64,000 nt of DNA from Bacilli bacterium (GTDB lineage Bacteria; Bacillota_I; Bacilli_A; RF39; UBA660): the NCBI GenBank assembly GCA_017548925.1, contig JAFYYX010000001.1, forward strand, positions 360,852 to 424,851, read 5' to 3'. The notes under the pieces are model-generated. The model made no database searches, was not told the DNA's origin, and worked only from the letters and a program-made list of their open reading frames with translations. The position numbers were made by a program, and so were the translations under genes. Positions within the stretch are counted from its first letter, which is position 1; each line of letters begins with the position of its first letter. Shown piece by piece: positions 1 to 64,000 of this stretch.

Positions 1-2
1 TA

Positions 3-740
3 GAACTTAATGATGAAATAGATATTGATGAATCATTTAAAGAAACCTCTGATATTAAGCCAGAAGATGTTAAATTTGAAATCGTTTATGAAGATAGTGA
101 TTTAATGATCATTAATAAACCAAGTGGTTTAGTAGTTCATCCAGGTAGTGGTAACTGGGAACATACACTTGTAAATGGTTTAATGATGCATAATAAAGAC
201 TTAAGTGATATTAATGGTGAAGAAAGACCTGGTATTGTTCACAGAATTGATAAAGATACATCAGGTTTAATGGTTGTTGCAAAAAGTAATAAATGTCATG
301 AACTTTTAACTGAATATTTTAAAGAACATAAAGTTAAAAGAACATATATAGCATTAATTAAAGGAGTCTTTCCTCATGACACAGCAACCATAGATGCTCC
401 AATAGGAAGAGATAAAACTAATAGATTAAAAATGGCTGTTACAGCAGAAAATAGTAAAGAAGCTATAACCCATTTAAAGGTACTAAAAAGATATGAAAAA
501 TATACTTTAGTAAGTTTAAATCTTGAAACTGGTAGAACTCATCAAATTAGAGTTCACATGGCATATATTGGTTATCCTATATATAATGATCCAGTTTATA
601 CATCTAAAGAAGCAACAGAATTTGGTCAATTTTTACATTCAAGTGAAATAGATTTTATTCATCCAATAACTGGTAAGCATTTACACTTTAAATGTGATTT
701 ACCAAAAGAGTTTCAAGAATTTATTGATAATTTAGATTAA
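3..740 (+). CDS. rluD: RluA-family rRNA pseudouridine synthase (RluD-like), 5'-truncated by window edge
   Basis: Reading frame is open from position 3 (ELNDEIDIDE...IVYEDSDLMIINKP), so the gene starts upstream of the window. It carries the RluA-family catalytic motif HRIDKDTSGLMVVAK and a GRTHQIRVH block. Confidence 0.8.
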   Translation, partial: ELNDEIDIDESFKETSDIKPEDVKFEIVYEDSDLMIINKPSGLVVHPGSGNWEHTLVNGLMMHNKDLSDINGEERPGIVHRIDKDTSGLMVVAKSNKCHELLTEYFKEHKVKRTYIALIKGVFPHDTATIDAPIGRDKTNRLKMAVTAENSKEAITHLKVLKRYEKYTLVSLNLETGRTHQIRVHMAYIGYPIYNDPVYTSKEATEFGQFLHSSEIDFIHPITGKHLHFKCDLPKEFQEFIDNLD

Positions 741-771
741 TATCTTTATAAGTATATATATATTAAATAAG

Positions 772-808
772 AAAAGTGTAGTTTTAAAAATACTACACTT
801 TTCTTTTG
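772..808. terminator. rho-independent terminator, bidirectional
   Basis: Stem aaagtgtagt (773-782) pairs with actacacttt (792-801), with T/A runs on both sides, just downstream of the rluD-like stop. Confidence 0.6.
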
Positions 809-1085
809 TATAAAAATAAAGAAGAATTAATATAGATAGTATGTTTATTAAACTAATTCCAATTTCTTTATACATATACATAAACATGTATAAAGTTATA
901 GAAAGTACATCTAAACTTATAATATAAAATAATTCATCATTGGTTATTTTTTCTAGTTTTTTAAATTCAAAATAATTTAGTAATACAAGTAATATAATAT
1001 ATAAAGTAACAATCATTATAAACTTTGCTCCTCTTTACTAAATTTATGATTTGTTGTAAAATTATATTCGTTAAGGAGAAATATT

Positions 1086-2228
1086 ATGGGCTTAATCATG
1101 AGTGAAAAAGACGAAATTATAATGTCTTTAGTACACTACTTTATAACTGAAGAAAACTATACTCCGATTGTTGTAAAAGGTGCTAAAGATGAAATATGGC
1201 TTGAAAATATGGATGGCCCATATAAGGTTGTTCGTATTAATTCAAATCATATTCATAATAATGAACAACTTGAATATGATATTTTAAAAACTAAAGGTGT
1301 ATTAAAACAAATAAAGAAAAAGACATTTTCAATGTCTGTAAATATTTTAAATATTTTCTTAGATATAAATAAAGTTCCAGAAAATAATTATAAAAATATG
1401 GATATTGTTTATATTGATTCACTTAAAAGTGTTCCTCAAAATAAAATACTTACGAGTGCTTTTAACAAGATTAAAACTAACTTATCAACTGAAGAAATAG
1501 ACATAGAACAAATTATTCAAAAAACTGAAGATGTAAATAATAAAACTCAAAAGAAAAATAAAGTATATGAAGATATCTTTAAACCTAAAACTCCAATTGT
1601 AACTAATATTATAATTCTTACTTGTGTTTTATATTTTATATTAATGGCATTTAATACAAATGGTAATTTAAGTGCATATAATTTACTTAAATATGGAGCT
1701 AATTACCAGCCATATATAAAAAGTGGAGAGTGGTATAGATTATTTTCTTGTATGTTTGTTCATGCATCAATAATTCACTTACTACTTAATATGTACGCTC
1801 TTAAAATAATTGGTTCACAAGTGGAATCATATTTAGGTAAAATAAAATATATTGTTGTATTTATAGTAAGTGGACTAGTAGGAAGCTTATTTAGTGCAAT
1901 ATTTACTAAAACTGTATCAGTTGGAGCATCAGGCGCTATATTTGGAATTTTAGGTTCACTAATTTATTTTACATATCACTACCGCATTGTTTTAGGTAAT
2001 AGTTTAAAATATGAAATATTACCAGTTGTAATATTTAATATATTGATAGGTTTATTTATACCTGGTGTTGATATATCAGCTCATATTGGTGGACTTATTG
2101 GTGGAGTATTTGTAACAATGGCAGTTGGTGTACCAGGTAAAATAAATAAAAGATCTATTATAAATGGCACTATATGTACATTTATGTTACTAGGATTTTT
2201 AAGTTATATATTATTCTTTTACATATAA
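1086..2228 (+). CDS. rhomboid-family intramembrane serine protease with N-terminal cytoplasmic domain
   Basis: Rhomboid catalytic Ser motif GASGAIFG and His motif AHIGGLIGG; six or more TM segments after a ~190-aa soluble N-terminal region. AAGGAGAA RBS lies 6 nt upstream. Confidence 0.75.
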   Translation: MGLIMSEKDEIIMSLVHYFITEENYTPIVVKGAKDEIWLENMDGPYKVVRINSNHIHNNEQLEYDILKTKGVLKQIKKKTFSMSVNILNIFLDINKVPENNYKNMDIVYIDSLKSVPQNKILTSAFNKIKTNLSTEEIDIEQIIQKTEDVNNKTQKKNKVYEDIFKPKTPIVTNIIILTCVLYFILMAFNTNGNLSAYNLLKYGANYQPYIKSGEWYRLFSCMFVHASIIHLLLNMYALKIIGSQVESYLGKIKYIVVFIVSGLVGSLFSAIFTKTVSVGASGAIFGILGSLIYFTYHYRIVLGNSLKYEILPVVIFNILIGLFIPGVDISAHIGGLIGGVFVTMAVGVPGKINKRSIINGTICTFMLLGFLSYILFFYI

Positions 2229-2254
2229 AAAACGTCTTTATTAAGACGTTTTTA
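2229..2254. terminator. rho-independent terminator shared by convergent rhomboid and lexA genes
   Basis: Stem acgtctt (2232-2238) pairs with aagacgt (2244-2249); A-run upstream and T-run downstream. Confidence 0.6.
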
Positions 2255-2800
2255 TATGTTTCTTGATAACTCAATAATTTTACCAATTATTTTAACGTTA
2301 TCTTTAAAAACTTGATTCTTTTCAGTAACTGTAATGATATCTAATCTATCAGTAAAAACTAGGATGGAGTCACCGATTATAAGATTCTTAGGCTTTGTTA
2401 TTATTAATATATCGTTTTTCTTAAATTCTTTTAGATTATCATCAAGTAAAACTGAAAATATTTCTTCATTTTTAGGGATTCTTGATGCAGGAAAATCAAA
2501 TGTTTTATCTGTTGATACATAATTATTTTTAGTAAATAATTTAAGTTTAACAGCTTCTGTGTTATTTACTTTAAATTCATTAATACCAACAACTTCAAGT
2601 GTTCTAAACTTAGAGTTGGTTTTTTTAATAAATCCGTCTCTTTCAAGACGTTTTATATGGGAGTGTACAGATGATGGACTATTTAAGCCAACGCCTTTAG
2701 CTATCTCTCTAACTGCAGGTGGAAATCCATGCTCAGCAGTATATTCTTTAATATAGTTTAAAACTAATTCTTGTTTTTTCGTTAATTTAATTTGCTTCAT
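2252..2800 (-). CDS. lexA: LexA SOS repressor
   Basis: Winged HTH (PPAVREIAKGVGLNSPSSVHSHIKRLERDGFI). S24 peptidase C-terminus with Ser (LIIGDSILVF) and Lys (VKIIGKIIEL). Start chosen at MKQIKL (ATG 2798-2800) because GAGGGAAG SD lies 6 nt upstream; the 20 extra codons in the ORF track are upstream of the RBS. Confidence 0.85.
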   Translation of the reverse strand: MKQIKLTKKQELVLNYIKEYTAEHGFPPAVREIAKGVGLNSPSSVHSHIKRLERDGFIKKTNSKFRTLEVVGINEFKVNNTEAVKLKLFTKNNYVSTDKTFDFPASRIPKNEEIFSVLLDDNLKEFKKNDILIITKPKNLIIGDSILVFTDRLDIITVTEKNQVFKDNVKIIGKIIELSRNI

Positions 2801-2819
2801 AATACTTCCCTCGGGAAGT

Positions 2820-2848
2820 ATACTAACACAAATAGTTATAGTTGTCAA
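2820..2848 (-). promoter_or_regulatory. sigma-A-type promoter of lexA: TTGACA - 17 nt - TAGTAT
   Basis: On the minus strand, TTGACA (complement of 2843-2848), a 17-nt spacer, then TAGTAT (complement of 2820-2825). The transcript would start inside the SD-containing palindrome. Confidence 0.5.
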
Positions 2849-2858
2849 ACAAATGTTC
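2845..2858 (-). promoter_or_regulatory. degenerate Cheo-type LexA box overlapping the -35 element
   Basis: Minus strand reads TGAACATTTGTTTG (the 14-mer is the complement of 2846-2859; the stored span 2845-2858 is offset by 1 nt). This is GAAC-N4-GTTt, matching 11/14 positions of the Gram-positive consensus CGAACATATGTTCG. It sits where an autoregulatory operator is expected. Confidence 0.35.
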
Positions 2859-2951
2859 ATATTTTTTTAATATTTTTTTATACATATTTATACTAATTAC
2901 TATTAAATTGTTGTATAATTATTTTATGCAAGATAGATAAGGAGCTTTGCT

Positions 2952-4106
2952 ATGAAGATTTTACTAACATCAGATATGTACGAGAACCAAATCAACGGAG
3001 TTTCTGGATCTGTTATTACACTTAGAGATGAACTAAGAAAAAAAGGCCATGACGTTAGAGTTTTAACTTTATCTAAGGATTCTGAATCAAGAATGGAAAA
3101 AACAGATTATCTTATAGGTTCTTTTCCAGTTCCTTTTTATCCTGATACAAGACAAACACTACATTTTAAAGATAAATTAATTAAAGAAATTATTAAATGG
3201 AATCCTGATATTATTCATATACAAACAGAGTTTTCAATAGGAAAAATATCTAAAAAGATTGCTAAAGCTTGTAATTGTCCAATGATTAATACAAGTCATA
3301 CATTATATGAAGATTATACAGGTTATTTAATTCCAAGCAAAAGACTAGGAAAAATAATTGCAAGAAGATTTACAAAAAGTTCATATCAAGATGCTAAAGC
3401 AATAATTGCTCCTAGTGAAAAAATTAAAAAGTTATTAACGAAATATGGTATTGATAAACCAATTCATATTATTCCAACTGGAATAGATTTAGATAGATTT
3501 AAAATGAAAGTACATTTAATTGAAAAATCTACTTTAAGAGCTAAACTAAATATTCCAAATAAAGCTAAAGTTATTGTATCAATTGGAAGGATAGCTAAAG
3601 AAAAAAATTTAGATGAAATTATTTCATTTATGCCTGATCTAATTGAAAAAGATAAAAACATTATTTTACTTATTGGTGGAGACGGACCATATAAAAAACA
3701 AATTGAAAAACAAGTTAAAGATTTAGGTATTGAAAAGAATGTAAGATTTACTGGAATGATACCACCAAAAAATACGTATAAATATTATCAATTAGCTGAT
3801 TTATTTGTTTGTGCATCAACAAGTGAAACACAGGGTATAACTTATATAGAAGCTCTAGCTTGTTCACTACCACTTGTTTGTAGATATGATGAATGTTTAG
3901 ATGGTGTAATTATTGATGGTAAAAATGGTTATACTTATAAAAATAAAGATGAATATTTAAAATATGTTGAAAAGATTTTACATAATCCACTTTTACATCA
4001 TAAACTAAAAACTAATGCTTTAAAATCATCTAAAAGATTTTCTAAAGAAAAATTTGCTGAAGATATTGAAGCCTTATATAAAAATGTATTAAAGAGGAAG
4101 TGTTAA
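2952..4106 (+). CDS. GT4-family (group 1) glycosyltransferase
   Basis: Rossmann GT-B N-terminus (KILLTSDMYENQINGVSGSV). EX7E-type motif ETQGITYIEALACSLP in the C-terminal half. Upstream extended -10 TGTATAAT. Confidence 0.7.
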   Translation: MKILLTSDMYENQINGVSGSVITLRDELRKKGHDVRVLTLSKDSESRMEKTDYLIGSFPVPFYPDTRQTLHFKDKLIKEIIKWNPDIIHIQTEFSIGKISKKIAKACNCPMINTSHTLYEDYTGYLIPSKRLGKIIARRFTKSSYQDAKAIIAPSEKIKKLLTKYGIDKPIHIIPTGIDLDRFKMKVHLIEKSTLRAKLNIPNKAKVIVSIGRIAKEKNLDEIISFMPDLIEKDKNIILLIGGDGPYKKQIEKQVKDLGIEKNVRFTGMIPPKNTYKYYQLADLFVCASTSETQGITYIEALACSLPLVCRYDECLDGVIIDGKNGYTYKNKDEYLKYVEKILHNPLLHHKLKTNALKSSKRFSKEKFAEDIEALYKNVLKRKC

Positions 4107-4108
4107 TT

Positions 4109-6082
4109 ATGAAAGTAACTGATAAGATGTGTGTTAATTCACTAAAAATGTTATCAATCGATATGATTGATAATGCTAAAAGTGGGCATCCAGGAATAGC
4201 TCTTGGAGCTGCTAATATCTTATATACTTTATATACAAGGTGTTTAAATATTAACCCACATGATCCAAATTGGTTTAATAGAGATAGATTTGTTTTATCT
4301 GCTGGTCATGGTTCTGCACTTTTATATGCTACTTTATACATGAGCGGGTATGATTTAAATATTAGTGATTTAAAAAGTTTTAGAAAAATAAATTCTTTAA
4401 CTCCAGGTCATCCAGAACATGGCACTACTCCTGGAGTTGAAGCATCAACTGGACCTCTTGGTCAAGGAGTAGGTAATGCTGTTGGTATGGCACTTGCTGA
4501 AAGATACTATGAAAGTATGTTTAAAAAACATAATCAAGGTGAATCCATTATAGATTATTACACATACGTACTTTGTGGTGATGGAGATTTAATGGAAGGT
4601 GTTTCATATGAAGCATTATCATTTGCTGGAACACAAGTTTTAGATAAATTAATTGTTTTATATGATGCTAATAATATTAGTTTAGATGGACCTATTAAAT
4701 CAACATTCACTGAAAGTGTTGTTGATCGAATGATGGATTTTGGCTATGATGTTCAAATAATTGAAAATGATATAGATTCAATTGAAAAAGCTGTTAAGAA
4801 AGCTAAAAAATCTAAAAAGCCATCATTTATATATATTTCAACCATTATAGGTGAAGGTTCAAAATATCAAGATACAAACACAGTTCATGGTAAACCACTT
4901 GATAGTGATGATATTTTAAATTTAAGAAGTAGTTTTGAACTAACTACTGATCCATTTGTATTAAGCGCTGAAGTTTTAGAATATTGGCATAAAAAAATAA
5001 CTGATAGATGTTCACTAATGTATGAAAATTGGAACAAAGATAAAATAGCTTTATCTAATGCTAATAAACATATCAAGATGTTATTTAATAATATTGAAAG
5101 TAACGAACTTGCTATTGATTTTGATTTAAATAACTTTACTGTAAGTGATGACTATGAAGAAGATTTAAGAGATACAAACCAAAAGATAATGAATATAATC
5201 GCAAGAAAATCACCATATTTTTTAGGTGGTTCAGCTGATGTTGCTTCATCTACAAAAACAATTATATTTAATGAAGAGGCAATGAGTAGTACTGAAGTGC
5301 TTAATCGAAACATTCCATTTGGTGTAAGAGAACATGCAATGGGTGCAATTTTAAATGGCATGGCACTATCTAACTTACATGTATTTGGTTCAACATTCTT
5401 TACATTTAGTGATTATTTAAAACCAGCTATTAGAATGAGTGCTTTAATGTCACTTCCTGTTAATTATGTATTTACTCATGATTCTATATTAATAGGGCCT
5501 GATGGACCAACTCATGAACCGGTTGAACAACTAATATCACTTAGATCTATTCCAAATTTAAATGTTTTAAGACCTGCTGATATTAACGAAGTGCTTGGTT
5601 CATGGGATGTAGCATTAAAATCTAAATGTCCAAATGCTATTGTTATTGCAAGATCTAGTTTACCAAAATTAAAAGGTACTAAACCTGAACTTGTTAGTCA
5701 TGGTGCATATATGGTTAAAAAAGAAAGAAAACATTTAGATGCTATTTTAGTTGCTAGTGGTTCTGAACTTTATCAAGTATTAAGAATTTCAGAAGAACTT
5801 GATTTTATTGGAATTAACACTAGAGTAGTAAGTATGGTTTCTCAAGAATTATTTGATAAACAATCAACTGATTATAAAAAACAATTACTTCCAAGTGATA
5901 CATTAATTATTTGTGTTGAACTATCAACACCAAATAATTACTATAAATATACACATCCAAAATATGTAATTGGTATTGATAGTTTTGGATATAGTGGACA
6001 ATCAAAAGATGTATCAGAAAAAATGTTAGTTGATTATGATACATTAAAATCAAGAATTGAAAAAATGATTAGAAACTTCTAA
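4109..6082 (+). CDS. tkt: transketolase
   Basis: ThDP-binding N-terminus (SGHPGIALGAANILYTLY, GHGSALLYATLYMSGY), GDGDLMEG and a C-terminal transketolase domain. ATG at 4109 preferred over the in-SD GTG at 4100; RBS GAGGAAG. Confidence 0.9.
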   Translation: MKVTDKMCVNSLKMLSIDMIDNAKSGHPGIALGAANILYTLYTRCLNINPHDPNWFNRDRFVLSAGHGSALLYATLYMSGYDLNISDLKSFRKINSLTPGHPEHGTTPGVEASTGPLGQGVGNAVGMALAERYYESMFKKHNQGESIIDYYTYVLCGDGDLMEGVSYEALSFAGTQVLDKLIVLYDANNISLDGPIKSTFTESVVDRMMDFGYDVQIIENDIDSIEKAVKKAKKSKKPSFIYISTIIGEGSKYQDTNTVHGKPLDSDDILNLRSSFELTTDPFVLSAEVLEYWHKKITDRCSLMYENWNKDKIALSNANKHIKMLFNNIESNELAIDFDLNNFTVSDDYEEDLRDTNQKIMNIIARKSPYFLGGSADVASSTKTIIFNEEAMSSTEVLNRNIPFGVREHAMGAILNGMALSNLHVFGSTFFTFSDYLKPAIRMSALMSLPVNYVFTHDSILIGPDGPTHEPVEQLISLRSIPNLNVLRPADINEVLGSWDVALKSKCPNAIVIARSSLPKLKGTKPELVSHGAYMVKKERKHLDAILVASGSELYQVLRISEELDFIGINTRVVSMVSQELFDKQSTDYKKQLLPSDTLIICVELSTPNNYYKYTHPKYVIGIDSFGYSGQSKDVSEKMLVDYDTLKSRIEKMIRNF

Positions 6083-6097
6083 TTCGACAAATAATTT

Positions 6098-6134
6098 AAT
6101 CACCAACTGCTAATATATAGTTGGTGATTTTTTT
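6098..6134 (+). terminator. rho-independent terminator after tkt
   Basis: Stem aatcaccaact (6098-6108) pairs with agttggtgatt (6119-6129), followed by T6. Confidence 0.7.
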
Positions 6135-6545
6135 ATGAGAACATTTCATGTATTTAATGTAGATAGTAGTATTGAAGTATTAACAAAAAAAGATTCATAT
6201 CCTTTATTTCATTCATTTTTAAAAATTAAAAATCTAAATGAAATAGATTTATCAATGGGTATAAATTTATTTGAACAAATCGCAAAACCAATTGATAAGA
6301 AAAAGTTTTCAAGAAATATTTATAATCATTATAAAGATTGTGATTTTTATTCAAAATTTAAAGATGATCATACATATATAAATAAATATCGGGATGAAAA
6401 GAGTTATTTAAAAGTAAAAAGTAGTTGTATAAAAATTGATACAAACAGAAACAATCCAGAGTTTTTCAAATATTTAAAAAAGAATCATTCATTATTTGTC
6501 TGCGATTTTAATAATAAAGATTATTTTTGGATATCTGATATATAG
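6135..6545 (+). CDS. hypothetical protein (136 aa)
   Basis: ORF immediately after the tkt terminator. K/N/Y-rich, no recognisable motif. Confidence 0.4.
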   Translation: MRTFHVFNVDSSIEVLTKKDSYPLFHSFLKIKNLNEIDLSMGINLFEQIAKPIDKKKFSRNIYNHYKDCDFYSKFKDDHTYINKYRDEKSYLKVKSSCIKIDTNRNNPEFFKYLKKNHSLFVCDFNNKDYFWISDI

Positions 6546-6598
6546 ACAAAAAAACTGATGTATGTTAGTATAGTAAAACACACGTGGGGGAAGTATTT

Positions 6599-7393
6599 AT
6601 GACAAGATTGGCAGATTACATGGCAAGACAAGAATTTGATACTGTACTAAAAAGAACAGAAGATTTTAACATGTACAAAGGAATTGATAGTTTGTCATAT
6701 GGTTATAAAATAGAATTTAGAGTTGAGTCATTACTTATCCTAGGTCGTTTTAGTGAAGCTGAAAAGTTATGTTATGAAGCTTTAGATAGTCAAAAATTAA
6801 ATGAAACAAGAACAAGATACATTTATTATTTTTTATTATGTATATATTATTATACAAATCAATATTTAAAATGTATTTATTTATTAAATAGTGGCTATAT
6901 ACATGACTGTGATATAAATTCAAAAAAAACTAAATCTTTGTTTAAAAGTATAGCATGTGTTGGAAATCCAGAATTATATGATAAAATGTTTAAAATTCCA
7001 AAGACTACTTTTGTTAATCATGTTTTAGGAAGAAGAAAAGCTGATGTTAAACTTGATTTAAATAAATTATATGATGTAATGAAAGATAATTTTGTTAATA
7101 CAAGAGCATATTATAAGGATTTATCATATTTTAGAATTTTTAGATGTTTTAATGTAGGTAAAACAGATTTTAATAATAAACCAGACCTTTGTAATTATAT
7201 ACAAGTTATTTCAGTAAAAGATGATCCTGACACAATGATTACATGTTACTTTATTAGTGATCCGGGGTCTTTAACATTTTATGATATTACAACCCAAGTA
7301 TTTGACGATAAAAAAGTTAGTAGTGAATCTAAACAAAGATCAAAACAAAATATTGATAAGTTTAGATCTAGACAAGAAAAAAAGAAGAACTAG
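6599..7393 (+). CDS. hypothetical cytoplasmic protein
   Basis: ATG at 6599 (MTRLADY) sits 6 nt after a GGGGGAAG SD. No TM segment and no family motif recognised. Confidence 0.5.
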   Translation: MTRLADYMARQEFDTVLKRTEDFNMYKGIDSLSYGYKIEFRVESLLILGRFSEAEKLCYEALDSQKLNETRTRYIYYFLLCIYYYTNQYLKCIYLLNSGYIHDCDINSKKTKSLFKSIACVGNPELYDKMFKIPKTTFVNHVLGRRKADVKLDLNKLYDVMKDNFVNTRAYYKDLSYFRIFRCFNVGKTDFNNKPDLCNYIQVISVKDDPDTMITCYFISDPGSLTFYDITTQVFDDKKVSSESKQRSKQNIDKFRSRQEKKKN

Positions 7394-7442
7394 AAATAAA
7401 TACTAATATATAGTAAAATATAAAAGTAAGGAGAAATTAAAA

Positions 7443-7655
7443 ATGTTAGGAAATATATTATGTGCCATTGGTGGCATTATCGTTGGTTTAATAGCTGGTT
7501 TCTTACTAGCTAAAAAAATGATGGAAAAATACTTAAAAAATAATCCTCCAATTAATGAAAAAATGATTGAAGTAATGATGAGTAGTATGGGTAGAAAACC
7601 ATCACAAAAGCAAGTAAAACAAGTAATGCAACAAATGAATCGTGGTATGAAATAG
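7443..7655 (+). CDS. UPF0154/YneF-family small membrane protein
   Basis: 70 aa with one N-terminal TM (LGNILCAIGGIIVGLIAGFLLA) and a C-terminal KPSQKQVKQVMQQMNRGMK tail, typical of the YneF family. AAGGAGAA RBS. Confidence 0.6.
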   Translation: MLGNILCAIGGIIVGLIAGFLLAKKMMEKYLKNNPPINEKMIEVMMSSMGRKPSQKQVKQVMQQMNRGMK

Positions 7656-7680
7656 AAACTTTTTAAAAGTTTCTTTTTTA
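7654..7680 (+). terminator. rho-independent terminator
   Basis: Stem gaaactttt pairs with aaaagtttc, followed by T6. Confidence 0.65.
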
Positions 7681-7772
7681 TTTGTAAAAAATGTGTAAAA
7701 AAACATTTACAAACCTAAAACCTATCTATATAATAAAAAACAATTATTTTGATTAAGAGAGGTGATCCCTTT

Positions 7773-10064
7773 ATGAAATATAATCTACCGGCTATATTAC
7801 TTAAAGGATTAATCACCCTTCCTGATCAAGAAATAAAACTTGAAATAAATAATAAATATAGTAAAAAAACAATTGAAACTTCAAGAAGAGAATATAGTGG
7901 AAAAGTTTTAGTTGTATGTCCAAAGAATTATAAAGAAGAAGAACCTGATGTAAGTGATTTACCTAAAGTAGGTGTTGTTGCTGAAGTTATTTCTTCAGTT
8001 AAACTTCCAAATGGAAATGATAGAGTAGTTCTAAAAGGAATCAAAAGGGTTGCTGCTATTAAATATTTTAATTCCAAAAAATCAAGAGACGTTCTTTTAA
8101 GTAAAGTAGAAGACATAGAGCTTCCTAAACTAAATCAAAAAGAAAAAGAAGCATCTAAAAGAAAACTAACAACACTTCTTAGAAAATATATTAAATCAAA
8201 CCCATCAATATCTAATAGTATACTTGCACAAATATCACATGTATCAAACCTAGATACTTTAACTGATATGATTGCTACATTTATGCCATTATCATTTTCA
8301 AAAAAACTTGATCTAATGCAAGAAATAAATTCTAACAAAAGAGCAAAAATCCTAATTGAAGATATCATGGTAGAACTTGAAATTATTGCTCTTGAAAATA
8401 AAATTGATGAAGACTTAAAAAAAGAATTAGATAATCAACAAAAAGAGTTTATTTTAAAAGAAAAGATCAAATTCATTAAAAAAGAACTTGGTGAAAAATC
8501 AGGTAAGGAAGTTGAAATTGATGAGATATTATCTGAACTAGATAATAAAGATTATCCAGAAAATATTAAAAGTAGAATAATTAAAGAAACAAAAAAATAT
8601 GAAATGGTTTCAGAAATTTCACCTGAATCATCAATGATTAAAAACTATATTGATACACTTCTTAATTTACCATGGAATAAAAGTACTCAAGATGAAAAAG
8701 ATATTAAAGAAGTTGAAAAGAAACTAAATTCTACACATTATGGTTTATCAGATATTAAAAAAAGAATTGTTGAATTCTTATATTTAAAAAAGATTAATCC
8801 AGATATAAATACACCAATACTTTGTTTAGTTGGTCCACCAGGAGTAGGTAAATCAACATTTGCATCTTCTATTGCAAGTGCATTAAACAGAAAATTTATT
8901 AAAATTAGTGTTGGTGGATTAAATGATAGTTCTGAACTTTTAGGACATAGAAAAACATATGTTGGTTCTGCTCCAGGAAAAATCATAAATGCATATGCTA
9001 AATGTGAATCAAATAATCCACTTATTTTAATTGATGAAGTTGATAAGATGGTTAAAGACTATAAAGGCGATCCTGCATCAACACTACTAGATATTTTAGA
9101 TATTAATCAGAATAAAAATTTTGTTGATAATTATTTAGAAGAACCATTTGATTTATCAAAAACTTTCTTTATATTAACAGCAAATAATATTTATAATATT
9201 CCACCAGAACTAAGAGATAGACTTGAAATTATTGAACTTAATAGTTATACAGAATTTGATAAGGAAAATATTGCTAAAAAGCATATTTTACCAAGACTAT
9301 ATGATTTATATAAAATAAATAAAAATGATATTACTATAAATAATAAAGAATTAAGAATGATTATTAATTCTTATACTAAAGAACCTGGTGTAAGAGATCT
9401 TGAAAGAATTCTTGATACTTTATATCGTAAAGTAATTATAAATGAAACTAAAAAACCAATAATTATTACTGATAAGTTAATAAATAAATATTTAGGTAAA
9501 CCTGAATATGAACAATTAATTTTTTCTAACTGGAAAGTTGGTTGTGTTAACTGTTTAGCATGCACATATGGTGGTGGAGAAGTTCTTCCAGTTGAAATGT
9601 GTTTTGTAAATAGCGCTTCTCCATCTATTACAGGGTTACTTGGTGAATCCATGAAAGAAAGCATATATGTAATTAATTCATATGTTTCAAGCAATTTAGA
9701 TACATTTAAAATAAATGAAGAAGATTTTAAAAGACCAATGCATATACATTTTCTTGATGGATCTACTCCAAAAGATGGTTCGTCTGCAGGACTTTCTGCT
9801 GTAACAGTAATGCTTAGTTTACTTAAAAATAAAGTTGTTCCAAGAAATGTTGCTATGACAGGTGAAATGACTTTATCAGGAAATGTATTAAAAATTGGCA
9901 TGCTTAAAGAAAAATTAATCGCAGCATACAATGCTAAAATAAAAAAAGTATATATTCCAAAAGCAAATGAAGCAGATTTAGATGATATTCCAGATATTAT
10001 TAAAAATAAGATGGAAATTAAATTGGTTTCTGATTATATTGAAATATATAATGATTTATTTTAA
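7773..10064 (+). CDS. lon: ATP-dependent Lon protease
   Basis: Lon N-terminal domain, Walker A GPPGVGKST, Walker B ILIDEVDKM, sensor and C-terminal proteolytic domain with PKDGSSAG Ser site. Start at MKYNLP after AGAGAGGTGA. Confidence 0.9.
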   Translation: MKYNLPAILLKGLITLPDQEIKLEINNKYSKKTIETSRREYSGKVLVVCPKNYKEEEPDVSDLPKVGVVAEVISSVKLPNGNDRVVLKGIKRVAAIKYFNSKKSRDVLLSKVEDIELPKLNQKEKEASKRKLTTLLRKYIKSNPSISNSILAQISHVSNLDTLTDMIATFMPLSFSKKLDLMQEINSNKRAKILIEDIMVELEIIALENKIDEDLKKELDNQQKEFILKEKIKFIKKELGEKSGKEVEIDEILSELDNKDYPENIKSRIIKETKKYEMVSEISPESSMIKNYIDTLLNLPWNKSTQDEKDIKEVEKKLNSTHYGLSDIKKRIVEFLYLKKINPDINTPILCLVGPPGVGKSTFASSIASALNRKFIKISVGGLNDSSELLGHRKTYVGSAPGKIINAYAKCESNNPLILIDEVDKMVKDYKGDPASTLLDILDINQNKNFVDNYLEEPFDLSKTFFILTANNIYNIPPELRDRLEIIELNSYTEFDKENIAKKHILPRLYDLYKINKNDITINNKELRMIINSYTKEPGVRDLERILDTLYRKVIINETKKPIIITDKLINKYLGKPEYEQLIFSNWKVGCVNCLACTYGGGEVLPVEMCFVNSASPSITGLLGESMKESIYVINSYVSSNLDTFKINEEDFKRPMHIHFLDGSTPKDGSSAGLSAVTVMLSLLKNKVVPRNVAMTGEMTLSGNVLKIGMLKEKLIAAYNAKIKKVYIPKANEADLDDIPDIIKNKMEIKLVSDYIEIYNDLF

Positions 10065-19604: not shown

Positions 19605-19961
19605 ATGAACAATAAACTAGTATTAAACTACTGTCCTAATTTCCATAAAATAGTTAATTTTGATATTGAAGAAGATGACGCTATCTCTCGTAAATTAATA
19701 CAAGTTTATCAAGATTATATCTTTAATATTGATCTTGCTAATGTAGAAGAAACTAAATTAGTAATGGAAATTGATAAGGTATTATCAAGATACATTGATG
19801 ATTATGAATTTAGAAAAAATTTAAGAATCTCAATGCTTCAAGTTAAAATTAAAAAGAGTTGCACAAACATCTTAAAAGCTATTGTTGAAAGTATTGTAGC
19901 AATCTTTGATAACTATGAAGAATACACAACTCGTAACGTATATATTTCAAGATGGATTTAA
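19605..19961 (+). CDS. hypothetical protein (118 aa)
   Basis: ATG 19605 lies after AGGTAGGTG; no motif recognised. Confidence 0.4.
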   Translation: MNNKLVLNYCPNFHKIVNFDIEEDDAISRKLIQVYQDYIFNIDLANVEETKLVMEIDKVLSRYIDDYEFRKNLRISMLQVKIKKSCTNILKAIVESIVAIFDNYEEYTTRNVYISRWI

Positions 19962-19990
19962 AAAGAATAGTTAAAACTATTCTTTTTTTA
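19962..19990. terminator. bidirectional rho-independent terminator
   Basis: Stem aagaatagtt pairs with aactattctt, followed by T6. Confidence 0.6.
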
Positions 19991-20891
19991 ATACATTAAA
20001 AAATATAAAAACTAACAATATAAGTGGTAAATATTTATATATAAATAATGAGCACTTATATTTATCACTAACAAATTCTGTTATAAATAATATAAGTGTA
20101 ACTAATATATAAAAGGTGTAGTTATTTTTAACTACATTTTTTATATTAATAAGACATAAACTTGATGTTATAAATATATTTAAAAAATATACTAAACAAA
20201 CTAAGTTCTCTACATTTTCAACAAAACCAAATAAATTTATTTCTTTATATATCATATATTCTGGGAACCTATATATGCTTATTAAATTAGGACCTAGTAT
20301 AAATATAATCATTACAGACATAAATACTAAAAATATATTTGTAAAAATAAATAGTTTATTATCAATTTCACTATCTTTAATAAGTATTAAAGGACTTAAA
20401 GTAAATATAACATAATAAATTATTCCTTTAATTATATTTAATAAAGATATATTAAGTGTAGGGGTTAAAAACTTAATAGATCCAGTTTTAGTAGCTGCAA
20501 TTATATTTAGTGTTATTCCTATAGCACTAAATAAGAATAATAAATTACTTTCTTTATATAAAGTATTTATATCTTTATTTCTTAAACAAAGAAGTATAAA
20601 TGGAATAGTAATAAATAAACCTGGTGTTTTAGTTAAATAAAATGATGTTATAAATATTCTAAGTATCATCATACAAATTAAAAGAATAAATAATATATTA
20701 ATTAATTTAATATATTTATTATTCTTATTAATTATTTTTTTATAAATAGGTAAAAATATAATACTTATAATAGATCCAATTAATATAACTATCCATGAAT
20801 TACTTTTACATAATCTAAATATAGATGAAAAACCTGCACCATACATAAATATACTTGTTATAAAATATATTAATTTATTATTCTTTTTCAT
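19977..20891 (-). CDS. spore germination protein, GerAB/GerKB-type integral membrane subunit (APC-like)
   Basis: About 9-10 TM segments and no soluble domain. Last gene of a three-gene minus-strand operon whose first gene is GerAA-like. At 304 aa it is shorter than the usual ~360. Confidence 0.45.
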   Translation of the reverse strand: MKKNNKLIYFITSIFMYGAGFSSIFRLCKSNSWIVILIGSIISIIFLPIYKKIINKNNKYIKLINILFILLICMMILRIFITSFYLTKTPGLFITIPFILLCLRNKDINTLYKESNLLFLFSAIGITLNIIAATKTGSIKFLTPTLNISLLNIIKGIIYYVIFTLSPLILIKDSEIDNKLFIFTNIFLVFMSVMIIFILGPNLISIYRFPEYMIYKEINLFGFVENVENLVCLVYFLNIFITSSLCLINIKNVVKNNYTFYILVTLILFITEFVSDKYKCSLFIYKYLPLILLVFIFFNVLKKE

Positions 20892-21669
20892 TTAATAATT
20901 GTCCATTTCTATTAATATCTATATTTAAAATTACTTTTTTGTTTAATAATCTTTCTAAATCATCCTTTAATAATTTATTAATATTTATATCTTTCTTTTC
21001 TCTAAGTTCAGCATCTAAAGAAATATAAAGAGTATCTTTATATTTTTTAACCTTACTATGATATATATTAATATTCTGATAGATAATATTAGGTTTAGTA
21101 TTTTTATATATTTTATAAAGTCTTGTATCATTAATATTAAATTCTTTAACATTATCTTTATCTTTTATAATAGAACCAGTTATATAGTTATCAGTCATAA
21201 CTGGTAATATTATTTCTTTATTATCTAAATAATTAGTAAGTATTTTTTTAAATAAAGGTGATGTAATTACATCATTATTATTAGTGATTATATCTTTGAT
21301 ATAATCACTTTTAACATCATTTATATCATCTGATACTATTAAATAAAAATTATTTCTAAAGTCATTATTTCTTAAAAAATATTCAATAATTCCATTTAAA
21401 TGATTTATAAATATTTCTTTTGAAATAATTAAAACTTTTGTGTGTGCATAAAATGGTTTTTTAGAAATAGTTTCTTCAAAATTTCTAAAAGCATCACTTA
21501 AATTTAAACCTGTACTTTCAACTGTTTCATCTGCATCAAATTTAAGTTTATATAGTCCATCTTGGTAATCGACAAATATTCCATTTACTAAAACTAAATT
21601 ATTAATCTCTGTATAATTGTAACAACCACATAAAAGTAAAATAATTAATACTAATAATATTTTTTTCAT
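20878..21669 (-). CDS. spore germination protein, GerAC-type lipoprotein subunit (putative)
   Basis: Signal peptide with lipobox-like LLLCGC. Overlaps both neighbours by 4-14 nt. Middle position in the operon. At 263 aa it is shorter than typical C subunits. Confidence 0.4.
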   Translation of the reverse strand: MKKILLVLIILLLCGCYNYTEINNLVLVNGIFVDYQDGLYKLKFDADETVESTGLNLSDAFRNFEETISKKPFYAHTKVLIISKEIFINHLNGIIEYFLRNNDFRNNFYLIVSDDINDVKSDYIKDIITNNNDVITSPLFKKILTNYLDNKEIILPVMTDNYITGSIIKDKDNVKEFNINDTRLYKIYKNTKPNIIYQNINIYHSKVKKYKDTLYISLDAELREKKDININKLLKDDLERLLNKKVILNIDINRNGQLLNEKE

Positions 21670-22979
21670 TTATTTCTCCATATATACTTTTTAAAGTATT
21701 TAATATTAAATGGTGATAAAGGAGTAGTATATGATTTACCAAATGATGAGTGTGAACATAAATTTATTATCATAAATAAGAATATTAAAAATATTCCATA
21801 TAAACCTAACATAGCTGCGCTTATTAGAAATAAGAATCGATAGATTCTTATTTCATTATTAAAATCAGGATCATTAAATACGAGTGATGCAATATAAGAT
21901 ATTGCTATTGTAATAATCATAATAGGTGATACTATTCCAGCTTTAACAGCAGCTTCACCAAGTATTAATGCTCCTAGTATAGATATAGTTGATCCATATT
22001 TAGAAGGAAATCTTGAATCACTTTCTCTTAATAGTTCATATATAATAAGCATTAAAATTGCTTCAAATATGGAAGGAAAAGGAACTCCTTTTCTTTGCTC
22101 AATAAAATTATTAAGTAAAGAAGTAGGTATAGTTTCTTGATTATAGTTTATTGTAGCTATATAGTATGCTGGTTCTACTAAAGTAATTATTAAACAAATA
22201 TATCTAATTAATTTAATAAAGTTATTTTGAAATGGTTTTAGATATTTATCTGTAATAGGATTTATATAGTCAACAAAAAAAGAAGGAAGCACTAAAGCAT
22301 ATGGACTATTATCTACTAAAATAATTATTTTTCCATCAACTAAACTATTAGATACTTCATCAGGTCTTTCACTTAGAATAATCGTAGGGAAATTATATTT
22401 ATTATTCTTTTGTAAATAGTTTGATAAATTACCAGAGTCTAGTACTTCAAGTTCTCTTATATTATCTATATCATTAATTATTTTATTAACAATTTTTTTA
22501 TCTGCTAATTCATCAAGATATAAAATATCGATAAAAGTATTGGTATACTTACCAATACTTTTATTAATTATTTTTAAATCTTTATGTTTAATTCTTCTTT
22601 TTATTAAACCTAAATTAAGCTCTATGCTTTCTGTAAAAGAATCTTTAGGACCATTAACAGATGGTTCACTATCTGGCGTATTAATTCCTCTTGATAAATC
22701 TTTTTTAACCTCAGATGCATAAAGTTTATTATTTTTATATATAACAATTACAAAACCATTAGTTAAATAATTAACTACCTCATTAAAATTTATATCAAGA
22801 GTATGAGGAGCAGAAATGTTATTATTAATTAATATTGGTTTTGTAATATATTCATTAATTTTATCAGGTGAACAAAGTGATTCAAAATATATAATAAAGT
22901 AATTACTATTAATTTTTTTACATATTAAATCTGGATTATTATTAAATAAATTCTTAATTTTATTAATCACTTTATTCAC
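21666..22979 (-). CDS. spore germination protein, GerAA/GerKA-type subunit
   Basis: Soluble N-terminal domain followed by a C-terminal block of 4-5 TM helices (YICLIITLVEPAYYIATI, FEAILMLIIYELLRE, ISILGALILGEAAVKAGIVSPIMIITIAISYIASLV), the characteristic A-subunit architecture. Confidence 0.6.
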   Translation of the reverse strand: MNKVINKIKNLFNNNPDLICKKINSNYFIIYFESLCSPDKINEYITKPILINNNISAPHTLDINFNEVVNYLTNGFVIVIYKNNKLYASEVKKDLSRGINTPDSEPSVNGPKDSFTESIELNLGLIKRRIKHKDLKIINKSIGKYTNTFIDILYLDELADKKIVNKIINDIDNIRELEVLDSGNLSNYLQKNNKYNFPTIILSERPDEVSNSLVDGKIIILVDNSPYALVLPSFFVDYINPITDKYLKPFQNNFIKLIRYICLIITLVEPAYYIATINYNQETIPTSLLNNFIEQRKGVPFPSIFEAILMLIIYELLRESDSRFPSKYGSTISILGALILGEAAVKAGIVSPIMIITIAISYIASLVFNDPDFNNEIRIYRFLFLISAAMLGLYGIFLIFLFMIINLCSHSSFGKSYTTPLSPFNIKYFKKYIWRNK

Positions 22980-23065
22980 CTAAAAATATTATTTGCAAGA
23001 TTTTAATTGGTATACTTTATTAGTAGATATTTTTTTTGTATAATAATTAGTAGGATTTGATTTTT

Positions 23066-24250
23066 ATGGTTAAAGTTAAAATTGAAAGATTAAATGATCA
23101 ACTTGAAGGTGTAGGAAATATTAATGGAAAAATAGTTTTTGTTCCTAAAGCTAAGGTTGGTGAAGAAGTAGAAGTTAATATTACTTTAGAAAATAGTAAA
23201 TATTTAAGAGGTGAAGTAATATCTAACATAACTTCCGATTGTCCATATTTTAATAAATGTGGTGGTTGTTTTTTAAGAAATTATTTTTATGAAGAATCAT
23301 TAAAAATTAAAGAAGAAAACATTAAAAATCTATTTAATAAGAATAAATTAGATGTACCATCATTTAATGTTATTAAAAATCCAAATCCATATAATTACCG
23401 TAATAAAATATCATTAAAAGTAGTTAATAAAAAAATAGGTTTCTACCAAGACAAATCAAATGATTTAGTAGAAGTAAGTAATTGTTTAATAGCAAAAGAT
23501 GCTATTAATAAATTGTTACCTGAACTAAATAAAATAGGTATTAGTAATGGTTTTATTATAGTTAGATGTAACTATAATGATGAACTATTAATAATTATTG
23601 ATACAGATGATAAAATAGATTATGACTTTGCTAAGTTAAAAGATAATCATAAGATTGCTGGAGTAATTATTAATAAGAGATGTGTTTTAAATAATGATTA
23701 TTTTTTTGATAAAATTAATAACCATTTATTTAAAGTATCATATAATTCATTTTTTCAAGTTAATAATTTAGTTGCTGGAGAAATATTTAATATAATAGAA
23801 AATAATATAGATGAAAATGATGAAGTATTAGATTTATATTCGGGTGTTGGTACTTTATCTATTACTGCTGCAAATAAAGCTAAACATGTAATAGGTGTAG
23901 AGATGGTACCTAATGCAGTTAAAAATGCTTTAATAAATAAAGACGTTAATAAAATAAATAATGTAGATTTTATGTTAGGTGATGTACCTAAAGTAATATC
24001 TAATATCAAAAATAATATTGATACTATTATTTTTGATCCACCAAGAAAAGGATTAGATACATTTACTATTAATTACACTTTAAATAAATTACCTAATAAG
24101 ATTATTTATGTATCTTGTAATCCAATAACACTTGTTAGAGATTTAAAATTATTAAATGATAAATATATAATTAAAGAAGTAAATATTCTTGATATGTTTA
24201 GTTATTCATATCATGCTGAAACTGTTTGCATATTAGAAAGGAAAAATTGA
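23066..24250 (+). CDS. 23S rRNA (uracil-C5)-methyltransferase, RumA/RlmD type
   Basis: TRAM-like N-terminus, 4-Cys Fe-S cluster CPYFNKCGGCFLRN, SAM-binding VLDLYSGVGTLS, FDPPRKG, and catalytic Cys in YVSCNPITL. Confidence 0.8.
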   Translation: MVKVKIERLNDQLEGVGNINGKIVFVPKAKVGEEVEVNITLENSKYLRGEVISNITSDCPYFNKCGGCFLRNYFYEESLKIKEENIKNLFNKNKLDVPSFNVIKNPNPYNYRNKISLKVVNKKIGFYQDKSNDLVEVSNCLIAKDAINKLLPELNKIGISNGFIIVRCNYNDELLIIIDTDDKIDYDFAKLKDNHKIAGVIINKRCVLNNDYFFDKINNHLFKVSYNSFFQVNNLVAGEIFNIIENNIDENDEVLDLYSGVGTLSITAANKAKHVIGVEMVPNAVKNALINKDVNKINNVDFMLGDVPKVISNIKNNIDTIIFDPPRKGLDTFTINYTLNKLPNKIIYVSCNPITLVRDLKLLNDKYIIKEVNILDMFSYSYHAETVCILERKN

Positions 24251-24251
24251 A

Positions 24252-24803
24252 ATGAACAACTATTTTATAATACATGGAAGTTTTGGTAGCCCATTTGTTA
24301 ATTGGGTACCATATTTAAGAAGAGAAATAGAAAACAAAGGATTAGAAGTATATACTCCTGATTTTCCAACTGGTGTTGGTTATCAAAATTATGAGAATTG
24401 GGATAAACTATTAAAGGTATATTTAAATGCTGGTCTAATAAATGAAAATACAACAATATTTGCTCATTCAATAGCACCTATATTTGTATGTAAGTTTTTA
24501 ATTAATAATAAAGTTAGTGTTAAAAGATTAGTATTTGTATGTGGTTTTAATAATTACTTAGGTATTGATGAAGAATATGATGCTGTTAATGAATCAATGT
24601 ATGTTGATAACTTAACTGAAGTAAAGAAATATTGTAATGACATAATTTGCTATTATTCAGATAATGATCCTTATGTAAAATACGATGTAGAAAAAGAATT
24701 TGCAGATACTATTTCAACTGAACAACACTGTATATCAAACGGTGGTCACCTAAATGCTGAAAGTGGATATACAGAATTTGCTGAATTATTAAAGTATGTA
24801 TAA
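24252..24803 (+). CDS. small alpha/beta serine hydrolase (YdeN/RBBP9-like)
   Basis: 183 aa with a variant nucleophile elbow IFAHSIA (GxSxG-like) and a late His (GGHLNAE). Confidence 0.45.
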   Translation: MNNYFIIHGSFGSPFVNWVPYLRREIENKGLEVYTPDFPTGVGYQNYENWDKLLKVYLNAGLINENTTIFAHSIAPIFVCKFLINNKVSVKRLVFVCGFNNYLGIDEEYDAVNESMYVDNLTEVKKYCNDIICYYSDNDPYVKYDVEKEFADTISTEQHCISNGGHLNAESGYTEFAELLKYV

Positions 24804-24830
24804 TTTTATCTTTGAAAGGAAGTGTTAATT

Positions 24831-25205
24831 ATGCTTGATCCTATAGTAATGGAAACAATTAAAAGAAATTTTGAAAATCGTATTGGTATGCCTTACGATG
24901 ATTTTAGTAGATTAACAATTGAAGAACAACAAATAATTATATCTGAATACAGAAAATCATTACCACAGAAAAAATTTGGTGATCCTGTTCATGTAATGTA
25001 TGGTTATGGTGAGCATTCAGGTTTTATTACAGCAAAAAAAGGTGAACGTGTAATGGTTAGATATGGTAATATCATCGAAGCAGGACTTACCTTAGAAGAA
25101 GAAAAACAAAGATTAGAAGATAGTTTAGATGATATAATTTATAGTAAACCTGTTGCATTTGTAAGAAAAATGGGAAGAAGAATAAATAGACATTTTAAAA
25201 AGTAA
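24831..25205 (+). CDS. hypothetical protein (124 aa)
   Basis: ATG 24831 sits 8 nt after AAAGGAAG; no motif recognised. Confidence 0.45.
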   Translation: MLDPIVMETIKRNFENRIGMPYDDFSRLTIEEQQIIISEYRKSLPQKKFGDPVHVMYGYGEHSGFITAKKGERVMVRYGNIIEAGLTLEEEKQRLEDSLDDIIYSKPVAFVRKMGRRINRHFKK

Positions 25206-25219
25206 AGAAGGATTAATAT

Positions 25220-25561
25220 ATGAATTTTAATATTAAAAGAGTAAAGATTTTTGTAACTATACCTATTGGTAAAACGGATGAAATTAGAAAAGCCATATGT
25301 GAAGCTGGCGCTGGAGAAATAGGTACTAACTATAATGAATGTTCATATAAAGTAGAAGGTATAGGAACATTTAGACCAATTAATAATGCTAATCCTTTTA
25401 TAGGTGAAAAAAATAAATTAGAATTTGTTGAAGAAGAAAAACTAGAAGTAATTTGTGATGTTGATAAAGTAAAAAAAGTTGTTGAAACTTTAAGAAAAGT
25501 TCATCCATATGAAGAACCAGCAATAGATATTATTCCACTTCTAGATGAAGAAGATTTTTAA
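25220..25561 (+). CDS. small PII-like-fold protein with CutA/Nif3-type HPYEEPA motif
   Basis: 113 aa. The KVHPYEEPAIDIIPL C-terminal motif resembles the conserved HPYE(x)PA of CutA1 and the NIF3 family. Confidence 0.4.
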   Translation: MNFNIKRVKIFVTIPIGKTDEIRKAICEAGAGEIGTNYNECSYKVEGIGTFRPINNANPFIGEKNKLEFVEEEKLEVICDVDKVKKVVETLRKVHPYEEPAIDIIPLLDEEDF

Positions 25562-25572
25562 TAATATAAAAT

Positions 25573-25603
25573 AAAAACTGATTTAACAAAATCAGTTTTT
25601 TTA
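25573..25603 (+). terminator. rho-independent terminator
   Basis: Stem aaaactgattt pairs with aaatcagtttt, followed by T7. Confidence 0.7.
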
Positions 25604-25627
25604 TGTTATACTTATTAAAGTAAGAAG

Positions 25628-26689
25628 GTGTTTTTTATAATAAAGAAACTATTTAAAAGTGATGAACTTAAAACAGGTTATTTATATTTTTATATACACT
25701 TTGTTGTAGAAGTAGCTTGCTTTTATTATTTAAGTAGGGTAACAGATGGATCAATGATTGTATGGTTAATACCTCTTATATATGATGCATTTGCTTTTGT
25801 ACCTCAAGGTATATTTGGTTATATATCTGATAAATTTCCCAAACTAAAACTTGATTTAATTGGAATAGCATTTTTATTCTTAGCTTATATAATATTAATA
25901 TTTACAAGTTTAAATGTATTTTATTCATTATTTATATTATGTTTAGGAAACTGTATGCTTCACATAAGTGGAGCTGAAGCAACACTTAAAACATCAAATG
26001 GAAAACTATCACCATCAGCAATCTTTGTTTCTGGTGGATCATTTGGTGTAGTAACAGGTAGATTACTATATCGCTTTAGATTATCTATATTTATAATTCT
26101 TCCATTAATACTTACAATGATTCCATTTGCACTACTTGCAAAAGAATATGAAAATGAAAATAAAGATAAAGAACTTAAACATAATTATGTTAAAGAAAAT
26201 ATTAACCCAATTCTAATACTATTTGTTGCTATATTTATTGTAACAATAAGGGGATATGTTGGATATGGTATTCCAACAAGTTGGAATAAGTCAATTATTC
26301 AAAATGTTATGTTATTTTCATTTATGGGAATAGGTAAAGCCTTAGGAGGAATTTTATCTGATACCATTGGTATTAGAAAAGTAGGTATTTTATCAACACT
26401 TGTTGCAATACCATTTTTATCATTTGGAGATAATATAATGGTTGTATCTTTAGTAGGTGTTATGTTCTTTTCAATGACAATGGCAATTACTCTTGGAATG
26501 CTTGCATCAATATTTAAGAAAAATCCAGGACTTGCATTTGGTTATACAACAATTGGATTATTCCTCGGAACTGCTCCAATATTCTTTATAAGAGTAATAG
26601 GTCTTGCAAATAATATTATCTTAATAGCTATATCATCAATTATTTGTTCACTTCTTTTAAGTTTAACTTTAAAAAAGGAGGTTAAATAA
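25628..26689 (+). CDS. polytopic membrane protein, possible MFS-like transporter; start uncertain
   Basis: About 10-11 TM segments. The ORF opens with a GTG inside a GAAGGTG SD-like sequence, and the first in-frame ATG is about 40 codons downstream. Confidence 0.45.
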   Translation: MFFIIKKLFKSDELKTGYLYFYIHFVVEVACFYYLSRVTDGSMIVWLIPLIYDAFAFVPQGIFGYISDKFPKLKLDLIGIAFLFLAYIILIFTSLNVFYSLFILCLGNCMLHISGAEATLKTSNGKLSPSAIFVSGGSFGVVTGRLLYRFRLSIFIILPLILTMIPFALLAKEYENENKDKELKHNYVKENINPILILFVAIFIVTIRGYVGYGIPTSWNKSIIQNVMLFSFMGIGKALGGILSDTIGIRKVGILSTLVAIPFLSFGDNIMVVSLVGVMFFSMTMAITLGMLASIFKKNPGLAFGYTTIGLFLGTAPIFFIRVIGLANNIILIAISSIICSLLLSLTLKKEVK

Positions 26690-26817
26690 TGAAATATATA
26701 TTTAATGAATTTTATATAAGACATGATAAAGCATTATTTATAACATCATCTACTATAATAGTATTAATTATTATTTTACTTATAGTTATGGGAATTAAGG
26801 TGATTAAGAAAAAATGA
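26689..26817 (+). CDS. small membrane peptide (42 aa), not in the ORF track
   Basis: ATG overlaps the upstream stop (TAATG). A strong AAAAAGGAGG SD lies 8 nt upstream. One TM (ITSSTIIVLIIILLIVMGI). Its stop overlaps the next gene start (ATGA). Confidence 0.4.
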   Translation: MKYIFNEFYIRHDKALFITSSTIIVLIIILLIVMGIKVIKKK

Positions 26818-27170
26818 CCATTAATGAGATTCCATACTATATGTGTAGATCACTAATACTTACAATTATTATTGAAGTTATAGTTGGAATTATAATTGGA
26901 ATAAAAAATAAAAAAGATATATTAAATATAGTGCTTGTTAATATGATTACTAATCCAGTAGTAAATATTATTCCTATTACTTTAAATGTATATGTTAGTT
27001 TAAAAGCAAGAACAATATCAATATATATTTTAGAAGTAATAGTTTTATTTACTGAAGCCTTAATATATAAAAAAGTATTAAGTTATAAAAAAATAAATTA
27101 TTTTTTAGTATCACTAATTCTTAACTTATCAAGTTATGGTATTGGTGAGGTAATAAATCATTTTGTTTAA
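26814..27170 (+). CDS. small membrane protein (3-4 TM), unknown function
   Basis: Translationally coupled to the upstream small ORF. Confidence 0.45.
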   Translation: MTINEIPYYMCRSLILTIIIEVIVGIIIGIKNKKDILNIVLVNMITNPVVNIIPITLNVYVSLKARTISIYILEVIVLFTEALIYKKVLSYKKINYFLVSLILNLSSYGIGEVINHFV

Positions 27171-27190
27171 AAAAAGAAAGAAGGATTTAA

Positions 27191-28342
27191 ATGAAAAAAA
27201 TATTTGTAATTATTTTAGGAGTTATCTTTTTAATTCCTATAACTGTAAAAGCTGATATGGGGCCACCTGCTGTAAGAGAATATAAAGCAACTCCAAAATC
27301 AGTAGATGGTGTAAAATACTATAGTGATATTTATCAATTAAACAAAGCAATAGGTACATTTGAATATAAAACTATTCTTACTATAGCTGAAGAAAGAAAA
27401 GTAAATGGTAAAAGTTATGCTTATGCTTGTGACAAAAAGAATAACTGTGGTTATGTTTTAATAAGTGAATTAACTCTATCTGAAAAATCAAATCTAGATG
27501 GATTTGAATTAAAATATGTTGGTCGTGTATTTGCTAAAGATGGAGTAGAATTATATGAAGGACCTGGTTATATTTACAAGAAAACTGGAGATAAAATACC
27601 AGCTAACGCTAATGTTGTAGTATCTGGTTATGATCAAAATGAAACTACATGGTTAAAAATAAAATACAAAGACACAGTTGGATTTGTTGATTCAGATGAT
27701 GCATCAGTTATGATTTTATATAAAGGTCAAGCACTAATACAAAAAAATAATAAAGTAGCAACAGAGTTCTATAAATCAAACGCATGGGATAGAAAAATAG
27801 CTTATAAAGAAGATGGCAAATATGTAATTCAAGATGAATATTTTGAATTTAGTGGAGATTTTAAATATAGTAAGACTGAATTTAAAGCATTAGATGAATT
27901 AAATTTATATAAATTATTAGATTATTCAGAACATAAAGATTCTATTTACACTATTAAAAAAGGTGACACAGTTAAATTTATATATGACGCTGCTTACCAA
28001 GGAACTTTAAGCTATTATGTAGAAGTAAATGGTAAAAAAGGTTGGATTGAAATGGATTATGGTGCTGGTGGAGAATATTTTGAAGGATTCGACTATGATA
28101 GAATACTAGATTATATTTATGATAATAATCTATATACTTATAACGAACCTGTAGAAGCAAAAGAAGATGAAGTTGGTGATATTGTTCCACCAGAAGAAAA
28201 AGATAAAGATGAAAAATATGATTGGTTCTCAAAACAAAATATTATTATTTTATCTTGTGCTGGAGCTTTCTTAATAGTTCTAACTGCTATCGTTACAATG
28301 TTACTAGTTAATAAGAAAAATAAAAAGAGTGTTCAAGATTAA
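27191..28342 (+). CDS. cell-surface protein with signal peptide, SH3b-like beta repeats and C-terminal TM anchor
   Basis: N-terminal signal peptide (IFVIILGVIFLIPITVKA). Repeats ending in GW motifs (GKKGWIEMDYG, TTWLKIKYKDTVGFV). C-terminal TM (IIILSCAGAFLIVLTAIVTMLLV) followed by a KKNKK tail. Confidence 0.5.
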   Translation: MKKIFVIILGVIFLIPITVKADMGPPAVREYKATPKSVDGVKYYSDIYQLNKAIGTFEYKTILTIAEERKVNGKSYAYACDKKNNCGYVLISELTLSEKSNLDGFELKYVGRVFAKDGVELYEGPGYIYKKTGDKIPANANVVVSGYDQNETTWLKIKYKDTVGFVDSDDASVMILYKGQALIQKNNKVATEFYKSNAWDRKIAYKEDGKYVIQDEYFEFSGDFKYSKTEFKALDELNLYKLLDYSEHKDSIYTIKKGDTVKFIYDAAYQGTLSYYVEVNGKKGWIEMDYGAGGEYFEGFDYDRILDYIYDNNLYTYNEPVEAKEDEVGDIVPPEEKDKDEKYDWFSKQNIIILSCAGAFLIVLTAIVTMLLVNKKNKKSVQD

Positions 28343-28358
28343 TTGAACACTTTTTTTA
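28328..28358 (+). terminator. rho-independent terminator
   Basis: Stem agtgttcaa pairs with ttgaacact, followed by T7. Confidence 0.65.
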
Positions 28359-28390
28359 TTTATATTATAATTTTATTTAGGTGATTATAA

Positions 28391-28828
28391 ATGAAATTAG
28401 TAGTTCAAAGAGTAAAGTATGCAAGTGTAAAAGTTGATAATAAAGTTGTAGGTAAAATTGACCAAGGTTTTATGGTTTTAGTTGGCATCACTGATACTGA
28501 TACTAAAGATACATGTGATCAACTGGCTGACAAACTAATTAAACTTAGAGTTTTTGATGATGAAAATGGTGTTATGAACAATGATATTAAAAGTGTAAAT
28601 GGAAAGTTATTAATAATATCACAATTTACTTTATATGCTGATTTAACTAAAGGTAACAGGCCATCATATTTTAAAGCAGCAAAAGGTGAAATATCAAAAC
28701 CATTATATGAGTATTTTTGTGATAAGTGTCAAAGCCTTGGTATAGATGTTGAAAGAGGTATTTTTGGAGCTGACATGAAAGTGGAACTACTTAATGATGG
28801 ACCAGTCACAATACTAATGGAAAAATAA
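28391..28828 (+). CDS. dtd: D-aminoacyl-tRNA deacylase
   Basis: MKLVVQRV...GFMVLVGITDTD...SQFTLYAD...GNRPSYF, the classic Dtd sequence. Confidence 0.85.
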   Translation: MKLVVQRVKYASVKVDNKVVGKIDQGFMVLVGITDTDTKDTCDQLADKLIKLRVFDDENGVMNNDIKSVNGKLLIISQFTLYADLTKGNRPSYFKAAKGEISKPLYEYFCDKCQSLGIDVERGIFGADMKVELLNDGPVTILMEK

Positions 28829-28853
28829 ATCTACTTTAAAGTAGATTTTTTTA
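28827..28853 (+). terminator. rho-independent terminator
   Basis: Stem atctact pairs with agtagat, followed by T7. Confidence 0.6.
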
Positions 28854-28887
28854 TGTTATAATATGTTTATAGAATAGGAGTGCTTTA

Positions 28888-30000
28888 ATGAAAAAAGATG
28901 AGACTCAAAATACTTTTAAAGAAGAAAAAAAGAGTGGTAAAAAGAAAATTATAATAGGAATTATATTATTCTTATTACTTATTGGTTTAATTATCTATAT
29001 GCTTTATAGATTAGGTATTGGACCAACAGCAAAAGATAGTGTAACTATTAAAACTAAATGGGGAAGAAAATATTATAAAGAATTAAAAAATCTTGATATG
29101 AAGAAAATTCAAGAAGAATTTTTTAATATAGAATATGAAGATGTTGATGAAGTAGAAGTATATTTTCTTCATGGATATAATACAAAATATCCATTAATGA
29201 TGATAGATTTTGTAAATCATAATAAAACATATCATAGAATTGTTGCTATAAATCATAATACTTCAAAGGAAGACTTTTTATATAATGGATTTAATTCTGA
29301 TTTTGGTCTAAAAATCGTATATGATGCTGAAGTTGGTGGCCTTGATAGAACATTTAATTGGACTTTAAATGAGGGCGAGTATAAGGGTGTAAGAGAATAT
29401 TATACATTTAGATATTTAGCCCGTAGTTATTTACCATCTTCACTAATTGTTTTCCAAAAAAATGATAAATCTGATGTTTATAAAATGTATGATGTAACAG
29501 ATAAAGTAGATATAAAAAGAGCTAATAAAGCAAAATTTACATATAATTTAAAGAAAGATTCTGATAAAGATCTAGCTAAAAAAATTAATAAAGCTATCGA
29601 TGAGGTAGAATACTTAGAAGATTTATTTACCGATGAAGAACTTGCCGCAATTAAAAAAGAAGCAGAAAACAAAAAAATTGAAATAGAAGAAGGAAAAAAT
29701 AAATCTACTTCATCTAGTTCAAGTTCATCATCTAGTTCATCAAAAGCAGATAAATGTGATCCAAGTAAAAATCCAGATCATTCAATTAATCCATGTGATT
29801 GTATTGAAAGAACTAAATGTCCAGATAGTAGTTGGAGTTTAATTTGTAGTATGGAATGGTGTGAAAAGAAGATTACATCTATATCTAAAGAAAATTGTAA
29901 TGATAATGCTGCAAAAGCATATGGAACACCTGCTGCTGGTGCAACATCATGGAGTGACTATGAGGGTGCATGTATTGTTAATATAGAGGCAACTAAATAA
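28888..30000 (+). CDS. membrane-anchored protein with poly-Ser linker and C-terminal Cys-rich domain, unknown function
   Basis: N-terminal TM (IIIGIILFLLLIGLIIYMLY), globular middle, a 13-residue Ser run, then a C-terminal ~80 aa with 8 or more Cys (CDPSKNPDHSINPCDCIERTKCPDSSWSLICSMEWCEKK...NCND...GACIV). Confidence 0.5.
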   Translation: MKKDETQNTFKEEKKSGKKKIIIGIILFLLLIGLIIYMLYRLGIGPTAKDSVTIKTKWGRKYYKELKNLDMKKIQEEFFNIEYEDVDEVEVYFLHGYNTKYPLMMIDFVNHNKTYHRIVAINHNTSKEDFLYNGFNSDFGLKIVYDAEVGGLDRTFNWTLNEGEYKGVREYYTFRYLARSYLPSSLIVFQKNDKSDVYKMYDVTDKVDIKRANKAKFTYNLKKDSDKDLAKKINKAIDEVEYLEDLFTDEELAAIKKEAENKKIEIEEGKNKSTSSSSSSSSSSSKADKCDPSKNPDHSINPCDCIERTKCPDSSWSLICSMEWCEKKITSISKENCNDNAAKAYGTPAAGATSWSDYEGACIVNIEATK

Positions 30001-30029
30001 AAGTTATGACAAAAGTCATAACTTTTTTA
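30001..30029 (+). terminator. rho-independent terminator
   Basis: Stem aagttatgac pairs with gtcataactt, followed by T6. Confidence 0.7.
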
Positions 30030-30097
30030 ATTAAAATATTAATTTGATAATAAATATAATTTAGTATATAATTACTACCTAGAGAGGATAGAAAAAT

Positions 30098-32242
30098 ATG
30101 AAGGAAATACTTAAAATATTAAAGCCACTTACAATTCCTATATTGATAGCTATTCTTTTTTTATTCTTTCAAGCAAGACTTGAATTAAAACTACCTGATT
30201 ATACAGCAAATATTGTTAATACAGGTATACAGCAAAACGGAATAGAAAAAGCTATTTATAAAGAAGTATCTATTAGTACCATGAATCATCTTTTACTTTT
30301 TACTGGAAAAGATGATGAAATATTATCTTACTATCATGAAAAAGATAATTTGTATGTACTTAATAAAGATATAGGTGATACTGAAAAATTAGAAAAACTA
30401 TTATCAGATCCTATATATATTGTTGGAGCATTTGATAGTTTAAATGGTAAAACTATTAAAGAAAGTAATATCGAAGGACCTATTAATACAGAAGCACTAT
30501 ATTTATATATTTCTAGTTTAACTAAAGAAGAATTTGAAAAAGATTTTGGTAAATATATAACTAGTATGACTAGTGTTAATGATTCACTTAAAAAACAAAC
30601 TAATATATCTTATATTGTTAAAGAATATAAGAGTATTGACTATAACATTAATAAAGTGCAAATGAACTATTTACTTAAATCTGGTTTAAAGATGCTTATC
30701 ATAGCATTTATATTAATGTTAATAGCAATAGGTGTATCTTATTTATCTAGTGTTATTAGTGCTAAATTTTCTTGTAGATTAAGAGACAAATTAGTTAAGA
30801 AAATTATGACATTTTCTAAAAAGGAAAGTGAAGAGTTTTCAACTGCATCACTTATTACAAGAACAACTAATGATGTGCAGCAAGTTCAAATGTTTTTATT
30901 ATTCTTACTTAGAATAGTAATATTTGCACCTATTATGGGATTTGGTGCTTTAGCTAAAGTATCAGGTAGTAGTTTAGCTTGGTTAATAGGACTAGCTGTT
31001 TTATCAATCTTAATTGTTATTATTTTACTTTTTGCTATTGCTTTACCAAAGTTTAAAATTATTCAAAAAATAATTGATAAAGTAAATTTAATATCTAGAG
31101 AAATAATATCTGGTATTCCAGTTATTAGAGCATTTTCTAACGAAAAACATGAAGAAAAAAGATTTGATAAAGCCAATAAAGATTTAATGAATATTAATTT
31201 ATTTGTTAATAAAGTTATGGTATTTATGATGCCATTTATGTCATTTGTTATGAATACTATTGCTGTAGGCATCATATGGTTTGGATCAAAAAGTGTTGAC
31301 GCTGGATCACTACAAGTTGGTGATTTAATGGCACTTATTACATATTCAATTCAAATTATTATTTCATTTATTATGATTTCAATTGTATCTATTATTTTAC
31401 CAAGAGCAATTGTTTCATTTAAAAGAATTGTTGAAGTACTTAATAAAGAAACTTCAATTAAAGATATTGATAATCCTAAAAAGTTGAATAATAAAGATGA
31501 TTTAACTGTTAAGTTTAATGATGTATCTTTTATGTATCATGATGCTCATGAAAATGTACTTGAAAATGTTACATTTGAAGCTAAACCAAATACAGTTACA
31601 GCAATAATTGGTTCAACAGGTTGTGGTAAATCATCACTTATTAATTTAATACCAAGATTCTTTGATGTAACAAAAGGATCTATAACAATTAATGATATTG
31701 ATATTAAAGAACTATCTTTATATAACTTAAGAGAAAATATTGGTTACGTTCCTCAAAAAGGTTTCTTGTTTACAGGAACAATAGAAACAAATATTAAGTT
31801 TTCTGATAAAAAAATATCTGATGAAGATATGATTGAAGCTGCTAAAATAGCTCAAGCAACTGAATTTATTAATAAAAAAGAAGATAAATATAAAGAAGAA
31901 ATATCTGAAGGTGGAACTAATGTTTCTGGTGGTCAAAAGCAAAGACTTGCAATTGCAAGAGCCCTTGCTTTTAAACCAAAAATATTAATCTTTGATGATT
32001 CTTTTTCTGCAGTAGATTATAAAACAGATTCTAAACTAAGAAGTAGTTTAAAGAAAAATTTAAAAGGCACAACAACATTCATTGTTGCTCAAAGAATATC
32101 TACAGTTTTAGATGCTGATCAAATAATTGTTCTTGAATCAGGTAAAGTAGTAGGTATTGGTAAACATAAAGATTTAATGAAATCTTGTAAAGTTTATAAA
32201 GAGATTGCCTTATCTCAACTTAGTGAGGAGGAGTTAGCATGA
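30098..32242 (+). CDS. ABC exporter, fused permease/ATPase subunit with large extracytoplasmic insertion after TM1
   Basis: TM1 at the N-terminus, then a soluble region of ~150 aa, then 5 TM helices. NBD with Walker A GSTGCGKSS, signature VSGGQKQRLAIARA and Walker B ILIFDDSFSAVD. Confidence 0.8.
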   Translation: MKEILKILKPLTIPILIAILFLFFQARLELKLPDYTANIVNTGIQQNGIEKAIYKEVSISTMNHLLLFTGKDDEILSYYHEKDNLYVLNKDIGDTEKLEKLLSDPIYIVGAFDSLNGKTIKESNIEGPINTEALYLYISSLTKEEFEKDFGKYITSMTSVNDSLKKQTNISYIVKEYKSIDYNINKVQMNYLLKSGLKMLIIAFILMLIAIGVSYLSSVISAKFSCRLRDKLVKKIMTFSKKESEEFSTASLITRTTNDVQQVQMFLLFLLRIVIFAPIMGFGALAKVSGSSLAWLIGLAVLSILIVIILLFAIALPKFKIIQKIIDKVNLISREIISGIPVIRAFSNEKHEEKRFDKANKDLMNINLFVNKVMVFMMPFMSFVMNTIAVGIIWFGSKSVDAGSLQVGDLMALITYSIQIIISFIMISIVSIILPRAIVSFKRIVEVLNKETSIKDIDNPKKLNNKDDLTVKFNDVSFMYHDAHENVLENVTFEAKPNTVTAIIGSTGCGKSSLINLIPRFFDVTKGSITINDIDIKELSLYNLRENIGYVPQKGFLFTGTIETNIKFSDKKISDEDMIEAAKIAQATEFINKKEDKYKEEISEGGTNVSGGQKQRLAIARALAFKPKILIFDDSFSAVDYKTDSKLRSSLKKNLKGTTTFIVAQRISTVLDADQIIVLESGKVVGIGKHKDLMKSCKVYKEIALSQLSEEELA

Positions 32243-34029
32243 AAGGAAAGAAAATGAGCCTTGATAAAGCTACTAATCCAAAACTAGCAGTTAAAAAATT
32301 ACTTAACTTTATGAAACCATACTACAAATTAATATTCATTGTAATATTATTTGCAGTTGGATCAACAATCTTTGCAATTGTTGGACCAAAAATATTAGGT
32401 AATGCAACAACTGAATTATTTAGTGGCGTAATGAAAAAACTATCAGGTACTGGTGGTATTAACTTTACTAAAATAAGAAATATAATTATTCTTTTATTAG
32501 TTTTATATATAATTAGTGCTGTTTTTGCAGTTATTCAAGGACTAATTATGAATAGAGTTAGTCAAAAAACTGGTTATGAACTAAGAAAAAGATTAATTGA
32601 AAAAATGAAAAAACTTCCAATGAAACAATTTGATGGTAAATCAACCGGAGAAGTTTTATCTATTATTACAAATGATGTTGATAATTTAACCCAAGGATTA
32701 AATCAAGTTGCAACACAAATTATTTCATCTGTAATTACAGTAATTGGAATTTTAATAATGATGTTCTCAATAAATTTTGTTATGACAGTTGTATCTCTTT
32801 TAGTATTACCATTTTCACTTGTAATGATGGCATCAATTAGTAAGAAAAGTCAAAAACACTTTAAAAATCAACAAGATTATCTAGCTAAAGTAAATGGTAA
32901 CATTGAAGAAATGTATGGTGAACAATCTATTGTTAAAGTATTTAATGCAGAAGAAAAAATGATTAAAAACTTTGAAGAAAATAATAATGTGTTATATGAA
33001 TCAGCTTGGAAGAGCCAATTTTTAACAGGACTTATGCATCCAATAATGATCTTTGTAAGTAATATTGGTTATGCAGTAATAGCTCTTCTAGGTGGTTACT
33101 ATACAATTAAAGGAAAACTATCTGTTGGTAGCATTCAATCATTTATTTCATATAACAAACAGTTTACTCATCCACTTGGTCAAGTAGCTCAAATAGCTAA
33201 TATGCTTCAATCTATGATTGCATCTTCTGAAAGAGTATTTAACTTTTTAGAATTAGAAGAAGAAATCGATGATGGCAAAGTTAAACTTCCATCAAAAATT
33301 AATGGTGAAATATCATTTGATCATGTTAAATTTGGTTATGATGAAAATAAAACTATTATTAAAGACTTCTCAATAGATGTTAAACCTGGTCAAAAAATAG
33401 CAATTGTTGGACCAACAGGTGCTGGTAAAACAACTATTGTAAAACTTTTAATGAGATTCTATGAAACTAATGCTGGTAAAATTACTGTTGATGGAATTGA
33501 TATTAAAGATCTAAAACGAAATGATTTAAGAAGTATGTTTGGTATGGTTCTTCAAGATACATGGTTATTTAATGGAACTATTAAAGATAACTTAAAATAT
33601 GGTAACTTAAATGCTACTGATGAAGAAGTTATAGAAGCTGCAAAAGAAGCATATGTACACCATTTTATTGAAACCCAATCTGATGGATATAATATGATAA
33701 TTAATGAAGAAACAACTAATATATCTGGTGGACAAAAACAACTTCTAACTATTGCAAGAGCTATCCTTGCTGATCCTAAAATATTAATTTTAGATGAAGC
33801 AACTTCATCTGTTGATACTAGAATTGAAATATTAATTCAAAAAGCAATGGATAAATTAATGAAGGGTAGGACAAGTTTTATTATTGCTCACAGATTATCA
33901 ACTATTAAAAATGCTGATGTTATATTAGTGGTTAACGATGGAGAAATAGTAGAACAAGGAAATCATAAAGATTTACTTAAGAAAAATGGTTTCTACGCAA
34001 ATCTATATAATTCACAATTTACAAAATAA
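32239..34029 (+). CDS. ABC exporter, fused permease/ATPase subunit (heterodimer partner)
   Basis: 4-nt overlap with the upstream gene. Six TM helices; Walker A GPTGAGKTT, signature ISGGQKQLLTIARA, Walker B ILILDEATSSVD and H-loop IAHRLST. Confidence 0.8.
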   Translation: MKGKKMSLDKATNPKLAVKKLLNFMKPYYKLIFIVILFAVGSTIFAIVGPKILGNATTELFSGVMKKLSGTGGINFTKIRNIIILLLVLYIISAVFAVIQGLIMNRVSQKTGYELRKRLIEKMKKLPMKQFDGKSTGEVLSIITNDVDNLTQGLNQVATQIISSVITVIGILIMMFSINFVMTVVSLLVLPFSLVMMASISKKSQKHFKNQQDYLAKVNGNIEEMYGEQSIVKVFNAEEKMIKNFEENNNVLYESAWKSQFLTGLMHPIMIFVSNIGYAVIALLGGYYTIKGKLSVGSIQSFISYNKQFTHPLGQVAQIANMLQSMIASSERVFNFLELEEEIDDGKVKLPSKINGEISFDHVKFGYDENKTIIKDFSIDVKPGQKIAIVGPTGAGKTTIVKLLMRFYETNAGKITVDGIDIKDLKRNDLRSMFGMVLQDTWLFNGTIKDNLKYGNLNATDEEVIEAAKEAYVHHFIETQSDGYNMIINEETTNISGGQKQLLTIARAILADPKILILDEATSSVDTRIEILIQKAMDKLMKGRTSFIIAHRLSTIKNADVILVVNDGEIVEQGNHKDLLKKNGFYANLYNSQFTK

Positions 34030-34106
34030 AGGTGCAAGTAATTGCATCTTTATTTTTGCATATAATTTTTGATATAATACTTTATAGTGAAGGTAGGTTA
34101 TATAGC

Positions 34107-34970
34107 ATGATTAAAAACATCATATTATTTATTAAAGGTTTTATTATGGGAATAGCAAATATTATTCCTGGAGTAAGTGGAGGAACACTTGCAATTATTT
34201 TAGGTATTTATGAAGATTTTATTGGAGCACTTTCTCACTTCTTTAAAAACTTTAAAAAGAATTTAAAATTTATTTTACCAGTTGGTTTAGGTATGCTTGC
34301 ATCAATTGCAACAATGAGTAATGTTATAGATTATTCACTTAATCACTATACACTTGCAACAGTTTTATTTTTTGTAGGTTTAGTACTTGGTGGTATTCCG
34401 CTTCTACTTAATAAAGTTAAAGGTAAAAAAGATTCTAAAGTAGTAAGTAATGTAATAGCATTTTTAATTACATTTAGTATTGTAATCTTTATGGCTGTTG
34501 CTAAGTTAATATTCTCAACAGACTTTGCTGTAAGTTTCAGTGGAATGGGATTAATAGGATTTATTCTTTTATTCTTAGTTGGTATTTTAGCTGCTGGAAC
34601 AATGGTTATTCCTGGAGTTAGTGGATCACTAGTATTAATGCTTATTGGATACTATGAACCAGTAATTAAAACCATTAAGAATTTAGTACACTTTAATAAT
34701 CCAGCTCATAATGGATTAATAATTGCAATCTTTGGACTTGGTATACTAGTTGGTATTGTAGGTATTGCAAGATTATTTGAATATTTATTTAAAAAACATG
34801 AAACAGTTACATACTATGGTGTACTTGGATTTATCTTTGCATCTATAATTGCAATTCCAATTTCAACATTTACATCAATTTCAGTTACATTTAAAGTACT
34901 TGAACTTGTTATTGGACTTGTATTCTTACTAGTAGGTACAATAATAGCTTATAAATTAGGTGAAAAATAG
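34107..34970 (+). CDS. polytopic membrane protein with internal repeat (possibly DUF368-like)
   Basis: Two homologous halves each begin with IPGVSGG(T/S)L. ATG 34107 sits after GAAGGTAGG. The family assignment is tentative. Confidence 0.4.
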   Translation: MIKNIILFIKGFIMGIANIIPGVSGGTLAIILGIYEDFIGALSHFFKNFKKNLKFILPVGLGMLASIATMSNVIDYSLNHYTLATVLFFVGLVLGGIPLLLNKVKGKKDSKVVSNVIAFLITFSIVIFMAVAKLIFSTDFAVSFSGMGLIGFILLFLVGILAAGTMVIPGVSGSLVLMLIGYYEPVIKTIKNLVHFNNPAHNGLIIAIFGLGILVGIVGIARLFEYLFKKHETVTYYGVLGFIFASIIAIPISTFTSISVTFKVLELVIGLVFLLVGTIIAYKLGEK

Positions 34971-34995
34971 GAATTATTAATTCCTATTTTTTTCT
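34965..34995 (+). terminator. rho-independent terminator
   Basis: Stem aataggaatt pairs with aattcctatt, followed by T8. It is directly followed by TTGATA. Confidence 0.7.
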
Positions 34996-35050
34996 TGATA
35001 TTTTATTTAAATAAATATAAAATTAATAGGTATTAAAGGAAGTATTATCC

Positions 35051-35875
35051 ATGGAAAAACATTTAGAAGTAGAAAGAAGTATTATTAAAAAATTTAGAAA
35101 AGAAATCTGGTCTAAATTTACTAGGGCTATAAGAGATTATAACCTTATTTCTGATGGAGATAAAATTGCTGTATGTATCTCTGGTGGAAAAGATTCTTTT
35201 TTACTTGCTAAATGTATGCAAGAAATTAAAAAGCATGGAAAAATAGATTTTGATTTAAAATTTATTGTTATGAATCCTGGTTATAAAGAAGAAAATGAAA
35301 AATTAATTAAAGAAAATGCCAAGCTTTTAAATATACCAATTGAAATGTTTAATACAGATATCTTTGATGTTGTATATAATGTTCCATCTAAAGCACCATG
35401 TTATTTATGTGCAAGAATGAGAAGAGGACATTTATATAATAAAGCTAAAGAACTAGGTTGTAATAAAATAGCACTAGGTCATCATTTTGATGACATAATT
35501 GAAACAACTCTTTTATCAATGTTTTATGGAGCAGAAATAAAAACTATGATGCCAAAATTACATAGTGATAATTTCGAAGGAATAGATTTAATTAGACCTA
35601 TGTGCTATGTAAAAGAAAAAGATATTATTGCATGGAAAAATTATAATGAACTAAAATTTTTAAACTGTGCATGTAAATTTACTGAAAGATCACAAATTGA
35701 TGAATCTTTATCTAAAAGAAAAGAAATGAAACGATTAATCGAAGAACTTAGAAAAGAAGAAAAAGAAATAGATCATAACATTTATAAAGCTTTAGAAAAT
35801 GTAAATTTAAATTGTGTACTTGGATATAGAAAAGATGGAGAATATAAGTCTTTTCTAGATGATTATGATAAATAA
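35051..35875 (+). CDS. ttcA: tRNA 2-thiocytidine(32) synthetase TtcA-like PP-loop ATPase
   Basis: PP-loop SGGKDS (CISGGKDSFLLAKC). Cys motifs CYLCARMRRG and CACKFTE consistent with Fe-S-binding TtcA. Confidence 0.7.
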   Translation: MEKHLEVERSIIKKFRKEIWSKFTRAIRDYNLISDGDKIAVCISGGKDSFLLAKCMQEIKKHGKIDFDLKFIVMNPGYKEENEKLIKENAKLLNIPIEMFNTDIFDVVYNVPSKAPCYLCARMRRGHLYNKAKELGCNKIALGHHFDDIIETTLLSMFYGAEIKTMMPKLHSDNFEGIDLIRPMCYVKEKDIIAWKNYNELKFLNCACKFTERSQIDESLSKRKEMKRLIEELRKEEKEIDHNIYKALENVNLNCVLGYRKDGEYKSFLDDYDK

Positions 35876-35905
35876 ACTATCAGTAGAAACTGATAGTTTT
35901 TTTAA
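35874..35905 (+). terminator. rho-independent terminator
   Basis: Stem aactatcag pairs with ctgatagtt, followed by T7. Confidence 0.7.
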
Positions 35906-35977
35906 TACTAAACGAAGAGTTTATTTACTAAATATATTTTTATTTATATAATTGAAAATGTAAGGTAGGGAAAGTAA

Positions 35978-36946
35978 ATGAACTATGACAAAATAGGTGA
36001 GTTTATTGCATCTAAAAGAAAAGAAAAAAATATGACCCAAAGTGAACTTGCTAAAAAGTTAGGTGTAACTGATAAAGCAGTATCTAAGTGGGAAAGGGGA
36101 CTAGGTTGTCCTGATGTATCTATATTAGAAATATTATCCAAAGAATTAGATGTATCAATTCTTGAACTATTAAAGGGAAGAGAAATTGAAAATGAGGTTG
36201 TTAAAGTAACTGAAGCAGATGATTACATAAAAGATACATATAAAACAACAAAAAATAAATATAATGAGGAACTTAAAAAGAAGATCAGTTACATTATTGT
36301 TACCATATCAATTTTTATAATTATTATTATTGGAGTATTCAATTTTAATTCATATAAAAGAGTTACTAAAAAGTATGAAATAAATTTTGAAAGTTTCTAT
36401 AATGATGATACATATAAAGGTAAAAATACAAGTTTTAAATATAAAAAAGAAAAATTAAAAGAATACATAAATATTATTGAGAATAATAAAGGAACTCTAA
36501 CAGATGATGAACAGCAAATTATGCTAAGTACTTTAAAAGGTTTTTATAAATATTATGATGAGTGCTGGATATTTAGTATAAAAGATGGAACAAAGATGTC
36601 ATATCAAGAAGCATTTGTTAAACTAGTTAAGTCATTCTATAAATATAGTTGGCCAAGATTCACAGAAATGTTGAAATTATATAAAAATCTTACAAATAAA
36701 GAAACACCAGATGAATTAATGGTAGAAACTTTAAAGAGAAATAATGCTGAATATGAATTTACAGAAACTTATGATAATTTATTTAGAATACAATTATCTT
36801 TTGAAATAGAAGAGTATATTTATAAAATGGCGTTTGGTAATGTAGAAGATAAGCTGCAAAGTGTTGTTGAACGAAATATTGGTTATTTAACACCGTTATT
36901 AACAATGACTGAAGAAATAATGGAGGCTGCTGGTATAAATGAATAA
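35978..36946 (+). CDS. membrane-anchored XRE-family HTH transcriptional regulator with C-terminal extracytoplasmic domain (copy 1)
   Basis: N-terminal Cro/C1 HTH (MTQSELAKKLGVTDKAVSKWERGLGCPDVSILEILSKEL). Single TM (ISYIIVTISIFIIIIIGVF). About 200-aa C-terminal domain ending in LTMTEEIMEAAGINE. Confidence 0.65.
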   Translation: MNYDKIGEFIASKRKEKNMTQSELAKKLGVTDKAVSKWERGLGCPDVSILEILSKELDVSILELLKGREIENEVVKVTEADDYIKDTYKTTKNKYNEELKKKISYIIVTISIFIIIIIGVFNFNSYKRVTKKYEINFESFYNDDTYKGKNTSFKYKKEKLKEYINIIENNKGTLTDDEQQIMLSTLKGFYKYYDECWIFSIKDGTKMSYQEAFVKLVKSFYKYSWPRFTEMLKLYKNLTNKETPDELMVETLKRNNAEYEFTETYDNLFRIQLSFEIEEYIYKMAFGNVEDKLQSVVERNIGYLTPLLTMTEEIMEAAGINE

Positions 36947-37373
36947 GATATTAAAATATGTAAAATATACTTTATACGTAGTAAGTGTTTGTTTGTTTAT
37001 CACATTTGTTATTAGATATAAATTAAAACTTAGTGGTAGTTTTGATACCCAATTTACTCTTGGCCTTGCATTAATGATTGTTCTTCTACTAGTAACACTA
37101 ACTTTAAATATTATTACAGATGTTAAGAAGAAAAAAATATCTAATCTTAATGGATATAATTTTTTAACTATTATGAATTTACTTACTCTAATATTTATAT
37201 ATGGAAGAACAATCTTTGACAAGAATATTGTCTCAAATGTATTAAGAGGTATCGCATATGATTGGTATAATATCTATGGATATAAATATTGTTTATTCTA
37301 TAGTAACTTTATTTCATTATTATTTGTATTAAATATAATTTACTTCATTGCTAACGCTAAAACACATAAGTAG
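36939..37373 (+). CDS. 4-TM small membrane protein, partner of HTH regulator (copy 1)
   Basis: Start overlaps the upstream stop within ATGAATAA. Four hydrophobic segments. Conserved FDKNIVSN...YGY.Y block shared with copy 2. Confidence 0.5.
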   Translation: MNKILKYVKYTLYVVSVCLFITFVIRYKLKLSGSFDTQFTLGLALMIVLLLVTLTLNIITDVKKKKISNLNGYNFLTIMNLLTLIFIYGRTIFDKNIVSNVLRGIAYDWYNIYGYKYCLFYSNFISLLFVLNIIYFIANAKTHK

Positions 37374-37382
37374 ATTTAAAAA

Positions 37383-37411
37383 TTCTAATAGATTCTATTA
37401 GAGTTTTTTTA
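37383..37411 (+). terminator. rho-independent terminator
   Basis: Stem ctaatag pairs with ctattag, followed by T7. Confidence 0.55.
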
Positions 37412-37484
37412 GGTAAATGAAGAATCGATTTACAATTATATTATTTTATTTGTATAATCGAATTATATAGTAGGAGGATTTTAT

Positions 37485-38441
37485 ATGAACTATGAAAAAA
37501 TAGGTGAGTTCATTGCTAGTAAAAGAAAAGAAAAAGATTTAACGCAAAAAGAACTTGCTAAAAAAATAGGTGTAACTGATAAAGCTGTCTCAAGATGGGA
37601 AAGAGGGCTGGGGTGCCCTGATGTATCTATACTTGAACTTTTATCTAAAGAACTTGATGTATCAATATTAGAACTTTTAAAAGGAAGAAAAATTGAAAAT
37701 GAAGTTATCAAAGTAACTGAAGCAGATGATTATATTAAAGAATCATACAAAGAATCTAAAAATAAATTTAATAAAGAAATTAAAAAAATAGTTAATATTC
37801 TGATAATATTTCTATCATCTTTTTTGGTTTTTATAGCACTATACTTTAATGTTACATCATATCTAAGATTAACTAAAAAACAAGACATGGACTTTACCTA
37901 TGAATATGAAGATTTCAATATAAAATTAGGCCCTGGAACATCATTTTATGATAATAAAGCAAAATTAAAAAAATATATAGATATTATTGAAAACAATCAA
38001 GGAAAATTAACTGATGAAGAGTATACTAGCTTATTAAATTATTTGAAAACTGAGTATGAATTTATATCTAATTCATTTATATTCAAAGTTAATAAACTTA
38101 GATATTATTCATTTAATGATATATTTGTAAAACTTGCAAAAGATTATGATAAATATAATTTTGAACATTTGTATTTTGCTCGAATATATCAAAACTATGT
38201 AGGTGATATTTCTAACACAACATTCTATAGTGGCCTTCGTGGTGTATCAAACGCTGAAAGTGAATTTACTCTCGTGTATAATAGTAATTTCGAAAATTTA
38301 CTTTATTTTAAGATGGAAGATGATACCTTCTTATCACCACTATTTTTATTATTAGATATTGTTTCTAACCATGTATACATGCTTAATCCTATACTTGATA
38401 TGACTGAAGAAATAATGAATGGAGCTGATATCCATGAATAA
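37485..38441 (+). CDS. membrane-anchored XRE-family HTH transcriptional regulator (copy 2, paralogue of 35978..36946)
   Basis: The N-terminal 80 aa are nearly identical to copy 1 (MNYEKIGEFIASKRKEKDLTQKELAKKIGVTDKAVSRWERGLGCPDVSILELLSKELDVSILELLKG). TM, then a diverged C-terminal domain ending in LDMTEEIMNGADIHE. Confidence 0.65.
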   Translation: MNYEKIGEFIASKRKEKDLTQKELAKKIGVTDKAVSRWERGLGCPDVSILELLSKELDVSILELLKGRKIENEVIKVTEADDYIKESYKESKNKFNKEIKKIVNILIIFLSSFLVFIALYFNVTSYLRLTKKQDMDFTYEYEDFNIKLGPGTSFYDNKAKLKKYIDIIENNQGKLTDEEYTSLLNYLKTEYEFISNSFIFKVNKLRYYSFNDIFVKLAKDYDKYNFEHLYFARIYQNYVGDISNTTFYSGLRGVSNAESEFTLVYNSNFENLLYFKMEDDTFLSPLFLLLDIVSNHVYMLNPILDMTEEIMNGADIHE

Positions 38442-38877
38442 AATATTAAATATAATTAAATATGTCTTATTTATAACATCTTTTCTTTTAATTATATATT
38501 TTATTAAAGAATATAATTTAAGAGGTAAAGATGAAATAATTAAATTTACTTTTAGATTTATTACAACAATAACATTATTATGTATTGTATTTATTTTAAA
38601 TATTATAGATTTAATTAAAATTAAAAAAATAAATAAACTAAAATGTTATAATATTTTAACCATAATAGATTTAACATTCATTATTTTTATTTTAATTAGA
38701 ACTTTATTTGATAAAAGTATTGTATCTAACCAACTTAGAACAGAATTTTATGGTTATTATAATAGATATGGGTTCCAGTACTTTATGTTTTATTGTATAT
38801 TCATTATTATCTTACTCATTTTAAACATCGCTTACTTTATAGTTAACACTAAAAGAATTAAACAAAAAAAGCACTAA
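38434..38877 (+). CDS. 4-TM small membrane protein, partner of HTH regulator (copy 2)
   Basis: Same ATGAATAA start/stop overlap as copy 1. Begins MNKILNIIKYV (copy 1 begins MNKILKYVKY) and carries the shared FDKSIVSNQLR block. Confidence 0.5.
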   Translation: MNKILNIIKYVLFITSFLLIIYFIKEYNLRGKDEIIKFTFRFITTITLLCIVFILNIIDLIKIKKINKLKCYNILTIIDLTFIIFILIRTLFDKSIVSNQLRTEFYGYYNRYGFQYFMFYCIFIIILLILNIAYFIVNTKRIKQKKH

Positions 38878-38890
38878 ATAGTGTTTTTTT
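38866..38890 (+). terminator. rho-independent terminator (G-U wobble containing)
   Basis: Stem aagcact pairs with agtgttt, followed by T8. Confidence 0.45.
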
Positions 38891-38950
38891 TTATGTAAAA
38901 TACGTATATCTATGATATAGTATTAATGGAATATAGAAAGGTATCAATGT

Positions 38951-40843
38951 ATGAAGAAGTTTTTAATATCTATAAGCATTTTTATAATTACATTATTTAT
39001 ATCTATTTCATACACTCATGCCTTAACTGAAGTTGGTGATTTAGCTACTTTAACAGATAGTTTATCACAAGGTGGAGAATTACTGTTAACAAGTGATATC
39101 ACTGCAAACGCAGATTTAAATGTTACAAGTGATGTAACACTTAATCTAAATGGTCATAAACTTAAAATGGGTAGTACAGTATTATATGTAAAAAGTAATA
39201 TGACTATTTATGATGGCACAGAAAATAAAAATGGTTCAATTGAAGGAACAGCTGATTTTGTAATTACTGTTGGTACATCTACTTTAAGTGGTAACTTAAC
39301 AATTGACTCTGGCACTATAAATTGTAAAGGTAAATATGGTATTAAAATTGTACCTAATAGTTCTTTAGTTATAAATGATGGAACAGTAGTTGGTAAACGT
39401 TATCTTATTTATAATGATGGTAACTTTGAATTAAATGGTGGTTTAATTCACGCAAAAACTGGTCTAACAATTCAAAATAGAGCAGGTTCATTATTTACTA
39501 TGAATGGTGGAACTGTAACTACTGATGTTGATTATCAAGCAGTAAATCTTCATGGAAACTGTAAAGCTATAATAAATGGTGGAGAGATTCATGCTCATAA
39601 AGAAGGAACTGATTATCAAGGCAACGGTATAACTCTTTACAAGAATACCGAACTTATCGTAAATGGTGGCTTAATATCAACTTATGGTAATGCTATTATG
39701 GGTAATGGTTCGATTTCCGGTACTAGTGACGGATCTAATGCCAAAATAACTATTACAGGTGGAACTATAATATCATCTAATGGAGCTGCTGTTTATAATC
39801 CACAATATAATGGTGAAACACTAATAACAGGTGGAACTTTAACTGGTACATCAGCTATTGAAGTAAGATCAGGTAAAGTTACTATTGAAGGTGGAACCTT
39901 TAATGGAACTTTTCCATATGTTGTAACCGATTTTGCTAATGGTACTTCAACTGATGGAGCTGCTGTTGCTATAGCTCAGCATGATACAAAAAAACCAATT
40001 GATTTAACTATCAAAGGTGGAAACTTTAATGCTGAAGTTCCAATAAGTTTTACTAATCCACTTAATAATGAAGAAGAATATATTAATCAAATTAACATTA
40101 ATGTTTTTGGTGGAAACTTTAGAACAACAGGAACTACTAATGTTATATCTTTAGATGATAGAGCTATTTTAGCAGGTGGTTCATATAATACTGATGTTTC
40201 TGATTTAGTAATTGATGGCTATGGAGTTAAAGAAGAAAGTGGTATTTATAGTGTCCTTAAACTATATAATATAAACATAGATAAAGATTCTAATGAAGAT
40301 CTTTCAGTAAATGCAAATAAATCGTTTAAAGGTGAACTTATTAAAGTTACTCCAAAAGAAAAATGGGGCTTTGAATCTAAAGTTATATTAAATGATGGAA
40401 CTAAAGATTATGAAATAAATAATAATGAATTTATTATGCCTGAAAATAATGTTACTTTAAAAGTATCATATAGTGTTAGATATAAAATAATATCAGGTGA
40501 TAATCAAATTTATAATAATAGTGATATAACTATAACAACTAATGGAAGCATAGATAAATTAGAAAATATTAAAATTAATGGTGATAGTGTAGATAAAGAT
40601 AGTGTGATTATTGAAAATGGTAGTACTATTTTAACTATTAAAAATGATTACTTAAAATCACTATCTAGCGGAGTATATAATATAACATTTACTTATACAG
40701 ATGGTGATGTTTCAACTAATTTATTGGTTAATAAGGAAACTCCTAAAAATCCAGAAACATTTGATAATATCATCACATATTTTATAGTTTTAGTTTTAAG
40801 TTTATTTTCAACTAGTGTAATGATATATAAAAAGAATAATTAA
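38951..40843 (+). CDS. surface-anchored parallel beta-helix repeat protein (putative adhesin)
   Basis: Signal peptide. About 12 imperfect ~22-aa repeats of the form (I/L)xGGT(I/V)x(S/T)... (for example NGGTVTTDV, NGGEIHAHKEG, TGGTIISSNGAA, EGGTFNGTFP). Ig-like C-terminal region. C-terminal TM (IITYFIVLVLSLFSTSVMIY) with a KKNN tail. Confidence 0.6.
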   Translation: MKKFLISISIFIITLFISISYTHALTEVGDLATLTDSLSQGGELLLTSDITANADLNVTSDVTLNLNGHKLKMGSTVLYVKSNMTIYDGTENKNGSIEGTADFVITVGTSTLSGNLTIDSGTINCKGKYGIKIVPNSSLVINDGTVVGKRYLIYNDGNFELNGGLIHAKTGLTIQNRAGSLFTMNGGTVTTDVDYQAVNLHGNCKAIINGGEIHAHKEGTDYQGNGITLYKNTELIVNGGLISTYGNAIMGNGSISGTSDGSNAKITITGGTIISSNGAAVYNPQYNGETLITGGTLTGTSAIEVRSGKVTIEGGTFNGTFPYVVTDFANGTSTDGAAVAIAQHDTKKPIDLTIKGGNFNAEVPISFTNPLNNEEEYINQININVFGGNFRTTGTTNVISLDDRAILAGGSYNTDVSDLVIDGYGVKEESGIYSVLKLYNINIDKDSNEDLSVNANKSFKGELIKVTPKEKWGFESKVILNDGTKDYEINNNEFIMPENNVTLKVSYSVRYKIISGDNQIYNNSDITITTNGSIDKLENIKINGDSVDKDSVIIENGSTILTIKNDYLKSLSSGVYNITFTYTDGDVSTNLLVNKETPKNPETFDNIITYFIVLVLSLFSTSVMIYKKNN

Positions 40844-40871
40844 AAGTACAGTCTTAAACTGTACTTTTTTA
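40842..40871 (+). terminator. rho-independent terminator
   Basis: Stem aaagtacag pairs with ctgtacttt, followed by T6. Confidence 0.7.
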
Positions 40872-40897
40872 ATTAACATCTTCATATATATTTTATT

Positions 40898-42802
40898 ATG
40901 AACTATGAAAATATATATCGAAGGCAAAAAGTATTTCTAATAATAACTATTATTTTATTTATATCTATAATTATAAAAATATTTTATATTGAATACATTG
41001 ATTATAAAAAGATAAATAAACTTGCTAATGACTTATGGAATAGAGAACTTCCTATAACAGCTGATAGAGGATTAATACTAGATAGAAATGGTAAAGTTTT
41101 AGCAAGTAATATAACAACAACATCTTTAGTAGTTGTTCCAAAACAAATAAAAGATAAAAAGTATGCAGCTGAAGAAATATCTAAGATACTAAATACTACT
41201 TATAAAAATATATATGGTCACATTACTAAAAATACATCAATAGAAAGAATTCATCCTGAAGGAAGAAGACTTTCTTATGAAATAGCTGATAAAATAAATG
41301 CTTTAAATATAGACGGGGTATATCTTTTAAAAGAAGGTAAAAGATATTATCCATATGGTAATGTCTTATCACATGTTTTAGGTTATGTTGGAATTGATAA
41401 TCAAGGTTTATCAGGTATTGAATCTATGTATGAAAAATATTTAAAAGGAACCGATGGCTCCATTAAATATTTATCAGATGGAAAAGGCCAAAGACTTAAT
41501 TTAAGCGAAAGTTATAATGAACCAGAAAGTGGTATGAACGTTCTTTTAACTATTGATTTAGATTTACAACTTGCTATTGAAAATGAACTAGATATAGCTA
41601 TGAGTAAATATAATCCAGAAAATGTTTTAATACTTGCAATGAATCCAACATCTGGAGAAATTTTGGGTATGGCATCAAGACCTTCTTTTGATAGCAACTA
41701 TTATAAAAATTATAGCACTGAAACTATAAATAGAAATTTACCTATTTGGAAAACGTATGAACCAGGATCAACTTTTAAGATAATTACTTATGCTGCTGCA
41801 ATAGAAGAAAAAGTAGTAAACATATTTGAAGATACTTATTATGATAGTGGATCAATAAAAGTTTCTGGTTCAACACTACACTGCTGGAAACATGAAGGTC
41901 ATGGACTTCAAACATATTTAGAAGTAATTCAAAATTCATGTAACCCAGGTTTTGTTACCCTCGGGTTAAAACTAGGTAAAGAAAAATTAATGAAATATAT
42001 TCATAATTTTGGTTTTGGCAAAAAAACTGGTATTGATTTAAATGGTGAAGCCAAAGGTATTTTGTTTAAAGAAGAACAAATGAAAGAATTAGAACTTGCA
42101 ACAACAGCATTTGGTCAAGGTATATCTGTTACTCCAATTCAGCAGGTAAAAGCTGTTAGTGCAGCTATTAATGGTGGTAACTTATATACTCCTTATATAG
42201 TAAAAGGTGTTGAAGACTCTAGTACTCATGAATTTATTTATGAAAATAAAAAGCACTTAGAGAAAAAAGTAATAAGTGAAGAAACAAGTAAACTAGTTAG
42301 ATATGCACTTGAAACTGTTGTTGCAAAGGGAACTGGTCATAATGCATATTTAGAAGGCTATAAAATAGGTGGTAAAACTGGAACAGCTCAAAAGGTAGAT
42401 AATGGTGCATACATGCAAGGAAACTATATACTATCTTTTATAGGTTTTTTACCAGCAGATGATCCTAAACTTGTTTTATATGTTGCAATTGATCATCCAC
42501 ATAATGTTACACAGTATGGTGGTACAGTTGCAGCACCAATTGCTAAAAATATATTTAAAAGTGCTGTAAGTATTTTAAATATTAAAAAAAGTAAAGATGT
42601 TATTCCAAAAGAATATACATGGCTTGATGAAAAATATTATTTAGTGCCAGATGTAACTAACCAAGATGTTAAAGAAGCAAAAAAATTACTTAAAAATTTT
42701 AAAGTAAAATATATTGGAAAAGGAAATACTGTTATAAAACAAACACCAAAAGCAAATACTATGACTAAAGAGTTAGGTGATGTAGTACTTTACCTTAATT
42801 AA
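40898..42802 (+). CDS. class B penicillin-binding protein with C-terminal PASTA domain (SpoVD/PBP2B-like)
   Basis: N-terminal TM, dimerisation domain, transpeptidase motifs STFK, SCN and KTGT (GGKTGTAQ), and a single C-terminal PASTA. Confidence 0.8.
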   Translation: MNYENIYRRQKVFLIITIILFISIIIKIFYIEYIDYKKINKLANDLWNRELPITADRGLILDRNGKVLASNITTTSLVVVPKQIKDKKYAAEEISKILNTTYKNIYGHITKNTSIERIHPEGRRLSYEIADKINALNIDGVYLLKEGKRYYPYGNVLSHVLGYVGIDNQGLSGIESMYEKYLKGTDGSIKYLSDGKGQRLNLSESYNEPESGMNVLLTIDLDLQLAIENELDIAMSKYNPENVLILAMNPTSGEILGMASRPSFDSNYYKNYSTETINRNLPIWKTYEPGSTFKIITYAAAIEEKVVNIFEDTYYDSGSIKVSGSTLHCWKHEGHGLQTYLEVIQNSCNPGFVTLGLKLGKEKLMKYIHNFGFGKKTGIDLNGEAKGILFKEEQMKELELATTAFGQGISVTPIQQVKAVSAAINGGNLYTPYIVKGVEDSSTHEFIYENKKHLEKKVISEETSKLVRYALETVVAKGTGHNAYLEGYKIGGKTGTAQKVDNGAYMQGNYILSFIGFLPADDPKLVLYVAIDHPHNVTQYGGTVAAPIAKNIFKSAVSILNIKKSKDVIPKEYTWLDEKYYLVPDVTNQDVKEAKKLLKNFKVKYIGKGNTVIKQTPKANTMTKELGDVVLYLN

Positions 42803-42888
42803 TGTCAATAATTGTAAAATGTTTTTTTGATATTTAAATAAAAGTAGTATTTATTGTATAATATTGTAATAAAGAAAGAGGTGTATTT

Positions 42889-43881
42889 ATGCTACTTTTA
42901 GCTAAAGCTGCACTTGCAATGATGCTTGGATTTGGTTTATCCATCATTGCTGGACTTATTATAGTTCCTCTTTTAAAAAAATATAAAATAGGTCAACAAG
43001 TTAGTAGAACTGTTGGAGAAAGACATATGGCAAAACAAGGTACTCCAACAATGGGTGGTTTAATATTTATTATTCCAACACTACTTGCAATGTTATTTTT
43101 ATATTTAAGAGGTAGTATTTCTTATAGTCATAATATGTTAATACTTATATTTGTATTTATATCATATGCCATTTTAGGTGGTATAGATGATATACTCAAA
43201 GTTAAGTTTAAAAATAATAAAGGTTTATCAATAAGTACAAAATTCTTACTTCAAATGGTTATAGCTCTAGTATTTTTCTATATCTTTATGAAAAATGGTG
43301 GAGAACCAACACTAGCTATTTCATTTTTACATTTAGAAATACCTATGGGGTGGACATTTGGTTTATTTATATTATTTTTACTTGTTGGTTCATCAAATGC
43401 TGTTAATATAACAGATGGTTGTGATGGTTTAGCCGGAGGCTTATCTGCTATTGCATTTGTTGCATTTGGTATTATTGCATGGAATACATCGTGGATGGAA
43501 GGATACCAAGAAGTAGGTGTATTTTCATTCTGTTTAGTAGGATCTTTACTAGGATTTTTAATATTTAATACTCATCCAGCAAGAGTATTTATGGGAGATT
43601 TAGGATCTCTTGCTCTTGGTGGAGCACTTGCAACAATAGCTGTTATTACAAGACACGAAATATCACTTGCATTAATTGGTGGAATATTTGTTATTGAAAC
43701 ATTATCTTCATTAATTCAAATTATAGCTATTACAAAGTTTCATAAAAGAATATTCTTAAAAGCACCATTACATCACCACTTTGAAGCACTTGGTTGGGAT
43801 GAAAGAGATATTGTTAAAATGTTTTGGACAATAGGTCTTCTTCTTGCAATGGCTGCAATTACTTACGGGGTTTGGTTATAA
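42889..43881 (+). CDS. mraY: phospho-N-acetylmuramoyl-pentapeptide transferase
   Basis: MraY hallmark blocks GTPTMGG, ILGGIDD, NAVNITDGCDGLAGG, PARVFMGDLGSLALGG and APLHHHFE. Confidence 0.9.
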   Translation: MLLLAKAALAMMLGFGLSIIAGLIIVPLLKKYKIGQQVSRTVGERHMAKQGTPTMGGLIFIIPTLLAMLFLYLRGSISYSHNMLILIFVFISYAILGGIDDILKVKFKNNKGLSISTKFLLQMVIALVFFYIFMKNGGEPTLAISFLHLEIPMGWTFGLFILFLLVGSSNAVNITDGCDGLAGGLSAIAFVAFGIIAWNTSWMEGYQEVGVFSFCLVGSLLGFLIFNTHPARVFMGDLGSLALGGALATIAVITRHEISLALIGGIFVIETLSSLIQIIAITKFHKRIFLKAPLHHHFEALGWDERDIVKMFWTIGLLLAMAAITYGVWL

Positions 43882-43893
43882 AGATGTATCCTC

Positions 43894-44006
43894 AAATGTC
43901 AGATATTTTAATTTGAAAAAAGGATATATTTGAATAAAATAATTTGATAATAATGAAATGGAAGCAATTATGAATAAAAAGTTCGTAATTAAAATATCTG
44001 ACATTT
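43894..44006. repeat. 16-bp perfect inverted repeat (AAATGTCAGATATTTT / AAAATATCTGACATTT) separated by 81 nt
   Basis: Arms at 43894-43909 and 43991-44006, in the 297-bp non-coding gap between mraY and ftsW. Confidence 0.6.
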
Positions 44007-44032
44007 CAAAATGCATCAATATAACTTATTAG

Positions 44033-44058
44033 GCATCACTTAAAGTGATGTTTTTTTG
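44033..44058 (+). terminator. rho-independent terminator
   Basis: Stem catcactt pairs with aagtgatg, followed by T7. Confidence 0.65.
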
Positions 44059-44178
44059 TTAATTTAAATTAACTGAAAAGTTATTATAACGATAAAAAAA
44101 TAACTTTCAATACTTTCGACAAAACATGTCAAAATATTCGCTTAATTATTAAATAAAATTAAATATGGTGATGTATTT

Positions 44179-45258
44179 TTGAAAAAAGAAATAGTAATTG
44201 TAAAGTTATTATCTACTATATTAATTTTATTTGGACTACTAATAATCTACTCATCTAGTTATGTTTGGTCCAACTATAAATTTAATAATGGATATCATTA
44301 TGTTTTATATCAATTTATATTTTTATTAATAAGTTTATTTATATCTAAAGTAGTTATAAAAATAGATTTAAATATTATTAAAAAAAATATAAATAAACTA
44401 TTACTAATTGGAATAATTTTATTACTGCTAGTTATAATTCCTGGTGTAGGAGTAGTTAGAAATGGATCGAGATCTTGGTTTAGTATTGGTCCACTTAGTA
44501 TGCAGCCAAGTGAATTTATTAAAATAATTTTAATAATATTTACTGCAAAATATTTGGAAAAATACCATTACAAAATAAATAAATTAAAAGATAATTTATT
44601 TCCATTAATTATTATTCTTGGTGCAGTAATACTGCTAATAATGCTAGAACCTGACTTTGGAAGCTCCATGATTATAATTTTAACTATTTTATCTATGGTT
44701 TTTATATCGGGTTTAAAATATCGATTCTTTAGTTATATAGGGTTACTTGGAATATTAGGAATTACTTTTATAATAATTATTGCACCATATAGGATGGCAA
44801 GAATAATATCTTTTATAAACCCATGGAAAGATCCTCTTGGATCAGGATACCAAATTATCCAATCACTTTATGCTGTTGCACCAGGTGGTTTATTTGGCCA
44901 TGGAATATTTTCTTCTATTCAAAAATATTTTTATTTACCAGAACCACAAACTGATTTTATATTTGCTATTTTCTGTGAGGAATTTGGTTTTATAATATCA
45001 GTTCTCGTAATATTAATGTTTATTATTCTTTTTTATAATATATATAAAATAAGTGCAAAACAAAGTGATTTATTTAAAAAGTTTTTATCTTTTGGAATAC
45101 TATCTAGTTTAGTTGTGCAAACAGTAATGAATTTATGTGTTGTTGTTGGGTTAGTACCTGTAACAGGAGTAACACTTCCATTTTTTAGTTATGGTGGATC
45201 AAGTTTACTTATATCTATATTAGAAATATCTTTAATTATTAATATTTCTAAAAGTTGA
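44179..45258 (+). CDS. ftsW: SEDS-family peptidoglycan glycosyltransferase FtsW/SpoVE
   Basis: Ten TM helices. SEDS blocks SWFSIGPLSMQPSEFIKI and LPEPQTDFIFAIFCEEFGF, and the TLPFFSYGGSS motif. TTG start and weak RBS, so the start is uncertain. Confidence 0.75.
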   Translation: MKKEIVIVKLLSTILILFGLLIIYSSSYVWSNYKFNNGYHYVLYQFIFLLISLFISKVVIKIDLNIIKKNINKLLLIGIILLLLVIIPGVGVVRNGSRSWFSIGPLSMQPSEFIKIILIIFTAKYLEKYHYKINKLKDNLFPLIIILGAVILLIMLEPDFGSSMIIILTILSMVFISGLKYRFFSYIGLLGILGITFIIIIAPYRMARIISFINPWKDPLGSGYQIIQSLYAVAPGGLFGHGIFSSIQKYFYLPEPQTDFIFAIFCEEFGFIISVLVILMFIILFYNIYKISAKQSDLFKKFLSFGILSSLVVQTVMNLCVVVGLVPVTGVTLPFFSYGGSSLLISILEISLIINISKS

Positions 45259-45297
45259 ATTTTAATGTTTTTTTAGGTATATCAATAGAACGTTTGT

Positions 45298-45326
45298 TTG
45301 ACTTAAAGTAGCAAAAATGCTATAAT
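45298..45326 (+). promoter_or_regulatory. near-consensus sigma-A promoter: TTGACT - 17 nt - TGcTATAAT
   Basis: TTGACT (45298-45303), a 17-nt spacer, and an extended -10 TGCTATAAT (45318-45326), 28 nt upstream of ORF 45354. Confidence 0.6.
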
Positions 45327-45353
45327 ACTTGGCGACAAGTAAGGGGAATTTAT

Positions 45354-46445
45354 ATGGAAAGAAATGAAGTATTAGTTGCCAAAAATACTGATGAGTTAAT
45401 CTCTTACACTAAAACACAACCGAGTGCAAATGAACTTTTTATAAGTTCGGTTACAAATCTAGATAAAATAGATTCTTTTCATAATCTCCAAAATCTTAAA
45501 ATATCCGCTTTTAAAGCTATTGAATTAAATGATGATGCAATAATTGATGGATCAAATATTAAAAAACTTAAAGCATTAAAGACACTATATATTGAAAACG
45601 ATGATCACATTGAAGAGTTATCTTTACCATGCACAATGAATCTAGATACTTTATTTATATCTTCATGTCACATACTTAAATATATTGATAACTTATTTTA
45701 TCAAAATAGATTAAGGACTTTAGTTATATATGATGTACCTAATCTTGATAAAAGTTTTTATAGTAAGTTAATAAGTTTTTTGGATAATTCAAACTTAGAT
45801 AGAGTTATTCTTGATATAAACACTTATACATTATTTACCGATAAAGAACTTGAAAAATTAAAGGAATATCATGTACTATTTGCTGAAAAAATAGGTATAA
45901 AAGATAACTATATTTTTACTCCAAAAATGATGGAAGATTTTCATAGTAAAGTTCTTGAAATTTATAAAAAGGTTCATGATGAATATAAAGATTTATATAA
46001 AATCTTATATGAATATTATGATTATGTAAGAAATACTCATTATGATGAAGAATCCCTTGCTAAAAGACAAAAGTTTACTCTTGAAGGTGGTAAATTTTAT
46101 AAATATGCAAATAGATATAAATCTATTAATTCTTCATATAAAGCTCTAATGAAAAATAATGCTGTTTGTGAAGGTTATGTAAACTTACTTAGATATTTAT
46201 ATAATCTTGAAAATGTTGATTTATATCCAGTATTTTGTAACTATAAAGAATCATCACATGTAGCTGGAAAAGCCTTTATTGATGGTGTTGAAGTATTCTT
46301 TGATCCAGAATTAGATCATAGATTTATGAATCACAATAACTTTATGATAAGTAAAGATGAATTTCAAAGAAATCATGATATCTTATTTTATCGCGATAAT
46401 TTTGATATAATAATAGAAGTAAAGAATAAAGTGAGAAGTAGATAG
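45354..46445 (+). CDS. leucine-rich-repeat protein fused to transglutaminase-like cysteine-protease domain
   Basis: N-terminal LRR-like units (LQNLKISAFKAIEL, LKALKTLYIEND, NLDTLFISSCHILKYIDNL, RLRTLVIYDVPNLD). C-terminal TGase-like core with Cys (NAVCEGYVNLLRYL), His (SSHVAGKAFIDGVEV) and Asp (FFDPELD). No signal peptide. Confidence 0.55.
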   Translation: MERNEVLVAKNTDELISYTKTQPSANELFISSVTNLDKIDSFHNLQNLKISAFKAIELNDDAIIDGSNIKKLKALKTLYIENDDHIEELSLPCTMNLDTLFISSCHILKYIDNLFYQNRLRTLVIYDVPNLDKSFYSKLISFLDNSNLDRVILDINTYTLFTDKELEKLKEYHVLFAEKIGIKDNYIFTPKMMEDFHSKVLEIYKKVHDEYKDLYKILYEYYDYVRNTHYDEESLAKRQKFTLEGGKFYKYANRYKSINSSYKALMKNNAVCEGYVNLLRYLYNLENVDLYPVFCNYKESSHVAGKAFIDGVEVFFDPELDHRFMNHNNFMISKDEFQRNHDILFYRDNFDIIIEVKNKVRSR

Positions 46446-46447
46446 TT

Positions 46448-48052
46448 ATGAAAAGAATATTACAAGAATACTTACAAAATAATCATGGTATTGGAGATAT
46501 TATATTAAATGATACTAGCAAGATTATATCTATACTAGATGATTTAAAAATAGATGCTTTATATAAAAGTAACTTTCATGGTTTATATCACTCTCAAAAG
46601 GTATGTTTATATGCATATATAATTGGTACATGCATGGGTTTAGATGAATCTGAAATGAAAATTATTTTAGATGCAGCTAAGTATCATGATATTGGAAGAG
46701 AAAACGATAATGAAGATACAACTCATGGTTATGCAGCTACTTTAAGAATAGATAAAGTAGTAAATTATTCTAATACAGATGATATATATTATTTAAAAGC
46801 AATTATTGATGCGCATGCAGTTCCTGATAAAGAAATGGATTTAATTTTTAGTAACTGGAATGAAAGAAAACATGATGATGATATTGCTTTAAAAAGGGAA
46901 AATGCTAAAGATCTTGATTTCGAAAAATTCAAAAAATTATGTTCAATATTAAAAGATGCTGATGCCCTTGATAGATTTAGATTTAAAAACTGTCCTGCAG
47001 AACTTGATGAAAACTATTTAAGAACTGATGCAGCTAAAAATAAAAAACTAATAGAAGCAGCTAAAATTATTAATGATCACTACAGGAAAGTTGAAGCTGA
47101 AGAGCAATATAAAAATGCTCAAGGTAAATATAATAAATTCACTTTTGATAAACAAATATGTTATCACAGTGTAGGGTTTGATTTTTTCAAAGCACTAAGT
47201 GTATTAGAACATGGAATATTATCATATTACAGTGCTGAAAAAAATAACATAAAATTATCAAGAAATTTTAATGGAAATAATTCTGACTTTTGGATATCTG
47301 TTGTTGATGCTAACCAACTATTTTCTCAACCAAAAGCCTTTGATAAATATGTAAAAAATGGAATAAGTTTCCTATGTTATGTTGATCAGCTTGTTCCAGG
47401 AGTTAGTAGATCTAAAGATAATGGTTCTTTAGAACCAAGAAATTCTGAATATTGTGATGAAAAATTTGTTTTTGATAAAATTCCACTTGAACATATACAA
47501 TTTATGTTAATTCCTAAAAAATATATGAATACAAGTATTACTGAATTGGAATATTTATACTGTAATTCAAACTATGAAACAATAAAAAATAATGTTAATA
47601 GATATTTAGGTGAGATAGAGCAGTACTGTGATATTAAACTAAATAGAAATAATATTAATAGAGTTTTAAATGAATTATTCCAAGTTCAAACAAATTATAA
47701 TAGTGCTTATTATCATTCTGAATTTGATGAAAAGATGTATTATCTTAAGATTGATCATATGAAAGCTGCACTTAATTTATATATTCAAGAATCAATGCAA
47801 ATTGGTTTTTGTGAACTAATGGAAAAAACAATTGATGAAAAAATCACATTAAAAGAAGTAGTTGAATTTATTCTAAAAAGAAATGGTATTGAATATACTG
47901 AAGTTCAAAGTAATAGTGATAGTGAGAGTTTTTCATCAGCAGATGATATTTTATCATTTGATGATAAAGGTGCATATATGTTAAGACTATCAACCTTTGA
48001 TTTAAATAAAACTATAAGTCTTTCAGATTTAAATCAAACAAGAGGTATTTAA
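46448..48052 (+). CDS. HD-domain phosphohydrolase-like protein with ~350-aa C-terminal domain of unknown function
   Basis: N-terminal H..HD signature (GLYHSQKVCLYAYIIG...AAKYHDIGREND...DADALDRF). Begins 3 nt after the upstream stop. Cytoplasmic. Confidence 0.55.
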   Translation: MKRILQEYLQNNHGIGDIILNDTSKIISILDDLKIDALYKSNFHGLYHSQKVCLYAYIIGTCMGLDESEMKIILDAAKYHDIGRENDNEDTTHGYAATLRIDKVVNYSNTDDIYYLKAIIDAHAVPDKEMDLIFSNWNERKHDDDIALKRENAKDLDFEKFKKLCSILKDADALDRFRFKNCPAELDENYLRTDAAKNKKLIEAAKIINDHYRKVEAEEQYKNAQGKYNKFTFDKQICYHSVGFDFFKALSVLEHGILSYYSAEKNNIKLSRNFNGNNSDFWISVVDANQLFSQPKAFDKYVKNGISFLCYVDQLVPGVSRSKDNGSLEPRNSEYCDEKFVFDKIPLEHIQFMLIPKKYMNTSITELEYLYCNSNYETIKNNVNRYLGEIEQYCDIKLNRNNINRVLNELFQVQTNYNSAYYHSEFDEKMYYLKIDHMKAALNLYIQESMQIGFCELMEKTIDEKITLKEVVEFILKRNGIEYTEVQSNSDSESFSSADDILSFDDKGAYMLRLSTFDLNKTISLSDLNQTRGI

Positions 48053-48080
48053 AAACCAAGATTAAATCTTGGTTTTTTCT
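48052..48080 (+). terminator. rho-independent terminator
   Basis: Stem aaaccaagatt pairs with aatcttggttt, followed by T6. It is followed by TTGATA. Confidence 0.7.
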
Positions 48081-48172
48081 TGATATAAATTAATGTAAAG
48101 TTATTTATAACTTAACATTAATTAATAATTTTATAGTATAATTTAATATAACAAGAAGGAGGAACTTTATTT

Positions 48173-49246
48173 ATGAAAGTAATAGTTTCTGCTGGAGGTA
48201 CAGGAGGACATATTTATCCTGCACTTGCAATAATTGATATGTTAAAAAAAGAATATAAAGATTTGGATATTTTATATATAGGTACTCATAATAGAATGGA
48301 AAAAGATATTATCCCTAAAATGGGTATTAAATATGAAACTTTAAAAATATATGGGGTTAGTAAAAGAATATATCTTAATTTAAAAAACTGTTTTTTAATT
48401 AATGAAGCATTTCATAAATGCCATAAAATAATAAAAGAATTTAAACCTGATTTAGTTATTGGTGCTGGAGGTTACGTAACATATCCGGTAATAAAAACAG
48501 CACAAAGAATGGGTATTAAAACTTTTATTCATGAACAAAATAGTTTTTCTGGTAAAACTAATGTAGCATTAGGTAAAAAAGCGACTTTAGTTGGTGTTTC
48601 ATTTGAAAACTCAGTAAAAGATTATAAAAAATGTAAGGGTAAAGTATTCATAATGGGTAATCCATGTGGAAAAAGAGCTCTTGATATTAAACCAATTAAA
48701 AAATCTGACATAGGGTTTAAAGATAATAAACCACTTGTTGTTGCAGTTGCTGGATCACTTGGTAGCGTAACAATAAACAAATCATTTAAAGAAGTGTTAA
48801 CTTCTTTAAATGATAAAAATTATCAGTTTTTATATATAACTGGTCAAAAATATTATGATGAATTTATTAAGGGTTTAACTTTACCAGATAATGTTAAAGT
48901 AGTACCATATTTTGAAAATTTATCAGGACTACTTAAAAACACAGATGCATTAATTTCAAGATCTGGTGCAAGTACTATGAGTGAAGTAATAGCTTTAAAA
49001 GTACCAACTATCTTTATTCCATCACCATATGTAGCAAATAACCATCAGTACTATAATGCAATTGATTTAGTTAATAAAAAAGCTGCTCTTATGATTGAAG
49101 AAAAAGATTTTAGTAAAGATTTATTACTAAGTAAAATTGATGAGTTATTAAATAATAGTAAAGAAATAAAAAATAACTTAGAAAGTATTTCAGTTGTAGA
49201 TTCTGAAAAAGTATTTATTAGTGAAATAAAGGGGATTTTTAAATGA
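48173..49246 (+). CDS. murG: UDP-GlcNAc:lipid I N-acetylglucosaminyltransferase
   Basis: GGTGGH N-terminal motif (VSAGGTGGHIYPALA), GT28 C-terminal domain. AGGAGG RBS. Confidence 0.85.
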   Translation: MKVIVSAGGTGGHIYPALAIIDMLKKEYKDLDILYIGTHNRMEKDIIPKMGIKYETLKIYGVSKRIYLNLKNCFLINEAFHKCHKIIKEFKPDLVIGAGGYVTYPVIKTAQRMGIKTFIHEQNSFSGKTNVALGKKATLVGVSFENSVKDYKKCKGKVFIMGNPCGKRALDIKPIKKSDIGFKDNKPLVVAVAGSLGSVTINKSFKEVLTSLNDKNYQFLYITGQKYYDEFIKGLTLPDNVKVVPYFENLSGLLKNTDALISRSGASTMSEVIALKVPTIFIPSPYVANNHQYYNAIDLVNKKAALMIEEKDFSKDLLLSKIDELLNNSKEIKNNLESISVVDSEKVFISEIKGIFK

Positions 49247-50130
49247 AAGATGAATTAAGTAAATTTGGAAAAGTAAAAGAAAATGTCGATTTAAAAAATT
49301 ATAATACTTATAAAGTATCAGTTAATGCTAAATATTTAGTAGAAGTAAAAAATGTAGATTCATTAAATGAATTAATTAAATATTTAAAGAAAAATAAAAT
49401 TAAATATTTAATTTTAGGTAATGGATCTAATGTTGTTTTACCTGAAAAAGATTTAGATGGCGTAATTATAAGACTTAATGGTTTAAATAAAATAGAAATA
49501 GATGATGATGAAGTATATGTTGAAGCCGGAGTAATGCTACCTAAACTTGTTAATGAATCAGTAAGTAACTGTTTAGCAGGACTAGAGTGGGCATCTGGTA
49601 TACCAGGTACCGTTGGTGGTGCTGTTGTTGGTAATGCTGGTGCATATTTATCAGATATTTTTTCATTTATTATTGATATTGATGTTTTAGAAAATGGAGA
49701 AGTTAAAACAATTAAGAAAAGTGATGTAACTTATAGTTATAGACATACATCATTTAAAGATAATAAAGACATTATTGTTTTAGCAGTTAGATTAAAACTT
49801 AATAAAGGTAATGCTGATGAATCTCAAGAAATAATGAAAAACAGATTAGAAAGAAGAATTAAATCACAACCACTTAATTATCCAAATGCTGGTAGTGTAT
49901 TTAGAAATCCTGAAGGTGACTATGCTGGTAGATTAATTGAAGAATGTGGACTTAAAGGAAAACGTATTGGTGGCGCAATGGTTTCTGAAAAACATGCAAA
50001 CTTTATAATTAACTATGATAATGCAACAGCAAAAGATATAAGAGACTTAATAAAATTAGTACATGATGAAGTACTTAAAAAGGAAAAAGTAGATTTAATA
50101 ATTGAACAAGAATTAATAGATTGGAGGTAA
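49243..50130 (+). CDS. murB: UDP-N-acetylenolpyruvoylglucosamine reductase
   Basis: FAD-binding N-terminus (ILGNGSNVVL). MurB C-terminal RSQPLNYPNAGSVFRNP and the GGAMVSEKHANFIIN motif. Confidence 0.85.
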   Translation: MKDELSKFGKVKENVDLKNYNTYKVSVNAKYLVEVKNVDSLNELIKYLKKNKIKYLILGNGSNVVLPEKDLDGVIIRLNGLNKIEIDDDEVYVEAGVMLPKLVNESVSNCLAGLEWASGIPGTVGGAVVGNAGAYLSDIFSFIIDIDVLENGEVKTIKKSDVTYSYRHTSFKDNKDIIVLAVRLKLNKGNADESQEIMKNRLERRIKSQPLNYPNAGSVFRNPEGDYAGRLIEECGLKGKRIGGAMVSEKHANFIINYDNATAKDIRDLIKLVHDEVLKKEKVDLIIEQELIDWR

Positions 50131-50136
50131 GTAAAT

Positions 50137-50880
50137 ATGGAAAAGAAAAAATCTAAACGTAAAATAAATATTATTGCATTAATAGTTATTTTACTTTTCT
50201 TGTATTTGGTTTTTTCTTTTATTTATTATGTAATGACACTTCCAATTAAAAATATTTATATAGAAGGAAATACCTATGTTTCTGATGTTGAAATAATTGA
50301 AACGGCTAAAATAAAAAATTATCCTTCACTTATAAAGATAAGTAGAAGAAAAGTTAAGAAAAATCTTCGTAAAAATGAATTTATTAATAGTGTAACTATT
50401 AAGAAAAAATTAAATGGTACTATAAAAATAATAGTTGATGAAAGTAAACCTCTTTTTTATAATCGAACAAATAAAAAATTAGTTTTACTTAATGGAAAAG
50501 AAGTTGATAATAGTTCTTTAAATGATAAAGTACCATCACTTATAAATATCGTTCCAAACGATATTTATAAGAGCTTAATCAAAGCTTTTGAAAAAGTAGA
50601 TTATAATGTAATAACTCAAATAAGTGAAATAGAATATGATCCAGATATTATAAATGGAAAAACCATAGATCCAGATAGATTCTATTTAAGAATGGTTGAT
50701 GGAAATAGTGTTTATATTAATCCAGTAAATATTAAAAGACTTAATAACTATTTTAGTGTTTATGATAGACTTCCTGATGGCGTAAAAGGAACTTTGTATT
50801 TTGATTCAAATAGTAATAATAACATGTTTAAAATGTATGGATCAAAAGAAGCAAGCGAGGTTTTACCAAGTGAAAACTAA
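50137..50880 (+). CDS. divIB: cell-division protein DivIB/FtsQ
   Basis: N-terminal TM. POTRA-like region (IKNIYIEGNTYVSDVEIIE...FINSVTIKKKLNGTIKIIVDE) followed by a beta domain. Position after murB in the dcw order. Confidence 0.6.
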   Translation: MEKKKSKRKINIIALIVILLFLYLVFSFIYYVMTLPIKNIYIEGNTYVSDVEIIETAKIKNYPSLIKISRRKVKKNLRKNEFINSVTIKKKLNGTIKIIVDESKPLFYNRTNKKLVLLNGKEVDNSSLNDKVPSLINIVPNDIYKSLIKAFEKVDYNVITQISEIEYDPDIINGKTIDPDRFYLRMVDGNSVYINPVNIKRLNNYFSVYDRLPDGVKGTLYFDSNSNNNMFKMYGSKEASEVLPSEN

Positions 50881-50893
50881 TTATAATTTAGTA

Positions 50894-51487
50894 ATGAAAG
50901 ATATTATAAATAGTTTAGGAGATAAAACTCCTAAACTTTTACTTCATAGTTGTTGTGGACCATGTTCAACAACTGTAATAAATATTTTAAGTAAATGCTT
51001 TTATGTTGATGTTTTATATTATAATCCCAATATAGAACCAGAAGAAGAATACTTAAAAAGGAAACATGAACAAATTAAGTTTATAAATGAATTTAAAGGG
51101 AAATATCCTGTTAATTTAATTGATGCAGATTATGATAATGAAGAATTTATGATTGAACTTCACCCTCTAAAAGATGAAAAAGAAGGTGGGGCAAGATGCA
51201 GTATATGTATTGGAAAAAGAATGGAGTATACTGCAAAAAAGGCAAAAGAATTAGGTTTTGATTTTTTTGCTACAACTTTAACTGTAAGTCCACATAAAAA
51301 TAGTGAACTTATAAATAATATTGGTAAAAACTTAGAAGAAAAATATAATATAAAATATTTATATAGCGATTTTAAAAAAGAAGATGGATATTTAAAGAGT
51401 ATAAAATACTCAAAAGAATATGATTTATATAGACAAAATTATTGTGGATGTAGATATTCAATATATGATGAAATAGACGGCGATTAA
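50894..51487 (+). CDS. queH: epoxyqueuosine reductase QueH (DUF208)
   Basis: LLLHSCCGPCS and CSICIG...YCGCRYS Cys motifs. The start is uncertain: ATG 50894 was chosen, and an earlier in-frame ATG at 50837 overlaps divIB. Confidence 0.65.
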   Translation: MKDIINSLGDKTPKLLLHSCCGPCSTTVINILSKCFYVDVLYYNPNIEPEEEYLKRKHEQIKFINEFKGKYPVNLIDADYDNEEFMIELHPLKDEKEGGARCSICIGKRMEYTAKKAKELGFDFFATTLTVSPHKNSELINNIGKNLEEKYNIKYLYSDFKKEDGYLKSIKYSKEYDLYRQNYCGCRYSIYDEIDGD

Positions 51488-51501
51488 AGCCGCCTTTTTT
51501 T
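51478..51501 (+). terminator. rho-independent terminator (GC-rich stem)
   Basis: ggcg ... cgcc stem, then T7. It is immediately followed by TTGACA. Confidence 0.55.
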
Positions 51502-51564
51502 GTTGACATTTGTTCGATGCTATGTTAGGATAAAAAACACTTTTTTAAAAAGGGAGAGGTTATA

Positions 51565-52536
51565 ATGCCAAATTATATAATTGAAAAATTCAAGGAACAT
51601 TGTCATGATATTGTTGAAGGTAAATATGAAAAAATAGAATATGGTCAACAAATACTTACAAACATAGTATTTAAAAATGTAGATAAGAATTTTGCTAATG
51701 ATTTTTCAAATGCAGAATTAGAATTTGTTAATTCAGACTGTGTTTGTGATTATGTTAAAGAACTTATGACTAAATGTTTAAAAGCTGATGAAGATTTTAA
51801 CGAAGAAGAATCAGAAGCTATAAAATTACTTCAAAGTGAAAAAACATTTAATAAAATGACAGCAGATGAAATTGAAAAACTAGTTGAAGAACTTGGTAAT
51901 TCAAGAGGTTTTTATTATATACCTGGACTTTATCAAAGATACTTTTTCACAATAAAAGGAAAAGGTGTTAATGAATATTTATTAACAAAAGTAGATAAAT
52001 ATGATATAGCAAGAGAATTTTTACAAACTTCTGGTTTATCAACACGTGCTGAATATTATGCAGGCCTTGGAGTTAGATACTGGGATTTAGAACCAAATCA
52101 TTTAAAAAGTATATATTATAAATTCTTAAGATTAAATCCAGAAGCTGCTGTAGAGTTTTATAAAATGGTTATATTAATGAAAACTCTAGGTGCAACAGAA
52201 TTTATTGATACTCTATACAGATTTGCAAGAAATGATTTTAAAACAGAAGGTTTATTTATAGCTGATAATAATGTAGTATCTGATAGTGCTACACATACTG
52301 GTATGGCAATTGGATTTTTTGCAGCACTTGGAAATAATCAATCAATAGATGATCAAGTACGTTTATCTAATAATATGAAATATTCGTTCTTCAGTGATAT
52401 TTCTGATTCGTTAAGCAAAATTGCTCCTGAATTATTTGAAAAACATTTAAAGGAATTTAGAAAAAGAGAAATGAATAATTATTATAATTATGATTTAATT
52501 ATAGATAATAGTAAATCTAACAGAAAACCAAGATAA
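51565..52536 (+). CDS. hypothetical cytoplasmic protein (323 aa)
   Basis: GGGAGAGG RBS. No TM and no motif recognised. Confidence 0.5.
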   Translation: MPNYIIEKFKEHCHDIVEGKYEKIEYGQQILTNIVFKNVDKNFANDFSNAELEFVNSDCVCDYVKELMTKCLKADEDFNEEESEAIKLLQSEKTFNKMTADEIEKLVEELGNSRGFYYIPGLYQRYFFTIKGKGVNEYLLTKVDKYDIAREFLQTSGLSTRAEYYAGLGVRYWDLEPNHLKSIYYKFLRLNPEAAVEFYKMVILMKTLGATEFIDTLYRFARNDFKTEGLFIADNNVVSDSATHTGMAIGFFAALGNNQSIDDQVRLSNNMKYSFFSDISDSLSKIAPELFEKHLKEFRKREMNNYYNYDLIIDNSKSNRKPR

Positions 52537-52555
52537 TAATATCTTGGTTTTTTTG
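52524..52555 (+). terminator. rho-independent terminator
   Basis: Stem aaaccaagat pairs with atcttggttt, followed by T7. Confidence 0.7.
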
Positions 52556-52730
52556 TGCACTAAATATAGTATTATCTATTGTATTTAAGCATATTATTTG
52601 ATAAAATACTATTGGCCTTAAAAAAAGGAAAAAATACACATTAATGGGGATTATTTATATCGAGTGCCAGAATTGGTGTTATAGATGAGGAGATCCATTA
52701 AGCGGAAAAAAACGAAGGAGGATGAAATTT

Positions 52731-53711
52731 ATGGCTGTAGTTTCTATGAGTTATTTATTAGAAGCTGGGGTTCATTTCGGTCATCAAACTAAAAGATGGA
52801 ACCCTAAAATGAAGGAGTATATTTATACTTCTAGAGATGATATTTATATTATCGATTTACAAAAGACACAAGCTTTAATCGAAGAAGCTTATGCAGAAAT
52901 CAAAAGTATCGCAGATAACGGAGGAAGTTTCCTATTTGTTGGTACTAAAAAACAAGCTAGCGAAGTAGCTAAGGAAGAAGCAATAAGATCTGAGTCTTAT
53001 TACGTAACTGAAAGATGGTTAGGTGGTACACTTACAAACTTCAGAACTATCAGAAGTCGTGTTAAGAGAATGGAACAAATTGAAAAAATGGAAGAAGACG
53101 GAAAATTTGACTTACTTCCTAAGAAAGAAGTTATTGGTCTTAAAAAAGAACATGACAAACTAGAAAAAATCTTAGGTGGTATTCGTGAAATGGTTAAACT
53201 TCCTCAAGCAATTATTATTGTTGATCCTAAGAAGGAAGCTAACGCTATCCATGAAGCAAGAAAATTAAATATACCTGTATTTGGTATTGTTGATACAAAC
53301 TGTGATCCAGATGACGTTGACTATGTAATTCCTGGTAATGACGATGCTGTTAGATCAGTAAAAGTTATTCTAGGAGTACTTGCAAATGCTATTTGTGAAT
53401 CTAAAGGTTTAGAAATTGTTGATTATGTAACTGAAGATGAAACTAAAGTTAAAGCTGCTAAAGCAGAAAAAACTGAAGAAGTAAAAGAAGAAAAAGTTGA
53501 AAAGAAAGCTCCTGCTAAAAAAGAAGAAAAAGTAGAAGAAAAAGAAGAAGTTAAAGAAGAAAAACCTGCTAAAAAAGCAGCTGTTAAAAAGGAAGAAAAA
53601 GAAGATTTATCTTCTAAAACTTTAACTGAACTTAAAGCTATCGCTAAAGAAAAAGGCGTTAAAGGTTACTCAACAATGAAAAAAGACGAACTTGTAAAAG
53701 TTCTTGGATAA
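52731..53711 (+). CDS. rpsB: 30S ribosomal protein S2 with C-terminal KE-rich/Rho-N-like extension
   Basis: [27 protein letters not shown]... is canonical S2 through about residue 245. It is then followed by [19 protein letters not shown]... and a terminal [37 protein letters not shown] 52731 sits 9 nt after GAAGGAGG. Confidence 0.9.
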
Positions 53712-53734
53712 TAAAGAGAAGGGATTAATTAATT

Positions 53735-54619
53735 ATGGAAATAACTGCTAGTATGGTTAAAGAATTACGTGAAGCAACAGGCGCTGGAATGATGGATTGT
53801 AAAAAAGCCCTAAGCGAATGTAATGGAAATATGGATGAAGCTGCAAACTGGCTTCGTGAAAAAGGTATTGCTAAATCAGCAAAAAAAGAATCAAGAATTG
53901 CTGCTGAAGGACTTGCAAATATCTATATTGAAGGAAATAAAGCTGTTATTTTAGAAGTTAACTCTGAAACAGACTTCGTTTCTAAAAATGAAGAATTTAA
54001 AGCAATGATCGATGAAATTGGTAATGCTATATTAAAAGGTTCTGCTAAAACAATGGATGAAGCATTAGCTTTACCATCTGCTGAAGGAACTGTTCAAGAT
54101 TTAATCGTTGCAAAAGTTGCAAAGATTGGTGAGAAGTTATCATTTAGAAGATTTGAAGTAGTTGAAAAAACTGATGCAGATAACTTTGGAGCATACTTAC
54201 ATATGGGTGGAAAAATTGCAGTTTTAGTTGTTGTTGAAGGAGCTACTGAAGAAGTAGCTAAAGATGTTGCAATGCAAGCTGCTGCTATGAAACCTAAATA
54301 TGTATTTGTAGAAGATGTACCAGCTGACGTTTTAGAAGAAGAAAAGAAAGTATTAAAAGAACAAGCTATGAATGAAGGTAAACCTGCAGAAATAGCTGAA
54401 AAAATGGTTGCTGGTAGAATTAATAAATTCTATAAAGAAATTTGTTTAACTAAACAAGCATTCATCAAAGATGGTGACATCGATGTTGAAACTTATGTTA
54501 AAAACAATAAAGGTTCTATTAAATCTATGGTACGTTACGAAGTAGGCGAAGGAATGCAAAAAAGAGAAGACAACTTTGCTGAAGAAGTAATGAACCAAGT
54601 TAACGGAACTAATGAATAA
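53735..54619 (+). CDS. tsf: elongation factor Ts
   Basis: UBA-like N-terminus ITASMVKELREATGAGMMDCKKAL with a dimerisation core. Confidence 0.9.
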   Translation: MEITASMVKELREATGAGMMDCKKALSECNGNMDEAANWLREKGIAKSAKKESRIAAEGLANIYIEGNKAVILEVNSETDFVSKNEEFKAMIDEIGNAILKGSAKTMDEALALPSAEGTVQDLIVAKVAKIGEKLSFRRFEVVEKTDADNFGAYLHMGGKIAVLVVVEGATEEVAKDVAMQAAAMKPKYVFVEDVPADVLEEEKKVLKEQAMNEGKPAEIAEKMVAGRINKFYKEICLTKQAFIKDGDIDVETYVKNNKGSIKSMVRYEVGEGMQKREDNFAEEVMNQVNGTNE

Positions 54620-54625
54620 ATAAAT

Positions 54626-54656
54626 TAAGCACTTTACAATAAAAGTGCTTTTTTAT
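54626..54656 (+). terminator. rho-independent terminator after tsf
   Basis: Stem aagcacttt pairs with aaagtgctt, followed by T6. Confidence 0.7.
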
Positions 54657-54706
54657 TTGTTATTAATAGTACTTATAATCTATAATTAAACTAGGGTGAG
54701 ATGCTA

Positions 54707-55708
54707 ATGAAACTATTTACATCATATACATTTTTACTTAAAAATATGGTTGATGATTTAAATAAAAAGTTTGATGATGCAAGCGAAATATTTGATCAAT
54801 TTAATGATGGAGGTTTTGTAAGCGTATTATTTATATTATTAGTATTATTTATTGTTCAGATTATAATAGTTACAATATTTAATTATAGTAAAAGAAGAGA
54901 AATCTCATTAGAAAAAAAATTAAGAACTAAAAATACTTCAAGTGAAATTCCTTGTAAGGGTGATTTATATATTACATATTTTATTGCATCTAAATGTAAC
55001 CTTGCTGATTATCTTTCACTTAAAGGAAATTTAATTTCATCATTTTATTTAAAATGGCTTAAAAAAGGCTTATTAAAAATAGATAAATCTGATGCTAAAG
55101 ACAAACAAGCAATTCTTTATTTTGATGACAAAGCTGCAAATTGTATTGATGATGAAGTAGAAGCTGAATTATATACCATTACAAAAAATGTTTTAGATGC
55201 AAGTGGAGCAAATTATTTTAAAGCTGATGATTTAGTAAGTTATATGACTAATAATAATGAAGATGTAATTAACTTTTTTGAACATGCATATTATAAAGGT
55301 AAAAAAAGAGTTTATGCTGCTATAACACCAGTATCAGAAAAAGTTACAAGAGTTGATAATCGCATCTTAACTGAATACATGTTAGAACTAAAAAAACAAA
55401 TTGTTGAATTTATTAACTTTATTAATAAAGTAGATATCTTAGATAACTATGAATTCGAATCAGTAAAAGTATGGGATAATTACTACATATTTGCTAATTT
55501 ACTTGGACTTAGAGATAAGATTAAAGATGGTAGATTTAAAGATAAAGTTAATCCAAATTTAATCAAGTTAAAATATACAAGAACATTTGAAAATATTGAT
55601 AACATTGTTCATGTTAATGTTTTATGTAGTGAAAAAGAATATAAAAATAATAAAAGAAAAATTATTAAATCAAAACGTAATTATGAAAAAGAAACTAATA
55701 ATAATTAA
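54707..55708 (+). CDS. membrane-anchored protein of unknown function (island paralogue A)
   Basis: N-terminal TM (FVSVLFILLVLFIVQIIIVTIF). Shares conserved blocks with the next gene (PCKGDLYITYFIASKCNLADYLSLKGNLISSFYLKWLKKGLLK and LELKKQIVEF). GGGTGAG SD. Confidence 0.5.
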   Translation: MKLFTSYTFLLKNMVDDLNKKFDDASEIFDQFNDGGFVSVLFILLVLFIVQIIIVTIFNYSKRREISLEKKLRTKNTSSEIPCKGDLYITYFIASKCNLADYLSLKGNLISSFYLKWLKKGLLKIDKSDAKDKQAILYFDDKAANCIDDEVEAELYTITKNVLDASGANYFKADDLVSYMTNNNEDVINFFEHAYYKGKKRVYAAITPVSEKVTRVDNRILTEYMLELKKQIVEFINFINKVDILDNYEFESVKVWDNYYIFANLLGLRDKIKDGRFKDKVNPNLIKLKYTRTFENIDNIVHVNVLCSEKEYKNNKRKIIKSKRNYEKETNNN

Positions 55709-55725
55709 AAATGGTGGTGTATAAG

Positions 55726-56700
55726 ATGTACATTTTGGGTAAATTAAATGAACTTGATAAAGTATCAGAATTTATGAATTTTATAAAAGATCATAAAGGA
55801 TTAATTATATTTATATTTATGGCAGTACTTATTCTAGTAATTGTTTATTATATATTTATAATGTTTACTGATAAAACTAAAGAAAATACTAATATAGTAG
55901 ATGAAAATACTGAAACAAAAGAGTATTTGAAAGATGTACCATGTAAGGGAGATTTGTTTATTACATATTTTGTTTTATCTAAAAGTAATTTAATAGATTA
56001 TTTAACAGTTAAAGGTAATTTTATTTCTTCTATATATTTATCATGGATAAAAAAAGGACTTATCAAAACCAAGTCTATAGATAAGGGAGATAATCAATTA
56101 AATCTTTATTTTGATAACACAAATATAACTGCTATAGATAGTGAGATAGAGAAAAAATTATATGAATCAATAAAAAATGGTATTACAGTAAATCAAACAG
56201 GTGTATTTAAACTAGATGAATTAGTTAAATCATTAGTTAGTAGTAATCAAATAATCGTTAACTTCTTAAAAGAATCTTATGAAGAAGGTAAGAAAAGAAT
56301 TATCAAAACGCTTACTAATTCTTATGAATTAAATGAAGATTATAATGTTGAACCTTGCGTCCAAGAACTAAAAAAACAAATAGTATCATTTCAAAATTAT
56401 TTAATTAATTTTGCAAATGGTCCAGAAAATGAATCTGCATCAGTTTATGTACTTGATAATTATTATGAGTTTTCAAAATTTTTAGATATTCATGAAAATA
56501 TTAAAAATACATGGATTAGTAATAAGGTAAATGCTGACATGGTTAAAGTTGCTTGCACTGATTTATTTAGTAATATTAATGAATATGCACACACAAATAA
56601 TTTGTATTCTGATACCGAACTTAAAAAACATAAAAAAGCCATAAAAAAATCAGAAAAAGCATTTAATAATGTTCAAAAGAAAGAATTTTTTCATGCTTAA
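55726..56700 (+). CDS. membrane-anchored protein of unknown function (island paralogue B)
   Basis: N-terminal TM (GLIIFIFMAVLILVIVYYIFIMF). Blocks PCKGDLFITYFVLSKSNLIDYLTVKGNFISSIYLSWIKKGLIK and QELKKQIVSF. GGTGGTG SD 6 nt upstream. Confidence 0.5.
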   Translation: MYILGKLNELDKVSEFMNFIKDHKGLIIFIFMAVLILVIVYYIFIMFTDKTKENTNIVDENTETKEYLKDVPCKGDLFITYFVLSKSNLIDYLTVKGNFISSIYLSWIKKGLIKTKSIDKGDNQLNLYFDNTNITAIDSEIEKKLYESIKNGITVNQTGVFKLDELVKSLVSSNQIIVNFLKESYEEGKKRIIKTLTNSYELNEDYNVEPCVQELKKQIVSFQNYLINFANGPENESASVYVLDNYYEFSKFLDIHENIKNTWISNKVNADMVKVACTDLFSNINEYAHTNNLYSDTELKKHKKAIKKSEKAFNNVQKKEFFHA

Positions 56701-56705
56701 TAAAT

Positions 56706-56736
56706 TAGACACTTTAAAAGTAAAGTGTCTTTTTGT
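56706..56736 (+). terminator. rho-independent terminator
   Basis: Stem agacacttta pairs with taaagtgtct, followed by T4. This is a weak T-run, so read-through is likely. Confidence 0.55.
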
Positions 56737-56789
56737 TTCTTTATTTAAATATAGATAAATAGTATAATATTATGTAAGGTGAAATTTAT

Positions 56790-57365
56790 ATGAAAAAATT
56801 GCTTAAATTTATTATATTTATTTTATTAATTATTTTATTTATATATTTTGGAACTAAAGAATATAAAAGTAATTATAAGAAAGACGTTGAAGGAAAAAAT
56901 GCTAGTAGCACTTTACTAAGTGGTGATTATGTTTTTGTTGGATTAAATCATTCAAAAGTATTAAATAAATTATCAACTAAGAATAGTTCAATTATTTATG
57001 CTTGTATTGATGGAAATAAATTATGCGTTAAATATGGTTTTTTAATTGATGAAGTAGCAAAATCTTATGGAATAGATACAGTATATTATTATGATATTAA
57101 AGAAGATAGACAAAACAATAATGGAACATATCAAAAGATTGTTAATAAATTAAAATCTTATGCAATAACTGATGATACAGGTAAACAAAACTTATATGCA
57201 CCAACTTTAATTTTTATTAAAAATGGAGATATATATGCTTTTGATGATTCACTATCTATAGTTCATGGAAATAAAGATATTGATGAATTATGGAATGAAG
57301 AATTAGTTAATGCTAAAAAAGCTTATCTAACTGAAGTAATGGAAGGATATATTAGTAATGAATAG
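56790..57365 (+). CDS. membrane-anchored protein with possible thioredoxin-like fold
   Basis: N-terminal TM/signal. A cis-Pro-like APTLIFIKNGDIYAF block resembles thioredoxin vPTlllFknGe. The upstream Cys pair is CIDGNKLC (CX5C) rather than CXXC. Confidence 0.45.
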   Translation: MKKLLKFIIFILLIILFIYFGTKEYKSNYKKDVEGKNASSTLLSGDYVFVGLNHSKVLNKLSTKNSSIIYACIDGNKLCVKYGFLIDEVAKSYGIDTVYYYDIKEDRQNNNGTYQKIVNKLKSYAITDDTGKQNLYAPTLIFIKNGDIYAFDDSLSIVHGNKDIDELWNEELVNAKKAYLTEVMEGYISNE

Positions 57366-58128
57366 ATACCTTGAAAGAAAAAAAGATTTTATCGGGGGAA
57401 TTACATTTATTATTTTTGTTGCTGTTTTAATTGTTGGAGGATTCTTCTTAACAAGATATCTAACAAGTGAAAAAGAACATAAAAAAGTTGTTCAAAGTGA
57501 AATAGATAAACTTAAAATTGATTCTAAAAAAGATTTAGTATACTATGAAAATGAAATTATACTATCTCCAGATCCAGATATTATTCATAAGGATATCATT
57601 ATTAATTTAAAAGAAGCAGATACAGTTAATGAACTTTTAAAAAAATCAATGGATAATATTAGAAATAGTGTTAAGAAAAAAGGCGAAGTAGAAATTGATT
57701 CAAGTAAAGAATTACTATATGATATTGATATTATTTCTACAAAAGAAAGAAACTATACCGTATATGAATCTTTAAAATATTTAAGTGTTCTTGTTACAGA
57801 TAGTGATTTTACTTGTTATAATGGTAGCACTATAACAAGTCAAACAGCATATACATTTAGTTTATCAACAGGTAAAAGATTATCAAATGATACTTTAATT
57901 GGTTATGCTGGTTTATCAATTGATGATATAAAAAATAAAGTTAGAAATAAACTTGAAGAAGATCAAAAAGATTTACATGATGGTGAAACCATAAATATTG
58001 ATGAGACAATTAATTTAATTAACATAAAAGATTTAGTTATTTATACTAATAAAACTGGTAAGATTGTTATATCTTTTGTTGTAAAAACTAATGATGATAG
58101 TTATAATGATACTATAGAACTTAATTAA
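57358..58128 (+). CDS. membrane-anchored protein of unknown function
   Basis: Overlaps the upstream gene by 8 nt. One N-terminal TM (FIGGITFIIFVAVLIVGGFFL), then about 220 aa extracytoplasmic. Confidence 0.45.
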   Translation: MNRYLERKKDFIGGITFIIFVAVLIVGGFFLTRYLTSEKEHKKVVQSEIDKLKIDSKKDLVYYENEIILSPDPDIIHKDIIINLKEADTVNELLKKSMDNIRNSVKKKGEVEIDSSKELLYDIDIISTKERNYTVYESLKYLSVLVTDSDFTCYNGSTITSQTAYTFSLSTGKRLSNDTLIGYAGLSIDDIKNKVRNKLEEDQKDLHDGETINIDETINLINIKDLVIYTNKTGKIVISFVVKTNDDSYNDTIELN

Positions 58129-58142
58129 AGGAGGTTTTATAT

Positions 58143-58679
58143 ATGGATATTAATGAATATGAACTTAAAATGATGAAAGCCATTGAAACTATGGATTCAA
58201 GACTTTTAAATATTAGAGCGGGTCGTGCAAACCCTGCAATGCTAAATGGTATTCAAGCAGAATACTATGGAACACCAACTCCAATTCAATCACTTGCAAA
58301 TATTACAGTTCCAGAAGCAAGACAATTGTTTATTAAGCCTTTTGATAAATCAGCTTTAAAAGATATTGAAAGAGCAATAAATGAAGCTAACTTAGGTATT
58401 ACACCAACTAATAATGGAGAAATGATTATTTTAACTATTCCAGAACTTAATGAAGAAAGAAGAAGAGAATATGTTAAACAAGCTAAACAAATTGGTGAAG
58501 ATGGAAAAGTTGCAGTAAGAAACGTAAGACAAGATGCTAATAATGATCTTAAAAAACTAGAACTTCCAGAAGATGAAGAAAAACTTTACCAAGAAGATAT
58601 TCAAGAACTTACAAATAAATACAACAAGATTATTGAAGACAAAATTAAAGAAAAAGAAGAAGAACTAATGCAAGTTTAG
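58143..58679 (+). CDS. frr: ribosome recycling factor
   Basis: RLLNIRAGRANPAMLNGIQAEYYGTPTPIQSLANITVPEARQL...VRNVRQDANNDLKKL is canonical RRF. AAAGGAGG RBS. Confidence 0.9.
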   Translation: MDINEYELKMMKAIETMDSRLLNIRAGRANPAMLNGIQAEYYGTPTPIQSLANITVPEARQLFIKPFDKSALKDIERAINEANLGITPTNNGEMIILTIPELNEERRREYVKQAKQIGEDGKVAVRNVRQDANNDLKKLELPEDEEKLYQEDIQELTNKYNKIIEDKIKEKEEELMQV

Positions 58680-58689
58680 TTCTTTTTTA
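58661..58689 (+). terminator. rho-independent terminator after frr
   Basis: Stem gaactaa pairs with ttagttc, followed by T6. Confidence 0.55.
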
Positions 58690-58746
58690 TTTTACTTTTT
58701 AAAATACTTAATGTATTATATATATCAATAAAAAGGAAGTGTTTTA

Positions 58747-59331
58747 ATGGATAAGTACTATGCGTTATATTTAGATAAACACGTTGATAGAAAAAATAAA
58801 ACTCAAGTTGAAAATTATAGATTCATTCAACCTAAGTTTAAAATGTGGAACACTGATCATATATATCTTCATATTTTTAGTGGGATAATTATGTGCAAGG
58901 ATGCATTCTTTGTTGGAAACTTACAAAATATTCCACTTATAGTAAGACAAGATGAAAATGGTATTTATGATGCTTACTATGGGGAAAAACTAACAATTAT
59001 TCCACCAATAAAGTTATCTAAAAAAGAAATATCATGTGAATATGTTCAAGATGTATTTACAAGTTTAAATTCAGATTGTCGCAGTAGAGAAAGTTATAAA
59101 TATTCTTTAGCTGAATATAAATTAATAATAGAAGAATATATAACTTTTATATCTAAACTAGATGAAATACATGAAGATCTTAAAAATACACTTTTTATGC
59201 ATAAAACTGATAGTAGTCAATCATTACTAGTTCAAAGTAGTATGCCTAGAAGTGAAAACAATAATCCAAGCATTCTTGTACAATCTTCAATGAGAAATAA
59301 AGATGAAAAAACAAGACAAAGAAGTAAGTAG
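58747..59331 (+). CDS. hypothetical protein with C-terminal peptide repeat (LVQSSM)
   Basis: AAAGGAAGTG RBS. The C-terminus contains LLVQSSMPR...ILVQSSMRN encoded with different codons. Confidence 0.45.
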   Translation: MDKYYALYLDKHVDRKNKTQVENYRFIQPKFKMWNTDHIYLHIFSGIIMCKDAFFVGNLQNIPLIVRQDENGIYDAYYGEKLTIIPPIKLSKKEISCEYVQDVFTSLNSDCRSRESYKYSLAEYKLIIEEYITFISKLDEIHEDLKNTLFMHKTDSSQSLLVQSSMPRSENNNPSILVQSSMRNKDEKTRQRSK

Positions 59332-59353
59332 TTGTCTACTTACTTCTTTTTTC
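59320..59353 (+). terminator. rho-independent terminator
   Basis: Stem gaagtaagtag pairs with ctacttacttc, followed by T6. It is followed by TTGACT. Confidence 0.7.
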
Positions 59354-59406
59354 TTGACTTTAAATATTAATTATAAGTATGATTTTAGTAGAAGAAGGTG
59401 TTTATT

Positions 59407-59874
59407 ATGGAAAATAATGAACAAACATATTGCTATATTAATGTTAAAGAAGTACCAAACTTTTATAATAGTTTCATAAATAGGATTAATAGTAGTAAGT
59501 ATTTAACAGTAGCTAATATTGGTGGACAAAACTGTTTATGTTTTATTATGGATAATCATAATAAAAATGATAAAAGTTTAAACTTTGATTTTGAAAATCA
59601 AGTTTATCCATTTATCTTTTTAAATGATAAATTAAATAAAATGTTTGTAGATATTGTTACAAATAGAGCATATTTTTATAATGCTGTTAATAAAGGTGTT
59701 GGTGACTATATAGAAGAAGTTATACCTTCCGGCATAAATTTATCAAATGAAGATGTTAAAAAATATGTTAATACAATTCCTTTTGTTAGATATAAAGAGA
59801 TTATAGAAGAATTTGAAAAGATTATGAAAGAATCTTATTGTTTAGATATGGGTATAGATAGAGCTAACAGATAG
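59407..59874 (+). CDS. hypothetical protein (YCYIN/PFIF family, copy 1)
   Basis: ATG after GAAGAAGGTG. Shares N-terminal YCYIN and central PFIF...K(M/F) blocks with the next gene. Confidence 0.45.
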   Translation: MENNEQTYCYINVKEVPNFYNSFINRINSSKYLTVANIGGQNCLCFIMDNHNKNDKSLNFDFENQVYPFIFLNDKLNKMFVDIVTNRAYFYNAVNKGVGDYIEEVIPSGINLSNEDVKKYVNTIPFVRYKEIIEEFEKIMKESYCLDMGIDRANR

Positions 59875-59943
59875 TTAACTCTATTTTTTCTTGACATAAA
59901 CTATTAATATAAATAAGATATAAATTAAATCAAGGAGAAAGTT

Positions 59944-60504
59944 ATGATTAAAAATAATTGGATTTATTGTTACATAAATATATTTAAACATAAAGATGAT
60001 ACTATAGCATATGAAAAATTAATTGAAGCTATAAAAAATGATGAGCTATTATCTTTATGTGAAGAAGAAATAGAAATTGATGGAAATGTGCAAACAATTA
60101 ACTATTTAGGTTTTAAATCTTATGGTGTTGATTTAGATGATATAACTCCATATAAAGATAAAATAAAATATAGAGTTATTCCATTTATATTTAAGCATGA
60201 TGTAGTAAATAAGAAATTTGCTGATTCTGTATCAGGAGAAATATATAGTTATCATACTTATGATTATAGCGAGAGTGAAAGAAAGTTTTTTGAAGATAAA
60301 GGACAAACTGGTGAATATTTAAATTCAGCATTAATACTTACAAATGAACAAAAATCATCAGTGCTTAATACTATGAGTAATAATGATGTTCAAACTTATA
60401 GAAAAGCTTTAAGAAAACTTGATGCTTTAATAAAACAAGTTTATGGTAATTACTATACGGATATAAGAAAAGAAAAAAGAATTAGAGAAAGAAAACAAAA
60501 TTAA
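59944..60504 (+). CDS. hypothetical protein (YCYIN/PFIF family, copy 2)
   Basis: AAGGAGAAAG RBS. Preceded by TTGACA 17-nt-spaced promoter-like boxes and followed by a terminator. Confidence 0.45.
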   Translation: MIKNNWIYCYINIFKHKDDTIAYEKLIEAIKNDELLSLCEEEIEIDGNVQTINYLGFKSYGVDLDDITPYKDKIKYRVIPFIFKHDVVNKKFADSVSGEIYSYHTYDYSESERKFFEDKGQTGEYLNSALILTNEQKSSVLNTMSNNDVQTYRKALRKLDALIKQVYGNYYTDIRKEKRIRERKQN

Positions 60505-60530
60505 AAAACTAACCTATGTTAGTTTTTTTA
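60504..60530 (+). terminator. rho-independent terminator
   Basis: Stem aaaactaac pairs with gttagtttt, followed by T7. Confidence 0.65.
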
Positions 60531-60617
60531 TTTTGGAATATGCAAGCATTAATGCATATTGAAAAATTAGCAAAAATATGATAATATAAACACATAGAAA
60601 TAAGGAGAGTGATTGTT

Positions 60618-61172
60618 ATGCCAGTATGGCTAATTGTAGTACTAGCAGTAGTTGCAGTATTAGTTCTATGGATTATTGGTTCATATAATGGATTAGTAAG
60701 ACTAAGAAACAGAGTTAGAGATCAATGGGCACAAATCGATGTTCAACTTAAAAGAAGATTTGATTTAATCCCAAATTTAGTAGAAACAGTAAAAGGATAC
60801 ACTAAACATGAAAGTGAAACTTTAGAAAACGTTGTTAAAGCACGTAACACTTATTTAAGTGCTACTACACCTGAAGCTCAAATGGAAGCTAATGGTGAAC
60901 TTACACAAGCTATTTCTAAATTATTTGCTTTAACTGAAGCTTATCCAGATTTAAAAGCAAATACTAACTTTGTTAAAATGCAAGATGATTTAAAGGAAAC
61001 TGAAGACAAGATTTCTTATGCAAGACAATTTTATAATGATACTGTACTTACATATAATAATAAAGTAGAAGTTATTCCTACAAACATTATTGCTGGTTTA
61101 TTCGGATTTAAGAAAGAAGCATTCTTTGAAGCACAAGGTGCTGAAAGAGAAAACGTTCAAGTTAAATTCTAA
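60618..61172 (+). CDS. lemA: LemA-family membrane protein
   Basis: N-terminal TM, then a LemA core (YNGLVRLRNRVRDQWAQIDVQLKRRFDLIPNLVETVKGY...). ATG 8 nt after AAGGAGAG. Confidence 0.75.
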   Translation: MPVWLIVVLAVVAVLVLWIIGSYNGLVRLRNRVRDQWAQIDVQLKRRFDLIPNLVETVKGYTKHESETLENVVKARNTYLSATTPEAQMEANGELTQAISKLFALTEAYPDLKANTNFVKMQDDLKETEDKISYARQFYNDTVLTYNNKVEVIPTNIIAGLFGFKKEAFFEAQGAERENVQVKF

Positions 61173-61200
61173 GCTTACAGATCCTGTAAGCTTTTTTTTA
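61171..61200 (+). terminator. rho-independent terminator
   Basis: Stem aagcttacag pairs with ctgtaagctt, followed by T8. Confidence 0.7.
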
Positions 61201-61222
61201 AAAAAGAAGGAGGAATAAAATA

Positions 61223-63157
61223 ATGAAAAAACTATTATTAATAATTTTCTCTTTTTTTATTTTTCCAGTGCTTACATTTGCCGTTGATAATGTAGATTAT
61301 GATGTAGAACATTATTATATTAAAGCAAATATTTTAAGTAATGGAGATTTAAAAGTAAAAGAATTAATAGTTCTAGATGGTTCATTTAATGGTTATGAAA
61401 GAACTATCAATTATAGAAATAGTGCGCTTAATAGTTATAGTGATATAGATTTTGAACACTCTGCAATTTATAATTCAGATGGTATTAAAAATGTAACTAT
61501 TAAAGCAAAATATTTAAATAATGTATCATTTAATAATATTGATGACTTAGATTATGAATCATTTACAGAAGTAGATTTTGCATATAAAGGTGATAAAAGA
61601 AAATATACTTTAAATGAAGGTTATGATGGTAATACATATAGAATGTATTATGAATCAAGAAGAAATACTGTAGGTTTTTTAATTGAGTATACTTTAGATA
61701 ATGCTGTTGTAATGCATGAAGATGTTGCAGAACTTTACTGGCAAATCTTTACTGCATCATCAGATAATGATGCTTATAAAGATTTAAAAGTAAAAGTATA
61801 TCTTCCAGGTGAAGATGATACAGATACTTTTAGATTCTGGGCTCATGGTCCACTTTCTGGTGAAATTAATCCTATAAATGGTGTAATTAATTATAAAGGT
61901 GCTGTTGCAACTATTGATAAACTTGCAGGTGATGAAGATCTTGATATCAGAATGACTTTTGATAAAGATTTAATTACAGATGATTATGAACTTGATCATA
62001 CATATGTTGATGGTTTAGATAGCATTATTGAAGTAGAAGAAAAAAGAGCTGAAGAAGCTAATAATGAAAGAAAAAGATTAAAAAGAATTTACAACTTTTA
62101 TAAAACAGGTTCTCAAGTAATAACTGTTTTAATAGTTATAGCTCATATAATAATTAAATTTATTATTTTAAGAAAACCTAAAGTTGATTTTGATGCCGAG
62201 TATTATAGAGAGTTTATTGATGATTATAATGTTGAAGTTATTGATTACTTATTTAAGAAGAATTTAACTCCTAATGCTTTATCAGCAGCAATTATGAATT
62301 TAATTTATAGAAAGAAAGTAACTGCTGAAGAATTAGTAGATACAAATGCAAAAAAAGAATCAAAGAAAAAAGATTACACATTTACTATTGTTGATAGAGA
62401 TGATTTAAATGAATCTGATACTAAATTAGTTGAATTCTTATTTGATAGAGTTGGAGATGGAACAACATTTACAACTAAGGGATTAAAAAAATATGCATCT
62501 AGTTTATCAACAGGAAGTAAGTTTAATAACAGTTATACTAATTGGAGTAAATCTGTTATAAATGAAGGTAAGAAACAAAACTTCTTTAAAGGTAAAGGTG
62601 CAGCATATGCAATTGCTATTCCACTTTTAGTTATTAGTATCATATTCCAGTTTACTGGAACAGGACAAGGTGTTAATTATCCGCTATTATTCTTTATAGG
62701 TTTCTTTGGTGTAATGCTTGTTATTATGACAGCAAAACAAAAAGCTTATAATGAAAAAGGTGCACTACACTACAAAAAATGGAATGCATTTAAAAACTTC
62801 TTAAAAGACTTTGGTGATTTCTCACCAAAAGAACTTCCAGAAGTAAAATTATGGGAAAGATATTTAGTATATGCTACTATCTTTGGACTTGCTAAAAAAT
62901 TACAAAATGATATGAATGTAAAAATTAAAGAATTTGATGATTCTATCCAAGGAACATATTCTGATACATTTACACATTTATATTTATATGATTCTATTAG
63001 AAACTCATTTTCTACAGCAGTTTCTGATGGTAAACGTGCTTACGCAGCATCAAGAGCTAACGCTTATTCTTCATCATCATCTGGTGGCGGATTCGGTGGA
63101 GGCTTCTCTGGAGGAGGAGGCTTCGGCGGCGGCGGTGGCGGAGGTCACGGATTCTAA
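61223..63157 (+). CDS. DUF2207-type membrane protein (LemA-associated), Gly-rich C-terminus
   Basis: Signal peptide, large N-terminal extracytoplasmic domain, two TM regions, and a C-terminal SSSSSGGGFGGGFSGGGGFGGGGGGGHGF tail. Classic pairing downstream of lemA. GAAGGAGG RBS. Confidence 0.65.
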   Translation: MKKLLLIIFSFFIFPVLTFAVDNVDYDVEHYYIKANILSNGDLKVKELIVLDGSFNGYERTINYRNSALNSYSDIDFEHSAIYNSDGIKNVTIKAKYLNNVSFNNIDDLDYESFTEVDFAYKGDKRKYTLNEGYDGNTYRMYYESRRNTVGFLIEYTLDNAVVMHEDVAELYWQIFTASSDNDAYKDLKVKVYLPGEDDTDTFRFWAHGPLSGEINPINGVINYKGAVATIDKLAGDEDLDIRMTFDKDLITDDYELDHTYVDGLDSIIEVEEKRAEEANNERKRLKRIYNFYKTGSQVITVLIVIAHIIIKFIILRKPKVDFDAEYYREFIDDYNVEVIDYLFKKNLTPNALSAAIMNLIYRKKVTAEELVDTNAKKESKKKDYTFTIVDRDDLNESDTKLVEFLFDRVGDGTTFTTKGLKKYASSLSTGSKFNNSYTNWSKSVINEGKKQNFFKGKGAAYAIAIPLLVISIIFQFTGTGQGVNYPLLFFIGFFGVMLVIMTAKQKAYNEKGALHYKKWNAFKNFLKDFGDFSPKELPEVKLWERYLVYATIFGLAKKLQNDMNVKIKEFDDSIQGTYSDTFTHLYLYDSIRNSFSTAVSDGKRAYAASRANAYSSSSSGGGFGGGFSGGGGFGGGGGGGHGF

Positions 63158-63169
63158 TAAAAATAATAA

Positions 63170-63198
63170 AAAAAGGTATAAGTTTATACCTTTTTTAA
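63170..63198 (+). terminator. rho-independent terminator
   Basis: Stem aaaggtataa pairs with ttataccttt, followed by T6. Confidence 0.65.
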
Positions 63199-63261
63199 TT
63201 TGCTTTTAACAAAAAGTATTGTATAATAAATCTTATCTTTTTTAAGTAATGAGGTTTAATT

Positions 63262-63834
63262 GTGAAGTATGATTTTTTTAAAGACTTTAATCATAAGCAT
63301 GCACTAGATATTTATCATCTTTATTCAGAACTATTTAAGGGAGTAAGATTTATTCCTAATACTTATTATGTAGTAAATGAATCAACTGATAAAAATGGTC
63401 AAGTAAATGGATATATATGTGTTAATATTAAAGACCCAAATGATAATAAAAATATTATAAAATTTTATATTGGGGTATTTAAACAATATCCAACTAGTTA
63501 TCATGTTCATAATATATATTTTATATATAATAATGAATATTTTGTTATATCTAATATTCATTTTGAAAATGATGGCTTATCATATAAGTGTGAATGTTTT
63601 GATGATATAAAATTAAAAAATGTATGTGAAAGTAAAAACACTAATTTACCAAAACCAGAAGATTTTGCCGAACTTAAAGTAGAAGCAAATATCGAAAATA
63701 ATGAAAATATACCACATTATTTTAGAGGAAATATAATTAGTTATATTACTGAAAAGTATTATTTTGAAAAAGATATTAAAACAGTAAGAGAATTACTAGA
63801 AGATAAAAACGAACCTAGAAGGGTTAGAGCGTAG
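63262..63834 (+). CDS. hypothetical protein (GTG start), Cys-containing, unknown function
   Basis: GTG start 7 nt after GAGG. No TM; several Cys (YICVNIK, YKCECFDD, NVCESK). Confidence 0.4.
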   Translation: MKYDFFKDFNHKHALDIYHLYSELFKGVRFIPNTYYVVNESTDKNGQVNGYICVNIKDPNDNKNIIKFYIGVFKQYPTSYHVHNIYFIYNNEYFVISNIHFENDGLSYKCECFDDIKLKNVCESKNTNLPKPEDFAELKVEANIENNENIPHYFRGNIISYITEKYYFEKDIKTVRELLEDKNEPRRVRA

Positions 63835-63855
63835 TCTTAAGAAAGGAAAATATAT

Positions 63856-64000
63856 ATGAATTATAGTTTAAGAACATGGTTAGAAAAAATGAAACAATTA
63901 CAATTTACAAACTCAGATGCAGAATTTGATATTATTAAATTATTTAATATTGTTCCTTGTGTGTCTGTTACACGTTCACATAAAACGCCATGTACTGAAG
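63856..64000 (+). CDS. hypothetical protein, 3'-truncated by window edge
   Basis: ATG 63856 after AAAGGAAAA. Open to the end of the window (MNYSLRTWLEKMKQLQFTNSDAEFDIIKLFNIVPCVSVTRSHKTPCTE). Confidence 0.3.
   Translation, partial: MNYSLRTWLEKMKQLQFTNSDAEFDIIKLFNIVPCVSVTRSHKTPCTE

Follow-up and report, generated by a model that had tools for sequence, protein, structure and literature searches.

Studies have shown that co-component systems with overlapping and fast-evolving genes, such as VtrA/VtrC, ToxR/ToxS, TcpP/TcpH and PsaE/PsaF, occur in enteric bacteria (Kinch et al. 2022, PMC9214523). Partner-dependent membrane-tethered transcription factors have so far been characterised mainly in enteric Proteobacteria, with regard to virulence control and to bile and lipid cues. 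[quoted passage not shown] In this study, we describe a regulator–partner cassette that is a previously undescribed, fast-evolving family in uncultured gut and rumen Bacilli.

Tandem regulator–partner cassettes and their relatives

The list of open reading frames of the window (the whole 64-kb stretch of DNA that was analysed) contained two tandem copies of a unit composed of a regulator gene and a partner gene (Table 1), and tblastn found no third copy in the 64-kb window. The sequence-only reading had regarded the two copies as a duplication, and the alignments agreed with this: reg1 and reg2 were 50% identical (E 5e-98), and par1 and par2 were 47% identical (E 1e-22). In both cassettes the regulator and partner genes overlap by the same 8 bases, ATGAATAA, exactly as had been noticed before, and in cassette 1 a GGAGG lies inside reg1, 13 nt upstream of par1. 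Because the start codon and the ribosome-binding site of the partner sit within the last codons of the regulator, this arrangement implies that the partner is translationally coupled to the regulator. A longer par2 could be read from an upstream ATG at 38419; a start at 38434 is likely and 38419 less so, because par1 and ten other partners homologous to par2 begin with MNK.

Table 1. Coordinates of the cassette genes and of the putative control elements around them
Feature	Position	Strand	Description
Terminator-like hairpin and T-run	35874..35899	+	Ends the upstream ttcA-like gene; 5' boundary of cassette 1; 11 pairs; -12.7 kcal/mol, z -4.9
Cassette 1 box TAAACGAAGAGTTTATTTAC	35909..35928	+	Core is the inverted repeat TAAAC-N5-GTTTA (35909-35923), flush with the -35 hexamer; candidate operator
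Cassette 1 promoter-like site	35924..35952	+	TTTACT-17-TATAAT; 10/12 consensus matches
reg1	35978..36946	+	322 aa; HTH_3 aa 10-64; conserved juxtamembrane helix aa ~77-100; TM aa ~103-125; helical ectodomain aa 128-317; tail MTEEIMEAAGINE
par1	36939..37373	+	144 aa; predicted four-TM partner; start overlaps the reg1 stop
Terminator-like hairpin and U-run after par1	37378..37408	+	-11.4 kcal/mol, z -4.5
Cassette 2 box TAAATGAAGAATCGATTTAC	37414..37433	+	With the preceding G, a perfect inverted repeat GTAAAT-N9-ATTTAC (37413-37433)
Cassette 2 promoter-like site	37429..37458	+	TTTACA-18-TATAAT; 11/12 matches, best in region
reg2	37485..38441	+	318 aa; reg1 paralogue, architecture identical in plan
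par2	38434..38877	+	147 aa; predicted four-TM partner; start overlaps the reg2 stop
Terminator-like hairpin and U-run after par2	38864..38891	+	-9.7 kcal/mol, z -3.2; equivalent in related locus L001

The identity between reg1 and reg2 was 87% over aa 1-90, 41% in the TM region, 34% over aa 128-305 of the C-terminal domain of approximately 195 aa, and 65% over the last 17 aa. The nearly identical HTH N-terminus, the strongly diverged C-terminal domain and the shared C-terminal tail that had been seen by eye are therefore all real. Between orthologues, synonymous divergence was 0.22 at the regulator tail versus 0.85 in the rest of the domain, and the shared tail is at least partly explained by the partner Shine–Dalgarno sequence and start codon embedded in its codons. 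Pairwise alignment, which had been proposed as a way to date the duplication, gave a dS of approximately 0.8-1.2 between the paralogues, and the duplication of the cassette is old. Comparison of orthologues gave dN/dS values of 0.07-0.22 across the segments of the regulator and of 0.20 in the partner; both genes are functional and under purifying selection.

A word-index search with the ectodomain retrieved 3 proteins, and an exhaustive HMM search retrieved 11 among 1.84 billion representative proteins, all with the same architecture and all from uncultured gut and rumen Bacilli. In related metagenomic genomes, a small polytopic partner followed the regulator with an 8-nt overlap in 12 of 12 cassettes at 8 loci, and the overlap was ATGAATAA in 11 cassettes and ATGTATAA in the remaining one. 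The comparison of copy number gave 1, 2 or 3 cassettes per locus in an unchanged chromosomal slot, with ABC transporter genes, a VCA0040-like gene, a ttcA-like gene, PBP and mraY as neighbours; the cassettes sit directly upstream of the PBP-mraY-ftsW-murG genes. Across the family, the HTH had a mean identity of 77%, and the sensor halves and partners diverged fast and jointly. Ectodomain and partner identities were correlated (Spearman rho 0.50, p 2e-5, 12 cassettes), whereas HTH and ectodomain identities were not (rho -0.04). Co-divergence of adjacent genes is expected from linkage alone.

Promoter boxes and domain architecture

The promoter-like sites of the two cassettes were the two best plus-strand matches in the region, where the total of such matches did not exceed the chance level in 25% GC DNA. 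Both sites are credible because they are conserved in nine related cassette promoters. In the alignment of these nine promoters, the -35 and -10 hexamers were invariant and the stretch just upstream of -35 was conserved, whereas the spacer between the hexamers was not. A hairpin followed by a U-run stood after par1 and after par2, and a hairpin followed by a T-run stood ahead of the box of the next cassette in related loci L001, L009 and L013. The cassettes are separate transcription units, each bracketed by terminator-like hairpins, in agreement with the earlier suggestion that each copy carries its own promoter and terminator.

The conserved stretch is a 15-bp inverted repeat with the consensus TnnAC-N5-GTnnA, which abuts the -35 hexamer; an equivalent box occupies this position in 13 cassette promoters, which belong to 8 loci. 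Variants of the box that are specific to a lineage remain inverted repeats, such as CTACT-AAA-AGTAG (L093) and ACTCT-ACGG-AGAGT (L016), and the box of cassette 2 is centred approximately 42-44 nt ahead of the inferred transcription start. Because every cassette carries this box next to its -35 hexamer, autoregulation of the cassettes is suggested. The box could also be an UP-like element of the promoter, or an extended -35 element, instead of an operator; its information content is low, and its left half varies by cassette type despite a recognition helix of the HTH that is invariant across the family. Given this invariant helix, the paralogues probably share operators and cross-regulate. Within the 64-kb window, exact matches to the box were found only at the two cassette promoters. 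A metagenome scan yielded no further target: 45 of the 47 exact matches were chance matches in unrelated DNA, and the other 2 were upstream of family regulators.

The large beta-helix protein encoded directly downstream (38951-40843) had been put forward as a possible target of the regulators. None of the related loci contained this gene; there the PBP gene follows directly on the last cassette. No conserved box was found upstream of the beta-helix gene. The search for operator palindromes thus bore out one half of the expectation, with a box upstream of each cassette, and not the other half, with none upstream of 38951. We rejected the beta-helix gene as a target because it is neither a conserved neighbour nor provided with a box.

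The only Pfam match in the regulators was HTH_3 at aa 10-64. This HTH is of the Cro/cI type and P22 c2-like, with 41% identity to the N-terminal domain of P22 c2 and 0.8 A rmsd, and it weakly matched HTH models of antitoxins, PezA, MqsA and HipB among them. A defence or phage origin was considered and not favoured, as PADLOC and PHROGs matched the generic HTH alone. The hydropathy scan showed one hydrophobic segment per regulator (aa ~99-127), and in the structure model this segment is part of an unbroken helix that spans aa 77-130; this helix follows a low-confidence hinge at aa 73-76, and the juxtamembrane segment of aa 66-90 is strongly conserved. Because a TM helix follows the HTH in every family member, the C-terminal domain is predicted to lie outside the cell rather than in the cytoplasm. 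Many relatives of the HTH subtype carry 3-6 TM helices.

The C-terminal domains of the regulators had no Pfam match. The ectodomain was modelled separately for the fold search, since the matches of the full-length model were dominated by the HTH domain, and it formed a confident seven-helix bundle of approximately 195 aa with only two short strands and high scores for both local and overall accuracy (pLDDT and pTM). Its best Foldseek match in the PDB had an E of 0.23 and a TM-score of 0.36, which does not amount to a fold relative, and the sequence-profile search of the PDB gave no match below E 0.01. No known sensor fold was found for the ectodomain in these PDB searches.

Each partner contained four hydrophobic segments spanning nearly the whole of its 144-147 aa, as expected from its earlier description as a small 4-TM protein. 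In the 12 partners, both termini and loop 2 carried a net positive charge, and loops 1 and 3 were near neutral; the predicted topology is N-in and C-in with loop 3 outside. Loop 3 carries a conserved R-x-L-F/Y-D-x-x-I-x-x-N motif and is predicted to be on the same side of the membrane as the helical bundle. Neither par1 nor par2 had a match in Pfam, NCBIfam, PADLOC or PHROGs, and wider searches for partner homologues gave first 10 and later 24 clusters, all without Pfam domains and named at most "hypothetical protein". Because the predicted outer loops are short, the partner cannot be a VtrC- or ToxS-like ligand-binding barrel; its role could be that of a stabiliser, an inhibitor, or something outside sensing.

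A proposed signalling unit and its alternatives

On balance, we believe that the cassette encodes a transmembrane transcription regulator and a membrane partner translated along with it, which together form one co-component-like signalling unit built of unrelated parts. In such a unit, the Cro/cI HTH would be in the cytoplasm, held to the membrane by the juxtamembrane helix and the single TM helix, and the seven-helix bundle would face outward, where the bundle and the partner would form a cognate complex sensing an extracytoplasmic or membrane cue. The cue would alter the binding of the HTH dimer to the box at the regulator's own promoter, and binding could lead to class II-type activation or to promoter occlusion. 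Duplication and divergence of sensor and partner would then provide several inputs to one output, and this reading of diversified inputs fits the family because sensor and partner co-diverge while the HTH is conserved. The architecture, the predicted topology, the conserved pairing of the two genes, their co-divergence, the purifying selection and the footprint at the promoter come from the analysis itself, whereas we infer the regulator–partner interaction, the DNA binding at the box, the direction of regulation, the signal and any further targets. The earlier idea of a sensor with a partner held with respect to both the TM helix of the regulators and the conservation of the partners. The idea of anti-sigma or RsgI-like logic did not, as the N-terminus is a Cro/cI HTH rather than an anti-sigma domain and no sigma-factor gene is adjacent.

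It is unlikely, though worth weighing, that the cassette is a regulated-proteolysis switch of the TcpP/TcpH or anti-sigma-like kind, in which the membrane form is inactive or only a store, a signal causes first the ectodomain and then the TM helix to be cleaved so that the soluble HTH is free to act on DNA, and the four-TM partner shields the regulator until then. The regulator's architecture would suit such a switch, being that of a type II membrane protein that crosses the membrane once, has its effector domain in the cytoplasm and is encoded together with a membrane partner, as would the hinge and the conserved segment next to it, and TcpH guards TcpP against proteolysis (PMC11323476). However, no linked protease gene was present at any examined locus, the sequence bears no cleavage-site mark, and XRE-type membrane regulators such as BcrR, which is listed as a transmembrane regulator (PMC10269533), act on DNA while membrane-bound. 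The proteolysis switch and the co-component explanation are compatible and do not exclude each other.

An addiction, defence or immunity module, with the four-TM protein as a membrane-active toxin or immunity protein, the XRE protein as antitoxin or repressor, and copy variation and divergence arising from phage or bacteriocin conflict, seems improbable to us. The operon is laid out like type II toxin–antitoxin operons, which are autoregulated, with the HTH gene first, an 8-nt overlap and a palindromic promoter box; the weak matches to antitoxin models, the variable copy number and the hypervariable outward-facing parts point the same way. Against this, the partner and ectodomain matched nothing in PADLOC, PHROGs, Pfam or NCBIfam beyond the generic HTH, and no type II toxin family was recognised beside the HTH with these four resources. 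The cassettes are inherited vertically in one slot beside ttcA, in lineages with a dS of approximately 0.8 or more between them, and the loci contain no mobile-element genes. We know of no membrane-anchored antitoxin with a 195-aa external domain.

Although the location upstream of the cell-wall genes would suit a RodZ-like morphogenetic scaffold, whose HTH binds a cytoskeletal or divisome protein instead of DNA so that the cassettes serve cell-wall synthesis, we consider this very improbable, and neither the HTH_25-type HTH nor the C-terminal DUF4115 of RodZ appeared in the Pfam output at E up to 1.

If the signalling unit is real, two orphan protein families can be named, that of the sensor bundle and that of the four-TM partner, both of which lack a Pfam model and a structural relative. 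For regulon finding, the conserved box is a concrete handle, and nature already provides an experiment on specificity in loci with one, two or three cassettes whose sensor types are swapped, within the practical limit that the hosts are all uncultured and the family is very narrow.

Comparison with known systems

The regulators resemble the P22 c2, 434 and lambda cI repressors in their DNA-binding domain, and their candidate operator likewise abuts -35; proteins of the cI type activate PRM from an operator in this position. Those repressors are soluble and have C-terminal dimerisation/autocleavage domains, whereas the regulators described here have a membrane anchor and an external bundle. With a recognised DNA-binding domain and at least one predicted TM region in one polypeptide, the regulators are TTRs by definition, and they resemble that class in their HTH output and in having no recognisable sensor domain; the class is an architectural category and not a homologous family.

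BcrR, too, comes from a Firmicute, joins an XRE-type HTH to membrane helices and acts on DNA from the membrane, and it binds inverted repeats in its target promoter. Compared by architecture, BcrR has all four of its TM helices in a single chain and lacks both a large external domain and a partner gene, whereas the cassette has one TM helix and a 195-aa ectodomain in the regulator and a separate four-TM protein. Comparison with BcrR through plasmid records gave generic HTH matches only. HigX of Caulobacter, a LytTR protein with N-terminal TM helices, was set aside as an irrelevant comparator.

The co-component systems of enteric bacteria are alike in layout: a tethered transcription factor whose DNA-binding domain is N-terminal and cytoplasmic and is followed by one TM helix and an external domain, a membrane partner gene immediately downstream and often overlapping, as in all the cassettes here, fast-evolving external parts, and gut-associated bacteria. 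In the enteric systems, the external domain of the regulator and the partner form an obligate heterodimer, of which the proposed complex of bundle and partner would be the counterpart. The parts are different. The cassette has a Cro/cI (XRE) HTH with no Trans_reg_C match instead of an OmpR/ToxR winged helix, an all-helical bundle (in the model) instead of an alpha-beta sandwich, and a polytopic four-TM (or six-TM) partner with short loops instead of a single N-terminal TM helix or signal peptide with a lipocalin-like barrel. The host is a low-GC Gram-positive, and homology is detectable in no part. We tentatively speculate that the cassettes might have evolved independently as the Gram-positive counterpart of the co-component sensors of enteric bacteria, with an XRE-type tethered regulator, an ectodomain fold without known relative and a cognate polytopic partner, in which the cassettes diversify by birth and death in one fixed chromosomal slot and each of them feeds its own surface or membrane cue into an operator code common to all. 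If this is true, small-genome gut and rumen Bacilli have arrived at an equal layout from entirely different parts, and the design arose more than once.

Gene layout and divergence of the cassettes

The four ORFs are arranged as two parallel pairs, each a cassette of one regulator gene (reg1 or reg2) and one gene for a small membrane partner (par1 or par2). Database entries for the identical proteins carry no more than the labels "helix-turn-helix transcriptional regulator" and "hypothetical protein". The two regulators were 50% identical (E 5e-98) and the two partners 47% identical (E 1e-22). The regulator identity was very uneven along the length: 87% over aa 1-90, 41% in the TM region, 34% over aa 128-305, and 65% in the last 17 residues. 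The regulator/partner junction was ATGAATAA in both cassettes, so that the partner ATG lies 8 nt within the regulator gene. The ORFs, identities and common junction confirm, well beyond chance, the tandem duplication of a two-gene cassette described in the sequence-only reading, and the pairwise alignment it proposed dates the duplication as old, because the paralogue dS (~0.8-1.2) is near saturation. A third copy was not found in the 64-kb window, whose GC content is 25%.

Features of the cassette region in the window
Feature	Position	Strand	Length or sequence
reg1, ORF	35978-36946	+	322 aa
reg1, first six residues	35978-35995		MNYDKI
par1, ORF	36939-37373	+	144 aa
Terminator-like hairpin, cassette 1	37378-37408		
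reg2, ORF	37485-38441	+	318 aa
reg2, first six residues	37485-37502		MNYEKI
par2, ORF	38434-38877	+	147 aa
Terminator-like hairpin, cassette 2	38864-38891		
Beta-helix gene	38951-40843		630 aa
Terminator-like hairpin, beta-helix gene	40842-40868		
PBP gene, first six residues	40898-40915		MNYENI

A comparison of copy number in related metagenomic and GTDB loci gave one, two or three cassettes per locus. The orthologues L001-L007 (~71-77% identical) have two cassettes (322+143 and 310+152 aa), with a ttcA-like gene upstream and a PBP gene downstream. The 454-kb scaffold L009/L011 has three in the same slot (317+144, 313+140 and 312+154 aa), and L013, a GTDB genome labelled "uncultured Tenericutes", has two with the same synteny. 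The more distant lineage L093/L094 has one, composed of a 301-aa regulator and a 232-aa partner with six TM segments, after the ttcA-like gene. Directly after this cassette (L093, 8802-12450; L094) lie a two-component system (OmpR-type response regulator and histidine kinase) and an ABC transporter (ABC_tran+ABC2_membrane), a layout that recalls response modules for antimicrobial peptides or bacitracin.

Among 12 cassettes, the 8-nt overlap was ATGAATAA in 11 and ATGTATAA in the other. The mean pairwise identity was 77% in the HTH region, 25% in the ectodomain (the C-terminal domain of the regulator), and 32% in the partner. The divergences of ectodomain and partner were correlated (rho 0.50, p 2e-5), and no correlation was found between those of HTH and ectodomain (rho -0.04). 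Orthologous pairs were under purifying selection, with dN/dS of 0.07-0.22 in the regulator segments and 0.20 in the partner. Orthology of window cassette 2 and the second cassette of L001 was ruled out, their ectodomains being only ~20-25% identical; the slot therefore houses sensor types that differ between genomes. In the metagenomic family member P0017 (308 aa), the HTH, the TM helix and the first half of the ectodomain are normal; from about residue 253 onwards its sequence bears no relation to the family, has many Cys, His and Asp residues and has no Pfam match, which may reflect a chimera, a frameshift or a domain swap.

Regulator and partner proteins

HTH_3 at aa 10-64 was the sole regulator domain recognised by Pfam and NCBIfam, and the C-terminal 200 residues had no match in either. 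The hydropathy scan gave a single hydrophobic segment in reg1 and reg2 (aa ~99-127). In the AlphaFold2 model of reg1, built from a 10-sequence family alignment (mean pLDDT 81), the HTH domain has five helices, aa 73-76 form a short hinge of low confidence, aa 77-130 form one long helix that includes the TM segment, and the C-terminal domain is all-helical. The ectodomain modelled alone was a confident helical bundle (pLDDT 85, pTM 0.82), for which Foldseek found no specific fold relative (best E 0.23) and a sequence-profile search of the PDB no match. In the family alignment, the recognition helix and its surroundings have the invariant residues V30, T31, D32, K33, A34, S36, W38 and E39. Paralogues probably bind DNA sites of one and the same kind.

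The partners par1 and par2 each have four hydrophobic segments in the hydropathy scan and no Pfam or NCBIfam match. In the 12 partners, the net charge is positive at both termini and in loop 2 and near neutral in loops 1 and 3, which under the positive-inside rule predicts an N-in, C-in topology. Loop 3, the longest and best-conserved loop (R-x-L-F/Y-D-x-x-I-x-x-N), would thus be outside the cell. For the HTH to bind DNA it has to be in the cytoplasm, which would put the regulator bundle on the outer side together with loop 3.

The shared tail of the regulators, pointed out in the sequence-only reading, is kept family-wide as T/S-x-E/D-I/L-M/L-K/E-A/G-A/G-G/D-I-N/H-E and in the predicted models it terminates the final helix of the bundle. 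The partner start ATG-AAT-AAR fixes the last three regulator codons, and the Gly, Ala and Glu codons just before supply a purine-rich Shine-Dalgarno sequence for the partner (in cassette 1 GGAGG, 13 nt upstream of the par1 ATG). Between orthologues, dS was 0.22 in the tail and 0.85 in the remainder of the ectodomain. This low value is consistent with nucleotide-level constraint, so the tail alone is no evidence for a protein-interaction motif, which it may also be.

Both families are extremely narrow. The ectodomain family had 3 members in a word-index search of 5.8 billion proteins and 11 among 1.84 billion cluster representatives in an exhaustive HMM search; these 11 are either proteins of ~310-324 aa in which the domain begins near residue 92-102 or fragments thereof. 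The profile search for the partner gave 24 clusters, with no Pfam domain and no name other than "hypothetical protein". Judged by these searches, the cassettes are built on two orphan protein families.

Promoters and gene neighbourhood

Every close-clade cassette has the same upstream layout: the terminator hairpin and T-run of the preceding gene, a conserved inverted-repeat box, the -35 hexamer TTTACA or TTTACT, a non-conserved spacer of 17-18 bases, TATAAT, and a strong ribosome-binding site. The box is TAAAC-GAAGA-GTTTA in window cassette 1 and (G)TAAAT-GAAGAATCG-ATTTAC, a perfect 6+6 inverted repeat, in cassette 2. In more distant members, the sequence at this position is still of inverted-repeat character (CTACT-AAA-AGTAG in L093, ACTCT-ACGG-AGAGT in L016, CTACT-TTT-AGTCG in L008). 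The common denominator is TnnAC-N5-GTnnA adjoining the -35 hexamer, with its centre ~42-44 nt upstream of the transcription start inferred from the -10 position. Proteins of the cI type activate transcription from such a position, and a protein bound there can also occlude the -35 hexamer. Because the box centre sits at this position, we infer that the cassette regulates itself through the box, positively or negatively. Exact box matches in the window occur only at the two cassette promoters, and the metagenome scan found no further credible targets.

Terminator-like hairpins bracket each window cassette, so the two are probably transcribed as separate units. A consensus scan, which under-calls terminators in this 25% GC genome, overlooked those of both cassettes, as it did not pick up stems with fewer than three G-C pairs; RNA folding gave stable hairpins followed by U-runs.

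The beta-helix protein had been proposed as the target of the cassettes. Only in the window genome is its gene present between cassette 2 and the PBP gene; in L001, L002, L005, L009/L011 and L013 the PBP gene comes within ~35-50 nt of the last partner gene. No box was found upstream of the beta-helix gene. The proposal thus fails, and the gene is best seen as a lineage-specific insertion. Its product, a predicted surface protein, has a signal-like segment at the N-terminus and a hydrophobic anchor at the C-terminus; searches of Pfam, NCBIfam and PHROGs gave no significant match. The first six residues of the PBP (MNYESI or MNYETI in orthologues) are almost the same as those of the regulators, which could be coincidence or a trace of duplication or recombination junctions.

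Relation to other membrane-bound regulators

The HTH subtype, marked by the motifs DKAVS[KR]WE and GCPD[VI]SILE, is widespread, with at least 600 matching stretches in GTDB species genomes. The best 80 of these loci yielded 81 regulators, of which about 75 have one to six hydrophobic segments, starting near residue 93-110. Because the subtype is widespread and mostly accompanied by hydrophobic segments, the cassette family can be placed as a minor branch within a large superfamily of membrane-tethered XRE proteins in Firmicutes. Among the best 80 loci, the MNK-starting partner occurs only in the close relatives L013, L014 and L016.

Another recurring pairing of regulator and membrane partner was seen in Clostridia (L018, 6001-7709; L061, 6001-7581; L024; L075), where short XRE proteins (~130-200 aa, HTH and one TM helix) of the same subtype are followed by a polytopic protein with 7-10 predicted TM segments; the two scanned, from L018 and L061, match Acyl_transf_3 (Pfam E ~1e-20). 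In other 'Tenericutes'-labelled MAGs, the subtype either carries a BNR/sortilin-like external domain within one protein (L086, 6001-7788; 595 aa) or precedes a separate partner. The partner that was scanned, in L033 (6001-8132), is 370 aa long, with TM helices at the N-terminus and weak BNR matches; L062 has a similar partner. A sensor module can thus be carried by the regulator chain itself or by a second protein.

The best-supported reading of the cassette is a transmembrane transcription regulator, a class defined in PMC10269533, working with a translationally coupled membrane partner. The sensor-plus-partner idea of the sequence-only reading passed its own refuting checks, with a TM segment in the regulator and the partner adjacent in 12 related cassettes, and its anti-sigma analogy was not borne out. 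A proteolytic-release switch is compatible with the regulator-plus-partner reading. A toxin-antitoxin or immunity-type module and a RodZ-like scaffold are disfavoured, as no toxin or defence matches were found, the cassette locus is vertically inherited, the HTH is a repressor-type one, and the distant lineage L093/L094 does not retain the cell-wall gene neighbourhood.

The family is restricted to a small number of uncultured lineages and is known here from sequence and predicted models, which limits its significance; its attraction is a convergent co-component design with a natural array of swapped sensor types. VtrA/VtrC, ToxR/ToxS and TcpP/TcpH of enteric bacteria have been described as fast-evolving two-gene cassettes with overlapping reading frames (PMC9214523). 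The present cassettes share this co-component design, but their DNA-binding domain, ectodomain fold and partner architecture all lack the defining features of the VtrA/VtrC-ToxR/ToxS superfamily, and membership was rejected. The likeness to these systems is one of logic, not descent.

Follow-up and report, generated by a model that had tools for sequence, protein, structure and literature searches.

A Rho_N-type module tethered to the C-terminus of ribosomal protein uS2 in a Bacilli bacterium, with the same cassette on bL20 and bL21

In the analysed stretch of Bacilli DNA (64,000 nucleotides, hereafter the window), the rpsB gene encodes a canonical uS2 core followed by a Lys/Glu-rich linker and a C-terminal module of 35 aa, which is almost certainly a helix-extended-helix module of the Rho_N family (SAP/HeH/LEM clan). 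Given that the same cassette is found on bL20 in the same lineage and on bL21 in Flavobacteriia, it is a recurrent decoration of the ribosome surface and not a peculiarity of S2. The best explanation overall, a tethered cassette that would serve as an RNA-binding arm, has in our judgement a little less than an even chance of being right. The features of the locus are presented in Table 1.

Table 1. Features of the rpsB-tsf locus, in positions of the window.
Feature	Position	Strand	Basis or remark
Shine-Dalgarno sequence AAGGAGG of rpsB	52715..52721	+	sequence reading; 9 nt 5' of ATG 52731
rpsB CDS, uS2 with C-terminal extension, 326 aa	52731..53711	+	stop TAA 53709-53711, second TAA 53712-53714
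Canonical uS2 core, aa 1-233	52731..53429	+	PF00318, homolog identity, AF2 fold
K/E-rich low-complexity linker, aa 234-291	53430..53603	+	low pLDDT, low identity
Imperfect 69-nt (23-aa) tandem repeat, 2.1 copies, in linker DNA	53460..53605	+	Tandem Repeats Finder
Rho_N-type helix-extended-helix module, aa 292-326 (almost certain)	53604..53708	+	PF07498, conservation, codon pattern, AF2, Foldseek
tsf (EF-Ts), co-transcribed, 3' of rpsB	53735..54619	+	PF00889
Terminator-like hairpin and T-run closing the rpsB-tsf operon	54627..54650	+	the only terminator-like site

The reading frame of rpsB was listed as 52722..53711 (+), whereas the true start is ATG 52731, from which the protein begins MAVVSM. 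ATG 52722 is unlikely as the start because the Shine-Dalgarno sequence directly abuts it and lies 9 nt before ATG 52731. An identical protein of 326 aa is present at NCBI as MBR5662457.1 ('MAG: 30S ribosomal protein S2 [Bacilli bacterium]'). The gap between rpsB and tsf is 23 nt and holds no terminator, the sole terminator-like site being 3' of tsf; the two genes are a single operon, and their order is also kept at homologous loci. A preliminary description of this DNA had reported a clean stop and terminator for rpsB. The stop stands, in the form of a tandem TAA TAA, whereas the terminator does not, tsf being the next feature.

Within the 64-kb window, no RNA elements were found by Rfam at gathering thresholds, rplT, rho and rpsA were not found, and a six-frame hmmsearch with an HMM of the tail gave no module copies besides the S2 tail. 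Genes for FtsW, MurG, MurB and FtsQ are present just upstream, and the host organism therefore makes peptidoglycan.

The uS2 core is covered almost completely by the corresponding models: Pfam Ribosomal_S2 (PF00318) matches aa 9-223 with 327 bits against a cutoff of 26.1 (model positions 1-215 of 216), and the NCBIfam uS2 model TIGR01011 matches aa 3-225 with 340.3 bits against a cutoff of 76.3. A typical Firmicute S2 has ~245 aa, and measured in this manner the extension of rpsB has ~80 aa. The stretch conserved among homologs, however, ends at about aa 233, which yields an extension of ~93 aa, divided into 58 aa of linker and 35 aa of module. The extension of ~80 aa described preliminarily is hence real, and S2 is canonical as claimed, with the boundary near aa 233 by homolog conservation; position 53440, where the extension had been placed, is codon 237, at the start of the linker.

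In the ribosome, uS2 forms part of the wall of the mRNA exit channel and is the anchor of bS1 (PMC10123108). Of the placement of S2 at the mRNA entry/exit side, which had been suggested for this protein, the exit is thus correct and the entry is not. The residues of the bS1-docking site and Zn pocket (H18, Y32 as aromatic 32, D188, N203, D204 and D205) are retained and are invariant in the family. Given these residues are kept, the tail is no obvious replacement for bS1, and the idea that it substitutes for bS1 docking was rejected.

Rho_N, SAP, HeH and LEM belong to the same Pfam clan, and the tail of the window's S2 is assigned to the first of them. PF07498 (Rho_N) matches aa 292-322 of the whole protein with 40.3 bits (E = 3e-10; gathering cutoff 24.9), and the isolated last 39 aa with 45.0 bits (E = 1e-11), far more than chance would give, although the match spans model positions 1-31 of 43 only. 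In comparison, SAP (PF02037) reaches 14.5-18 bits, below its cutoff of 23.9, and HeH/LEM (PF12949) reaches 11.3-14.3 bits, below its cutoff of 28.9. The preliminary description had quoted the Lys/Glu linker and the final 34 aa exactly, had called the tail Rho_N/SAP-like and had proposed a profile search of its C-terminal residues; this search is significant for Rho_N, while the SAP part of the name is not sustained. Lysine is invariant or nearly invariant at five positions of the module, whose net charge is +3.

When a profile of the module was compared with all PDB sequences, the significant matches were Rho N-termini only (8hsj with 4e-6, 7oqh with 8e-6, and 3l0o), and the tail was absent from the solved ribosomes. 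The AF2 model of a 41-aa construct presents a pLDDT of 85.6, with values >90 in the module and predicted helices at positions 13-23 and 33-40. In the AF2 full-length model the uS2 core is folded and the module presents pLDDT values of 71-82. In a Foldseek comparison with the PDB, the N-terminal domain of E. coli Rho was ranked first (rmsd ~1 Å, 33-36 residues, TMq 0.76-0.79), followed by the SAP domains of Tho1, FAN1 and DEK. With only ~36 residues in the domain, the corresponding E-values of 0.66-2 fall short of significance. Hence, the predicted fold may be taken as supportive of kinship with Rho, and not as independent proof of it.

Of the 58 linker residues, 19 are K, 19 are E and 8 are A, and the net charge is -1; aa 234-291 present a pLDDT of ~30 in the AF2 full-length model, i.e., they are predicted to be disordered. 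In an alignment of 118 homologs, the pairwise identity of the linker is 45%, its 58 residues being spread across 123 alignment columns; across homologs, S2 linkers have 42-79 aa (median 59.5 aa) and a median net charge of -1.5. The DNA of the linker is purine-rich (purine skew) and has AAG microrepeats and A6 runs, which, together with the 69-nt repeat, explain linker indels and length variation, frameshifts and MAG misassemblies. These values describe a tether on a solvent-exposed C-terminus: a disordered, near-neutral Lys/Glu polyampholyte whose sequence changes quickly and whose length is altered by repeat slippage. According to our own estimate, a coil of 58 residues would have an r.m.s. 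reach of roughly 6 nm and a maximum of ~20 nm when fully extended, which would be enough to sweep the platform and the exit region. Programmed frameshifting of the dnaX kind, which would yield tail-less isoforms, was considered and rejected, as the A-rich linker has no in-frame X XXY YYZ heptamer.

Repeat-rich and A-rich DNA of this kind does yield frameshifts and chimeric contigs in other assemblies, which raises the question of whether the extension could itself be an artefact, produced by a frameshift, by read-through or by a misassembled fusion with an adjacent small ORF. This has virtually no chance of being the case. The reading frame is unbroken up to the tandem stop, 6-7 independent contigs, the longest of 1.04 Mb, encode the identical protein (among them the ENA scaffold that contains the window, ERZ28654058 scaffold_1), and the architecture is common to 118 homologs from independent assemblies; moreover, the artefacts seen elsewhere split the gene rather than create the fusion. 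The preliminary description had seen no frameshift behind the extension, and the continuous ORF, the tails of all 118 aligned homologs and a codon pattern typical of selection bear this out.

All of the best homologs (120/120, with 71-100% identity and from independent assemblies) carry both PF00318 and PF07498. Two long homolog matches (P0001 and P0066) have S2 duplicated internally, as a result of chimeric assembly. The alignment comprises 118 full-length sequences with alignable tails, and the extension, whose spread among related taxa had been put forward as a check, is common to all of them. On average, any two of these sequences are 90% identical in the core and 86% in the module, and only the linker falls to the 45% reported above. 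In the S2 module, identities at codon positions 1, 2 and 3 are 0.76, 0.86 and 0.61, respectively, and in the module of the L20 gene the third-position identity is 0.64 versus 0.89 for the second. Divergence in the module is thus far greater at third than at second codon positions, the pattern left by purifying selection. On the basis of this alignment, the module is conserved about as strongly as the ribosomal core.

We propose that the module would act as an autonomous, Lys-rich, nucleic-acid-binding knob on a flexible leash. On uS2, this knob would be anchored close to where the mRNA leaves and bS1 docks, and there it would most plausibly bind RNA with low sequence specificity, the targets being the 5' region of the mRNA, a nascent transcript or exposed rRNA. 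The subunit would thereby gain local affinity for RNA, with the knob serving as a minimal bS1-like capture arm, and the copies on bL20 and bL21 would do likewise on the 50S surface. RNA binding is suggested because of the precedent of RHON1, because the Rho helix bundle assists an RNA site, and because SAP relatives bind DNA or RNA. In Arabidopsis RHON1, the last 40 aa, i.e., a C-terminal helix-extended-helix Rho-N motif, suffice for RNA binding in gel shifts, and the motif binds 16S and 23S rRNA fragments too (PMC3458557). Rho itself binds RNA through its OB fold, its positively charged helix bundle having only an assisting role at the primary RNA-binding site (PMC11347177). The earlier designation of the tail as a nucleic-acid-binding module is therefore favoured by the RHON1 motif and disfavoured by the location of Rho's own site, so that it rests on the analogies with RHON1 and SAP. 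By these analogies, the RNA-binding function of the module is a tentative assignment, which we consider somewhat more apt to fail than to hold.

The module-profile scan covered one genome per GTDB species and produced at least 471 stretches confirmed by tblastn, and host ORFs were extracted for the best 80. Among these best 80 of at least 471, the host proteins are 48 bL20, 31 uS2 and one bL21, the uS2 count being composed of 30 direct cases and L018, an 86-aa ORF shown to be S2 interrupted by masked N's. Combinations above the Pfam cutoffs are L20 with Rho_N, S2 with Rho_N and L21p with Rho_N. The true hosts of the module in the window's lineage are uS2 and bL20. Carriers include uncultured gut 'Bacilli'/'Tenericutes' MAGs, 'Mycoplasma sp. 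CAG:776', 'Clostridium sp. CAG:609' and Ca. Coprovivens, and the MAGs carrying tailed uS2 or bL20 are taken by us to belong to reduced-genome RF39-type orders. The tail had been suggested as a lineage marker: it is indeed characteristic of the gut Bacilli MAG clade, yet the cassette is not specific to S2, as it is also carried by bL20 and bL21.

Tailed bL20 proteins have 172-196 aa, compared with ~118 aa for canonical ones, and correspond to PRK14537, '50S ribosomal protein L20/unknown domain fusion protein'. Like S2, they present a K/E linker and an indistinguishable C-terminal module; they differ in that the host belongs to the large subunit and in that the linker has a median of 31 aa, versus 59.5 aa in S2, and is slightly basic. 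The bL20 of the gut Bacilli lineage itself scores 164-171 bits on PRK14537, just below the cutoff of 187. The S2 tail matches positions 175-223 of 232 only, with 24-25 bits, its host core being S2 and not L20.

Module similarity between S2 and L20 is 0.74, in comparison with 0.75-0.77 within each class. The modules of the two proteins are thus as alike as those within a class, which is compatible with a shared ligand. Tailed uS2 (L032) and tailed bL20 (L011) occur together in one MAG, CANQOE01, and concerted evolution of the two tails within a genome is unsupported, since this same-MAG pair ranks 19th of 47 and 4th of 31.

A shared ligand need not be RNA. The HeH knob might dock on a protein partner common to its hosts (RNA polymerase, NusA, NusG, an RNase or helicase, or a hibernation factor) or on another copy of itself; the tails would then bring a factor to both subunits or link ribosomes to one another. 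Some members of the LEM/HeH clan bind proteins, S2 and L20 modules that cannot be told apart are what one common partner would produce, and the many proteins with 3-8 tandem modules suit avidity or scaffolding; in addition, RHON1 acts in complex with RNase E (PMC3458557). Nevertheless, the most conserved surface residues are lysines, which are more typical of contacts with a phosphate backbone, and no co-conserved neighbour gene was present at the loci inspected. We consider protein docking, and with it the recruitment or cross-linking that would follow, to be unlikely.

The only bL21 among the best 80 (L079) sits in a genuine rplU-rpmA operon. A homolog search indicated that bL21 with Rho_N is widespread in Flavobacteriia, including cultured Tenacibaculum with complete genomes, and that it is in every case annotated simply as L21. 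As in S2, the bL21 of Tenacibaculum spp. and Crocinitomicaceae consists of a ribosomal protein, a low-complexity linker and a C-terminal module; the phylum and the host protein are different, the carriers are culturable, and the linker is A/K/P-rich with a net positive charge. Given that the same knob is present on bL20 and bL21, far from the mRNA path, any explanation depending on the position of S2 alone is weakened, which argues against a role specific to the mRNA exit and for a general function at the ribosome surface, with RNA capture, rRNA contact and tethering as candidates.

Tethering could involve the chromosome. According to this alternative, the SAP-like module would bind double-stranded DNA and hold the subunits near the nucleoid and nascent transcripts in small cells. 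The bL21 tails often also pass or approach the SAP and HeH cutoffs, the related tail of L018 has a SAP score of 25.6 bits, and the linkers of bL21 resemble histone H1 in composition and charge; furthermore, the SAP domains that rank right after Rho in Foldseek (FAN1, DEK and Tho1) are DNA-bound, and the module presents a weak match to the Ku70 SAP domain. For the window's protein, in contrast, the tail is below both the SAP and the HeH cutoffs, the S2 linker is net neutral to acidic, and the closest experimentally tested relative, RHON1, binds RNA (PMC3458557). A nucleoid tether hence seems improbable to us.

Beyond ribosomal proteins, the module was present, at E ≤ 1e-3, in 7,715 clusters of a representative library, and many of these have 3-8 tandem copies in unrelated proteins. 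The module is also found in 90 phage genomes, mostly of Staphylococcus/Streptococcus siphophages, in small ORFs with inconsistent names. These numbers indicate the module is promiscuous and, together with bL20 and bL21, agree with the earlier statement that it is appended to other proteins.

Two groups of apparent hosts were rejected. The standalone 'Rho_N domain-containing' proteins of 31-71 aa are fragments of S2 or L20 tails split off by frameshifts: P0127 is at the expected rplT site, P0142 adjoins a truncated S2 upstream of tsf, and P0124 is the tail of the L009 bL20. The membrane-anchored P0217 and P0218, which present a TM segment followed by linker and module, are on chimeric contigs of ~1 kb with tsf directly next to them, and with them falls the notion of a bacterial 'HeH membrane tether'. 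In practice, the repeat-rich linker leads to MAG frameshifts and chimeras, and these in turn to spurious 'Rho termination factor N-terminal domain-containing protein' annotations and to truncated S2 and L20 calls.

NCBIfam has curated a 'sunset domain variant' of S2 (NF051451) and of L20 (NF051450), both with long C-terminal extensions ending in a small domain. The core and linker parts of these models align with the tailed S2 and L20, while their terminal domain is unmatched (beyond ~302 of 382 and ~169 of 219 positions, respectively), and the scores are 296 bits versus a cutoff of 710 for NF051451 and 142-147 versus 375 for NF051450. The tail is therefore a different appendage and not the 'sunset domain', for which no account was found in the literature.

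The existence of such variants for the same two proteins suggests their C-termini tolerate add-ons, which would suit an explanation with no role in the mature ribosome, i.e., the tail would aid solubility or assembly of free uS2 and bL20, as an intramolecular chaperone or entropic bristle, or would take part in operon autoregulation. Highly charged disordered tails commonly help solubility, and the S2 and L20 of E. coli each regulate the translation of their own operon. A bristle, however, needs no folded module of 35 aa with 86% conservation, and bL21, which is not known as an autoregulator, carries the same module. This explanation is thus quite improbable.

No description of Rho_N fusions of S2, L20 or L21 was found in the literature. 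The architecture is nevertheless already in databases, as precomputed Pfam matches and as the 'unknown domain fusion' of NCBI's PRK14537, and both the Rho_N domain and ribosomal-protein extensions are already known as such. Much of the heterogeneity among ribosomes stems from lineage-specific extensions of their proteins, and a function has been assigned to few of the bacterial ones. Here, one small folded module on a disordered leash was recruited independently to uS2, bL20 and bL21, on both subunits and in two phyla, and this independent recruitment, along with selection similar to that on the core, points to a real and general function at the ribosome surface, whose options are RNA capture, nucleoid or transcription coupling, and factor recruitment. 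The most interesting aspect is the recurrence across phyla and on both subunits in combination with culturable carriers: such tails have apparently never been studied, and the culturable Tenacibaculum make them testable.

Among known systems, the N-terminal helix bundle of Rho shares with the S2 module the motif L..ELK..AK..G..GYS.MKK.ELI and a positive charge. The bundle is N-terminal in Rho, whereas the module is C-terminal in S2 and is accompanied neither by the OB-fold RNA-binding domain nor by the RecA ATPase. The S2 tail is accordingly not a Rho factor: the full Rho models TIGR00767 and PRK09376 yielded 19.6 bits versus 509 and 20.1 versus 315, respectively, over the first ~35 positions only, and a role in termination finds no support in these matches. 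The tails might also be ribosome-borne mimics of the Rho N-terminus, displaying on uS2 at the mRNA exit, and on bL20 or bL21 of the 50S, the helix bundle with which Rho faces RNA and RNAP, and so engaging the nascent transcript or the transcription elongation complex, although we regard this as very improbable. If true, the tails would couple translation to transcription, or compete with or replace Rho, and would represent a convergent coupling device in two phyla, in reduced AT-rich genomes where Rho may be absent.

The SAP, HeH and LEM domains of Tho1, FAN1, Ku70 and DEK resemble the module in its predicted two-helix, helix-extended-helix fold and in being often terminal on flexible linkers, and they bind nucleic acids, as is proposed for the module. 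They are mostly eukaryotic, however, and mostly bind double-stranded DNA or chromatin, and the window's tail does not reach their gathering cutoffs. SAP relatives bind double-stranded DNA or proteins besides RNA, which speaks against the RNA-binding arm.

RHON1 is, by analogy, the best functional precedent for the S2 module. As in S2, a charged low-complexity stretch leads into a Rho-N motif of ~40 aa that forms the very C-terminal end of an unrelated protein. Unlike S2, RHON1 is a eukaryotic chloroplast protein that is non-ribosomal and partners RNase E, and the likeness is drawn on the motif alone. For the RNA-binding arm as a whole, bS1 and bL7/L12 provide a working analogy, since they place RNA-binding or factor-binding domains on flexible linkers at the ribosome surface. 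They present no kinship to the tail in sequence or fold: bS1 uses OB folds, whereas the tail is covalently part of uS2.

Several database entries in which the module seems to stand alone, or to be joined to new partners, are traced to assembly (see table). The mini-ORFs that NCBI annotates as 'Rho termination factor N-terminal domain-containing protein [Bacilli bacterium]' (e.g., MFR5856213.1, MCX4254041.1 and MEG0977336.1) are rejected as independent genes; each is a bL20 or uS2 tail severed from the rest of its protein by a gap or frameshift within the A-rich linker. The Rho_N mini-ORF entries are a systematic MAG annotation artefact.

Two ORFs, P0218 and P0217, present the layout TM segment + K/E linker + module, on contigs of approximately 1 kb, one of them at approximately 2x coverage, with tsf directly after the ORF. 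A protein class of this layout was rejected, as the contigs are chimeric and the join lies inside the low-complexity S2 linker. The best-scoring 'long S2' matches, P0001 (524 aa) and P0066 (452 aa), contain an internally duplicated S2 core; these were likewise rejected as multidomain proteins, being assembly chimeras on contigs of 2.6-2.8 kb.

Features of the window and of module-carrying loci (L) from other genomes
Feature	Source	Position	Size or proteins
Mini-ORF or split tail	L082	2501-2710	
Mini-ORF or split tail	L083	1083-1178	
Mini-ORF or split tail	L084	1656-2596	
Mini-ORF or split tail	L018	1248-2251	
TM-type ORFs	L085; L086	165-509; 408-797	P0218, P0217
bL21 + module	L079	1964-2626	P0308-P0427
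ORF near FtsW-MurG-MurB-FtsQ-QueH	Window	45354-46445	363 aa
ORF near FtsW-MurG-MurB-FtsQ-QueH	Window	46448-48052	534 aa
ORF near FtsW-MurG-MurB-FtsQ-QueH	Window	51565-52536	323 aa
rpsB leader	Window	52537-52730	~190 nt
Sunset variant model hit (below cutoff)	Window	52731-53708	
Tandem paralogous ORF	Window	54701-55708	335 aa
Tandem paralogous ORF	Window	55711-56700	329 aa

A bL21 form in which an A/K/P-rich linker precedes the same Rho_N/SAP/HeH module is widespread in Flavobacteriia; its carriers include Crocinitomicaceae, Putridiphycobacter and cultured Tenacibaculum species. These bacteria, some of which are cultured, offer a tractable system for probing module function. The module also occurs in 3-8 tandem copies in many unrelated proteins (P0146-P0200), some of them viral- or eukaryotic-looking, and is encoded in small ORFs of temperate phages of Staphylococcus and Streptococcus (H2-H25), which are labelled inconsistently as 'transcriptional terminator', 'Arc-like repressor' or 'Rho_N domain-containing'.

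Around rpsB, the untranslated leader separates the gene from the terminator-like region of its upstream neighbor. In other bacteria, rpsB-tsf is autoregulated by S2 via its leader; here, Rfam at gathering thresholds returned no match in the leader. Directly after the rpsB-tsf terminator lie two tandem paralogues, each with a hydrophobic N-terminal segment, which have the motif PCKGDL[YF]ITYF...KG[NL][FL]ISS.YL.W[LI]KKGL in common. A similar motif is found in P0246, from the representative search. At E <= 1e-4, Pfam gave no family for either paralogue or for any of the three sizeable ORFs within or beside the FtsW-MurG-MurB-FtsQ-QueH cluster.

NCBI has curated 'sunset domain variant' exception models (NCBIfam NF051451 and NF051450) for exactly S2 and L20, and these give below-cutoff hits to the window's S2 and to the bL20 of loci L055 and L013. 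No literature was found on the sunset domain. In comparison with the Rho_N cassette described here, the sunset variants involve the same two ribosomal proteins, S2 and L20, but another terminal domain.

Follow-up and report, generated by a model that had tools for sequence, protein, structure and literature searches.

In the canonical bacterial gene order, pyrH lies between rpsB–tsf and frr. In the 64,000-nucleotide stretch of DNA from a Bacilli bacterium analysed here (hereafter referred to as the window), four open reading frames (ORFs), labelled g1–g4, lie between tsf and frr instead. What are these genes, and did they arrive together? A first-pass annotation read them as one lineage-specific envelope module, inserted at a stable locus, where it displaced pyrH, and regarded such positions as typical landing sites for accessory or defence-type cargo. 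Here we report a computational analysis of this interval and of related loci (L001, L005 and so on). Our findings indicate that the interval probably consists of two separately transcribed units that differ in age: g3–g4–frr is old, and g1–g2 is a recent tandem pair.

Organization of the tsf–frr interval

The Pfam EF_TS and RRF matches confirm that tsf ends at 54619 and frr starts at 58143. The ORF list, hydrophobicity and terminator scans bear out four co-directional ORFs, each with a single hydrophobic segment near its N terminus as an anchor, an 8-nucleotide (nt) overlap of the g3 and g4 reading frames, and a clean terminator (hairpin and T-run) after tsf. The features are as follows:

52722..53711, + strand: rpsB, ribosomal protein S2 (Pfam Ribosomal_S2, 4.7e-98), with a Rho_N-like C-terminal extension at residues 295-325 (Pfam Rho_N, 3.2e-10)
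53735..54619, + strand: tsf, elongation factor Ts (Pfam EF_TS, 1.1e-72)
54627..54658, + strand: terminator-like hairpin (9 bp stem) and T-run after tsf (terminator scan)
54657..54686, + strand: promoter-like TTGTTA-18-TATAAT 5′ of g1 (consensus match only, 10/12)
54701..55708, + strand: g1, 335 aa (ORF list)
55711..56700, + strand: g2, 329 aa (ORF list)
56707..56738, + strand: terminator-like hairpin (10 bp stem) and T-run after g2 (terminator scan)
56744..56773, + strand: promoter-like TTTAAA-18-TATTAT 5′ of g3 (consensus match only)
56790..57365, + strand: g3, 191 aa (ORF list)
57358..58128, + strand: g4, 256 aa (ORF list)
58143..58679, + strand: frr, ribosome recycling factor (Pfam RRF, 8.1e-60)
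58747..59349, + strand: lineage-specific ORF of 194 aa, then a strong terminator at 59318-59349 (ORF list, terminator scan)
60609-61172, + strand: LemA (Pfam LemA, 7.9e-62)
61223-63157, + strand: full-length DUF2207 protein (Pfam DUF2207, 4.8e-17; DUF2207_C, 1.6e-44)

The tsf gene is the last of the rpsB–tsf unit and is 97% identical to that of L005, frr starts 14 nt past g4, and the 194-aa ORF downstream of frr is just 41% identical in L005. As the first-pass annotation stated, uppS–cdsA do not follow frr, and cdsA and rseP lie at 15975-17834, 40 kb upstream of it. Comparison with the L005 orthologues yielded dN/dS ratios of 0.26 (g1), 0.36 (g2), 0.25 (g3) and 0.08 (g4), indicating that all four are genuine genes and not chance ORFs. 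The most conserved of them, g4, is under strong purifying selection, with a ratio (0.079) near that of tsf (0.074), and the fastest-evolving, g2, is 59% identical to its L005 orthologue. g1–g4 scored below threshold for every Pfam, NCBIfam, PADLOC and PHROG family, in agreement with the view that they lack a recognizable catalytic family; a DUF2207 central domain, a thioredoxin fold and an RsiV-like DUF4163/DUF3298 fold can nevertheless be recognized among them.

The predicted terminator after g2 and the promoter-like site 5′ of g3 split the interval into g1–g2 and g3–g4–frr. This promoter-like site overlaps a TATAAT at about 56764-56769, and promoter-like sites show no enrichment over shuffles in the AT-rich DNA of the window. 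The terminators after tsf and after g2 are 79% similar (repeat family D5). Between g4 and frr, the scan detected no terminator of this kind; the next one, at 59318-59349, is likely the end of the g3–g4–frr unit. To judge from consensus scans and gene spacing, g3–g4–frr are probably co-transcribed, and the promoter-like sites within g4 at 58019-58107 suggest that frr may additionally be transcribed from a separate promoter.

The g3–g4–frr operon is old

We compared the tsf–frr interval across L001-L016 and 52 further metagenome loci, a synteny check that the first-pass annotation had proposed. All 61 related loci covering the stretch contain the g3–g4–frr trio, with Frr identities of 68-98%, and the tsf–g3 slot is variable. 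The g3/g4 junction ranges from −20 to +9 nt in the 61 loci, 59 of which have g4 and frr separated by 1-14 nt. The trio is also kept without an upstream tsf, as mutS–g3–g4–frr in L016, and L011 and L057 have the order uppS–DUF308–SpoVS–...–g3–g4–frr. A recombinase lies 5′ of g3 in L011 only; there is none at the window locus. These data show that g3–g4–frr is an old operon that has become fixed in a clade of gut Bacilli with small genomes of very low GC content, the taxonomic extent of the trio being that of the contigs that could be fetched, all of which carry g3–g4. Occurrence of the same four genes, with assigned functions, across the whole family had been named as the finding that would overturn the insertion; this pattern holds for the position of g3–g4, but not for functions or for g1 and g2.

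The related loci all come from ruminant or human gut samples. Some MAGs of the clade are labelled 'Tenericutes'.

g1 and g2 in a variable slot

The proposal that g1 and g2 are tandem paralogues of about 330 aa is correct (38% identity over 294 aa, E=2e-57). g1 has a TM helix at residues 42-60, with a predicted N-out, C-in topology, and its C-terminal domain of ~270 aa is a homologue of the DUF2207 central domain. Both proteins missed the DUF2207_C (PF20990) gathering threshold of 33 bits (g1, 18.4 bits; g2, 14.4 bits), and sub-threshold matches occur in 13 of 13 g1/g2 family members (best E=2.9e-6). An hhalign comparison of the g1/g2 profile with the protein at 5754-7595 of L001 (PF09972 and PF20990) gave a probability of 97.1% (E=5e-11, 197 columns), BLASTP of the family against a DUF2207 protein gave E=4e-9 over about 280 aa, and residues 237-299 of g1 align with residues 523-586 of the DUF2207 protein at 61223-63157. 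Pfam found no PF09972 domain in g1 or g2, and neither has the full-length DUF2207 architecture. The alignments thus identify g1 and g2 as truncated DUF2207 relatives, retaining the central domain and a single predicted TM helix, and the DUF2207 gene at 61223-63157 likely represents their source family. They are 22-25% identical to the neighbouring DUF2207 proteins, and therefore either the duplication was not recent or divergence was fast. A mutant of the DUF2207 example SMU.243 of S. mutans is less tolerant of acid and oxidative stress and forms less biofilm (PMC10457818). This mutant phenotype is the only one on record for the family, which has no known mechanism.

The g1 and g2 genes are confined to the closest relatives of the window, and are missing in L009, L010, L013 and L014, which have g3–g4. 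Across related loci, tsf and g3 are 99-2810 nt apart; depending on the lineage, the slot is empty or contains g1 and g2, an unrelated 339-aa gene with g1, a 493-aa dockerin protein, or proteins of 215, 256-271, 509 or 514 aa. We conclude that the tsf–g3 gap is a variable slot that has repeatedly gained lineage-specific membrane or secreted proteins in this clade.

Fold of g3 and g4

g3 is anchored by an N-terminal TM segment and carries a thioredoxin-fold domain on the extracytoplasmic side, with no Pfam match to a thioredoxin family. P138-T139-L140 is invariant in 24 sequences, placing a putative cis-Pro138 loop before strand β3, and the AP(S/T)L of g3 also occurs in distant clades. A CxxC is not present at the N terminus of helix α1; the window has N76-K-L-C79, in which Asn76, at the first-Cys position, is invariant, and an extra Cys72 besides Cys79. 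The cis-Pro block and atypical Cys pair noted in the first-pass annotation are both present, but the pair (C-x6-C, at least 90% conserved) is found only in the sub-clade of the window. Other g3 clades have NEWV, SKQS, NEYS or NSYV, without Cys, at the active-site position, and the region is Cys-less in L011, L015, L016, L019, L023, L030 and L052, in which the operon is kept. The conserved signature YYYD-x3-DR-x2-NN-x-TYQ, together with AP(T/S)L, suggests a binding role rather than redox chemistry.

The g4 protein starts with a cytoplasmic tail of 10 aa, followed by a TM helix and an ectodomain with an RsiV-like DUF4163/DUF3298 fold. Its TM core begins at residue 11, preceded solely by MNRYLERKKD, and an N-terminal cytoplasmic sigma-V-binding domain is not present. 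Pfam found no DUF3298 or DUF4163 match in 19 g4-family proteins or in 10 weak or atypical matches of an exhaustive search. No ECF sigma gene (sigV) lies beside g4, the neighbours of which are g3 and frr in 61 of 61 loci, and no Sigma70 domain adjoining g3–g4 was called in the loci with a Pfam gene table.

Function and origin of the interval

In the two-unit explanation, g3 and g4 would be co-produced in roughly equal amounts and probably form a non-catalytic binding complex, predicted to lie on the outer membrane face, with expression tied to the essential, growth-linked frr. The g1–g2 pair, which sits in the variable tsf–g3 gap, may derive from the cluster of DUF2207 genes a short way downstream, as homology and proximity suggest, and may act with the LemA/DUF2207 envelope-stress proteins.

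The fold and invariant cis-Pro of g3 would also suit an extracytoplasmic thiol-disulfide oxidoreductase of the StoA/ResA/PedC type, acting on g4 or envelope proteins through Cys72 and Cys79. Consistent with such a role, both cysteines and Cys153 of g4 are conserved in the window's sub-clade, and g3 has a weak profile match to PedC-like proteins encoded next to frr in L011, with Cys79 aligned to the second Cys of their CDLC motif. However, hhalign probabilities of g3 against PedC-like proteins are just 27% and 5.5%, Asn76 invariably occupies the first-Cys position, and the seven loci with Cys-less orthologues retain the operon. With no CxxC, and no Cys in most lineages, g3 is therefore very unlikely to be an oxidoreductase. 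[quoted passage not shown] By analogy, g4 could be a sigma-less RsiV-type lysozyme receptor or decoy that, held at the membrane surface and with g3 as a partner, binds the active-site cleft of host C-type lysozyme, inhibits the enzyme and confers constitutive tolerance on these gut bacteria, a more specific form of the functional part of the two-unit explanation and compatible with it. The ruminant and human gut, from which all related loci come, are lysozyme-rich habitats, and the strong purifying selection on g4 also fits. We nevertheless consider this role unlikely: g4 shares a mere 15% sequence identity with RsiV, the scanned g4-family proteins lack a DUF3298/DUF4163 Pfam match, the fold is widespread and in most members (such as 3cyg, 4e72, 3s5t and the N-terminal domain of PdaC) is not known to be linked to lysozyme, no position on g4 was obtained for the RsiV contact residues S169, P259 and Y261, and the thioredoxin-fold partner is left unexplained. 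It is, on the same analogy, quite improbable that g3–g4 form a dedicated, constitutively expressed, membrane-anchored complex that binds and inhibits lysozyme, with the RsiV ectodomain freed from sigma signalling, joined to a Cys-less thioredoxin-fold partner and fixed beside frr throughout a clade of host-gut Bacilli; if true, no stand-alone proteinaceous lysozyme inhibitor system would have been described before in Gram-positive bacteria.

The history of the locus admits two other accounts. Insertion of a single four-gene island of accessory or defence type between tsf and frr, ousting pyrH, would explain the lineage-restricted genes (5.8 billion proteins yielded 14, 35 and 55 homologues), the lack of pyrH at the locus and the different tsf–g3 contents among lineages. 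A single inserted four-gene island is contradicted by the synteny data: g3–g4 occupy the same position in all 61 covering loci, which argues against recent insertion, and four loci have g3–g4 without g1 and g2. A terminator also parts the two units. No integrase was found, PADLOC returned nothing below E=0.049 for g1–g4 and PHROGs no match, and BLAST detected no similarity of the whole interval (DNA) or g1 (protein) to a phage collection, or of the g4 protein to a plasmid collection. No tRNA was found at the locus, nor flanking repeats except the similar terminator pair (D5). The GC content of g1–g4 (0.217-0.228) compares with a window value of 0.251 and with 0.255 in a further lineage-specific gene; the composition is normal, and the interval does not qualify as a genomic island or mobile element. 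An island, and with it accessory or defence cargo, is thus highly improbable, and the envelope module of the first-pass annotation survives as lineage-restricted envelope genes but not as a single module, given the terminator after g2 and the unlike histories. The other account starts from pyrH, the expected slot of which is indeed held by such genes: tblastn in six frames with two PyrH queries (342-345 bits against TIGR02075) matched nothing at E<=1 in the window, as claimed, or in 723 kb from 73 sequences (the window and 72 related loci), and the 83 kb surrounding the locus contain no AA_kinase domain. Given the small genome (scaffold 1.03 Mb), pyrH could be truly missing from these genomes of roughly 1 Mb, with another kinase phosphorylating UMP and g3–g4 marking the scar. 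This is extremely unlikely: nearly all bacteria, minimal Mollicutes included, have a UMP kinase, which is essential, the search covered about 8% of the genome, the other sequences being the same locus in relatives, and the locus is rearranged anyway, with cdsA–rseP 40 kb off and uppS 5′ of g3 in L057. In the two-unit explanation, pyrH would instead have departed from the tsf–frr locus in the clade ancestor.

Comparison with known systems

As in the canonical rpsB–tsf–pyrH–frr(–uppS–cdsA–rseP) cluster, rpsB–tsf and frr have the usual order and orientation, and the gene just 5′ of frr (g4), like pyrH, abuts frr, making co-transcription likely. Unlike that cluster, the window has g3–g4 in place of pyrH and no uppS–cdsA after frr; cdsA–rseP lie 40 kb upstream, and uppS lies 5′ of g3 in one sub-clade. 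g1 and g2 show homology to the part of DUF2207 proteins (PF09972 and PF20990) that lies past the first TM helix and share their motifs IPC-x-GD and W-x-x-Y-x-x-F-A-x-L-L-G, whereas the N-terminal extracellular domain, C-terminal TM pair and Gly-rich tail are missing. DUF2207 proteins are usually paired with LemA, and the LemA–DUF2207 pair of the window lies 2 kb downstream.

In fold, g3 is akin to several Firmicutes thioredoxin-fold proteins, namely BrxA/YphP (7RZB), the bacteriocin transport accessory protein (1ZMA) and the PedC-like family PF20207, and StoA and ResA, the last two being membrane-anchored; it differs from these in having N-K-L-C instead of CxxC, and most of its orthologues are Cys-less. 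The g4 ectodomain shares the fold of RsiV, the B. subtilis anti-sigma-V factor and lysozyme receptor (PDB 5JEN), and of other DUF4163/DUF3298 ectodomain proteins (3CYG, 4E72, 3S5T and the PdaC N-terminal region). Unlike RsiV, to which it is 15% identical, g4 has no sigma-binding domain or ECF sigma gene, and is always paired with a thioredoxin-fold gene and frr.

Gene organization of the tsf–frr interval

An ORF map combined with Pfam assignments placed four co-directional genes (g1–g4) between tsf and frr, matching the first-pass annotation in its ORFs, the g3–g4 overlap, the flanking genes and the position of cdsA–rseP.

Genes of the interval and related loci. dN/dS values are for window genes against orthologues in L005, a locus from a close relative.
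15975–17834, cdsA and rseP (Pfam)
52722–53711, rpsB (ORF map, Pfam)
53735–54619, tsf (ORF map, Pfam); dN/dS 0.074
54701–55708, g1, 335 aa (ORF map); dN/dS 0.26
55711–56700, g2, 329 aa (ORF map); dN/dS 0.36
56790–57365, g3, 191 aa (ORF map); dN/dS 0.25
57358–58128, g4, 256 aa, overlapping g3 by 8 nt (ORF map); dN/dS 0.079
58143–58679, frr (ORF map, Pfam); dN/dS 0.029

The genes carry the locus tags IKX00_02265 to 02280 in a metagenome-assembled genome (MAG) named 'Bacilli bacterium', and the public gene call starts g1 two codons further downstream. Each of the four proteins has one hydrophobic segment close to its N terminus, in agreement with the membrane anchors proposed earlier, and g1 and g2 are indeed paralogues (38% identity over 294 aa, E=2e-57). 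Scans of Pfam, NCBIfam, PADLOC and PHROGs assigned none of the four to a curated family at threshold. All four are under purifying selection relative to L005, indicating that they are real genes, and the constraint on g4 equals that on a translation factor.

The first-pass annotation had also reported that pyrH is absent from the window. PyrH queries, comprising the B. subtilis and E. coli sequences validated against NCBIfam TIGR02075 (342 and 345 bits, cut-off 243.9), gave no tblastn match at E<=1 anywhere in the 723 kb made up by the window and 72 related loci, which bears out this report and rules out a pyrH hidden in another reading frame of the interval. No AA_kinase domain was called within 10 kb past either window end. 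These negatives indicate that pyrH is missing from this locus clade-wide; the survey covered ~8% of this genome.

Terminator-like elements (a hairpin followed by a T-run) were found downstream of tsf at 54627–54650, where a terminator had been claimed, and downstream of g2 at 56707–56730, each followed by a promoter-like site. A scan of the 14-nt g4–frr gap found no terminator, and the first strong terminator past frr lies at 59318–59349. Terminator-like sites are enriched in this stretch (7 observed versus 1.2 expected from shuffles); promoter-like sites show no enrichment over expectation and are therefore taken only as consistent with the predicted transcription units, namely rpsB–tsf, g1–g2 and g3–g4–frr with a 194-aa ORF. 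The terminator after g2 divides g1–g2 from g3–g4–frr, so that the four genes do not form the single module originally proposed.

The 194-aa ORF (58747–59331) and a 190-aa ORF (63262–63834) are unrelated, fast-evolving orphans, with 41% and 56% identity, respectively, to their L005 counterparts (Frr, 98%). Between them, ORFs of 158 aa (59398–59874) and 186 aa (59944–60504) are distant paralogues of each other at 25% identity (E=8e-7), and neither matched a family; as only these two are related, we rejected a single paralogous family of small ORFs after frr. Upstream, RpsB carries a C-terminal Rho_N (SAP-like) domain (residues 295–329, window 53604–53711; Pfam PF07498, 3.2e-10), an extension likewise called in L005 and in the related locus L009. 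Ribosomal protein L20 in the flanking locus L072 (2310–2867) also ends in a Rho_N domain. The fusion of a Rho N-terminal-type domain to a ribosomal protein is unusual.

Conservation of g3–g4–frr next to a variable gap

We collected contigs with homologues from three sources: exact-protein look-up; GTDB species genomes, which yielded 4 loci (an 'uncultured Tenericutes bacterium' MAG, two ruminant 'Bacilli bacterium' MAGs and one contig under Muribaculaceae); and metagenomes, which yielded 52 loci, most from human gut. The metagenome query was a four-sequence g4 sub-clade, broader g4 alignments being too diverse. The tblastn maps revealed g3–g4–frr in each locus covering that region, across Frr identities of 68–98% and g4 identities down to ~30%. 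Among the 61 loci with all three genes, the g3–g4 junction ranges from −20 to +9 nt, and the g4–frr gap is 1–14 nt in 59. The trio is retained despite a changing upstream gene, as in L016 (mutS–g3–g4–frr), L057 (uppS–DUF308–SpoVS–g3–g4–frr) and L011, which has the order of L057 plus a recombinase inserted before g3. The L016 contig (CAZYXO010000025.1) encodes Bacilli-type proteins, yet its MAG bears the name 'uncultured Muribaculaceae bacterium', probably through a binning error. The distance between tsf and g3 varies from 99 to 2810 nt.

Contents of the tsf–g3 gap among loci.
L009, L010, L013 and L014: empty
Window and L005–L008: g1 and g2
L001 and L002: an unrelated 339-aa protein and a g1 orthologue
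L015: a 493-aa dockerin-type protein
Human-gut lineages: 215-aa, 256–271-aa, 509-aa and 514-aa proteins

Thus, g3–g4–frr is an old, fixed arrangement, and the tsf–g3 gap is a variable slot that currently holds g1–g2 in the window's near relatives. The first-pass annotation was accurate in its observation and right in part in its interpretation, which took the interval for an island of accessory or defence cargo. Against that reading, g1–g4 have a GC content of 0.217–0.228, similar to other lineage-specific genes of the window (overall GC 25%, very AT-rich), with the higher values found in rpsB, tsf and frr. No tRNA lies at the locus, the sole border repeat consists of the two similar terminators, an Rfam scan of the intergenic regions gave no match at E<=0.1, and searches of phage records (with the whole interval as DNA and g1 as protein) and of plasmid records (with g4 as protein) found no similarity, which speaks against a phage or plasmid origin. 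Together with the conserved synteny, these results exclude a recent mobile insertion. We regard the interval as an ordinary outcome of rearrangement at the level of the clade and of gene-family expansion, albeit a locally unusual one, and not as an island of accessory cargo.

g3 and g4 define two families with known folds

The structural model of g3 (pLDDT 79) has a thioredoxin-like fold in which the cis-proline, P138, is invariant. The protein has no CxxC motif and the catalytic cysteines are absent. The atypical cysteine pair noted earlier (C72/C79) is present and extends no further than the window's sub-clade; this region contains no cysteine in the orthologues from L011, L015, L016, L019, L023, L030 and L052. 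In a weak profile alignment, N76-K-L-C79 aligns with the C-D-L-C of PedC-like neighbours; hhalign gave probabilities of just 27% and 5.5%, and we keep this plausible alignment as a resemblance, having rejected membership of the PedC-like family. The conserved signature of g3, YYYD-x3-DR-x2-NN-x-TYQ plus AP(T/S)L, would sit around the usual thioredoxin substrate-binding face. Its location, the lack of CxxC and the restriction of the cysteines to one sub-clade suggest that g3 is a non-redox binding module.

In L011, from the most distant clade, two PedC-like (PF20207) thioredoxin-type genes lie 3′ of frr (8040–8561, + strand; 9084–9620, − strand), one with a CDLC motif, and a SpoU methylase gene lies between them; thioredoxin-fold genes are thus recurrent around frr in this group.

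The AlphaFold2 model of g4, built with 36 homologues, reached a pLDDT of 87.5. Residues Y249-N250-D251 of the protein are invariant. When 1.84 billion representatives were searched exhaustively with HMMER, 149 g4 clusters were recovered at E<=1e-3, a family of ~150 clusters at 50% identity; full-length clusters are nearly all ~220–270 aa and align over almost their entire length, and the remainder are mostly fragments. Homologues of g3 and g4 scanned with Pfam gave no thioredoxin, DUF3298 or DUF4163 match, so that Pfam does not recognise the g4 family by sequence, and profile searches of PDB sequences with either family returned noise only.

g1 and g2 belong to a local DUF2207 expansion

All 13 examined members of the g1/g2 family match Pfam DUF2207_C below threshold (best E=2.9e-6). 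The family profile aligned to residues 301–521 of a bona fide DUF2207 protein (97.1% probability, E=5e-11), including the IPC-x-GD motif, and BLASTP backs the relation over ~280 aa. Relative to DUF2207 proteins, g1 and g2 retain the first transmembrane helix and the next domain, and are without the N-terminal DUF2207 ectodomain and the C-terminal transmembrane pair. The charge distribution of g1 (no K/R before the helix, six after) predicts that its large domain is cytoplasmic; that of g2 is ambiguous. The stretch 60609–63157 holds LemA and a full-length DUF2207 gene, and a third type of DUF2207 relative, a 410-aa protein with the DUF2207_C domain only, is encoded ~1.3 kb right of the window end (flanking locus L071, 11213–12445). 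Together with g1 and g2, these genes indicate a local DUF2207 expansion around frr. L009 and L010 also encode a DUF2207_C-only protein (405 aa).

Other features of the genome

A sequence identical to the window's has also been assembled from ruminant gut metagenomes as a ~1.03 Mb scaffold. A gerA/gerB/gerC-like germinant receptor operon was recognised by eye at 19977–22979 (− strand), and spoIIGA (Peptidase_U4), two sporulation-type sigma factor genes and SirA lie just upstream of the window (L072, 5371–7668 and 15050–15460). The genome thus appears to be a single scaffold of only this size that nevertheless carries endospore genes, which would make it very small among those of spore formers.

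Inspection by eye also identified the following:
35978–36946 with 36939–37373, and 37485–38441 with 38419–38877: tandem copies of a two-gene cassette, each an Xre-like HTH protein with a transmembrane segment (322 and 318 aa, near-identical N termini) and an overlapping small multi-transmembrane protein (144 and 152 aa)
40898–50880: a cell-division/cell-wall cluster, pbp–mraY–ftsW–...–murG–murB–ftsQ-like

In the latter, a pair of unrelated genes has been inserted between ftsW and murG; they encode 363 and 534 aa, and the second has an HD domain in L005. Inspection of the window revealed no murE, murF or murD; the cluster is a second rearranged 'stable' locus of this genome.

Discussion

Our analysis resolves the deviation at tsf–frr into an old clade-wide rearrangement and a small variable slot. 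For genome scanning, a missing member of a 'universal' gene string, taken alone, is no evidence of insertion, and the trio can serve in practice as a synteny marker of the clade. The novelty is modest: two uncharacterised, uncurated protein families without a Pfam model, with known folds, in a conserved frr operon. The overlapping g3 and g4 may be translated together and would assemble into a complex at the membrane's outer face, acting by binding rather than catalysis; their position directly 5′ of frr would link their expression to that of an essential housekeeping gene.

g1 and g2 probably act with LemA/DUF2207 envelope proteins. The sole functional study of DUF2207 that we found reported an S. 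mutans mutant defective in stress tolerance and biofilm (PMC10457818).

The g4 ectodomain is of the DUF4163/DUF3298 type described for RsiV (PMC5014341). In g4, just 10 residues precede the transmembrane helix, an anti-sigma domain is absent and there is no gene for a sigma factor next to it; the short tail and the missing sigma gene argue that g4 is RsiV-like in its ectodomain but not an anti-sigma factor. The most specific guess, that this domain binds or inhibits lysozyme in these gut bacteria, is improbable, since the fold is widespread. Only if that guess holds, or if pyrH has truly been lost, would these findings bear on a long-standing open question. The linkage of g3–g4 to the essential frr is as tight as that of pyrH elsewhere, and this linkage, together with a constraint on g4 like that on tsf, marks the pair as reasonable candidates for a core role in the envelope of this uncultured gut lineage of spore formers with small genomes.
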